Shown piece after piece: positions 1 through 42,508 of a DNA stretch of 42,508 nucleotides. This stretch comes from Myxococcales bacterium (GTDB lineage Bacteria; Myxococcota_A; UBA9042). The stretch spans positions 1 through 42,508 of the forward strand of contig JBBISH010000046.1 of the NCBI GenBank assembly GCA_037441385.1, given 5' to 3'. A model generated the notes under the pieces. That model saw nothing but the letters and a program-made list of their open reading frames with translations. It did not search any database and was not told the origin of the DNA. Position 1 is the stretch's first letter. Each line of letters starts with the position of its first letter. The position numbers and the translations under genes are program-made.

Positions 1-363
1 GAGAAGTTGGATCCGGCGATGAAGAAGACCTGGTCCGGCGCCACCTCGGGCGTGGGCGCCATCTACGAGTGGAGCGGCAACGACCAAGTGGGCAAGGGGC
101 GCATGACCATTGTCGAAACGACCCCCGGCAAACAGGTGAAAATCAAGCTGGAATTCTTGGAGCCGTGGCAATCGACCAACGACACGCGCTTCGACTTGGC
201 TGCGCAGGGCAACCAGACCACGGTGGACTGGGTCATGGAGGGTCGCGCGGACAACTTGGGCCACAAGGCGATGGGCCTGCTGATGGACATGGACAAGATG
301 ATCGGCAGCGATTTTGAGAAGGGTCTGGCGGACTTGAAGGCCCTGGCCGAGAAGCAGCCCTGA
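1..363 (+). CDS. SRPBCC/START-like (polyketide cyclase/dehydrase) family protein, 5' truncated by window edge
   Basis: Translation has the typical motifs GVGAIYEWSGN..VGKGRMTI, TTVDWVM and MDKMIGSDFEKGLADLK; stop TGA at 361-363. Confidence 0.85.
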   Translation, partial: EKLDPAMKKTWSGATSGVGAIYEWSGNDQVGKGRMTIVETTPGKQVKIKLEFLEPWQSTNDTRFDLAAQGNQTTVDWVMEGRADNLGHKAMGLLMDMDKMIGSDFEKGLADLKALAEKQP

Positions 364-370
364 ACTGCCC

Positions 371-2827
371 CTACAAGCCCTTGGCGAAGGCCGGGTCGAA
401 CTTCCAGGCCGCGTCAAAGAAACCCGAGACTTTGCCGCCACTTTCGTCCCACGTGAAGTAGTCGGGCATACCCGAACGGCTAGAGAACGGGACGAGCCAA
501 TACAGCAGCCATGTGCGATCGGCAGGTGCCCACATGGCGGCCCCCAACTTGTCGCCGGCATCGAACACCGTCTGCACAGCCACATCGCCCAGGCCTGTGC
601 CGGCCAGCTTGACCTCGCCGTTGCCCCAGCTGAGCGGGAAGCCCTTGGGCAGGTCCAGCTTGTCTGACGGCACACCCAGCCAAACCAACTGAAGTTGCTG
701 CCGAAGGGCCGGCGTGACCTTGCTGCTCGGCAACACCGAAGCCTGGCCGTTGCCGATCGCCGCCCAGCTGCTGGCGAAATAGGCCGCCACGCCCGCCAGC
801 GCCTCGTCGCCGTCGGGGAAGACCCAGGCCCACGGCTTTTGGTAGACCGCGTTGAACGGGCCGTAAACGCCAGGACGCTTGCCGTCTTGCGGGCCGATCG
901 CCATGGTCTTGGCCTCGACCTGCACCTCTTTGCCGTCCATCTTCAGCGTGGTGACGCCGGCCTGGGCCAGGATGGCCCCCTCGACGAGCAGGCTGCGCAC
1001 GTTCTGGGTGGTGAGCTCCACCCCGCCCTTGCCGTCGGCAGCGCTAGTCACCGTCACATCGTCCATCGGCGACACGGCTGAGGCGACGCGCAGCCACTCG
1101 TGCTTGGGGTTGTAGTACGGCCCTGGCGAGCGCCAGCTGAAATCCAGCCGCGGAATCTGCAGTTGCCGGGCATCGAACCAGCTGAACAGCTCGGGCCAGT
1201 CGACGCAATCGGCGCCGGGGCTGGCGTCGCCGTCCCACCAGTGCCCGGCGCCCTCTTCCCAGTGGTGGCCCACGTCGCCGCTGATGGCGCTGACGGCGTT
1301 GAACATGGCCAAGCCTTCTTTGTACGGGACGTTGTCGTCGGCGGTGCCGTGGATGACGTAGACCGCGTTCGGAGCCAAATTGCTCAGGTAAACGTGCGTG
1401 TCGCTGTGGGCGCGGGCGCGGCCGACCGGCCCGGTGGGCTTCTTGCTGCCCTGGTAGCTGTAGAACGAGCCCCAGCCGGCCGACGGCCCAAGGACGCGGA
1501 AGCGGTCGTTGTGGTGGGTGCCGACGGTCCAAGTACCGTGGCCGCCCATCGAGTGACCGGCCAAGTAGACGCGGTGCGGGTCCGTGCCAAAGCGGGCCAT
1601 GGCGTCGTCGAGCGCAAACAGAGCGTTGGCGTGGCCCCACTCTTCCCAGTCAAAGCCGAACGGCCGACGGTTGGTGGGTGCAGCGACGTAGATCTTGGGG
1701 TGGGCGTGGTAGGCGCCGGCTTGGCCAATTGCGTCGACGCCCGCGCCGTGAAGCGACAGCAAAAGCGGCTGGTTGGGGCCCTGCTCGACCGGCGGCCGCA
1801 CCCCGTAGTACTGCACCGAGCCGTCGTCCGGCGAGCGGAAGGTTTGGCGATAGGCCGCGTCCAGTGCCACGGTGGGCAGGTCGACCGTGAGCACGTAACT
1901 CTCTGGCCAGCCCGGGCTGTCGACCTGCAGGTGCAGGGGCCAGGTCTCGCCCGCGGCAGTCGGCGCAGCCGCAAGCTCCACGGCAAAGGCCAGCTGCGTG
2001 ACCATGCCGCCGGCCACGCCGGCCAGTTCGGTGGCGGTAGCCTTGAAGTGGTTGTCGCCCAGCACCCGCGCCGTGACGTGCTGCACCGCGGCTGCGACGG
2101 GCGCGCCAGGGATCAAGAGCGGCACCCCGATCCAGCGCGGGCTGGCGTCGCCGACCCGCAGGTCGGGCCGAGTCAAGTCCAAACTGCTCAGCAGCGCCCG
2201 ATGGGTCGTGGTGCGCAGCGACACGCCCAGGCCTTGACCACCGCGGCCGCGCACGACCAAAAGCGTTGTACCTTCTTGCAATTGCCCGGCAAAGCGCAAG
2301 GAGCCCGAGCCGTAGATGTCGCCGGGCAGCCGCTGCCCGCCCAGCCACGCGTCAAAGGCGCGGTCCAGACGCAGAACTACGCCCAGCGCCTGGGGTGTTT
2401 CCAGGGCAATGGCCGCGTACTGGTACTGGGTCCCGTTGCCCTTGGCCGGCAGCGCGCCGTCTTTGATCGACGCGGAAGTCCAGCTGGTACCGTAGGCTTT
2501 TTGGCCAGCACCCGGCAGTTCGAACGTACCCTGCTCCAGCGCTGGGCCGATCTGATCGCTGCCCGAGACCACCGCCGCCATCACCCACTTGCCTGGGGTC
2601 AGATCGGTGCCTTGGTCTGGGCCTGCGACCGGGGGAGGCGTCCACGGCGCGGTCTGGGTGTCGCCTCCGGTCGCCCCGTCTTGAACCGCGCCGGTGTCCG
2701 CGCTGCTCGACGCATCGCCGGCCGACGTGGTCACCGCGTGCACGCCGTCGCAGGCTGACAACGCCAAACAGGCCACCACGACCTGCAGACACAGCCAAGA
2801 ATCGATTCTCGCACGCCGCAAACGCAT
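371..2827 (-). CDS. Secreted/lipoprotein serine hydrolase (alpha/beta fold, S9 peptidase/esterase-like)
   Basis: Lipobox-like LALSAC and S/T/D linker; LHGAG oxyanion region, GHSMGG nucleophile elbow, HGTADDNVP and GAGHWW give a Ser-Asp-His triad; start 2827 or 2854 uncertain. Confidence 0.8.
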   Translation of the reverse strand: MRLRRARIDSWLCLQVVVACLALSACDGVHAVTTSAGDASSSADTGAVQDGATGGDTQTAPWTPPPVAGPDQGTDLTPGKWVMAAVVSGSDQIGPALEQGTFELPGAGQKAYGTSWTSASIKDGALPAKGNGTQYQYAAIALETPQALGVVLRLDRAFDAWLGGQRLPGDIYGSGSLRFAGQLQEGTTLLVVRGRGGQGLGVSLRTTTHRALLSSLDLTRPDLRVGDASPRWIGVPLLIPGAPVAAAVQHVTARVLGDNHFKATATELAGVAGGMVTQLAFAVELAAAPTAAGETWPLHLQVDSPGWPESYVLTVDLPTVALDAAYRQTFRSPDDGSVQYYGVRPPVEQGPNQPLLLSLHGAGVDAIGQAGAYHAHPKIYVAAPTNRRPFGFDWEEWGHANALFALDDAMARFGTDPHRVYLAGHSMGGHGTWTVGTHHNDRFRVLGPSAGWGSFYSYQGSKKPTGPVGRARAHSDTHVYLSNLAPNAVYVIHGTADDNVPYKEGLAMFNAVSAISGDVGHHWEEGAGHWWDGDASPGADCVDWPELFSWFDARQLQIPRLDFSWRSPGPYYNPKHEWLRVASAVSPMDDVTVTSAADGKGGVELTTQNVRSLLVEGAILAQAGVTTLKMDGKEVQVEAKTMAIGPQDGKRPGVYGPFNAVYQKPWAWVFPDGDEALAGVAAYFASSWAAIGNGQASVLPSSKVTPALRQQLQLVWLGVPSDKLDLPKGFPLSWGNGEVKLAGTGLGDVAVQTVFDAGDKLGAAMWAPADRTWLLYWLVPFSSRSGMPDYFTWDESGGKVSGFFDAAWKFDPAFAKGL

Positions 2828-2887
2828 GGGGCACCTCGCCGGGAGAGACACCAAGCCTATGCCTTTGCTCAGGTTACGTCCAGGCGG

Positions 2888-3997
2888 CTACGACGCGGGC
2901 AGCACTGCTTGCCGCCGCTCGCCCCAATGGCCGGCGGCGGTGGTCCACAAGCCCTGGCATGGGTTGCCACAGTGCGGGCACTTGCCGTCGCGCAGGTGGT
3001 AGGCGGTCACTTGGTAGCCGTTGCGGCGGATCAGCACCATGTGGCACCCGCTGCAGTAGGTGGCGCTGGCCTCGGCGTCGCGGACGTTGCCCACGTAGAC
3101 GTGCTGCAGGCCTTGAGCCAGCGCCACGGTCCGCAACCGGCGCAGCAGCGCAGGCGGTGTGGGCAGGTGGTCCAGCATCTTGAAGTCGGGATGGAAAGCC
3201 GACAAATGCAGCGGCACGTGCGGCCCCAACTCGCGGGCGATCCAACCGGCCAGGTCGGCCAGCTCTGCGTCGCTGTCGTTCTCGCCCGGGATGACCAGGG
3301 TGGTGATCTCGGTCCACACCTTGGCCTCGTGGACCATGAACTTCAGGGTGTCGAGGACCGGCTGCAGATGCGCGCCGCACAGACGCTGGTAGAAGCCGTC
3401 GCGAAACGACTTGAGGTCGACGTTGGCCGCGTCGTACAACCGGCAGAAGCGCTCGCGTGCCGCGTCACCCACATAACCCGCGGTGACGGCTACGGTCTTG
3501 ATGCCGCGCGCCCGGCAGGCCTGCGCCACCGCCTCGGCGTACTCCAAGTAGATGACCGGGTCGTTGTAGGTCATGGCCACCGACGGGCAGGCGTGCGCTT
3601 CGGCCAGGGCAGCGATAGCTTCAGGCGTGGCGCGGACTTGCAGGGTGTCGTCGTGGCGCGACTTGCTGATCGACCAGTTCTGGCAAAATCGGCAGGCCAG
3701 GTTGCAGCCGGCCGTGCCAAAGCTGAGGATCGGCGAGCCGGGCAGGAAGTGGTAAAGCGGCTTTTTCTCGACGGGATCGACGCACAGACCCGAGCTGCGG
3801 CCCCAGGTGGTCAGCACCATGCTGTCGCCGACTCGGCCGCGCACCCAGCACAGGCCGCGCTGCCCGTCGCTGAGCGTGCAGTGGCGCGGACACAGGGTGC
3901 AGCGGAGGCGGCCGTCGCTTTGATGTTCGCTGTAGCCCACCGGGACCAGGGACTCGTGCGGCCACAGGTTTTGGGCGGTCAGGAAGGGGTCGGCCAT
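2888..3997 (-). CDS. amrS: AmmeMemoRadiSam system radical SAM enzyme
   Basis: CTLCPRHC N-terminus, DPVEKKPLYHF, GCNLACRFCQNW (CxxxCxxC), TYNDP, NVDLKSF, YVGNV, C-terminal CxxC..CPxC. Confidence 0.9.
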   Translation of the reverse strand: MADPFLTAQNLWPHESLVPVGYSEHQSDGRLRCTLCPRHCTLSDGQRGLCWVRGRVGDSMVLTTWGRSSGLCVDPVEKKPLYHFLPGSPILSFGTAGCNLACRFCQNWSISKSRHDDTLQVRATPEAIAALAEAHACPSVAMTYNDPVIYLEYAEAVAQACRARGIKTVAVTAGYVGDAARERFCRLYDAANVDLKSFRDGFYQRLCGAHLQPVLDTLKFMVHEAKVWTEITTLVIPGENDSDAELADLAGWIARELGPHVPLHLSAFHPDFKMLDHLPTPPALLRRLRTVALAQGLQHVYVGNVRDAEASATYCSGCHMVLIRRNGYQVTAYHLRDGKCPHCGNPCQGLWTTAAGHWGERRQAVLPAS

Positions 3998-5628
3998 GGG
4001 ACACCGCCTGTTCGCTGGCCCACTGCCGGTGGCAGGTGCCGCATGGCATCGTCGGCCGGGGCGAATTGGGGATCGAGCTCCAGTGCCTTGCGCAGCAGCT
4101 GGCGCGCCTCGTCCACGGCGCCGCGGTCGCGGGCATCCAGGGCCTGCGAGTAGGCCAGCAGCACCTCGGGGCGCAGCTTGTGCGACGGCTTCTTGGCCAC
4201 CTTGGGCGCGGGCGGCGCCTCGGGCGGGCGCACCGACTGCAGCCCCTCGCGCAGGTTGCCGGCCAGCGACTGCTCGATGTCCATGAAATCTTCCAGCTTA
4301 CCGTCGGCACGGGCCGCCTTGACCAGCGCCGCCGTCTCGACGTGCACCACCCGCGCGTCGATGCGCAGCTTGCCCATGAAGTCGTTGATGCGCCCGAGCA
4401 CGAGGTACTGCGCCCCCAGCAGCTTGCCCACCTTGGCGGCGGTGGAGGGGTCGACGGCGCGGCCACGCTGAAGCTTCAGCTCGGCCAAGACCTCTTCCAG
4501 GCGCTCGCGCTCGACCAGCTGCACCCCTGGCTGGCCTTGCAGGTCCGTGATCAGCATTTGCGCCAGACCCTTGCGCATCGGCACCAGGTCGGCCACTTGC
4601 CCTTCGTAGTCGAAGTAAAGCAGCGCAGTGCGAATGGGCTGCTTGATGGCCGGCGCGGGCGCGGTCTTCGCGGGCGTTTCTACAGAGCGCACCGGGGCTT
4701 GCGCGGCCTGTGCCGCTTCGACTGGCAGGTTGGACGGCGCGCCCTGCTTCTTGGTGTGGGCCGAGACGAACACGAACTCGCCCTCGCCCATCCGCGCGAA
4801 CTGGGGGTGCTGCTGGGCGTGGTACTGGCTGGCGGCGACGCTGGCGACGTTGGGCTTGATGAAAGCCGCCAACTCATCCGTAGTTACGACCCCATCGCCG
4901 TTGCCGTCAGCCGCGCCGCCCAGGCCCTGCAGAAAGAAATAGGTGAACAGGCCGTGGCCCATGTGCTCGTGGGCCTCTTGGCCGCTGCTGCCGGCAGTCA
5001 GCGCGACGCGTACCGGACGCTGCGTAATTTCCTTGAGATAGTGCTTGGTCTCGGGCGACAGGCCCACCGCGCGGGTGCCGATCGACAGCCCCGAGTAGCA
5101 GGCGTCGGCCACATACAGCACATGCTTGGCCGGGTACTGGGCAAACCAGCGCTGCAGCTCGGCCATCGAGATGGCGGTGGACGCCGGCGAGTCGCGCTGG
5201 CCCTCGACCGGCATCAGGTAGCCCATGGCCGACTCGCCCTCGCCCCGCGACAGGCCGTGGCCGGCAAAGTACACCAGCACGCGGTCTTGCGGGCCGACCT
5301 GGCCGGGCAGCTGATCGCCCACCAGTTTGGTGATGGCGGCGCGGGTGGCCTGGCCGTTGAGCAGGAGCGAGACCGAAAAACCATGCTCTTTCAACGCTTC
5401 CGCCACCTTCTGGGCGTCACGGACGGCCCCGCCGAGCTGCGGCAGGCTCTGGTACTGGTCGATGCCGATGACGACGGCGTGCGACTTTTTGTAGACCTCG
5501 AGCGGTCCGTCGTCGGCACTGTCGACCGCGACGGCGCCGAGGGGTTCGGCGCTGCGGGTGGCGGCTACAGCAATCCCGGCGACCAGGAGGCCAAGGCAGA
5601 TCATCCATGGAATCAGGCTGCGGTTCAT
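3979..5628 (-). CDS. Secreted caspase-family (peptidase C14) protein with CsgG/FlgO-like domain and C-terminal TPR
   Basis: Signal peptide; AVVIGIDQY, YFAGHG (His) and DACYSG (Cys); VERERLEEVLAELKLQ...AAKVGKLLGAQYLVLG CsgG-like motif; ARQLLRKALELDPQF TPR. Confidence 0.85.
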   Translation of the reverse strand: MNRSLIPWMICLGLLVAGIAVAATRSAEPLGAVAVDSADDGPLEVYKKSHAVVIGIDQYQSLPQLGGAVRDAQKVAEALKEHGFSVSLLLNGQATRAAITKLVGDQLPGQVGPQDRVLVYFAGHGLSRGEGESAMGYLMPVEGQRDSPASTAISMAELQRWFAQYPAKHVLYVADACYSGLSIGTRAVGLSPETKHYLKEITQRPVRVALTAGSSGQEAHEHMGHGLFTYFFLQGLGGAADGNGDGVVTTDELAAFIKPNVASVAASQYHAQQHPQFARMGEGEFVFVSAHTKKQGAPSNLPVEAAQAAQAPVRSVETPAKTAPAPAIKQPIRTALLYFDYEGQVADLVPMRKGLAQMLITDLQGQPGVQLVERERLEEVLAELKLQRGRAVDPSTAAKVGKLLGAQYLVLGRINDFMGKLRIDARVVHVETAALVKAARADGKLEDFMDIEQSLAGNLREGLQSVRPPEAPPAPKVAKKPSHKLRPEVLLAYSQALDARDRGAVDEARQLLRKALELDPQFAPADDAMRHLPPAVGQRTGGVPWPTPS

Positions 5629-5771
5629 GGCCCCTGCGGTTGCCGGCGTGCGGACGGTTACAGGTCAAGGTTAGGACTGTGGCGGGGGGTTGTCGAGGGG
5701 GATGTGGAGGTGCGAGAAAGGTTGGATTTGGTTGGGTTTTAGTAGGATTCTTTTGGAGACGTCGACGGGGT

Positions 5772-5829
5772 GGCCCTCACCCCGACGCTTCGCGTCTGCC
5801 CCTCTCCCAACGCTTTGGGCGAGGGGCAA
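5772..5829 (+). repeat. REP-like double-hairpin element, left arm of inverted pair
   Basis: GGCCCTCACCCC-GACGCTTCGCGTC-TGCCCCTCTCCCAACGCTTTGGGCGAGGGGCAA; matches the reverse complement of 6379-6439. Confidence 0.85.
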
Positions 5830-5924
5830 TGAATTTCGAGGACTATCAGCCACTTTAGACGGGTACCAGCACACGATACAGCCGCGAACATGGAACTCAT
5901 GCAGCAATCGAAAGCACGATACGA

Positions 5925-6341
5925 TCATGAATTGTAGTCATTTTGACCTAGGACATCTCGACCTGGTCGGTCGCGGCGCGCAAATGGCACCGCCCGTGCA
6001 AGCACTTCCGCGATCTGGCGGGCTAGCGCATCGGGGTTGTTCAGGACGTCGTCGTTGCGAAACCGCAGGACCTGCCAGCCGTTCTCCGTCAACCACTGGT
6101 CCCGCAGCCCATCCTGCTCGGCCTGCCGTGGGTCGTCATGGACGCTGCCGTCGACCTCGACAACCAGGCCATGCGACAAGCACGCAAAGTCCACCACCCA
6201 ACCGCCAACGTGGACCTGCCGCCTGAACTTGTAGCCCCCCACCCTTCGACCGCGCAGCACGTCCCAGAGGACATCCTCCGCCGCCGTCGACCGGACCCGC
6301 AGCTTCCGATTCAGGGCAATGTCAACTGGCCGGTGAGGCAT
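5925..6341 (-). CDS. DUF559 / Vsr-like endonuclease domain protein
   Basis: RKLR..STAAEDVLW..LR, KFRRQ, VDF, VEVDGSVH, RDQWL...GWQVLRF.NDDV motifs; ATG at 6341 chosen because the longer ORF runs through the repeat and the next gene. Confidence 0.85.
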   Translation of the reverse strand: MPHRPVDIALNRKLRVRSTAAEDVLWDVLRGRRVGGYKFRRQVHVGGWVVDFACLSHGLVVEVDGSVHDDPRQAEQDGLRDQWLTENGWQVLRFRNDDVLNNPDALARQIAEVLARAVPFARRDRPGRDVLGQNDYNS

Positions 6342-6378
6342 CCCAACAACCGCAAACCTGAAAAGATTATTCCTAATT

Positions 6379-6439
6379 TTCCCCTTCGCCCAAAGCGTTG
6401 GGAGAAGGGGTGGCGCCGAAGGCGCCGGGGATGAGGGCC
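6379..6439 (-). repeat. REP-like double-hairpin element, right arm of inverted pair
   Basis: Reverse complement reads GGCCCTCATCCCC-GGCGCCTTCGGCGCC-ACCCCTTCTCCCAACGCTTTGGGCGAAGGGGAA. Confidence 0.85.
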
Positions 6440-6469
6440 TCGAGCCGCGACACCATCCGCACTCCCTAC

Positions 6470-7453
6470 TTACGGCACGTACGTCAGGGGGCCGACGATC
6501 TTGTCGGGGAGGCCGACTTGGGCGCCCGTAACTTGTACTAGCGGGCAGGCTAACTGGGTGGATTCTGTCGCGTTGGACTTGCAGTAAGAACTGTATGAAC
6601 CGTTGCTGTCTAGCTGCCACTTGCTTTGAAACCCGAACCCAACGGCGACACAAGGCGCGCCAACGGGCCCAGAAATCATGAGATAGCTCGGAACGCCACC
6701 AGTCGGCTTGACGTAGAAGACGACTCCGGAAAGCAGCGGGAGATATCCATTGACATTGCCAGCAACCTGGATCGCTCCAGGCCCTGTGCACCCCCACTGG
6801 CTGAATTGGAGCTCCTCACCACTAAGTCCGTTCTGCGCCATGATACGGAGCACGTGGCCTGTTGAGGTCTGAATCGAAAGCCAACTCGTGTAGGTACCAG
6901 GCGCGATCGTACCCAAGACTGCGCCAGTCGCATCCTTGACCTGTGGCCCCGCCCCACCCGACTTCCCCTTCAACCCCGCCACATCGCTAACCAAACCCTC
7001 CACCTGCGTCTTCAGCCCCCCGCTAGCCGCCGCCGCACTCCCCGCGACCTTGGCGCTATCCGCCTCCAGCGCATACGGCACCGCCGCAACCTTGCTCCGC
7101 GGCAGCACCACCTTCTGCGGACCCACGGTCAGCTCGGTCCACAACTCGCTCTGGTCGCGCACGGCCTGCACGCACTCGGCCGGCAGGGTCACCTGGAAAT
7201 TGCCCGTCCCCGCCTCGGCTTGCACGGGGGTGGCCGCGCACTTCTGGGTGCCACCACTGGCCGCGTCCCAGAACTTGACGACGACCTCCTGCGCGGTGGG
7301 GTACGGCTTGCCGTCCTGGTCGGTGAGGGTCCCGGCGTAGGTGAGCGGCGCCTGCTGCGGCGCCCCGGTCGCGGTGGCCCGGCCGACCCACAGCGCGGTG
7401 CCGGCCGTGGCTGCCAGCGCAAGCAGAATTCCTAGTACGTTGGCTGCCTTCAT
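6470..7453 (-). CDS. Secreted fibre/adhesin-like protein (LTYAGTL...VPYA N-terminal domain, short coiled segment, divergent C-terminal tip)
   Basis: ATG at 7453 overlaps the upstream stop (ATGA); signal peptide MKAANVLG..; LTYAGTLTD..FWDAASGGT..PRSKVAAVPYA resembles the N-terminal module of bacterial fibre-like proteins. Confidence 0.65.
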   Translation of the reverse strand: MKAANVLGILLALAATAGTALWVGRATATGAPQQAPLTYAGTLTDQDGKPYPTAQEVVVKFWDAASGGTQKCAATPVQAEAGTGNFQVTLPAECVQAVRDQSELWTELTVGPQKVVLPRSKVAAVPYALEADSAKVAGSAAAASGGLKTQVEGLVSDVAGLKGKSGGAGPQVKDATGAVLGTIAPGTYTSWLSIQTSTGHVLRIMAQNGLSGEELQFSQWGCTGPGAIQVAGNVNGYLPLLSGVVFYVKPTGGVPSYLMISGPVGAPCVAVGFGFQSKWQLDSNGSYSSYCKSNATESTQLACPLVQVTGAQVGLPDKIVGPLTYVP

Positions 7454-8946
7454 GGCCTCAGCCCTCCCGAGAAGCAGTAGCCCGCCGCGCACGGCCGCTG
7501 GATCAACCAGCCGGCGCCGCGGACCCGATAGCTGCCCTGCGCGGTCGCACCCACGGTGCCCAGCCCGCCGGTCGCTTTGTAGCCCTGCGGTTGGATGCAC
7601 GCGCCGTTGCTGCAGGATTTTCCAGACTTGGCGCAGTCTTCCATGACCGTTGCCGCGGTGCCGCTGGCGTTGCAGATCGACTTTTGCGAGCCCTGGCAGA
7701 AGGTCAAGTTGGCCTGGCAGACCGCGGTCTTGCACGCGCCAGCCTCGCACACGCTGCCGCTGGGACACAGCGTGTTCTGGTAGCCGCCGCCTGGCTTGCA
7801 GGTGGCCACGGTGGTCGGGTCGGCGCAGACGCTGCTGCCGGCCTGACAGGCGCTGGCGACGCAGGTCCCGCCCAGACACACCTCGCCACTTTTGCAGACG
7901 GGGAGCAAGGTTGCCGCGCTGCCGCTGGCGTTGCACTGCTTGGGCGCGCCGCCGTCGCAATACGCTTGGCCTGCGGTGCAGACCTGGGGGACGCAGGTGC
8001 CGCCGTCGCAGACCTTGCCGCTGCCGCAGCTAGCGGGGCTCCAGGCCAGGCCGGTCTCGGAGCAGGTGGCGAGCTGGCCGTTTTGGCACTCGGTCTTGCC
8101 GGGCTGGCAGATGGGGGTAAGGCACTGACCTTTGTCGCAGATCTGGTCGTCGGGGCAGTTGCTGGGGTCGAGCGTTGCGGTGCCGCTGTCGTCGCAGGTG
8201 GCCACGGCGTTGCCGGCGCAGACCTTGTCGCCGGGCGTGCAAAGGACCACGGCGCAATCGCCGGCCACGCAAGCGGTTTTCTCGGGGCAGGCGTCGCTCT
8301 GCCAGCTCAGGCCGTCGCCGCTGCAGGTCTTGACGGTGGTGGTGTCGCCGCAGACGGTGACGCCGGCCTTGCACAAAAGCGGAACGCACACGCTGTCTTG
8401 GCAGCCCTGGCCCGCGGCGCAGTCGCCAGCGGTCTGGCACTCGACGCAGAGGCCGGCGCCCTTGTCGCACAACTGGCCGGCCGGGCAGTCCTTGCTGCTG
8501 GCGCAATTCTTTGGGGCGGGCAGGCACTTGTGGGCCTTGCACACGCCGCCCTGGCAGTCGCTGTCGGCCACACAGGCCACGCAGATGCCGGCAGTGGAAT
8601 CGCACACCTGGCCCGCGGCCTGGCAGTCCTTGTCGCCGCTGCACGGGGTCTGAGCGACGCAGGTCCCGGCGAGGCAAAGGTCGTGGGCGCCGGGGCAGTC
8701 GGCGCTGTACTGGCAGCCGCTGGCGGGAATGTCGGCGGTGTCAGGGGAATCGGCTTCGCTGTCGACGGGTTCGCTGGTGTCGGTGGTGCTGCTGGCGGTG
8801 TCGTCTTGGGCCACGGTGTCGGTGGTGGTGGTGGCGTCCCCGTTGCCGGCCTTGGCCAGGGTGGCGGTGGGCGCGGGGTCGCTGCACCCGGCGAGGGCGA
8901 GGGCGACGAGCACACGCTCAACTGTGGATGGAACAAGGCGTTTCAT
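7450..8946 (-). CDS. Cys-rich repeat lipoprotein
   Basis: Lipobox LAGC, T/D/S linker, several short Cys-rich repeats, then six ~44-aa 6-Cys repeats and a short Gly-rich C-terminal module. Confidence 0.8.
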   Translation of the reverse strand: MKRLVPSTVERVLVALALAGCSDPAPTATLAKAGNGDATTTTDTVAQDDTASSTTDTSEPVDSEADSPDTADIPASGCQYSADCPGAHDLCLAGTCVAQTPCSGDKDCQAAGQVCDSTAGICVACVADSDCQGGVCKAHKCLPAPKNCASSKDCPAGQLCDKGAGLCVECQTAGDCAAGQGCQDSVCVPLLCKAGVTVCGDTTTVKTCSGDGLSWQSDACPEKTACVAGDCAVVLCTPGDKVCAGNAVATCDDSGTATLDPSNCPDDQICDKGQCLTPICQPGKTECQNGQLATCSETGLAWSPASCGSGKVCDGGTCVPQVCTAGQAYCDGGAPKQCNASGSAATLLPVCKSGEVCLGGTCVASACQAGSSVCADPTTVATCKPGGGYQNTLCPSGSVCEAGACKTAVCQANLTFCQGSQKSICNASGTAATVMEDCAKSGKSCSNGACIQPQGYKATGGLGTVGATAQGSYRVRGAGWLIQRPCAAGYCFSGGLRP

Positions 8947-9101
8947 GGCCCACGATTTCGTGGAGGTTGAGTGCAGCGTAGCCAAGGGAGGTGGCGGGGT
9001 CAAGGCGGCCGAGCTGGGAGCGGCGAGCGGCGCCTATCCGAACGCACCGACCATGCTATACTGCCAGAACGGCACAGCTTCGCGGCCGGTTCTCGGTTTT
9101 C

Positions 9102-9467
9102 ATGCCCGCTGTCGACCTCAGCAGCTACGCCGCAGGCCTTGGCCAACGCGCGCAGGCGGCCCGAGCTGCCGACGCCGCGTGGCAAGCCGAGTCGCGCGCC
9201 CTGGCCCGGCGGGTCAGCGAGTTGCTGGTCGCACAGTTTGGCGCGCAGCGGGTGTGGCTGTTTGGCAGCGTCGCCCGCAGTGAGGCCGTTGTGGGCAGCG
9301 ACCTGGACTTGTTGGTCGACGGAATTGCCGCCGAGCGGTGGTTCGAAGCCTGCGACGCCGCCGGGCGGTTGGCGGGCCGCGTGCCGGTTGACCTGGTGCC
9401 GTGGGCGCAGTGCCGACCGTGGATTCGCGAACGGGCGCTGGCCGAAGGTGAGGCCCTGTATGGCTGA
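9102..9467 (+). CDS. Minimal nucleotidyltransferase (MntA-like antitoxin)
   Basis: LFGSVARSEAVVGSDLDL = GS-x10-DxD, plus VDLV; overlaps the next gene by 8 bp. Confidence 0.85.
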   Translation: MPAVDLSSYAAGLGQRAQAARAADAAWQAESRALARRVSELLVAQFGAQRVWLFGSVARSEAVVGSDLDLLVDGIAAERWFEACDAAGRLAGRVPVDLVPWAQCRPWIRERALAEGEALYG

Positions 9468-9960
9468 TCTTGCGGCGCCGCGGTTGCGGGTGTTGGCGGC
9501 CGAGTTGCGCCGCGAGGTCGCGCAGATCGAGCGGACCGTGGCCGAGATGGCGTGGGTTGCGACCGAGGCAGAGTCGGAATCCGCGCGCCGGGTGCAGATC
9601 TACGCAGCGGCGGCGATGCTGGACACGTTCTACACGGGTATCGAGCGCGCGCTGGAACGGATCGCCCGGGCTTTTCGCAGCCTGCCTGACGGCCCCAACT
9701 GGCACCGCGCGCTGCTGGACGAGGCGGCACTGGACATTGCCCAGGTTCGCCCCCCCGTGTTGCAACTGGAAACCACAGTGCTGGTTGGTCGCTACCTCAG
9801 CTTCCGCCACCGTTTCCGCAACTTGTACCTGTTCGACTTGGACGAAGCGCAGATCCGCCCGCTGGTGGACGGGGCGAAGTTGGCGGGCGACGCCGCTTCC
9901 CGCGACCTGTTGGCCTTTGCGCTGGTCCTGGAGCAGCTTGCGGAAGTGACGCAGGCTTGA
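9460..9960 (+). CDS. HEPN-domain (HepT-like) RNase toxin
   Basis: FYTGIERALERIA, P.GPNWHRALL, RPPVL and FRHRFRNLY motifs; directly downstream of the MNT gene. Confidence 0.8.
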   Translation: MADLAAPRLRVLAAELRREVAQIERTVAEMAWVATEAESESARRVQIYAAAAMLDTFYTGIERALERIARAFRSLPDGPNWHRALLDEAALDIAQVRPPVLQLETTVLVGRYLSFRHRFRNLYLFDLDEAQIRPLVDGAKLAGDAASRDLLAFALVLEQLAEVTQA

Positions 9961-9996
9961 GGCAGGTCGCGTGACGCTCTGCCGCGTGGCCCCGCC

Positions 9997-12027
9997 CTAC
10001 AAAAACGCCAGCCCAAACGCAAACTCGATCCACTGCGCGGGCACGTCGATGCTGCGGCGGTCAAAGCCGTACTGACTGTCGAACAAGATCACCGGGATGC
10101 GGTAAGACAGGCGCAGCTCCAGCGGGATCTTGGTCCAGCCCTCGGGCAACAGGGTCAGGCCGGCGGCGCCGCCCAAGCCCCAGCGCAGGCCCACGTCCTC
10201 GCCAAAACCGTAGAGCGACATGGTGGTGACCGGCCCCGCGTGGACCAGGAAGCGCGCCGCCCAGCGAAAGTGGAACAAGTGCGCAGCTTCGACGGCCAAG
10301 TCGGGACCATGGCGGGGCTGCAGGCGCGTCAGCAGGCCCACGTCCCAGCTGCGCAGCCAGTGGCCGGCGGCGCCCAGCTGGCTCAAGAACTCCATTCGCA
10401 CGCCCACTTGCGTGGCACTACCGGCGCCGTCGATGGCCAGCGCGGTCAGCAGCGACTCGTAGGTGAAGGGCGGCGGTGGCACCGGCAGATCCCCGCGCGG
10501 CAACACCGGGCTGTGCGGCGGCGCCACGGCCCAGGCTCCAGCTTGCGGCGGCAGCAGAGGCAAGAAGTTGCAAGCAAACTTGCTCGCTTGCGTGACCTGG
10601 CATGCGGCAGCGTCGGCCTTGTCCAGCGCGCCGCCCAGGGCCCAGTCGATCAAGCTGGCGCTGCCCATGCCCACCAGCAGGGCCCGCTGATGCTGCAGCA
10701 GACACGCAGTGACCTGCTTGGCCGCCTCCGCACCAGCCGGTTGGCTCAGGTCCAGGTCGCCGCAGTGGCCCGAGCGGCCCAGCAGCCAGCCGTCGCCAAA
10801 GGCCACCAGCCGGCGAGCGCCCGCGCGGGTGACCAGCGTGGCGGCCAGCCCGGCAGCGCTGTCGGTGTCGTGGTCGTAGCGGCTGTCTTCCAGGCCGCGC
10901 CCACTGCGCAGGGTTCGCAAGTGCCCGCCCGACAAGCCGTCTTGCAGGTAGTGCAACCCGGCGCCCTCCAGGGCCAGCGACGCCAGCGCCGAGGCCACGG
11001 CTTGCCGCAGCGGCTCGCCCTCCGGCTCGGTCAGCTGGCTGAGCCACGGCTGGGCGGCCCGCGCCAGGATGGGGTCGGTGTGGCGCGCCCACTCAGCCAA
11101 GCGGCTGGCCACCAGCTCGCCTTGCAGCTGGCAGCCCACCTGGCGGCGCACGCGCGCATCGAGGTCGGACCATTTCAGCTTGTAGAACTTGGGCTTGCCC
11201 GACGCCAGATCCTGCAAATCAGCGGGTGCCAGGCCCAATGTGTCGCGGCACGCCCGACTCGCCACCGCCTGGGCCGCAGCGTGAAAGCCCGTCCAATTGC
11301 GCCAAGCCTCGGCGCCAAAGTGATCGTGGTTGCGGAGCACCAGATCCAGGTAGTGCGGATTGTCGAAGCTATACGGCCCCGGAGCGTCGTGGGGCCCGCG
11401 CACAGCCGGGGCCCGCGCCAACGGCTCCAGCAGGGTGGGCGTCACGTCGCCCGGCGCCTCGCGCCATTGCGACAAGCGTCGGTCTACATCTTCTTCCAGC
11501 TGATCCCAGTCGACCAAATCGTCGGTCTCGCAAGCATCTTCACCGACATCGCCCACCACGCCGCCGGCATCGCCCGCCGGGGCCGCCAGCCAGCGCCACA
11601 GCCAGGCCACCAGCCCGCGCTGGGTCGCCTGAGTCAGGCCGGCGAAGGGCCCAAAATCCGAGACGTGGTCCGGCAGCGCCACAAAATCGCCAAAAGTCGC
11701 AGGGTAGTCGCCAGCCTCGACGTGATTGAGCTGAGCGGTGGCCTGCTTGTAGCCCGCAGCGCAATACACACGCCGGCCAACGGGTTGGGTAGGACACGCC
11801 ACCGCCAAGGCCAAGAAACGCGCCGCCAGCTGGTCGTCGCCGGGCCGCAGGGCTTGCGCCAAGCGGAACTGGGCATCGCGGCAGGCGCGGTCGCCCAGCC
11901 ACATGTGCTCCAGGTAGTCGAACGCCCAGGCCGACGGCGCCGCCAGCAACCCCACGGCCAGCAGCAGCGCGCGCAGGGACAGCGAAGTCCAGCGGGACGA
12001 CGTTGGGGGCAAAATCGTCAAGCGCAA
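9997..12027 (-). CDS. Secreted putative zinc-dependent phospholipase C-like protein with beta-rich C-terminal domain
   Basis: Signal peptide ending AWA, then FDYLEH..GD, NHDHF, HYLQD..SGGHLR, HD.D..GL and AFGDG motifs; start codon uncertain (TTG at 12027, 12021 or 12012). Confidence 0.6.
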   Translation of the reverse strand: MRLTILPPTSSRWTSLSLRALLLAVGLLAAPSAWAFDYLEHMWLGDRACRDAQFRLAQALRPGDDQLAARFLALAVACPTQPVGRRVYCAAGYKQATAQLNHVEAGDYPATFGDFVALPDHVSDFGPFAGLTQATQRGLVAWLWRWLAAPAGDAGGVVGDVGEDACETDDLVDWDQLEEDVDRRLSQWREAPGDVTPTLLEPLARAPAVRGPHDAPGPYSFDNPHYLDLVLRNHDHFGAEAWRNWTGFHAAAQAVASRACRDTLGLAPADLQDLASGKPKFYKLKWSDLDARVRRQVGCQLQGELVASRLAEWARHTDPILARAAQPWLSQLTEPEGEPLRQAVASALASLALEGAGLHYLQDGLSGGHLRTLRSGRGLEDSRYDHDTDSAAGLAATLVTRAGARRLVAFGDGWLLGRSGHCGDLDLSQPAGAEAAKQVTACLLQHQRALLVGMGSASLIDWALGGALDKADAAACQVTQASKFACNFLPLLPPQAGAWAVAPPHSPVLPRGDLPVPPPPFTYESLLTALAIDGAGSATQVGVRMEFLSQLGAAGHWLRSWDVGLLTRLQPRHGPDLAVEAAHLFHFRWAARFLVHAGPVTTMSLYGFGEDVGLRWGLGGAAGLTLLPEGWTKIPLELRLSYRIPVILFDSQYGFDRRSIDVPAQWIEFAFGLAFL

Positions 12028-12031
12028 TGGG

Positions 12032-13456
12032 TTAGTACAGACCCTGCACCGCGGCCAGGGCCGCCTCGACCAGCGGGTTGGGCCAAGCCCCCAGACCGAC
12101 CGTGCCCAGCAGACAGACAACGATCGCCAACGCGAGCGGGCGCTTGACCGGCACCGGACCTTGCAGCGTGCTCTTGTTCACGAACGCCGCCCGCGCCACG
12201 CCCAAGTAGTAGAACAGCGCCACGGTCGCGAACAGCGCGCCCAGGAGCACCATCTCGCCGTGGCCGGCGCGCCAGGCCGCGGTGAACACGTAGAATTTGG
12301 CCCAGAAACCCGCAACGAACGGGATGCCGGCCAGGCTGAGCAGGAACATCAGCAGCGCCAAAGCGAGCCATGGGGAACGCCGCGCCAGGCCGCTCAGGTG
12401 CGCGATGTCCTCGCCTTCGCCAGCCTCGGCCACCGCGTGCGCCACCAAGAACATGCCCACATTCGCGAACACATAGGCAGCCAGGTAGAACAGCATCATC
12501 GCCGCGCCAAATTCCACCCCGCCCAAAAAGCCGAGCAGGATGTAGCCGACCTGGGCGACGCCCGAGAACGCCATCAAGCGCTTCAGGTTCTTTTGCGGAA
12601 TGGCCACCAGGTTGCCGATGACCATGGTGATGACGACGAGGAGCCACAGCATCGGCCGCCAGGTGGAGGCCAAGGTCGGGGTCGCCACCAGGAAGATCGA
12701 GGCAAACGCCGCAAAACCCGCGACCTTGGGCGCTACCGACAAGAAGGCGACCACCGGGGTGGGCGCGCCCTCGTAGGTGTCAGGCACCCACATGTGGAAG
12801 GGCGCCACGCCAATCTTGAAAGCCATCCCGGCCAGCAGCAGCAGCGCCGCCACCGCGTGAAGCGGGCCGGGCTCGTAGGGCACAAGCTCGGCAAAGCGGC
12901 TGGAGCCCGCCAGACCGACCAGCAGCGCCGCGCCAAAGAAGGTCAGCGCGGTAGAGCCAGCGCCCACCAGCAGCAGCTTCAGACCAGCCTCGGCCGGCTT
13001 GCGACCATTTTCGCTCTTGCCAAAGGCGGCAAGGACATACAGCGGGATACCCATCAGCTCGAAGCACACCACGAACGAGGCCAGCTCGCGGCAGCCCGGC
13101 AGCAGCACCATGCCCGCCAGCGAGAACAGCAGCAGCGTGTAGTACTCGCCCTGGCGGTAGGGCCAGACGCGGGCGACGTAGTCCAGGCCGCCCAGCACCG
13201 CCAGCGCCGCCGCGCCGATCATCAGGCGGGCCAAGAACGTCGTCCACAGGCTGCCTTGCCAGACACCGGCCTGCACTTCGCCGTCGAGCGGCAGCGCCCA
13301 CGAGGCCGCCAGCGACCCGGCCAGGATCGCCAGCGTCAGCCAGCCCAGGGTCGGCCGGTTCGACGGTTTGAGCAGCAAGTCGACCAGCAGCACCAGCAGC
13401 GCGGCACAGGCAAGAATCAGCCCCAGCATCAGGGGTTGCAGATCAGCGAGGCTCAT
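12032..13456 (-). CDS. nuoN: NADH-quinone oxidoreductase subunit N
   Basis: FELMGIPLYVL, EAGLK, FKIGVAPFHMWVPDTYEGAP, SLAGIP..GF.AK; last position in the nuo operon. Confidence 0.93.
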   Translation of the reverse strand: MSLADLQPLMLGLILACAALLVLLVDLLLKPSNRPTLGWLTLAILAGSLAASWALPLDGEVQAGVWQGSLWTTFLARLMIGAAALAVLGGLDYVARVWPYRQGEYYTLLLFSLAGMVLLPGCRELASFVVCFELMGIPLYVLAAFGKSENGRKPAEAGLKLLLVGAGSTALTFFGAALLVGLAGSSRFAELVPYEPGPLHAVAALLLLAGMAFKIGVAPFHMWVPDTYEGAPTPVVAFLSVAPKVAGFAAFASIFLVATPTLASTWRPMLWLLVVITMVIGNLVAIPQKNLKRLMAFSGVAQVGYILLGFLGGVEFGAAMMLFYLAAYVFANVGMFLVAHAVAEAGEGEDIAHLSGLARRSPWLALALLMFLLSLAGIPFVAGFWAKFYVFTAAWRAGHGEMVLLGALFATVALFYYLGVARAAFVNKSTLQGPVPVKRPLALAIVVCLLGTVGLGAWPNPLVEAALAAVQGLY

Positions 13457-15519
13457 CGGACACCTCCAGTCGGCGCGGGGGCCGCGACGGGCGCGGGGGC
13501 CGGAGCGGGCGCCATGGCCGGGGGTGGCGGAGGCGGCGGTGGTGGCGGCATGGCCGGGCTGGGGACAGCGGCACCGGGCATTCCCAGGCTAGGCGGAGCG
13601 CCCATTCCCGGAGCACCCATACCGGGGGCAGCGCCGGGAGGAAGGCTAGGCGGCATCCCCGGTTGCGGGCCGGCGAGCGGCATTCCCGGCCGCGGCAGCG
13701 CCCCTTGCGGCGAGCCGGGGCCCATCGGAGGCATCGGCTGCCCTGGCCCCATCTGGCCCGGCATTCCACCCGGCCCCATCGGGCCCGGCATACCCGGCGC
13801 CATCCCAGGCGGCATCCCGCCCGGCATACCCGGCATCGGTCCGGGCGGCAGCGCATTGGGCGCCCCAGCACCGGGCCCGGCCATCAGCGCGCGCTGCAGA
13901 CCAGGATTGCCTTGTGGCCCGAAATTGGGCTGGTGCATCCCCTGCAGGTTCTGCGCGGTGGCCGAAGGCGGCAGCGGCATGGCGTCGGCAGTCGACACGA
14001 TGCGGCCCAGGTAGGTCTTGGTGCACGGGTCGATGAAGTCGAGAATGAGCCGCGGCCAGATGCCAAAGGTCAGGATGCAGGCGCCCAGTATGATGAGCGC
14101 GCCCAGCTCGGTGCGGCGGGCGTCGGGCAGATCGTGGAACTCGTGCGACGGGCCGGGGCCCCAGAACACGTCGCGCACGACGCGCAGCACGTAGATGGCG
14201 GTGATGAAGGCGCCGATGATGCCGGGCAGTGCCCACCAGGCGGCCTTGCTCTGCCAGGCACCAAGAAACACCATGAATTCGGCCACGAAACCGGCGGTAC
14301 CGGGCAGGCCCAGCGACGACAGGCCGCCGATGGTGAAGAACAGCGCGACCACCGGCATCGGGCCCGCAAAGCCGCCCATCGACGGCACCCAGCGGGTGTG
14401 GGCGCGCTCGTAGACCAGGCCGACCAGGGCGAAGAACAGGCCCGTCATGATGCCGTGGGCGAACATCTGGTAGACGGCGCCGTTCCAGCCGCCCTGGGTC
14501 AGCGTCGCCGCGCCCAGCATCACCACGCCCATGTGGCTGACCGAACTGTAAGCGATGATGTACTTGAGGTCCTTTTGCGCCATCGCCGACAGCGCGCCGT
14601 ACACCACGTTGATGGACGCGACCACGCCGACCAGCGGGATCCAGAACTGCGCGCCCTCGGGCAGCATCATCATGCCGATGCGGATGACACCAAAAGCGCC
14701 CAGCTTCATGAGCACGCCGGCGTGGAGCATCGACACGGCGGTGGGCGCCGAGGCGTGGCCGTCGGGCGACCAGGTGTGGAACGGGAACACGCCGGCCAAG
14801 GTGCCAAAGCCGAGCCAGACCAGCGGGAACAGCCACTTCTGCAGGTCCAGGTCGTACTTCATGTTGCCCAGGACGCTCATGTCAAAGGTCTCGCCGCCCG
14901 CGGCAAAGAACATCGCCAGGATCGCGACCAGGATGAACGCCGAGCCGACCAGCAGCATGATGGTCAGCTTCATGGCGGCGTACTCCTTGCCGCCGATGTC
15001 GAACATCTTCCAGACGAACTTGAAGGGGCCGGCCTCGGCCACCTTGTTGCTGCTACCCCAGACGGCGATCAGCACGTACATGGGCAAAACGGCGATTTCG
15101 TAAAACAAGAAGAAGATGAACAGATCCTGCGCCACGAACACGCCGAACACGCCAGCCACCAGAGTCAGCAGCAGGGCGAAGAACTCCTTTTCGCGCTCCT
15201 TCAGGGTCCAGGTGGCCAGCACGCCCGTAAAGATGATGATGCCGGTCAAGAGCAGCAGCGACACGCCCCAGCCGTCGACCGCCAGGCGCAGCGTAATGCC
15301 CAGCTTGGGAACCAACGGATAGTTCTCGGCCAACTGCAGGCCGCCCTGCGCCGCGTCGTAGAAGTGGTAGACCGCCAGCGAACCGACCAGCGAGACGGTG
15401 GCGCCCAGCAAAGACACCAAGCGCATCGCCAGCTTGTGCGTGTCCTTGAGCGGCAACAGGAGCAGCGTCGCGATAAACGGGGCCGCGACGGTCATCGACA
15501 GCCAAGGCAGCGTGATCAT
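13453..15519 (-). CDS. nuoM: NADH-quinone oxidoreductase subunit M with long Pro/Gly/Met-rich C-terminal extension
   Basis: FFLFYEI, PFHTWSPDGHASAPT, MKLGAFG, AYSSVSHMG, SLGLPGT.GFVAEF; ATG at 15519 overlaps the nuoL stop. Confidence 0.92.
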   Translation of the reverse strand: MITLPWLSMTVAAPFIATLLLLPLKDTHKLAMRLVSLLGATVSLVGSLAVYHFYDAAQGGLQLAENYPLVPKLGITLRLAVDGWGVSLLLLTGIIIFTGVLATWTLKEREKEFFALLLTLVAGVFGVFVAQDLFIFFLFYEIAVLPMYVLIAVWGSSNKVAEAGPFKFVWKMFDIGGKEYAAMKLTIMLLVGSAFILVAILAMFFAAGGETFDMSVLGNMKYDLDLQKWLFPLVWLGFGTLAGVFPFHTWSPDGHASAPTAVSMLHAGVLMKLGAFGVIRIGMMMLPEGAQFWIPLVGVVASINVVYGALSAMAQKDLKYIIAYSSVSHMGVVMLGAATLTQGGWNGAVYQMFAHGIMTGLFFALVGLVYERAHTRWVPSMGGFAGPMPVVALFFTIGGLSSLGLPGTAGFVAEFMVFLGAWQSKAAWWALPGIIGAFITAIYVLRVVRDVFWGPGPSHEFHDLPDARRTELGALIILGACILTFGIWPRLILDFIDPCTKTYLGRIVSTADAMPLPPSATAQNLQGMHQPNFGPQGNPGLQRALMAGPGAGAPNALPPGPMPGMPGGMPPGMAPGMPGPMGPGGMPGQMGPGQPMPPMGPGSPQGALPRPGMPLAGPQPGMPPSLPPGAAPGMGAPGMGAPPSLGMPGAAVPSPAMPPPPPPPPPPAMAPAPAPAPVAAPAPTGGVR

Positions 15520-17345
15520 CGCCAGCCTCCAAACAGAGCGAGAAGGGCGGCCGCGCCAAAGACCGCGTACAGGTAGTCCTGCACGTCGCCCGTCTGCAGC
15601 TTGCGCAGCTGCTGACCGGCGACGATGGTGAGCCAACCAAGGAAATTCATCAGACCGTCCACGATGTAACGGTCGATCCACGCGGCCGCCCGCGACGGCG
15701 TCTGGCCGCCGATCTCGTAGACCGACTGCCACAGCTCATCCATCAGCGAGCTGCGCGCCAGCTTGCCCAGCGGCGCGAACAGCCGCGGCAAGAAGCCCAG
15801 CGCGCCCATGCCGTAGACCAGGTAGCCCAAGGCGATGCCGCCCAGGCCCAGGCCGATGGCCGTGTACCCCACCGTCCCCATATGGAACTCGTAGGGCTTG
15901 CCAAACAGCGTCGCGAACGGCTGCGCGGCCCAGCCCAGGGCGATGGTCGGCACCAGCAGCACCACCAGCGGCAGGGTCATCGACAGGCCTGGGCCGTGCG
16001 CGTGCTCGCCGGCGTGGCTCAGCTGGCCCAAGAAGGCCTTGACCACCGTGCGAGTCATGTAGAAGGCGGTCAGGCCGGCCGTGAGGAGCAGCGCCGCCAA
16101 GGCGAAGTGGTCGCCGGACTCGTGCACGGCCTCCAAGATCAGGTCCTTGCTGTAGAAACCGGCCAGGCCCGGCACGCCCGCCAGCGACAGCGAGCCGAAC
16201 ACGAAGGCGATGGCCACGAACTTCAACTTCTTCCACAGGCCGCCCATGTCCTCGAATTCGTTGCTGTGCACCGCGTGGATGACCGCGCCGGCCGCCAGGA
16301 ACAGCAGCGCCTTGAAGAAGGCGTGGGTGGTCAGGTGGAAGTAGCCGCCCAGCAGCGAGCCGGCGCCCAGGCCCGAGATCATGTAACCCAGCTGCGAGCA
16401 GGTGGAATAGGCCAGCACCTTCTTGATGTCGGTCTGGACGGTGGCCACGATGGCGGCGAACAGCGCGGTGAAGGCGCCCAGCTGGGTCATGAATTCGCGC
16501 ACGTGCGTCGCGGCGGCAAAGATCGGATCGGCGCGGACGATCAGGTAGACGCCCGCGGCCACCATCGTCGCGGCGTGCAGCAGCGCGGACACCGGCGTGG
16601 GGCCCTGCATCGCGTCCGGCAGCCAGATGTGCAGCGGGAACTGGGCCGACTTGCCCATCACCGCCACGAACAGCAGACCGGCGACCACTTCGGCCACGCC
16701 GGTGCCCAGCGGCGCATCCCAGGCAAAAGTGCCGGTTTGGGCGGCCAGCACCAGCAGGCCCAAGATCAGGCCCGAGTCGGCGAACTTGGTGACCACGAAG
16801 GCCTTGATCGCCGCCTTGGCCGCCGCCGGCTTGGGATACCAGAAGCCGATGAGCAGGTACGAGGTGGCGCCGACGAGCTCCCAGCCGATGAACAGCTGCA
16901 TCAGGTCGGGCGCCAGCACCAGCAGGTTCATGCTGAACAGGAACAGGGACTGGTAGGTGAAGTAGCGGCCCAGGCCGTTTGGCGGCTCGTCGCTCAGGTA
17001 ACCCAGCGAGAACACCTGAACGCACCACGCCACCACCGCCACCACCAGCAGCATCGACACCGAGATGCCGTCGAGCCGGACGCCGACCTCGCCCAGGGGC
17101 CGGCCGGCCTGCACCAGCCACGCGGTCGAGTTTTGCAGGACTTCTGTGGGGTTGCCCAGCCAGGTGGCGAACAGCCAGCCGGCGATGCCCAGCACCGAGG
17201 TGGCGCCCAGGATCGACAACAGCGCGGCTGGCTTGCCGGTGCGGCGGAACATGGGCAGCACGCCGAACAAAAGCGTCAAGCCGGCGGGGATGCCAAGGGT
17301 GGCCAGCGCCGCCATAAGCAGCGGACTCTCAGTAAGTTGAGTCAT
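15516..17345 (-). CDS. nuoL: NADH-quinone oxidoreductase subunit L
   Basis: GWELVG..SYLLIGFW, GKSAQFPLHIWLPDAM.GPTPVSALLHAATMV, DIKKVLAYST.SQLGYM, HAFFKALLF. Confidence 0.95.
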   Translation of the reverse strand: MTQLTESPLLMAALATLGIPAGLTLLFGVLPMFRRTGKPAALLSILGATSVLGIAGWLFATWLGNPTEVLQNSTAWLVQAGRPLGEVGVRLDGISVSMLLVVAVVAWCVQVFSLGYLSDEPPNGLGRYFTYQSLFLFSMNLLVLAPDLMQLFIGWELVGATSYLLIGFWYPKPAAAKAAIKAFVVTKFADSGLILGLLVLAAQTGTFAWDAPLGTGVAEVVAGLLFVAVMGKSAQFPLHIWLPDAMQGPTPVSALLHAATMVAAGVYLIVRADPIFAAATHVREFMTQLGAFTALFAAIVATVQTDIKKVLAYSTCSQLGYMISGLGAGSLLGGYFHLTTHAFFKALLFLAAGAVIHAVHSNEFEDMGGLWKKLKFVAIAFVFGSLSLAGVPGLAGFYSKDLILEAVHESGDHFALAALLLTAGLTAFYMTRTVVKAFLGQLSHAGEHAHGPGLSMTLPLVVLLVPTIALGWAAQPFATLFGKPYEFHMGTVGYTAIGLGLGGIALGYLVYGMGALGFLPRLFAPLGKLARSSLMDELWQSVYEIGGQTPSRAAAWIDRYIVDGLMNFLGWLTIVAGQQLRKLQTGDVQDYLYAVFGAAALLALFGGWR

Positions 17346-17635
17346 TGACGCATCTCCCGGGCCTCGTCGACCTGCACGTCGCCCCGCGACCGATAGAGAA
17401 GAAGGACGATCGCCAGCCCGACCACCACTTCGGCCACGGCGATGGCGATGGTGAACAAGGCAAAGCTCTGGCCCACCGCGACACCTTTGTGCTGGCCCAG
17501 GCCCACGAGCACCAAGTTGGCGGCGTTGATCATGACTTCGATGGCAATCATCACGCCGATCGCGTGCTTCTGCGTCAGCAGGCCAAACACGCCGGCGCAG
17601 AACAGCGCCGAGGCGATGAGGAGGATGGCGATCAT
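17342..17635 (-). CDS. nuoK: NADH-quinone oxidoreductase subunit K
   Basis: IEVMINAANL, GQSFALF..AVAEVVVGLAI; 97 aa; ATGA overlaps on both sides. Confidence 0.93.
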   Translation of the reverse strand: MIAILLIASALFCAGVFGLLTQKHAIGVMIAIEVMINAANLVLVGLGQHKGVAVGQSFALFTIAIAVAEVVVGLAIVLLLYRSRGDVQVDEAREMRQ

Positions 17636-18231
17636 TGGCCCACCTCGTCGGTCGCGGCCAGGCCTTCGACGACCTGCCGCCCCATGTTGCGGTGACGAAT
17701 CAACTTCTTGGCCGACGGCTGGCCGGGGTCGCGCTTGCGGGCCAGCACCACCGCGCCGACCATCGCGGCCAGCAGCAGCAGCGACAACACCTCGAACGCA
17801 AAGGCATACGGCCCCAGCAGCGACAGCCCCAGCTCGGGGATGGTCACGGCCTTGCCGGCCGGCGGGTCCGTCAGGCCCGGAGTGTGCAAGATGGCGTACA
17901 CCAGGCCGACGAACAGCGCGATCGCCACCAACGCCGCCCGCACCGGCCGCCGCGTGGTGCGGAAGGCCGCCAGGTTGTCGTGTTCGCGGGTGAGCATCAC
18001 GCCAAAGATCAGCAGCATCACCACGCCGCCCACGTACAGCAGCACCTGGATGGCGGCCAGGAACGAGGCGTCGAACTTGGCGAACAGCGCCGCGGTCCCG
18101 AGCAGCGACATCCCCAACCACAGGACGGCGTGCACCAGGTTCTTGACCGAGACGGCCAGCATGGCAAAGGCCAGCGTGGCGATCCCCAGCAGCCAGAGCG
18201 CCGGGTCTTGCATCAGCATCGCGAGGTTCAT
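17632..18231 (-). CDS. nuoJ: NADH-quinone oxidoreductase subunit J
   Basis: NLVHAVLWL, QVLLYVGGV.ML..F.VML, FEV.SLLLL.AMVGAVVLA. Confidence 0.93.
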   Translation of the reverse strand: MNLAMLMQDPALWLLGIATLAFAMLAVSVKNLVHAVLWLGMSLLGTAALFAKFDASFLAAIQVLLYVGGVVMLLIFGVMLTREHDNLAAFRTTRRPVRAALVAIALFVGLVYAILHTPGLTDPPAGKAVTIPELGLSLLGPYAFAFEVLSLLLLAAMVGAVVLARKRDPGQPSAKKLIRHRNMGRQVVEGLAATDEVGQ

Positions 18232-18761
18232 GGCGCCTCCGTTTTGGCAGGCTCGGCGGCGGGAGCGGGTGCCGGCGCGGGCTTGGGCGGCTCCTGCATC
18301 TCCATCAGCTTGGTGCCATTACCCCAAGTCAGCGGCTTTTCGCCATTTTCGTAGAGCTTGGCCATGGTCAGGACCAAGTCTTCGCGCGCGTAACCAGGCT
18401 CGTGCGGCACCTTGAGCATGACGATCGCGTCGAACGGGCAGACCTGCACGCACAGCTCGCAGAAGATGCACGCCGTCATGTCCAGTGTGAAGTCGTCCAG
18501 ATAGCCGCGCTTCTTGCCGGTAACCGGCGATTCCTTCTTGGTGCTGGCCATGTGGATGATCTGCGACGGGCAGATGCGCTCGCACGCCAGGCACCCCACG
18601 CAGCGCTCTTCACCCTGCTCGTCCTTCAACAGGGCAAAGCTGGTGCGGTAGCGCTCTTGGCGTTCGCGAATGACTTTGGGGAATTGCACCGTCACCGGCT
18701 TGCGGCCGATGTTCTTGGCGGTGACTCCCAGCGCCCGAATGCTGTCGAGCAGGTATCCCAT
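18228..18761 (-). CDS. nuoI: NADH-quinone oxidoreductase subunit I
   Basis: Two 4Fe-4S motifs, CVGCLACERICP and CIFCELCVQVCP; VTVQFP. Confidence 0.93.
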   Translation of the reverse strand: MGYLLDSIRALGVTAKNIGRKPVTVQFPKVIRERQERYRTSFALLKDEQGEERCVGCLACERICPSQIIHMASTKKESPVTGKKRGYLDDFTLDMTACIFCELCVQVCPFDAIVMLKVPHEPGYAREDLVLTMAKLYENGEKPLTWGNGTKLMEMQEPPKPAPAPAPAAEPAKTEAP

Positions 18762-18786
18762 CGGTGACTCCTACGGCTCGAGCCGG

Positions 18787-19779
18787 CTAGCGCAGCACGA
18801 AATGGCGCCAAAGCGCAGCAAAAATCACAAGTCCCAGCGACACCGGCACCAGATAGAGCCAGCACAGCCGCATCAGCTGATCCGAGCGGAAGCGCAGCAG
18901 CGACCAGCGCACCCAGTACACGCTGGCGAACAGGGCCACAGTCTTGATGACCATCCAGTGCAAGCCCGAGGCGACGTGGAACGGGCCGTCCCAGCCGCCC
19001 AGGAAAATGACCGCGGCGATGGCCGAGCCGACCATGGTGTGCACGTACTCGCCCACGTACAACAGGCCGAATTTCATGCCGGTGTACTCGGTGGTGATGC
19101 CGGCCACCAGCTCGGACTCCGCCTCGGGGATGTCGAACGGGATGCGGTTCGACTCGGCCAGCAAGGCCATGTAGAACAAGACGAACGCGACGACGCCGGG
19201 GCCCGGTGGCCACAGCGCCAGCCAGCCGTGCTCGATCTGGAATTTCACGATGCCCGACAGGCTCATGGTGCCGGTGAACACCACCGCGACCAGGGACGTG
19301 AGCACCAGCGGCACGCCGTAGCTCACCGACTGCGCGACCGCGCGCATGCCGCCGATCAGCGCGAATTTGTTGTTGGAAGCCCAGCCCGCCATCCACACCG
19401 GGATGACCATGAGACCGCCCAGCGCCAGCACCCACAGGATACCCACGTCCAGGTCGGCGCCCACGGCCTCGGCGGTAAACGGCACCACCGCGGCGGTCGC
19501 AATCGCGAAGGTGGTCACCAAGAATGGCGCCAGGTCGAACAGCAGGCGATCGGCGCCGATCGGGTAGATCTCCTCTTTTTGCAGCAGCTTCATCAAGTCG
19601 GCCACCGGCTGCAGCAGACCGAATTTGCCCACCACGTTCGGGCCGATTCGCGACTGCATCCGCGCCGCCAGCTTGCGCTCGAGCCACATGCCCCACGCCG
19701 TGGCGGTCATCAAGACGGTGATGATCAACCCACCGTAGACCAAGCCGCGCAGCAGTCCTTGCATGATCACTCCTTGCAC
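18787..19779 (-). CDS. nuoH: NADH-quinone oxidoreductase subunit H
   Basis: ERKL.ARMQ.RIGPN, GLLQP.AD..KL, NRIPFDIPEAESELVAG..TEY.G; start 19779 or 19764. Confidence 0.95.
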   Translation of the reverse strand: MQGVIMQGLLRGLVYGGLIITVLMTATAWGMWLERKLAARMQSRIGPNVVGKFGLLQPVADLMKLLQKEEIYPIGADRLLFDLAPFLVTTFAIATAAVVPFTAEAVGADLDVGILWVLALGGLMVIPVWMAGWASNNKFALIGGMRAVAQSVSYGVPLVLTSLVAVVFTGTMSLSGIVKFQIEHGWLALWPPGPGVVAFVLFYMALLAESNRIPFDIPEAESELVAGITTEYTGMKFGLLYVGEYVHTMVGSAIAAVIFLGGWDGPFHVASGLHWMVIKTVALFASVYWVRWSLLRFRSDQLMRLCWLYLVPVSLGLVIFAALWRHFVLR

Positions 19780-19797
19780 CCAAAGTACCGGATTCGT

Positions 19798-20991
19798 CTA
19801 GCGATCGACTTCGCCCATGATCGGGTCGAGCGAGCCCAGGATGACCACGACGTCGCTGACCGTGTGGCCCGGCAGGATCCACGGCAGCGCCGACAGCGCG
19901 TGCAGGCTGGGGGCGCGGATCTTGCAACGGTACGGCGCCGTACCCTTGTCGCCACCGCCCGCCACCACAAAGGTACCCAGCTCGCCGCGCGGCGTGTCGA
20001 TACCCACGTAGGCCTGACCGGACATGGTCTTGAATTGCTGGGGCATCTTGATCGGCTTGCCACCGTTGATGCCGCCCTCGGGCAGGCCGGCCAACCCCGC
20101 ACGCACCAGACGAATCGACTCGCGCAGCTCGGCGACCCGCACTTGGGCCCGCGCCTGGCAATCGCCGGCGGTGGCCGTGGCGACGTTGACTTTGAGCTCG
20201 TCGTAGGCGTGGTACGGCGCGTCGCGGCGCAGATCGAAGTCGACGCCCGAGGCCCGCAAGATCGGCCCGGTCAGGCCCAGCCCGAGCGCCAGCTCCTTGT
20301 CGATGACGCCGACGCCCTTGGTGCGGGCGACGAAGATGGCGTTGTTGCTGCTCATCGCCTCGTACTCGGGCAGGCGCGACTCGATGAGGTCCAGCACCTT
20401 GATCACTTCGCGGTCCCAACCGGGCGGGATGTCGTGGCGGTTGCCGCCGATGGTGTGGGTGTTGTAGTGGAAGCGACCGCCGGTGACCATCTCGAACAAA
20501 TCCAAGATGTAATCGCGCTCGCGGAAGGTGTAGATGAACACGCCCGAGCCGCCACCCAGCGCGCCGCCCATGTCGAGCGCGAAGGTACCGAGCCAAAGCA
20601 TGTGCGAGGCGATACGCTGCAACTCGGCAAAAATCGTGCGCATCCACCGGGCGCGCCGCGGCACTTCGACCTTGAGCAGCTTCTCGAACGCCATCACCAG
20701 CGCCTGCTCGTTGGTCATCGGCGCGACGTAGTCGTTCTTGTCGACGATCGGCACGCCCTGAGCAAAGGTGAGTTTTTCCAGAAGCTTTTCGACGCCGCGG
20801 TGCAGGTAGCCTGCGTACGGGATCGCCCGCACCACCACCTCGCCGTCGAGGATGAGCTTGATGCGGAACACCCCGTGCGTGCTGGGGTGCTGCGGGCCAA
20901 AGTTGAGCACCATGAGGTCCGCGTCGGCGTCCATCTGCTCGAGGCGGTAGCGGTCGGAAGTCGGGCCGGGATGGCGGGCGTTCATCAGCAT
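19798..20991 (-). CDS. nuoD: NADH-quinone oxidoreductase subunit D
   Basis: NFGPQHPSTHGV, GYLHRG.EK, PRGELG, C-terminal LGSLDPIMGEVDR; no Ni-binding CxxC pairs. Confidence 0.95.
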   Translation of the reverse strand: MLMNARHPGPTSDRYRLEQMDADADLMVLNFGPQHPSTHGVFRIKLILDGEVVVRAIPYAGYLHRGVEKLLEKLTFAQGVPIVDKNDYVAPMTNEQALVMAFEKLLKVEVPRRARWMRTIFAELQRIASHMLWLGTFALDMGGALGGGSGVFIYTFRERDYILDLFEMVTGGRFHYNTHTIGGNRHDIPPGWDREVIKVLDLIESRLPEYEAMSSNNAIFVARTKGVGVIDKELALGLGLTGPILRASGVDFDLRRDAPYHAYDELKVNVATATAGDCQARAQVRVAELRESIRLVRAGLAGLPEGGINGGKPIKMPQQFKTMSGQAYVGIDTPRGELGTFVVAGGGDKGTAPYRCKIRAPSLHALSALPWILPGHTVSDVVVILGSLDPIMGEVDR

Positions 20992-21078
20992 CTCCAGGCG
21001 GTGGCTCTACAGGCGGTGGCGGTGCGGGCAGCGGCGGTGCATGTCCCAGCGCAGCGGCCAGGCAGACGGGCGAGGCGG

Positions 21079-22365
21079 CTAGCGCCAGGGACGGCAGGCC
21101 GTGTCGGCGGCATAGTCGCGGCGCAGGGGGTGGCCCTGCCAATTTTCGGGCAGCATGATGCGGCGCAGATCCGGGTGGTTGGCGAACTGGACACCGAGCA
21201 GGTCGAACTGCTCGCGCTCTTGCCAGTCGGCGGCGGCGAACACGCTGGCCAGGGACTCCAACGTCTCGCCGGGCTGCAGCACCACGCGCCACTGGGCCAG
21301 CTTTGCGCCGGCAGTGGGGCTGCGCAGGCCAAAGGCCACCTCGAAGGTGTCGCCGTCGGCCTTGGGCCAGTGCGACGCCACCACGTAGATGAGCAGCGAA
21401 TAGCCCATCGCCTTCAAGGTGTTCGCCAGCTCCAGGTGACGGTCGCGCGGCACGATCGGCGCGTTGTCGGCCGGGAAGTCTTCGATCCCAAAGCGCTCGC
21501 GCAGCAGCGCCTCGACATCCAAGGCCGCCTGCACCGGCACGGGCTCGGCGCCGCGCCAGTCCAGCTCGCCTTCGGGCGCGTCGGGCGACTGCAGGCCAGC
21601 TTGGCGCGCTTGTTCGGCGCTGATCGCCGGATCGCGCTCGGGGTCGTCCACGCGGCGAACGGCCGGGCCGTGCATTTTCTCGGTCTCGGGGCGGAGTTCG
21701 GGGGCGTGCCACGTTCCAGCCTGCTTGGCGGCGATCTTCTCTTGCAGCCGCAGCATGCCGTGCATCAGCGCCTGCGGGTCGGGCGGGCAGCCGGGCACGT
21801 ACACGTCGACAGGCAAGATGGTGTCGATGCCGGGCACGGTGGGGTACAGGTCGCGGTAGAAGTCGCCCGAGATGGCACACGAACCCATGGCGATCGCCCA
21901 CTTGGGCTCGGGCATCTGGTCCCACAACCGCTTGACCTTGGGGGCCATTTTGACGGTGATGGTGCCGGCGATGACCATGACGTCGGCCTGGCGCGGGGTG
22001 GCGCGCACGATGGAGCCGATGCGGTCGATGTCGACGCGGGCGGCGGCCGTGGCCATGAACTCGATGCCGCAGCACGAGGTGGCCATGGGGAAGATGTACA
22101 AGGCGTTCTTGGCGCCCCAAGTCAGCAGCTGATCGATGGACGCGACCGCGACCGACAGGCCCGGGACGTTGATGAGGGTGGTATAGAGCGGATGGTCGTA
22201 GGCCTGACCCGACTCGTCGACTACTCGCGCCCCACCTGATTCACGCCTGGTCTGCGCCCCGGACCCGTTTGGCAACTGGCGAGAATCATGCGGGGACCCC
22301 GGTTCGGACCCGGAGAGTTGCGCTGATTCTTGATCGGATTTGAACGGATCCGGCGTTACTGCCAT
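21079..22365 (-). CDS. nuoB: Fused NADH-quinone oxidoreductase subunits B and C, with an N-terminal repeat-derived insert
   Basis: TSCCGIE, PRQAD, MPEPKW.I.MGSCA and PVDVYVPGCPP (NuoB), followed in frame by WQERE.FDL.G..F..HPDLRRI..P....HPLRRDY (NuoC); ATG at 22365 overlaps the nuoA end. Confidence 0.9.
   Translation of the reverse strand: MAVTPDPFKSDQESAQLSGSEPGSPHDSRQLPNGSGAQTRRESGGARVVDESGQAYDHPLYTTLINVPGLSVAVASIDQLLTWGAKNALYIFPMATSCCGIEFMATAAARVDIDRIGSIVRATPRQADVMVIAGTITVKMAPKVKRLWDQMPEPKWAIAMGSCAISGDFYRDLYPTVPGIDTILPVDVYVPGCPPDPQALMHGMLRLQEKIAAKQAGTWHAPELRPETEKMHGPAVRRVDDPERDPAISAEQARQAGLQSPDAPEGELDWRGAEPVPVQAALDVEALLRERFGIEDFPADNAPIVPRDRHLELANTLKAMGYSLLIYVVASHWPKADGDTFEVAFGLRSPTAGAKLAQWRVVLQPGETLESLASVFAAADWQEREQFDLLGVQFANHPDLRRIMLPENWQGHPLRRDYAADTACRPWR
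22221..22358 (+). repeat. Interspersed ~138-bp repeat (MITE/RPE-like), copy 1, diverged, within the nuoB 5' end
   Basis: Colinear and equal in length to 30243-30380 (CCCCACCTGATTC...GCAACTGGCGAGAATCA.GCGGGGACCCCG.TTCGG). Confidence 0.9.
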
Positions 22366-22751
22366 CGCAGGGCCTCCTTCTTCAGCGCATACAGCCAACC
22401 GAGCATCAAAACCGCCATGAAAATGCCCATCAGCACCAGCGCGGCCACGCCGAGCTTGCTCAGCACCAGCGCCCACGGGAACAGGAACGCCGCTTCCACG
22501 TCGAACAGGACGAAGAACAGCGCTACGACGTAGTAGCGCGGGTGGAACTGGATGCGGGTCTCGCCGACCGGCTCTTCGCCGCACTCGTAGGGACGGTTGC
22601 GCAAGCTGCCGGGATTTTTGGACTTTACTGCGAAGAGCTTGGCCACGCCCATCATCGTGGCGGCGATGACCATCGAGAACAGCACGAAGCCGACGGCGGC
22701 CAGCCAGGTCTGGACCTGGGAACCACCTGTAGCCGCTAGCGTTTCACCCAT
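22356..22751 (-). CDS. nuoA: NADH-quinone oxidoreductase subunit A
   Basis: PYECGE.P, YYVVALFFVLFDVEAAFLFPWA, G..YA.KK.AL.W. Confidence 0.95.
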   Translation of the reverse strand: MGETLAATGGSQVQTWLAAVGFVLFSMVIAATMMGVAKLFAVKSKNPGSLRNRPYECGEEPVGETRIQFHPRYYVVALFFVLFDVEAAFLFPWALVLSKLGVAALVLMGIFMAVLMLGWLYALKKEALRWQ

Positions 22752-22935
22752 GAGGCCCTCCCGGCCGCAACGCAGGCCGATGGCGGCGCGGAGTTTAGAC
22801 GCGGTGCGGCACCGCCACAAGCCGAACAGGGCCCTGGTTCGTCACGTCTGCGCCATAGGCGCGGTTTTTCGCGTGTTCTTGCGCGGTCTTGGCCGCCAGT
22901 TTGCCGTGGCGAGGCGGGCCAGCTAGCATCGAGGC

Positions 22936-25125
22936 GTGAGCCAGCCCCCGCCAACTCTGCCGCAGCGACCGATCGAATCGGCTAGCCCGCGCCGGTTGGC
23001 GTTGGAGCCGCTGCCGCCGGGTCGGTTGGCGGGGCTGCGACAGGCGCTGAGCAGCGCCGGTCTGGAGCTGACGAGCGGGCAGTGGCGACCGGGCGAAGTG
23101 CGGCTGGAGCTGGCGGTGGCCGGGCGCGCGGTGGTGGCGACGCTGGGCGAGAAAGACATGGAGCGGCCTGCATTTGTGCGGAGCGACCGCTTCGACTTGG
23201 GCTACCTGGAGGGCAACGGCACCGCAGAGCAGAGCGCGCTGGCCCAGCGAACGGTGCAACGCCTGGGTCAACTGGTCGACGGCGCCGATCTGACCCGCCA
23301 CCTGCTGGGGGCGCTTCAGGGCCGCGACAGCGACGAAGGCCAGTCCGAGCTTGGGGATTTTGCAGTGGTCGCCGGGCCAGACCTGCGGACCTTTGCCGTG
23401 CAGCGCTGCAGCAAGCGCCCGGACGTGGGCCCGCGCCAAGACGGCCCGGCGCACGCGTGGGTGCAAGAAGGCGAGCAGTATCGCATCTATCGGAGCAGTC
23501 GCTGCCCGGACGACGCAGCGGTGGCGGCACGGGTGCGCGGCAGTGGCGCGGGTCCGCAAGGCCGGCTGCTGACGCTCCAAAGTCCCTGTCGCGATTGCGT
23601 GCTGCGCAGCGAGTGTGCGGGGTGCTGGGAGCTGGCGGCGCCGCTGGAGGATCTCGCCACGCAGCTGGCCAAGGCCCGCCAGACCTTGGGTCACGCCGGC
23701 CCGGTCGAGGTGTTGGGCGACGAGGTGCTTTCGCTGGCCAGCCCCGCGGGCAAGGGCGCGCCGTTGCTGCTGGTTTCGGGTGCCGATCTGGCGCGCCGGC
23801 CGACCCGACTGCAGCTAGCCCGACGCCTGCGCACGGCCCCGCGGCCGGCGGGCGTGCTGGTCTTGGGCCGCGAGCCCGGCCTGGTGGTGGCGGACGCCCC
23901 AATTCCCCTGCAGCCGGCGAGCGCGGCGCGGGTCGCACGCAGCCTTCTGGGCTCGGCGCTGCAAGTTCGCCAGGCGGACTGGCCGCACCGCGGCGTCGAC
24001 CTGCATCAGCGCCAAGGGCAATGGTGGCTGTGGACCGAGGTCGCCCAGCCCGGCGATCCGCCGCCGGTGCGCTTGGAGCATGTCACCCTGGCGCTGAACC
24101 GACGCTGCGTGACGGTGTGTCGCTACTGTGATCTGCCGCTGCGCCTGCGCGAAGACATGCCGATCGCCCGGGTGTTTCGCGTGTTGGAAGAGGTGGTGGC
24201 GCTGGGCGGGGTGTCGCTGGAGCTGTTTGGCGGCGAGGTGACCCTGCGGCCCGATCTGATCGCGCTGCTCGCTCACGCCAAGGGCTTGGGCCTGCAGACG
24301 TTCGTCACCACCACGGGGCTGGGCCTGAGCGACAAACAGCTGCTGGATCTGGCGCGAGCAGGCATCACCGACCTGTCGATCTCGATCGACTCGGCCGACC
24401 CCGCGGTGCACGACGATCTGAAGGGGCGCCCGGGCATGTTCGACGCGGCCGTGCGCGCCGCCACCGAACTCAAACGTCTGGGCGCGCCGCACGTGGGCCT
24501 GAACACGGTGATTACTCCAGCAAATTTTGAGTTATTGCCGGGCGTGGTGCGCCTGTCGGCGCAGCTGGGTCTGGCGGGCGTGACGATGTTCTTGTGCCAG
24601 CCGGTGGCCGAGTTTGGCAACGCGACCCCGCTGCTGAACGAGCAGCAAAGCCGGAAGCTGATCCGCGAAATTCTGCCCGAAGCCCGGCGCCTTGGCCGCG
24701 AATTGGGCGTGCACGTGGGGGTCCGCCCGGCCATCGACAAAGAAGGCGACGACGGGGCCGGCCACGCCTGCGGCGACGCGACCGCAGCGCGCATCGCCCG
24801 CGGCGAATACAGCCGCATTTTCGATGGTTCGGCGCCGTGCCGCATCCCCGACCACTTGGTGTCGGTCCGCGGCGACGGCAGCGTGCGCCTGTGCAACCAG
24901 CCCGTCATGCAGTTCGACGACAGCTGCTCGGTGGGCAACGTCGCCGACGCCAGCCTAGTGCAAATTTTGCACAGCCCGCGCGCCGCCGAGTTCCGCCAGC
25001 AGGCCGGCACCCTGCCCTTGTGCAAATATTGCACCTTTGACCACTCGGTGGCGGGTGCGAACCCAGGATTGGCCACCCAGGCCGCGGGCGAAGGGGCGGC
25101 CGATCGCCGCAGGGCCCAGCCGTGA
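22936..25125 (+). CDS. Radical SAM/SPASM-Twitch protein with long N-terminal extension
   Basis: NRRCVTVCRYCD (CxxxCxxC), FGGE, SISIDS...HD..KG.PG.F, C-terminal C..x..GDGSVRLC..GNV..CKYC; extra N-terminal CRDCVLRSECAGC; GTG start with GAGG RBS. Confidence 0.85.
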   Translation: MSQPPPTLPQRPIESASPRRLALEPLPPGRLAGLRQALSSAGLELTSGQWRPGEVRLELAVAGRAVVATLGEKDMERPAFVRSDRFDLGYLEGNGTAEQSALAQRTVQRLGQLVDGADLTRHLLGALQGRDSDEGQSELGDFAVVAGPDLRTFAVQRCSKRPDVGPRQDGPAHAWVQEGEQYRIYRSSRCPDDAAVAARVRGSGAGPQGRLLTLQSPCRDCVLRSECAGCWELAAPLEDLATQLAKARQTLGHAGPVEVLGDEVLSLASPAGKGAPLLLVSGADLARRPTRLQLARRLRTAPRPAGVLVLGREPGLVVADAPIPLQPASAARVARSLLGSALQVRQADWPHRGVDLHQRQGQWWLWTEVAQPGDPPPVRLEHVTLALNRRCVTVCRYCDLPLRLREDMPIARVFRVLEEVVALGGVSLELFGGEVTLRPDLIALLAHAKGLGLQTFVTTTGLGLSDKQLLDLARAGITDLSISIDSADPAVHDDLKGRPGMFDAAVRAATELKRLGAPHVGLNTVITPANFELLPGVVRLSAQLGLAGVTMFLCQPVAEFGNATPLLNEQQSRKLIREILPEARRLGRELGVHVGVRPAIDKEGDDGAGHACGDATAARIARGEYSRIFDGSAPCRIPDHLVSVRGDGSVRLCNQPVMQFDDSCSVGNVADASLVQILHSPRAAEFRQQAGTLPLCKYCTFDHSVAGANPGLATQAAGEGAADRRRAQP

Positions 25126-26924
25126 CGGGTCCCGCGGCGGCCCAGCTGCTGGGACTTGCGCAGGTGGAGCCGCTGCATTTTGCGTCGTTCTACCAGCGCA
25201 CACGGCTGTATCGCGGCGGCCTGAGGCCGGCCGTGGCCGAGGTGGTGCTGGACCTGACCCAGGACTGCCCGCTGGACTGTGCCTTTTGTCTGGCTGGAGC
25301 CGTGCGGGGCGGCGGTCGGCGCATCGAGTTGCCCCAGCTGCGCGTCTTGGAACGGCAACTACTCGGCATTCCGCGCATCTTGGTGGTCGGCGGCGAGCCG
25401 CTGGCGCACCCGGAGCTCCGCGCGGCCTTGGCGATCTTGCGCAACACGGCGGCCGAGGTCGAGATCATCACGGGCGGTGCGACCTTGCCGCTGGATGCCG
25501 CCAAGTTTGGCCATTGGGCCGACACCCACCTGCGCGGCGGACCGGGGCGGCTGGTGCTGACGCTGTCGGTGGATGCGTGGCACAGGCAGGCGGTGGGCGA
25601 GGCAGCCTTTGCTCGGCGTATCGAGCACGTGCTGGCCTTGGAGGAAAAGGCACACGACCGGTTGCAAGTCCGCTTCTTGGCGACAGATCCCCGCCTGACA
25701 ACCGCTGGTTACGTGCGCCGCGAGGCGGTGGCCGAAGTGTTGGCCGACCTGCATCCGGGGCTGGCGGAGCGCTGGCAGCGCCGCTTTGGCGAGCAACGCG
25801 CCGACGACGTGTTCCGCCTGGGACCGGTGGTGCGGCTGGGGTCGGCGCAACAGAGCGCCGCCGAGCCCCTGGACGCAGGCGAGCTGGCCTTTGCCGGCGA
25901 AGTGGTGCTGACTCCGCGCGGCGAACACGGGGAGTTGCTGGGGTTGCGCGCCCTGCCGGCGACGTGGATGGACCGCGTGCCCGCCGGGTTGCAGCGCGGG
26001 GCGCTGGACCTGGACCACCTGGACCGTGCCATCGAGACGAGCGCGGTGGCCGAAGCGCTTGGCTTTGCCATTGTGCCGCAGCTACAGCAGCGCTGGCAGC
26101 ACTGGCTGCAGGGCGAACAATCGCCTGAGCTTGCGGTTGATTTACGTACGGCGGCGGCGCTGCACCTTGCCGAGCAGTGGCCCAGGGTGCGCGAAGCGTG
26201 GCTGGACCAACAGGCGGCCCGTCTCGCCGCGACCTGCTCGGCCGAATTGCCGTGGACGTTTGCGGTGAACCGCCCTTGGCGCCGCGTGCACCTGCCGCTG
26301 CTGCGGCGCCTGTGGTCGCTCAAGTCCGTGCAAAACCTCGGGTTTGGCGAGCAATTGGTCGGCGAGCTGGTCCAGGCGAGCTTGCGGGCGTTGACCGAGC
26401 CAGGCTGGCCGGCCTTTGTGGGCTATGCCGCGCAGTCGGGGCTGCTGTGCGAACGGCCCGACGCGCCGATCCCTTTGCAAGACGTGCCCTTGGACACGGG
26501 CCTGGCGACGCCCTACCTGGGCGATGCCTGGCACCGACCGCGGCTGGTACTGCGCGCGGGCTTTGAGCCGCCTGACGGCCGGCCGGTGCTGGCGTGGGAC
26601 GGGCTGGGCGCCGTGCCCTGGCAAGAGGGCGACGGCGAGCGGGCCACGGCCGAGTTTGCGACCCTGGCGGCGCGGATGCAGCAAGTGGTGCCCAACGTAC
26701 TAGGCGAAATGCTTTGGCAGCAGTGGGTTGTGGCGCTGCGGCAGCAGGCGCAGCACTGGCGGCACGCGGGCCTGCACGATTTGGCCGACGCCGCGGAGGC
26801 TTCGCTGCGTGCGCCGGCGCTGCCCGCAGCCGAAGCGATCGAGGACCGCGACGCCGTGCTCCACTTGGTGGCCGGGCCGCGCGTGGACGGCTGGCCGGTT
26901 GCCGCAGCCGGGCAAAAGTGCTGA
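25122..26924 (+). CDS. Radical SAM protein with unknown C-terminal domain
   Basis: LTQDCPLDCAFC (CxxxCxxC), GGEPL.HP, LSVD..H; GTGA overlap with the upstream gene. Confidence 0.8.
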   Translation: MTGPAAAQLLGLAQVEPLHFASFYQRTRLYRGGLRPAVAEVVLDLTQDCPLDCAFCLAGAVRGGGRRIELPQLRVLERQLLGIPRILVVGGEPLAHPELRAALAILRNTAAEVEIITGGATLPLDAAKFGHWADTHLRGGPGRLVLTLSVDAWHRQAVGEAAFARRIEHVLALEEKAHDRLQVRFLATDPRLTTAGYVRREAVAEVLADLHPGLAERWQRRFGEQRADDVFRLGPVVRLGSAQQSAAEPLDAGELAFAGEVVLTPRGEHGELLGLRALPATWMDRVPAGLQRGALDLDHLDRAIETSAVAEALGFAIVPQLQQRWQHWLQGEQSPELAVDLRTAAALHLAEQWPRVREAWLDQQAARLAATCSAELPWTFAVNRPWRRVHLPLLRRLWSLKSVQNLGFGEQLVGELVQASLRALTEPGWPAFVGYAAQSGLLCERPDAPIPLQDVPLDTGLATPYLGDAWHRPRLVLRAGFEPPDGRPVLAWDGLGAVPWQEGDGERATAEFATLAARMQQVVPNVLGEMLWQQWVVALRQQAQHWRHAGLHDLADAAEASLRAPALPAAEAIEDRDAVLHLVAGPRVDGWPVAAAGQKC

Positions 26925-26964
26925 GATGGGCGGGCTCTTCCCTGCGAATTGGAGGCGAGGTGTC

Positions 26965-27705
26965 ATGCCAAACCGTCAACTTTTTGGCTACTTGCTAGCA
27001 TACCTTGCCGTGGGCGCCGCGCTTGGCTGCGAGGCGAACCCAGCCCCGGCCAGCGCGGTAGACGCGGCGAGCGACGCGACTGGCGATGCGGACAGCAGCG
27101 GCGGCGACAGCAGCAGCGCGGACGGGTCTCTTGGTGGCGATGGGACGGCGGGCGGCGACGTGGTGCCCAGCTGCGGCGACGGGGTGTGCTCGCCGGGCGA
27201 GACTGCGGCAAGCTGCGCCAAAGACTGCAAAATCCAACCGATCTGCGGCGACGGGGCCTGCACCAAAGGCGAGACCGCGACCAACTGCGCCAAGGACTGC
27301 ACGGTAGCCGGCAGCTGCGGCAACGGCGTCTGCAACCCCGGCGAGTCGGTCAGCTGCCCCAAGGATTGCCCCACCGTGACGACCTGCGGCGACGGTGCCT
27401 GCAACTACCCAGAAAACGACCAGATCTGCCCCGGCGACTGCAAGGGCCAAGATCCCTGCGGCAACGGCAATTGCGTCAGCGCGCTAGAGAGCTGGTACAC
27501 CTGCCCCAGTGACTGCCCCAACAAGCCCGCGTGCGGCGACGGCAATTGCGCCCCCGGCGAGGACAAGGGCTGCATGGAAGACTGCGGGCCAGTCAACGGC
27601 AGCTGCAAGAACATGTGCGGCGGCTCGGCCGGGGGCTGCTACTGCGACGAAATCTGCAGCCAGTATGGCGATTGCTGCCCCGACAAGGACAAGTGGTGCC
27701 CATAG
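26965..27705 (+). CDS. Cys-rich lipoprotein with CG(D/N)GxC repeats and C-terminal somatomedin B-like domain
   Basis: GGAGG RBS at 26951; lipobox ALGC; six CG(D/N)G.C...E....C..DC repeats; SCKNMC..GCYCDEICSQYGDCCPD. Confidence 0.8.
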   Translation: MPNRQLFGYLLAYLAVGAALGCEANPAPASAVDAASDATGDADSSGGDSSSADGSLGGDGTAGGDVVPSCGDGVCSPGETAASCAKDCKIQPICGDGACTKGETATNCAKDCTVAGSCGNGVCNPGESVSCPKDCPTVTTCGDGACNYPENDQICPGDCKGQDPCGNGNCVSALESWYTCPSDCPNKPACGDGNCAPGEDKGCMEDCGPVNGSCKNMCGGSAGGCYCDEICSQYGDCCPDKDKWCP

Positions 27706-27730
27706 TCGCACGCCCGCCGCGGATGGCTCG

Positions 27731-30181
27731 CTAAGGCACGGCGGGCGTCAGCGTGACCGGGTCGCCGGCAAAATCCAGGCCAAACGAATAGGCATCCAAG
27801 CTGCCATTGCCGTCGCTATCGAAGTCCGGCGGGCTGTTTTGGTACAACAAGGTCTTGATGCCCGCCGGATCCATGCCTGTTTCGGCATAGAATCCCGGGG
27901 GAAGGTTGTCGAGGATCGTGTCGAGGTCCGCCTTGGTGAGCCAGCCGCACAAACTCCCCGAGCTCAGCGAATTCATCGCAGCGCCCGACGGCACGGTGGC
28001 CTGGATGCGCGCGCCCTTGAGCTCGTAGGAAAGCGAGGTCGGGGCGGCCGTCATGGGCAGCGCAATCGTGGTCGAAGGACCGCCCGCCTGGAGTTTTCCG
28101 CCACTGACCTTGGCGTCTTGCCAGGCGGTCACGGGCGGGCACGTCGCAGAAGTGCTGGCCAATTGGTAGGCGCTGACGTCGGGCACAAGCGAACACGTCT
28201 GCGTACCGGGCTCAAAGGGCGCGCAAACCGCGCTGCCTGGGCCGGCCAAACTGGGGAGCAACTGCAGCTCGAACGCGCTGCCCGCCGTGGAATAGCCGTT
28301 GGCAACCAGGGCCATGACAAAGGGCTTGCCGTTGCCAAACGGCCCCTGGCCGCCGGCCAAGGTGAAGCCGATCATCTTGCCCAGGGTGTTGTCGATCTTG
28401 CCGTCACCGTTCAGGTCGCAGCCGGTGTCGCTCTTGGGTTGGACCCAGTGCAGCCAGACCGCATCCGCGGGATACTTGTTGGGCAGCGCGCACTTGGGGG
28501 CCGAGCAACTGCCAGCCGTACAGACCTTGCTGCCGCACGGCGTCTCGTTCCACGCCATGCCGTCGCTGGCGCAAGTGGCGGTCGAATTGCCAAAGCAACC
28601 GGTGGTGCCCGCGGTGCACAGCTGCGAGATGCACTTGCCCTGGTCGCAGAATTGACCTTGTTGGCCGCAGTCTTGCTGCTCGGACCAGGCCGATCCATCT
28701 GAGCTGCAGACCATGACGATGGTGCCGTTGCAGCCAGTGGTATTCGGCGCGCAGACGGGGACCTGGCACGCCCCGCCGCTGCAGACTTTGCCCTGGTTGC
28801 CACACGGCTCGATGACGTTCCAGCCGCCGTTGGCGTCGCACTGCACTGCATCCGTGCCGACACAGCCGTTGCCTCCCGGAACGCACGGCGACTTGATGCA
28901 CTGGCCTTGGAAGCACGCCCCCATGCCAAAGGATGTGCAGTCGCCGCCGTCGAACCAGCCTTTGCCGCCGTCGCAGTACATGACCTTGTTGCCGTCGCAC
29001 ACCGACTCGTTGGGCTGACACACGGGGACCTGGCACGCGCCGCCGATGCACAGCAGGCCTTTGGCGCCACAGTCCTCGATGGGCGTGATCGCGCCCGCGT
29101 CGCCGCACTGCACCGCGGTCTCGCCCTGGCAACCCACGCCGCCGGGCAGGCAGGGCAACTCCATGCAGGTGCCGTTGAAACAGATGCCGTTGCCCTTGGG
29201 CGAAAAGGCGCAGTCGGTGGCGGTCTGCCACGCCGAGCCGGACCCGTTGCAGTAGTTGAGGTTCGTGCCCACGCAGGTGACTTCGCCGGGCAGGCACACG
29301 GCCTCGACGCAGGCGCCGTTTTCGCAGGTTTGGCCCTTGACGGCGCAGTCTTCTACGGTCTTGTAGCCGCTACTGTCGCACTGCACGATCTCCTTGTTCA
29401 CGCAGCCCAACGATCCAGGGGCACACGGCAGCTTCTGGCACTCGCCGGCCACGCAGATCGCATCGTACATGCTGCAATCAAAAAGGATCTGCTGCTCCAT
29501 GCCGTCGGGGCTGCACATCGTGACGGCCGTACCCTGGCACGCAGTCGTTTCCGGTGTACAGACTTGCGTCACGCACACACCGTTGGAGCAGCCCTGCCCC
29601 TTGGCGGCGCAGTCGGCGACGAGGGTGGTCTGCAGGCCATCGCCGCTGCATTGGACCACCGACTTGCCCTCGCAGAACTGCTGATTCGGGGAGCATTTGC
29701 TGGCCAGGCAGGCGCCGCCGCTACAAACGGTGCTGCCGCTGCAGGCGATGACCTGCCACGTGTGGCTGATCGGGTCGCAAACCCGCAAGGCCGAAACCGA
29801 TTCGCACGCCGGTGGCTCGGCGTCGCAGGATTGTTCCAAGACGCACTTGTGGCTCTGGCAGGTGGCACCGTCGCCGCAGTCGCCGTTGACCAGACAAGCC
29901 ACACAGGTGTCGCTGGCTGGGTCACAGATCAACCCCTTGGCTGCGCAGGTGTTTTGCTGGGTGCAGCCGAGGGTGTCGCCCGACGCGGCGTCCGTCGAAG
30001 CCGAGTCGTTGCTGGCGCTGTCGCCCAGGGCGGCGTCGGTAGCAGCCGCGTCAGCCCCAGAACTCGTGGTATCGGCCTTGCCAAGGTTTACCGGCTCGTT
30101 TCCGCAGCCGGCCAAGCCCCAAACCGCAGAAGCGACCAGAAGAATTTGTGACCAACGCCGGTGCGGCGCGCGTGAAAACAT
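27731..30181 (-). CDS. Cys-rich repeat lipoprotein with C-terminal domain bearing DxDxDG-like loops
   Basis: Lipobox LAGC; ten ~43-48-aa 6-Cys repeats; DLNGDGKIDN and DFDSDGNGSLD motifs. Confidence 0.8.
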   Translation of the reverse strand: MFSRAPHRRWSQILLVASAVWGLAGCGNEPVNLGKADTTSSGADAAATDAALGDSASNDSASTDAASGDTLGCTQQNTCAAKGLICDPASDTCVACLVNGDCGDGATCQSHKCVLEQSCDAEPPACESVSALRVCDPISHTWQVIACSGSTVCSGGACLASKCSPNQQFCEGKSVVQCSGDGLQTTLVADCAAKGQGCSNGVCVTQVCTPETTACQGTAVTMCSPDGMEQQILFDCSMYDAICVAGECQKLPCAPGSLGCVNKEIVQCDSSGYKTVEDCAVKGQTCENGACVEAVCLPGEVTCVGTNLNYCNGSGSAWQTATDCAFSPKGNGICFNGTCMELPCLPGGVGCQGETAVQCGDAGAITPIEDCGAKGLLCIGGACQVPVCQPNESVCDGNKVMYCDGGKGWFDGGDCTSFGMGACFQGQCIKSPCVPGGNGCVGTDAVQCDANGGWNVIEPCGNQGKVCSGGACQVPVCAPNTTGCNGTIVMVCSSDGSAWSEQQDCGQQGQFCDQGKCISQLCTAGTTGCFGNSTATCASDGMAWNETPCGSKVCTAGSCSAPKCALPNKYPADAVWLHWVQPKSDTGCDLNGDGKIDNTLGKMIGFTLAGGQGPFGNGKPFVMALVANGYSTAGSAFELQLLPSLAGPGSAVCAPFEPGTQTCSLVPDVSAYQLASTSATCPPVTAWQDAKVSGGKLQAGGPSTTIALPMTAAPTSLSYELKGARIQATVPSGAAMNSLSSGSLCGWLTKADLDTILDNLPPGFYAETGMDPAGIKTLLYQNSPPDFDSDGNGSLDAYSFGLDFAGDPVTLTPAVP

Positions 30182-30242
30182 GCCAAGCCTCCAGCCCGCA
30201 CGGTACGCGAGCCGGCGCGCACGCGCAACTTGGTGCGGGGCG

Positions 30243-30380
30243 TGATACGAACCCCACCTGATTCGCGCCTGTACGACTTTCCGGGCTCGCTCTGCAACTG
30301 GCGAGAATCAGGCGGGGACCCCGATTCGGGCCGGAGGAAATGCCCGAGTCTTCGATCCGATTCAAACGAATTCGGTATGA
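30243..30380 (+). repeat. Interspersed ~138-bp repeat, copy 2 (apparently intact, TGA at both ends)
   Basis: TGA-TACGAA...TTCGGTA-TGA; internal hairpins CCCCACCTGATTC/GAATCAGGCGGGG and GATTCGGGC/GCCCGAGTC. Confidence 0.92.
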
Positions 30381-30381
30381 C

Positions 30382-33300
30382 CTACTCGGCCGGCGGCAGC
30401 GGCGCGCGGCCCGCAGGGGGCGGCGAGGGCGGCGGAGCCACGGCGCTGGCGGGCGCGACCTTCTTTTCGGCGTGGCGCCACAGAGCTCCGGCGGCATAGG
30501 CGCGCCACGCCCACGGCAGCAGCTTGGTGAGCAAGAGCACCAGCCACAGCGCCCAAGCCAGCATGACCGCGCGCCAAACCCACAGCGGCAGCGACCAGAC
30601 CTGGGCGGCCGGCAGCGCGCCGTCGATCCGATCGACATACCAGCGCAGCAGCGTGCCCGTCGAATTCATGCCGGCGACCTGCATGTCCACGTCGAGCAAC
30701 AGGTTCTGGTGGATGGCGCCGTACAGCGTCGCCATCGCGAACAGGGTCCAGCCGGCCAAAGCGACCTGCAGCAGGTTGTGCAGCGCGTTGGGCAGCAGGC
30801 GCCCGCCTTCACTCCAGCCCTGAATTCCATAGCGGCGGCGCCAGCCAAGCACCACCACCCAGCCGACCACCACCAGCGCCAAAAGCGGCGGCAACGGCGC
30901 GAGGCCCAGGGCCAGGCCCAGCCAGTGCCGCGTCTGCAAAGGCAGGCCGCGCAGCCGGCCGAGCGCCAAGGCGGCGAGCAGCACCAGGGCGAATCGACTC
31001 CAGAACAGCACCGCGGCGCCCCACGCCGGTCCGTGCGTCCACAGCAGCCAGCGGTCGGCGCCCAGCTCCAACTCCACCGTGACGTTGGCGGCCGGGCCGC
31101 CCAAGCTCAGTTCGGGCACGTGCTCGCCCAGGGACCGGTCCCAGGGCTGCTGCCACGCCACCACCACCTGCTGGCGGCCGACTTCCAGCGGAATCTGCAG
31201 AACCCCCTTGTCTGGCCGCAGGTTGCGTTGCTTGCCGGCACAAGTCACCGTCTGCACGTCCGCGCCCGTCGGCAAGGTCAATTTCTGCCAACCCCCTTGC
31301 GAAGCACGCACTTGCAGCGTCAAGGTGGCCGACAGCAGCCGCTGCCCCGGCGTCACGCGATAGGTCACCGAGTCGATGGTGATGCTTTGCCCAGGTGCGC
31401 CGCGCGGGCGGTCGACCTGCACGGCCACCGCTTCGCCGGGATAGGGCCGCCACAGCGGTCGCAGCACCGCGTCGTCGGGGTCGCGGCTGTGGTCTGGCGC
31501 CAGACCCTGATGCGAGCAGCGCCAAATCGCCGAACATTCCAGGCTCCACGTCTCGGTCCACGGTTCGCCGCGCGGCGCTTCCAGCTTGATCTCGGCGCGA
31601 CCGCCTTCCGGCATCGGCAATTGGCCGTCGAACTCGACCGCGTCGACGCCGCGCGCAAAATTCACCAGCACCCGCCGGCCCTTGTCGGGCTGACCGGGCA
31701 CCACCTCTTCGACCCGCACACCGTCGGTGAGCACCACTTCGCCGGGCAACAGCGGCACCTTGACCAGCAGCGGCCGGTCCGACACCTCGCGCCGCACCAC
31801 GGTGTGCACCTGCCACGGCAGACCCAAGTGCAGCTGGCGCTCGACGCGGAACCAGGGCGGCAGATCCACCGCGTTGTCGATGCCCTCGGCAGCTGTCGCC
31901 CCGCCAGGCAGGCCCGCGGGGGCTTCGCGGCGCGTCAGCTGGGCACTTTGCTGGGGCACGCCGGCCGGGTCCAGACCATCGATGTTCCAGTCCGAACTGA
32001 CAAAGCGGACCCGATGCGCCAGCGTCTCAGCGCCCAACTGCAGGTCGACGACCGCCCGGCGCGGCAGCAGCGCTTCGACCGTGATGCGGTGAAAACCTGT
32101 TGGCACCCGCACTTGCAGCAGGCCGTCGTCGCCGCGGCGCAGATCGCGCGTCGGCTGGTCGTCGATCAGCACGCGCCGCACGTCCGCCGCATCGCCCGGG
32201 CCGGGGATGACCCACGTCGACGGCCGCTGGGCTGAAACATCGGCAATCATCTTGAGTTGCTGCCCTTCGGCGCGCAGCTCCAACTGCGAGGCCACCAGGC
32301 ATGGGCCCTCGCACTGCTGCGCCGCCAAGAGCCGCTTGTGCAGCGTCTCCAGCACGTCGGATGGGGGCGCCTCGGCAGCCTGCGCGGGCGGCGACCAGAG
32401 GGCTGGGACCAGCAGGGCGGCCAACAAAACACCGGCCTCTGGGCCAACTTGCAGCGAGCCGAGCCAGCGCTTCAGCCGCCCCAGGTCCAGAAGGCGCGCG
32501 GTAAGCAACAACACCAGCAGCGCGCGCAACACCGCCAGCAGCAGATTGGCGCGGGGGCTCAGCAGCCACAGTTCGATGGTGTGGTCGGCGCGCACCGGGC
32601 CGGACCAGCCCAGCTGCCAACTGCTCCAGTGCCAGGTCGGCACGCCTGGACCGGTCTGGACCACGGCCTGCGGGTCCACTTGCTGCATGTTTTGATTGCC
32701 GTACGAGACCCAACGCCCCTTCTTGGCGGGCGCCTGGCGGGTCGTGCGGCTAGCCAGCGGCAGACCGCTCAGCGCGTTCGAATCGTGGTCGGCCCCATCC
32801 AGTTTGGGGACGGCTTTTTGCTCCGGCAAGTTGATGGCTTGCTGCTTGTCGGCATTTTCCTTTGTTTGTTCTAGGTCTTGCACGGCTTCGGCTGCGGCAG
32901 CTGGTGCGGGCTCTGGCGGGGGTGCGGCGGCCTGATCGGCGCGCTCCGATTGCACCAGCCCGTCGATGAAGCCCACACCGTCGCTACCCGCAACCTGTGG
33001 GTACAGACCATGACGCAACTGCGTGGCAGCAAAGCCAATTGCTACCGACACCAGCCCCACCAGCACCAGCGCGTGCCCCACCACCACGGCTTGGCGGAAG
33101 CGACCCGCCGGCAGCACCGCCAGCAGCCCCAGACCAACCAAGGCAAAGATCCACAGGACTTGCGGGGCGTCGCCCTGGTCATGGCACAGCACCAGCGCCA
33201 CCAGCCACAAGCCGCCCCACAACCAGCCGAGCAGGCGGCCAAAGCCGATCGTGACCAGGAGAATGAAGAAGAAGTCAAAAAGCGTCCATGAATCCAGCCA

Positions 33301-34722
33301 GGTGCGCGGCAGGTGGTCTACACCATGGGCACTGAGCAGGGTCCAGCCCGGCGGCAGGTGCAAGGTGGTCCGCAGCGACTGCACGTCGGCATTCCAGCCC
33401 ACCGCGCGCAGCTCGCCCGGCGGGCCCTTCATCCGCAACTCCGCATCTACGCTTAGGTTGCCGCTGCGCAATTCGGCGCCGTACAGGGCGGTCGCGGTCG
33501 CGCCGTCGCCCAGCGTCACCAGTTGATCCTGGCCGCCCACCGCCACGTGCCCCAGCTGCCAGCCGGCGCTGGCCTGGAGCTGCCAGCCTTGATGCATCGC
33601 GCCGGTCAGGCGATCGCGGCTGGTCAGCCCCTGGCCGTCCAGGTCCAGCCACCAGTCGCGCTGCAAATTCAACTGATTGGGCGCGGCCTGCTGCTCGCCG
33701 CGGCGGGGCACCTTCAGGGTCAGGCTTTGGCCCGGCGCAGCCACCAGGCAGCGGCCCTTCTTCCAATCGTCGGCCAGCTGTGTGCGCTCGGGATCCACCG
33801 GCGACAGGCCGCTCAGCTCGACCGAGCGCAAGGTCTCGTCGGGTTGCCACACCCAGGTCTCGGGCAGTTCCCACATGTCGCCGGCCAGTTCCGCCACCGC
33901 GATCGACTCGGTCGGCGTCGCCAGAACGCTATGGATTTCCACCGTATGCGTGCCAGGGCGAACATGCACGCGCAGCGCGCCGTCGCTGCCGAGCTGGGCG
34001 GGGATGGGGCTGGACAGTTGAGTGGGGCGGAATCCGGCGTTCAAGACCAGGCCCAGCACGACTTCGCGAGCCTTTCCGCCCACTCGGAGCGTCAGGCGGG
34101 TGGTCTGGCGCAGGGGCACGCCGTCTTCGAGCCGACGCGCCACCGTGATCGAGAGCGAATCGGTCTCGGCGGCCGCCGCTCCGTCCTTTTGCAGCAACAG
34201 CCGGCCCAGTTCGTCGCGGCGCGGATGCTCGACCGCGGCCCCGCGCAAGCTGAGTTCGACCACAGCCACGTCGCTGGGTAGCGCCAGAATTTCTGGGATC
34301 TCGTGCCACGGCAGCCCGCCCAGCACCTGATGATGACCAGCTGGTACGCGGAGTTGCGGCACCCCGGCGGGGCTCGCCTGCACCAACGCGGGCTGGCCAT
34401 CCAGGCGCACATCCTGCGGCCACAAGGTCTTGTCGCCGGGCAGACCCACCAGCGCACTGTGATCGAGCCAGACGTCGAGTTCGAAACTCCCGGCCTTTTC
34501 AGTCGCTTGCAGGGTCAGATGCCCCGGCCAGGCGCAGACACGACTGTCGTTGCCCAGCGAAGCGCACAGCAGATCGGGCTCGTCGTGCAGGACCCACGGC
34601 TGCCACGGCTCGAGCAGCGGCGGCACTGCGGGGGGCGGCGGCAGGGCAAAAGCCGAGCCTGCCATGAGGAATACAGAAAGAATTAGAACGAGTTTGGCGA
34701 ACGCACCGCGCCGAATCCGCAT
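30382..34722 (-). CDS. Large exported/integral membrane protein of unknown function, internally duplicated
   Basis: Signal peptide after ATG 34722; two beta-rich soluble regions, each followed by a multi-TM block; GC-biased codon usage. Confidence 0.75.
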   Translation of the reverse strand: MRIRRGAFAKLVLILSVFLMAGSAFALPPPPAVPPLLEPWQPWVLHDEPDLLCASLGNDSRVCAWPGHLTLQATEKAGSFELDVWLDHSALVGLPGDKTLWPQDVRLDGQPALVQASPAGVPQLRVPAGHHQVLGGLPWHEIPEILALPSDVAVVELSLRGAAVEHPRRDELGRLLLQKDGAAAAETDSLSITVARRLEDGVPLRQTTRLTLRVGGKAREVVLGLVLNAGFRPTQLSSPIPAQLGSDGALRVHVRPGTHTVEIHSVLATPTESIAVAELAGDMWELPETWVWQPDETLRSVELSGLSPVDPERTQLADDWKKGRCLVAAPGQSLTLKVPRRGEQQAAPNQLNLQRDWWLDLDGQGLTSRDRLTGAMHQGWQLQASAGWQLGHVAVGGQDQLVTLGDGATATALYGAELRSGNLSVDAELRMKGPPGELRAVGWNADVQSLRTTLHLPPGWTLLSAHGVDHLPRTWLDSWTLFDFFFILLVTIGFGRLLGWLWGGLWLVALVLCHDQGDAPQVLWIFALVGLGLLAVLPAGRFRQAVVVGHALVLVGLVSVAIGFAATQLRHGLYPQVAGSDGVGFIDGLVQSERADQAAAPPPEPAPAAAAEAVQDLEQTKENADKQQAINLPEQKAVPKLDGADHDSNALSGLPLASRTTRQAPAKKGRWVSYGNQNMQQVDPQAVVQTGPGVPTWHWSSWQLGWSGPVRADHTIELWLLSPRANLLLAVLRALLVLLLTARLLDLGRLKRWLGSLQVGPEAGVLLAALLVPALWSPPAQAAEAPPSDVLETLHKRLLAAQQCEGPCLVASQLELRAEGQQLKMIADVSAQRPSTWVIPGPGDAADVRRVLIDDQPTRDLRRGDDGLLQVRVPTGFHRITVEALLPRRAVVDLQLGAETLAHRVRFVSSDWNIDGLDPAGVPQQSAQLTRREAPAGLPGGATAAEGIDNAVDLPPWFRVERQLHLGLPWQVHTVVRREVSDRPLLVKVPLLPGEVVLTDGVRVEEVVPGQPDKGRRVLVNFARGVDAVEFDGQLPMPEGGRAEIKLEAPRGEPWTETWSLECSAIWRCSHQGLAPDHSRDPDDAVLRPLWRPYPGEAVAVQVDRPRGAPGQSITIDSVTYRVTPGQRLLSATLTLQVRASQGGWQKLTLPTGADVQTVTCAGKQRNLRPDKGVLQIPLEVGRQQVVVAWQQPWDRSLGEHVPELSLGGPAANVTVELELGADRWLLWTHGPAWGAAVLFWSRFALVLLAALALGRLRGLPLQTRHWLGLALGLAPLPPLLALVVVGWVVVLGWRRRYGIQGWSEGGRLLPNALHNLLQVALAGWTLFAMATLYGAIHQNLLLDVDMQVAGMNSTGTLLRWYVDRIDGALPAAQVWSLPLWVWRAVMLAWALWLVLLLTKLLPWAWRAYAAGALWRHAEKKVAPASAVAPPPSPPPAGRAPLPPAE

Positions 34723-34842
34723 GCCGGCCTCCCATGGGCCCACGGCCCGCCTGCTTGGACGCACGGGGCGGCCGCTGGTTTCGCCGTGACGAATCGTCGC
34801 GACGCGGCTACCATGATGCGCGTTTTTGCGAGGAGTTGAACC

Positions 34843-35718
34843 ATGGCCACCGATTTTACCCGCTCGGCCGACGGCACCAAGATTCGCTGGCATCGCCTGG
34901 GCGACGGACCACGGCGCTGGTTGCTGCCGCCCGGTCTGGGGACGCCACCTTCGGCGTGGACCTTGTTGCGCGAGCGCCTGGGGCCCGAATATTCGATTCT
35001 CACTTGGGATATGCGCGGCTGCTACGATTCCGATCGGCCCGTCGACCGGCGCTGCTACGGCGTAGTCCACCATGCCGACGACGCCGTCGCCGCGCTGCGT
35101 GGCGCGGGCTGGGACGACGATCAGCCCATTATTCTAGGCGGTTGGAGCCTGGGCGTGCAGATCAGCCTAGAGACCTACCGCCGCATTCGCCAGCGCGTGG
35201 TCGGCATGGTGCTGCTGGGCGGTCCGTTCGAGCACACGCTGCAGGGGGCGCTACCAATCCCCTATGGCGATCAGGCGGTTGTGCCCCTGCTCAAGGTCTT
35301 GCGGCGGCCCGGCGCGCTGCTGTCGCCGGTGGTGCGCGTGGCACTGGCCCACCCCAAGGCACCCGAGGCCCTGTACCGCCTGGGCGTGGTCACCCAGCGC
35401 CATCCGCATTTGGCCAACGTACTAGAGGACTTCTCGCGTCTGCACCTGGGCACGCTGATCGAGCTGTCGCGCGCAGCCCATCACCACTCGGCGCGCGATG
35501 TGCTGGGGCACGTGACGGCGCCCGCGCTCATCGTCCACGGGGATCGCGACCAGCTGACGCCGCTGCGCGTGGGCCGCGAGCTGTTCGCGCGGATGCCAGG
35601 CTCGCGGCTCCACGTGGTGCAAGGCGGCACCCACTATGCGCTTTTGGAATTCCCAGAGCAGGTCAACGGCGTGATCGCTGACTTCTTGGACGAGCGCTTT
35701 GCCAGCTTGGGTCAGTAG
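34843..35718 (+). CDS. Alpha/beta fold hydrolase
   Basis: GGAG RBS; WDMRGCYDS, GWSLG elbow, HGDRDQLTP, GGTHYA. Confidence 0.88.
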   Translation: MATDFTRSADGTKIRWHRLGDGPRRWLLPPGLGTPPSAWTLLRERLGPEYSILTWDMRGCYDSDRPVDRRCYGVVHHADDAVAALRGAGWDDDQPIILGGWSLGVQISLETYRRIRQRVVGMVLLGGPFEHTLQGALPIPYGDQAVVPLLKVLRRPGALLSPVVRVALAHPKAPEALYRLGVVTQRHPHLANVLEDFSRLHLGTLIELSRAAHHHSARDVLGHVTAPALIVHGDRDQLTPLRVGRELFARMPGSRLHVVQGGTHYALLEFPEQVNGVIADFLDERFASLGQ

Positions 35719-35745
35719 AAAACTACGTAAATTGCTTAGTTTTCT
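35717..35745. terminator. AT-rich inverted repeat between convergent genes (possible bidirectional terminator or protein site)
   Basis: AGAAAACTA-N11-TAGTTTTCT. Confidence 0.35.
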
Positions 35746-35751
35746 GAAGAA

Positions 35752-36774
35752 CTACCACCTGGCGAAGTGCTGCTCGGTCACGCCCACCGCACCGTCCACG
35801 CACCATTGCGGGCCGCCGGGCGGCTGCAGCGTGCCGTAGAACCGCCCGTACGGCTGCACATAGCGGCTTACGATCGCCAGCGCGTTCAGGTTCTGGCAGC
35901 GTGCGCCCCAGGGCTCGAAGCGCAGGTCCACCTGGCCGGGCTCGCGGCTGCGGATGTGCCAGGTCTGCCGCTCTGGATCGACCGGCAGCTCGAAGACCAC
36001 GCCCCCCAGCGGCCAGACTTGCCCCTGACACCACAGCGCGTTTTCGCGCGAGTTGCCGCGGTCGTCGTCGTACACCAGCGCCGACAAGTTGAGGCCCAGC
36101 GGCTGCCCGTTCACATGCGCGGCCAGGGACGCCCACAGCCACTCAGTGCGATGCAGGTGGTAGCCGCGCGTCCAATCCAGCGTGGCCAGCCCGCTGGCTT
36201 GCCAAGTCTTTTCGCCAAGTGCAACGCTACCTTGCGCGATCTGTGCCGCTTCCTTGTGGGTGTAGACGCGGTGCCGCCCCAGCAGCGGCCAGGCCAGGGC
36301 CAGCGCCTCGCCGCCCTGGATGGCAAAATCGGCCGTCAGCCTGCGCACTTGTCCGGCGTGGGCCAGCGGCAGGTCCAACTTGACTTGCCAGCGCCCCGAC
36401 CCGTTTTCGGCAAGGCCATTGTGGATTTCTAGTGTCTCGGTGGGCGTCTGCCAGCGGGTATCGCCCTGCAGCGACGACGACGCCACCCGCACGGCCCGCC
36501 CCAGCGGCGACATCACCTCGACCTGCCAGATGCGCTGCGGCTCGGCGAATTCTAGGAAATAGCCAAACAGGTTGCCCAAATACCCCACGTCGACTGCGGC
36601 AACGACCAGCATCCATTCGTCGGTCGTCCAGGATAGGTAGTGCCACTGCTTCAGGCGACCCGCGGGCGCGTCCAAGTTCGGCTCGGGCACGCCATAGCGG
36701 AAGCGGCCGTCGGCAAAGCGATCGCCCTCGACCAAACGCGTAGGAGGCAGCGGCAAAACAGTCCGCTCGCTCAT
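35752..36774 (-). CDS. DUF2804 family protein
   Basis: RLKQWHY, YTHK, ATLDWTRG....T.W.WAS, GLNL, ENALW, W.I......DLRFEP, SRYVQPYGRF.G, GVTE.H.ARW. Confidence 0.8.
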   Translation of the reverse strand: MSERTVLPLPPTRLVEGDRFADGRFRYGVPEPNLDAPAGRLKQWHYLSWTTDEWMLVVAAVDVGYLGNLFGYFLEFAEPQRIWQVEVMSPLGRAVRVASSSLQGDTRWQTPTETLEIHNGLAENGSGRWQVKLDLPLAHAGQVRRLTADFAIQGGEALALAWPLLGRHRVYTHKEAAQIAQGSVALGEKTWQASGLATLDWTRGYHLHRTEWLWASLAAHVNGQPLGLNLSALVYDDDRGNSRENALWCQGQVWPLGGVVFELPVDPERQTWHIRSREPGQVDLRFEPWGARCQNLNALAIVSRYVQPYGRFYGTLQPPGGPQWCVDGAVGVTEQHFARW

Positions 36775-37973
36775 GGCAACCACCCCACCGAGGTCGTGTC
36801 GCGCAGCTTGACCTGCACCGCGATCGACCAAGCGTCGGTCTTGCCATCGCCGTTGCTGTCCACGTCGGGCGCCACCTGCTGGCTCAGCGCTGTGGCCGAC
36901 GGGATGGGCTGCTGCATCGCCCCCAAGGACTGGCTCAACACGGCCTGCACGGCTTCTGCGGTGACGGCGCCGCATACCACCGCGACATCGCTGCCCGGCG
37001 CGTGAGTCCACTTGGGCTGCGACACGCGGACCTCGCCGCGCTCGAAGCTGCGGTGCACCGGCAGCGGCAGCCAACTGCTGTCGGGCCCAAACCGATAGCC
37101 GCAAGGGCCGCCACTGGTGGTCGTGTCCACCGCCAGCGTGTCGTGGCGGCTGACCGTCAACATGCAGTTGCCGGTGTCGCCACACGTGCCGGTGCGCCGC
37201 CCCACGGCAAACGCGTCGCCGCTGGCGGTCTTGATCCAGGCGATGGTCGTGCCGCCGCCCTGGACCGCCGTGGCACTGTAGAGGTCCTGCCAACCGTACT
37301 TGGCCAAAAGGGCTGTGCCGGCAGCGGTTTGACCGCTACCGCAGGCCGTAGTGGCCGCAGCGCCGGTGGGCCAGGTGATGCCGACGGCGACCGCGGCCGT
37401 GGCATCGGCCGGGGCGCTGCAGGCCATCGCGACGCAGGCGCCCAGCGGGTCGTTGGCAGAGGGTTTGCAGTGCTGGGCCTGGAAGCACGAGTTGTCGCAC
37501 ACGTCGCGGCAGGCCCCCGCCACGCAGCGCTGGCCGGCCTGGCAGCCGATGCAGCCCGTGTCCTCGCAGGCGTCGATGCCGATGCAGGCCTGGCCGCTGG
37601 CGCAAGACCAGCCGCCGCAGGCAAAGCCGCTGACTGCGGTCGTGGAATCGCCGCCCTTGCTGTCGGGGGTGCCGCTGGCGGTGTCCGTCTTGCCGCCGCT
37701 GGACACGTCGCTGGTGCCAGACGAAATCCCCAGGCAGTTGGTGACGTTCAGGCCTCCGGCACGGTTGACGGCGCAGGTGGCGGTGCCACAGGACTCGACG
37801 ACGTGCCACTGAAAGTCGTCTCCGCAGCGGGCGCGCGGGTGGCCTGCCTCGAGCGAGCAGACCTCGTCGCCAACCACGGCGCAGGCGGTGCCCTCGATCG
37901 AGGCGCTGAGGGTGGGCGAGCACGCCCCGCACAGCAGCGCGGCAGCCAAAAAGGTGAACAAGCGCAAGGTCAT
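36771..37973 (-). CDS. Cys-rich lipoprotein with C-terminal PDxDxxGxG domain
   Basis: Lipobox CGAC, Cys clusters, S/T/G linker, APDVDSNGDGKTDAWS. Confidence 0.7.
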   Translation of the reverse strand: MTLRLFTFLAAALLCGACSPTLSASIEGTACAVVGDEVCSLEAGHPRARCGDDFQWHVVESCGTATCAVNRAGGLNVTNCLGISSGTSDVSSGGKTDTASGTPDSKGGDSTTAVSGFACGGWSCASGQACIGIDACEDTGCIGCQAGQRCVAGACRDVCDNSCFQAQHCKPSANDPLGACVAMACSAPADATAAVAVGITWPTGAAATTACGSGQTAAGTALLAKYGWQDLYSATAVQGGGTTIAWIKTASGDAFAVGRRTGTCGDTGNCMLTVSRHDTLAVDTTTSGGPCGYRFGPDSSWLPLPVHRSFERGEVRVSQPKWTHAPGSDVAVVCGAVTAEAVQAVLSQSLGAMQQPIPSATALSQQVAPDVDSNGDGKTDAWSIAVQVKLRDTTSVGWLP

Positions 37974-38548
37974 AGACCATCCCAGCGGGCAGCGCGGTCG
38001 ACGCGGCGCTGTTCCGCCACTTCGCTGTCGAGCTTGCCCTGTAGTTCCCCAACTTCTTCAAGCCCTTTGACCAGCTTCTCGGTCAAGGTGGGCAAGTGCT
38101 GCCGGCCGATGAAGCGGGCAGGCGGCTGATAGCCGGCCGGCTGCCGATCGTCCGCAGGCAGGCCAAAACGCAGTGACAACGCTTCGACGTCGGCGTCGAC
38201 CCGCGCGACCACCTGCCACACCAGCGGCAGGTCGGAAAGCGAGGGCTTGCCGCGCGACTCGCCGGCCCCCTGCGGCAGCTGTGCCACCGACAGCATCCAA
38301 GGCCCTGGAAAGGCTAGCTCTTTCTCGATCCGGACCACGTGACTGCTCCCCAGCTCGCGGGCCGCTTGCCGCAGTTGAGCCAGTTCGGCGGCCGAAAGCT
38401 GGTCGGCAGCATCGCTGGCCACAAAGCGACGGCGCAGCTCGCGCTCGGGATAATTGGCCAGGTCTTCGGCCAGCAGCTTGGCGATGGCGTCGACGGTCTC
38501 GCGCAGCTTGCGCTCGGCTTGCTGCAACAACTCGGGCGTGGTGACCAT
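37970..38548 (-). CDS. Hypothetical helical protein
   Basis: RBS-like GGGG upstream, ATGA coupling to the next gene, normal codon bias. Confidence 0.65.
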   Translation of the reverse strand: MVTTPELLQQAERKLRETVDAIAKLLAEDLANYPERELRRRFVASDAADQLSAAELAQLRQAARELGSSHVVRIEKELAFPGPWMLSVAQLPQGAGESRGKPSLSDLPLVWQVVARVDADVEALSLRFGLPADDRQPAGYQPPARFIGRQHLPTLTEKLVKGLEEVGELQGKLDSEVAEQRRVDRAARWDGL

Positions 38549-38563
38549 AGAACCCCCTGAACG

Positions 38564-39187
38564 TTAACGCCGAAACAGCCAGGTGATGCCGGCATCGACA
38601 GCCTCTGGCTGCACCGTGTAGAGCGTGACGGGCAACTGCACCAGCATGTCCAGCGCGCGCATCAGCTCGTCTTGGGCTTGGTCGTCGCGGTAGGTGGCAA
38701 AGCACAGGCCGTCGCCGTTCCAACCGATCGGCACAAACTGCCCGCGACGGCACATGTCTTCGGTAAAAAGCTGGCGCGGGTCGCCGGCGGCAAACGGCTC
38801 GGGCCAGGCCGCCTGATCGCGCATGCGAAAGAACTCTTCGACCGTCAGTTCGTCCGTCTTGAGCACATCGCCGTACAGCAGTTCCAAGAACTCGCCCAGA
38901 CTCAGCCCCAGCACGGCGGGCGACAGTGTGGCGTCGCGGGCAAAGATCTCGGAGGGAATGCGCTGACTTTGCCGCGAATTTGGCCGATGCGGCCGTTCGA
39001 GGCTGGGAGCCGGCGCAGCCACCGCCGCTTGAGGCAAAGCCGGCCCTACTGCCGCTGCTGCCGCCGTCGCCGCCGCCGCAATCGGCCCCAGATTCACGGG
39101 GCCAGGCGCCGCCGACGTCGCCGAACTACTCGTGTCTTCGTGGTATTTCTTCTTCGGTCGACTCGCGGGTCCGGTCGGGATGGCCAT
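38564..39187 (-). CDS. Hypothetical protein with GspE/PilB N-terminal-like (T2SSE_N) domain
   Basis: GAGG RBS; C-terminal CRRGQFVPI..NGDGL.FA...DELMRAL.....PV.LY.V.PEAV..GI..LF resembles the T2SSE_N pattern. Confidence 0.55.
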   Translation of the reverse strand: MAIPTGPASRPKKKYHEDTSSSATSAAPGPVNLGPIAAAATAAAAAVGPALPQAAVAAPAPSLERPHRPNSRQSQRIPSEIFARDATLSPAVLGLSLGEFLELLYGDVLKTDELTVEEFFRMRDQAAWPEPFAAGDPRQLFTEDMCRRGQFVPIGWNGDGLCFATYRDDQAQDELMRALDMLVQLPVTLYTVQPEAVDAGITWLFRR

Positions 39188-39339
39188 CGCTGCCTCGCTC
39201 GGGTGGTCACGTGCACCAACGCCTGCATCCTACACATCTTGTGGTCCTGCGGAAACTGGCTGGCGCTCGGCTTGACTTTCGCACTCGACCGGGCAAGGTG
39301 GGCGCGCGGGGCGCTGGCCAACCGCAGTGCGGAGGAACG

Positions 39340-40533
39340 ATGAATTGGCGCACAGCATGGACACGATCGGGCTGGGCCGCCGCGGCGAGCGCATGCCTGT
39401 TGGCCGGTGCCCTGAACGGTTGCGAGCCGATCGCGGTAGAGCAGACCGCAGCGCGCGAAGACGTGCTGGTCTATCGGCGCTCGACCTTGGTGCCGCCCGC
39501 CGACCCGGGCCAGCCCGCCCACCTCAAAGTGGTGGCGTGGAACATCAAGTACGGCGCCGGGCGCATCCCGTTCTGGTTCGACTGCTGGGGCGACCGCACC
39601 CAGATTTCCAAAGCCGAGGTCGAGGCCAATATGGCCAAGATCTACGACCTGCTCAATGAGTTGGACCCGGACGTGCTGATGACCGAAGAGACCGAGGTCA
39701 ATTCCAGGCGATCGGCCTACTACGACATGGTGCAAGGCATCCTGGAGCACACCAAGCTGAACTATGCCGCCTACTTCCAAACTTGGAACAGCGAATATGT
39801 GGCATCCGAGGGCGTGGGGCGCATCGACCTGGGCAACGTCATCTTCAGCAAGTACCCGATCAAGAAGGCCGAGCGCATCAAGCAGCAAGACCGCACCGAT
39901 CAAGACGCTCTGACCAAGATGTTCTACATCCACCGCGCTGTGGGCCGGGTCGAGATCGAGGTTCGCGCGGGCGAGCGAGTGGTCGCGCTGGTGGTGCACA
40001 CCGAGGCGTACGACAACGACGGCACCAAGCAGAAGCAAATTCAACAGATCTACGATCTACTCCAGGCCGAGAAACTGCCCTGGGTGGTGGGCGGCGACTT
40101 CAACGAACTGCCGCCGACGGCGGTGCGCGTGGCGAACTTCATGGACGAACGCACCGCGGCCATCTGCTCGAGCGACTTCAAGCAGCCGCCCTACACGCCC
40201 GAGGTGATGACCAAGTTCTACAACGATTTTGTGCCGTACATCAGCCTGGAGCGCTACGGCCAAAGCGAAGCCGATCAGAAGCGCTACTACAGCCATTCGG
40301 TACTCGGGCCCGATGACGTCAACGACGCCGGCGAAAAAGGCTTCTGGAATCGCACATTGGATCACCTGTTCTTGAGCAAGCCCAGCACTTGGGTGGTCGG
40401 CAGCACCGACGTGGTGCAGCAAGCCGGACAGCGCGTGGGCGGCGAGACGGGCCTGGGCCCGGTCATCAAGAGCGACGTGCTCCGGCTCTCGGACCACGCA
40501 CCGATCGTGGGGGTGTGGGAGGTGAAGCCATGA
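39340..40533 (+). CDS. Endonuclease/exonuclease/phosphatase (EEP) family lipoprotein
   Basis: GGAGG RBS; lipobox LNGC; AWNIKYG, PDV....E, GGDFN, LDHLF and SDH motifs. Confidence 0.88.
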   Translation: MNWRTAWTRSGWAAAASACLLAGALNGCEPIAVEQTAAREDVLVYRRSTLVPPADPGQPAHLKVVAWNIKYGAGRIPFWFDCWGDRTQISKAEVEANMAKIYDLLNELDPDVLMTEETEVNSRRSAYYDMVQGILEHTKLNYAAYFQTWNSEYVASEGVGRIDLGNVIFSKYPIKKAERIKQQDRTDQDALTKMFYIHRAVGRVEIEVRAGERVVALVVHTEAYDNDGTKQKQIQQIYDLLQAEKLPWVVGGDFNELPPTAVRVANFMDERTAAICSSDFKQPPYTPEVMTKFYNDFVPYISLERYGQSEADQKRYYSHSVLGPDDVNDAGEKGFWNRTLDHLFLSKPSTWVVGSTDVVQQAGQRVGGETGLGPVIKSDVLRLSDHAPIVGVWEVKP

Positions 40534-41477
40534 TCTGCCGCCGTTGGTTGGCCTGCAGCGCGCTGCTGGGGCTTCTCGTTGCTGATTTGGCCAGTGCCGA
40601 TCCGATGCTGCCCCGCGAGACCGCGGACGTGCGCGGCAACGACAGCGGCTCGGTCGGCCTGTTCAACCCGCTGCGCATCGGCTTTGCCCAGGCCGAGATC
40701 GAGCTGCACCCACTCGCGGCCTTGGTGGCCCCGCACGCCGACCTGCGCCTGCCCCTGCTGCGCGCCCAGCAGCCAGGAGGTTGGCGCACCGCGGCAATCC
40801 TGGGTCTGGCGCTGCCCAGCCCGGCGTGGCGACTGGAAAAACCGCTTGGATTTTCAGGAGACTTGCTACCCAGCTGCAAAGTCGCCGATGTGGATCCCTC
40901 GCTGGCCAGTTGGTGCGATCGGCCCGGCTGGATGCTGTCGCCCAAGTTCGGCGTGCAGATCTCCAAGGGGCTCGCCATGGACGGCGCGGTCGAGCGGGGC
41001 GTACTGACGGTGTCCGGCGAAGTCGCCACCGGCTGGCTGCTCTCTGGCAAAGCGGCGCGGCCGCTGGACGCCTGGGCGCCAGTCGCCGTACAATTCGCGC
41101 CATATATCGGCCGGTTCCGTGCCCAGGTTCGCGCGGGGTACGACCACGCGTTGGGCGACTACCTGCGGCTGCGCATCGAGGCCGCGGGCTACTACGTGGA
41201 ACGGCCGGCAGACGACCCTCTATCGCCCTGGTACGCGAGTGTCCACCTGGGCGCCGATGTCCGCACGAGCGAGCACACGCGCGTGGCGGTGGGAGCCATC
41301 TACTGGAACTACGACAAGCACGAGCGCACCGTCCAGGTCGACGCCGACGGGTTTGCCAACGTCAGCTACGGTCGCTCGCACGAAGTGTGGCCAGCGGTGG
41401 ATTTTTTGTGGATGTGGGGAGCCCCGGCGCCGTTGGGCCTGCCCCGCTCGGACGTGCCGCCGGCCGAGACTCACTGA
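40530..41477 (+). CDS. Secreted, probably beta-barrel, hypothetical protein
   Basis: ATGA coupling with the EEP gene; signal peptide; alternating amphipathic beta-strand pattern ending VWPAVDFLWMW. Confidence 0.65.
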   Translation: MICRRWLACSALLGLLVADLASADPMLPRETADVRGNDSGSVGLFNPLRIGFAQAEIELHPLAALVAPHADLRLPLLRAQQPGGWRTAAILGLALPSPAWRLEKPLGFSGDLLPSCKVADVDPSLASWCDRPGWMLSPKFGVQISKGLAMDGAVERGVLTVSGEVATGWLLSGKAARPLDAWAPVAVQFAPYIGRFRAQVRAGYDHALGDYLRLRIEAAGYYVERPADDPLSPWYASVHLGADVRTSEHTRVAVGAIYWNYDKHERTVQVDADGFANVSYGRSHEVWPAVDFLWMWGAPAPLGLPRSDVPPAETH

Positions 41478-41610
41478 TCCAAACTCCACCTGATTCACGC
41501 TGGTACGGTTTCTTCGACCCGGCCTGCAACCGGCGAGAATCAGGCAGGGACCCGGTTCAAGCCCGAAGATTGCCGGATCTGTCGAGCCGACTCAGACGGA
41601 ATCCGTGCGC
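41475..41610 (+). repeat. Interspersed ~138-bp repeat, copy 3 (diverged, two 1-bp deletions)
   Basis: TGATCCAAACTCCACCTGATTCACGC...TGCAACCGGCGAGAATCAGGCAGGGACCC; starts on the TGA stop of the upstream gene. Confidence 0.9.
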
Positions 41611-42379
41611 GCTTGCGTAGCCCAAGTGGCTGTGTCTGTCCATGCGTGTCGGGATAATCTGGCCACGCCCGCGCTGGCGCATTTGGGCAGACAAATCCGT
41701 ACAACTCAACAAGACTGTGGACATTCCGCCGCACGACCCCGGTTCAGTTGGGCCAGGCAAGCGGGCCGCACTACGGGTGCCGTGCACTGCAGTCGGTCTG
41801 CACAACCTGCGAGTAAGGGCCCGTCACGAAATAGCTTGAGCATTTCGGCTGCTGGGTGGGCCGCAGGCTTCCGGCCTTTGGGCCGATTCGCTGCGGCGAC
41901 GAAACAACGGTGATGTTCGATCTCCGTCAGCATGTATAGCACCGGGCCCGTCCGCGTGGGCGCGAACGCCGCGGGCGCTGGCGCGGGCCAGAACTAAGAT
42001 TCCAACCTAGTTCCATCAGGTTACAACGACAACCACAATGGGTACAGGCGTGGACCCGGTGGGGTGGGTAGGCTACGAACCTTGGTTCATGCCCCAAGAA
42101 TCCTGCCGCCTTGGGGTCGATGCAAACGGGTCGGCAGGCGTTCGACCCGCCCAGCCGGCAAGCTGCACCCAAGAAATTCACCATGTTGAACTGGAGCGAC
42201 CGCCGGCGCCGCCACACGCAGGCTCTTGAGCGTGCGGCGCGCCCCCTTTGGCCGGCTTCTGCCTGGCCGTGGCGCGGGGCTACTTGGGCTGGCGAGATGG
42301 GCAAGAACCCGCCCCAAAGGGGCTAGTTCGCCAGGTAGGCTCGCTCCCTTTGGGATCGCCGGACAAAGCACCGCCTGCC

Positions 42380-42508
42380 TTATACGAACCCCGTCTGATT
42401 CACGCCTGTACGGCTTCTCTGACCCGGTCTGCAACCGGCGAGAATCAGGCGGGGACCCCGGTTCGGGCCCGAAGAATTGCCCGAGTCTTCGATCCGATTC
42501 GGACGGAA
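42380..42508 (+). repeat. Interspersed ~138-bp repeat, copy 4 (cut by window end)
   Basis: TTA-TACGAACCCCGTCTGATTCACGCC...GAGAATCAGGCGGGGACCCCGGTTCGGGCCCGAAGAATTGCCCGAGTCTTCGATCCGATTC; closely similar to copy 2. Confidence 0.92.

Follow-up and report, generated by a model that had tools for sequence, protein, structure and literature searches.

A mobile repeat in the nuoA stop codon that probably adds 45 residues to a NuoB–NuoC fusion protein of a myxobacterium-like bacterium

The nuoA–nuoBC junction

The window analysed here, namely the whole 42,508-nt stretch of DNA, belongs to a metagenome-assembled draft genome (G000; 6.6 Mb in 221 contigs, 67% G+C, 91% complete) and carries a nuo operon on its minus strand. 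nuoA (22356..22751) encodes a protein of 131 aa (Pfam Oxidored_q4, E 1.3e-32). It is followed by nuoBC (21079..22365), the 428-aa product of which was found by Pfam to comprise NuoB (Oxidored_q6, E 7.7e-26) fused to NuoC (Complex1_30kDa), and by nuoD, H, I, J, L, M and N (12032..20991; assigned by Pfam, with nuoK left out of the check). Pfam detected no nuoE, nuoF or nuoG in the operon (order A, BC, D, H, I, J, L, M, N), although these genes are a feature of the operon for the canonical 14-subunit NADH dehydrogenase (nuoA-N). The operon is therefore regarded as an 11-gene, complex I-like one.

The first-pass annotation took the second gene to encode NuoB of complex I. The Oxidored_q6 domain supports this assignment, albeit the product is a NuoB–NuoC fusion rather than NuoB alone. 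Like NuoB/Nqo6/PSST of complex I, it bears four conserved cysteines besides this domain (Cys 98, 99, 163 and 193, the ligands of the terminal Fe-S cluster), which are invariant in NuoB among 25 sequences, and its top PDB matches were NuoB chains (E 1e-51 to 1e-44). It departs from NuoB/Nqo6/PSST in the fusion to NuoC, the nuoEFG-less operon and a repeat-derived N-terminal extension of 45 residues. A second NuoB paralogue of 46% identity is encoded elsewhere in the genome (contig C221).

nuoA ends with TGG CAG TAA (TAA at 22358-22356), and the ATG of nuoBC is located at 22365-22363. The overlap of the two genes reads ATGGCAGTAA, the stop codon of nuoA overlapping codons 3-4 of nuoBC. A Shine-Dalgarno sequence, AAGGAGG (22373..22379, minus strand), lies 7 nt upstream of the ATG, within the 3' end of nuoA; it is untouched by the insertion described below, and the same motif is present in a related genome, G007. 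Across genera, the start M/V-A-V and its overlap with the nuoA stop are conserved. As reported in the first-pass annotation, the minus strand can be read directly after M-A-V for 45 residues without a stop, codons 4-48 of nuoBC being open. These residues are hydrophilic and rich in Pro, Ser, Gly, Glu and Arg.

The repeat family and its target duplication

A repeat search placed 22221-22314, 30243-30336, 41475-41568 and 42380-42473 in one family, and no Rfam family reached its gathering score anywhere in the window. Besides the copy at the nuoA stop codon, the family is represented by three copies on the plus strand. The one at 30243..30380 lies between two minus-strand genes and has TGA at both ends, with the TAG stop of the upstream gene 2 nt away. 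The copy at 41475..41610 has a left TGA that serves as the stop of a plus-strand ORF of 386 codons, and the copy at 42380..42508 is cut by the window end. When the copy at 30243 was used as a blastn query across the genome, 356 matches were obtained, of which 270 were of at least 110 nt. A profile of 138 positions, built from 253 genomic copies, gave 443 matches in the genome (nhmmer, E ≤ 1e-3), including 260 of full length.

The exact length of 138 nt, flanking triplets included, was found in 204 of the 252 full-length flanked copies, and column counts indicated that T-N-A bounds the conserved block on either side. When the ends were extrapolated, 128 copies had TNA on both sides, and the two triplets are identical in 115 of these (TGA in 51, TCA in 42, TTA in 12 and TAA in 10). 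The length and the matching triplets together indicate that the element is a 132-nt core which duplicates a 3-bp TNA target, and the family is truly mobile. Its properties are those of MITEs: the element is short and devoid of a transposase gene, occurs in many dispersed copies, is accompanied by a target-site duplication, and has empty sites in relatives at three loci (nuoA/nuoBC, a Ser/Thr kinase gene and a DsbA-like gene). After the duplication, both ends begin with TAC, but when one end is inverted they agree at only about 10 of 19 terminal bases (consensus, by eye).

A DNA search of 41 genomes detected the family in two, G000 and G007. The latter is one of ten genomes of the same genus examined, and its copies are 76-82% identical. 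The DNA search detected no member in G005, a genome with an empty site at nuoA/nuoBC. In a wider collection, a 23-nt word of the core gave at least nine matches, and those listed were all in one public groundwater MAG. The duplicated triplet coincides with the stop codon of a flanking ORF with a coding signature in 43 of 238 full-length copies. As a rough estimate, this is about the share expected from random insertion at TNA combined with the loss of gene-breaking copies.

The core of the copy in nuoBC extends over 22224..22355 (plus strand, i.e., in the orientation of the copy at 30243-30380), as identified by nhmmer, blastn and alignment to the consensus, and, when read on the minus strand, makes up most of nuoBC codons 4-48. 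One of the two target-site duplicates (TAA, 22356..22358, minus strand) is still the stop codon of nuoA, in agreement with the right boundary assigned in the earlier reading of the sequence. The other (22221..22223, minus strand) is now TAG, one substitution from TAA, and this single base accounts for the replacement of Ile, found in the MAVIDE of the orthologues, by Val. The earlier proposal that 22221-22358 is a copy of the repeat at 30243-30380 was borne out by formal alignments of significance. blastn aligned the latter copy to 22230-22353 with 76% identity over 125 nt (E 3.3e-17), and the profile matched 22224-22356 over its positions 4-136 of 138 (E 2.5e-29). The nuoBC copy keeps the canonical 138 nt with no net length change, and 108 of 137 aligned bases are identical to the family consensus.

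This copy was also correctly suspected to have diverged from its siblings. Its identity to the consensus is 0.789, compared with a median of 0.90, which places it 48th from the bottom among 257. It is almost equally distant from the best copies in G000 (83%) and G007 (80%), a comparison that assigned it to no subfamily. The divergence at four-fold sites of nuoBC between these genomes, summed over both lineages, is 22.7%, and the insert differs from the consensus by 21%. Since the two lineages split, the insert has thus accumulated roughly as many changes as neutral sites, if not more. The data fit an old insertion without sequence constraint, and not a finely tuned new module. A significant hairpin in the nuoB copy was considered and rejected, as it folds no better than shuffled sequences (z -0.35 on the plus strand and -1.5 on the minus strand), whereas the sibling at 30243 surpasses its shuffled versions (z -3.0).

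Empty sites and the N-terminus of NuoB

The orthologous proteins in G007 (95% identical) and G005 (89%) begin with MAVIDESGQAYDHPLY..., and the DNA at the empty site of both genomes reads ATGGCAGTAATCGACGAG, which specifies MAVIDE and contains a single TAA. In the genome studied here, MAV is followed by the 45 extra residues and then by VDESGQAYDHPLY..., and the DNA of the filled site consists of TAA, the 132-nt core, TAG and then TCGACGAG. A 235-nt contig (depth 4.1) of run X3, which is a groundwater metagenome of a different study, connects 22220 directly with 22356 and lacks the 135 nt in between. The comparison of nuoA–nuoBC junctions proposed in the first-pass annotation thus recovered an exact empty site in G007, G005 and the X3 contig, and the N-terminal sequence with the insert is absent from the two genomes. 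Removal of 135 bp, which had been predicted to restore the nuoBC junction while leaving nuoA a stop, indeed reproduces the junction in G007 and G005, although the inserted unit is more precisely the 132-nt core plus one 3-bp duplication. In a public protein search, none of the best 120 of 183 NuoB relatives (E ≤ 1e-5) aligns over more than 71% of residues 1-110. Within the same 120, the best match is a 383-aa insert-less form present on 24 contigs, and the 428-aa form is absent among the matches listed.

Whether the repeat-derived codons are read depends on where translation can start. No ATG, GTG or TTG was found in frame for 40 codons after the insert. The first-pass annotation had stated that no other in-frame ATG precedes the conserved NuoB region; this proved correct, the sole alternative in-frame start being a TTG at codon 31 (22273..22275, minus strand), inside the insert. 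The insert is followed by a 24-residue segment, the DNA of which differs from that of G007 almost exclusively at synonymous sites, and no start codon lies between the two. In a comparison by eye, the 31 codons directly after the insert were distinguished from their counterparts in G007 by nine synonymous differences and one non-synonymous difference. Because these differences are almost all synonymous, the segment following the insert is under protein-level constraint, and ribosomes must arrive at it from upstream. Given this constraint and the lack of any canonical start downstream of the insert and ahead of the conserved segment, we infer that the repeat-derived codons are translated.

The whole gene displays the same kind of pattern. 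Between G000 and G007, nuoBC differs at 16 amino acids in 380 codons, and 47 of 207 four-fold sites have changed. With G005 as the outgroup, nine of the amino acid changes are specific to G000, all of them conservative, versus four specific to G007. The change from Ile to Val at the junction is one of the nine and the only one in the NuoB half. At the sequence level, these figures demonstrate that nuoBC is a living gene under purifying selection. On the other hand, the retention of the open frame was rejected as a sign of selection on the insert: in simulations, an open frame survived 29 substitutions by chance with P 0.33-0.40, and the open frame by itself therefore proves nothing.

In the protein, the insert (residues 4-48) is N-terminal to all conserved positions. 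phmmer aligned the nuoBC product to PDB chains from residue 73 onward only, which corresponds to position 21 in Thermus Nqo6 (2fug_6), 36 in E. coli NuoB (7awt_B) and 10 in 7q5y_F. In an AlphaFold2 model based on a 25-row alignment (mean pLDDT 71), residues 1-47 fell below 50 and formed no secondary structure, and the fold started near residue 59. Low confidence in this region is to be expected in part, since the insert is covered by no row of the alignment. Two other genomes, G013 and G020, have unrelated extensions of approximately 50 aa at the same position, suggesting that this N-terminal site tolerates length variation. The extension in G013 matched only itself when searched as a repeat in its own genome. 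The first-pass annotation considered that the element had been exapted as new protein sequence. The repeat-derived residues are supported by our analyses, but the evidence fits a tolerated, probably disordered tail rather than exaptation as a gain of function; the model and the comparisons suggest that the insert is most likely a floppy tail and not a new functional module.

We propose the following scenario. A non-autonomous element (132-nt core, TNA duplication) would have inserted in the TAA stop codon of nuoA, and its 3-bp TNA duplication would be the signature of DDE transposases of the IS1031 group/IS5 family. With TAA duplicated, nuoA kept its stop codon, and the frame of nuoBC was preserved because the core and one duplicate amount to 135 bp, i.e., 45 codons. 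As the element is stop-free in the given orientation and phase, ribosomes starting from the conserved, Shine-Dalgarno-preceded ATG would read 45 residues and then normal NuoB. The insert was presumably harmless; against this stands the second NuoB paralogue, by which some loss of performance could be buffered. We assign a probability of roughly 85% to this reading of the sequence, that is, a MITE in the nuoA stop codon placing 45 repeat-derived residues, likely a tolerated tail, ahead of an otherwise normal NuoB.

Four alternatives need to be weighed against this scenario. Translation may begin at the TTG at 22275-22273, in which case only 18 repeat-derived residues would be added and the upstream ATG would no longer be used. 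This codon is the only other in-frame start, and a hairpin of the repeat might in principle impede ribosomes that have started at the ATG. Nevertheless, the ATG retains a perfect AAGGAGG at 7 nt and the overlap with the nuoA stop, and ribosomes from it meet no stop, whereas no Shine-Dalgarno-like motif was seen upstream of the TTG. Moreover, the Shine-Dalgarno–AUG region has a similar predicted accessibility in the presence (0.51) and in the absence (0.42-0.44) of the insert, and we regard initiation at the TTG as unlikely. Slightly less probable still is that the insertion crippled NuoBC, leaving an incipient pseudogene buffered by the second complex I-type NuoB. The existence of the paralogue, the excess of G000-specific changes (nine against four) and an insert that has changed at about the rate of neutral sites could be taken in this sense. 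However, the nine changes are all conservative, with only the junction Ile to Val in the NuoB half; the 428 codons contain no stops or frameshifts, the cluster cysteines are intact, and the entire 11-gene operon is open.

The two remaining alternatives deny the insertion itself. A repeat copy might have been misplaced between nuoA and nuoBC during assembly, as the genome is a draft and contigs of run X1, the probable source of the genome, break inside the repeat. Two independent X1 contigs (21900-22298 and 22278-22800), which overlap at 22278-22298, nevertheless match the window with no difference, so that the filled allele is genuine at both of its junctions. No joint of the empty allele was seen in the X1 contigs, which drop rare variants. 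In addition, the copy has its own pattern of substitutions along the full length, its flanks are the correct neighbours, and its length equals one element plus one duplicated triplet, making a misassembly very improbable. We give the least credence, next to none, to an ancestral origin of the 45 codons with a later deletion in the relatives. The segment is a member of a family of 443 matches with target duplications, which was not found in G005, a genome that has the empty site, and the same exact 135-bp excision would be needed in G007, G005 and the organism of the X3 contig.

In-frame copies and related elements

The first-pass annotation suggested a genome-wide search for other in-frame insertions. 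We looked for such copies of the family on the basis of open frames, codon-position G+C, Pfam domains and orthologues, and found four more in G000 with empty sites in relatives, all in the same orientation and reading frame as the copy in nuoBC. In a 1351-aa hybrid histidine kinase (C17:40525-40657), the insert splits HATPase_c, so that Pfam recognised only profile positions 36-109, after the insert; a homologue in G007 (51% identical) has 12 residues where 56 are present here. In a CheA-type kinase (C145:6270-6405; TGA on both sides), the insert also lies within HATPase_c, which is stretched to residues 365-549, and the homologues in G001 and G005 have 11-12 residues versus 54 here. The copy in a Ser/Thr kinase (C10:47751-47879) follows the kinase domain. 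The 89%-identical orthologue in G007 lacks the 46 residues, and the C-terminal region beyond them is conserved in frame. In a DsbA-like protein of 262 aa (C67:9035-9820), the insert lies seven codons before the stop, and the 217-aa orthologue in G007 (86% identical) lacks exactly 45 residues. These four further copies are thus situated in kinase loops and in a protein tail. A candidate copy in G007, in the same frame, falls within an open frame of 1599 codons, the third-position G+C of which is of coding type on the two flanks (0.90 and 0.88).

All six in-frame copies, i.e., five in G000 and the candidate in G007, share one reading frame, while four of the six frames of the element are stop-free in 86-94% of 208 canonical copies. 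The verified copies within genes account for five of 334 copies of at least 100 nt, indicating that the family is overwhelmingly intergenic. A strict screen on GC3 and ORFs retained one internal copy. From 123 spanning open frames, 16 were picked by eye on codon-position G+C and 15 were scanned with Pfam, of which only the CheA-type and Ser/Thr kinases stood. Four ORFs, with ApbE, DUF3347, DUF3570 and Fic domains, were set aside as their domains occur only downstream of the element, which probably lies in their 5' regions.

The IS1031 group of the IS5 family prefers 5'-TNA-3' and generates exclusively a 3-bp direct repeat, according to the part of PMC12016507 that describes its target sites. 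The TNA duplication in 115 of 128 copies resembles this behaviour, whereas the ends of our element (TAC...) bear no resemblance to the one inverted repeat quoted in that part. As for a parent transposase, PF01609 had two matches in the draft genome (C209 and C4), the ends of which do not match those of the element, and PF13359 had none. We rejected the two PF01609 matches as the parent, as they share only chance words of 7-9 nt with the element ends, one of these words lying inside the transposase ORF. Pairs of left- and right-end partial matches 0.4-1 kb apart (C50, C78) were likewise dismissed as insertion sequences, the pair on C78 enclosing a redoxin-like ORF. Insertion sequences often fail to assemble. 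The missing parent is only weak evidence, because the draft is 91% complete.

The Rickettsia precedent invoked in the first-pass annotation is pertinent. RPEs are short repeats inserted in frame in unrelated protein genes (Ogata et al. 2000, 2002, cited in PMC10969869), and, in the passages of that review on these elements, nearly half of them are within genes. The present family resembles RPEs in being a structured repeat of ~100-150 bp that is found in frame in unrelated genes (five in G000, all in one frame) and adds a conserved peptide. As far as the same passages describe, the two are also alike in that the insertion positions are seemingly compatible with the protein fold. The family differs from RPEs in its host, a myxobacterium-like organism of free-living type with a 6.6-Mb genome of 67% G+C, in its clear 3-bp TNA duplication, and in the small in-gene share given above, against the proportion of nearly half in those passages. 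In-frame MITE fusions are termed 'not unusual' in the relevant part of this 2024 review (PMC10969869), which treats the RPEs of Rickettsia as the extreme case, and intragenic ERIC, BOX, QMITE1 of Coxiella and the MITEs of Anabaena are among the examples in the portions of PMC10969869 and PMC5896051 on the subject. Like other prokaryotic MITEs, our element is non-autonomous, high in copy number, mostly intergenic and sometimes read as protein. It is distinguished from them by its new sequence, a length of 132 + 3 that is a multiple of three, the use of one frame, and a subunit of a respiratory complex among its targets. We thus regard it as a new sequence family of a known type of event, with an unusual host and target gene.

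The locus in nuoBC would represent a clean and datable case of protein sequence contributed by a transposon to a core subunit of bioenergetics, for which the filled site, the empty site and the exact target duplication are all available. It may also illustrate a route by which such an insertion is survived: the stop codon used as the target is preserved by its duplication, the length is a multiple of three, and one frame is stop-free and hydrophilic. It is attractive, though rather doubtful, to speculate that the family is a 'coding-competent' MITE, i.e., a frame-neutral element with a disorder-prone linker frame that follows an RPE-like route to new protein segments in free-living Myxococcota. 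That frame, the one used in six of six in-frame copies, would have been fixed repeatedly and exclusively in proteins such as signalling kinases, a thiol-isomerase-like protein and a subunit of complex I, and the element itself has possibly been selected to be harmless when translated. The tail of NuoB could also have a role, e.g., in the assembly or regulation of the nuoEFG-less complex.

For genome annotation, gene callers may misplace the starts of genes that carry such inserts. In G000, 39 candidate open frames run out of a copy into the downstream gene. Two candidates for C-terminal read-through in other frames (C1:39683, an HTH protein, and C123:7811) have relatives of only 45-65% identity.

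Further MITE copies within open frames

Besides the copy in the fused nuoBC gene, the genome of the window (G000) carries four additional in-frame copies of the MITE, all of which (4/4) are read in the identical frame to the nuoBC copy; each of the four inserts is absent from relatives. Two lie within ATP-binding HATPase_c domains, namely those of a hybrid histidine kinase (G000:C17:40525-40657) and of CheA (G000:C145:6270-6405). The third was found in a Ser/Thr kinase, downstream of the kinase domain (G000:C10:47751-47879), and the fourth in a DsbA-like protein, 7 codons ahead of the stop codon (G000:C67:9665-9800). The same-genus sister genome, G007, has its own MITE copy at positions 3935-4096 of locus L073 (G007:C506), which shares the frame of the nuoBC copy and sits within a 1599-codon open frame whose third-position G+C is of coding type on either side of the copy.

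Another copy, at G000:C13:57140-57275, is situated between GTGKT, which we take to be helicase motif I, and (K)RILFLVDR, presumably the motif that follows it. The surrounding gene appears to have encoded a restriction-enzyme R subunit and to have since decayed, and the open frame at this copy continues into a Fic-domain ORF.

As a separate observation, the Ser/Thr kinase L078 (G000:C10:46518-48251) contains a short tandem peptide repeat at residues ~515-545, with units like APESI/APVSI, which is missing in the G007 orthologue.

Target triplets used as stop codons

Genome-wide, 43 of the 238 full-length MITE copies have a duplicated TNA that doubles as a stop (TGA or TAA) for a flanking ORF bearing a coding signature. 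A few rows flagged with TAG represent diverged or mis-extrapolated ends. Such triplets were found in the window at 41475-41477, belonging to the copy at 41475-41610, and at 22356-22358, belonging to the copy at nuoA/nuoBC.

The nuo operon and the NuoB N-terminus

The nuo operon (window 12032-22751, minus strand) comprises 11 genes, including the NuoB-NuoC fusion and a gene for a long nuoM-like product (759 aa), and contains no nuoE, nuoF or nuoG. A second NuoB paralogue is encoded in G000 on the 2.6-kb contig C221. The NuoB proteins of two other genera (L034 in G013 and L042 in G020) bear unrelated extensions of ~50 residues each directly after M-A-V, the same place as the nuoBC insert, and the G013 extension is single-copy within its genome.

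Elsewhere in the window, two radical SAM/SPASM genes (22936-26924) adjoin 72-bp tandem units with a Cys-rich motif (27165-27561; direct-repeat families D4, D5 and D16).

Partial copies and a second dispersed repeat

Across the genome, ~50 partial matches to the MITE profile are restricted to repeat positions 74-137 (e.g., G000:C14:56525-56588 and C41:37943-38006), and may represent a sub-family of reduced length, or isolated right halves with one end in common. G000 also harbours a second dispersed repeat, which is ~200 nt long and has no relation to the 132-nt MITE family, at C111:16831-17037, C75:20017-20223, C93:4878-5492 and ~20 further places. In the called protein P0004 this repeat appears as residues 94-162, a segment matched on many contigs at 85-94% amino-acid identity.
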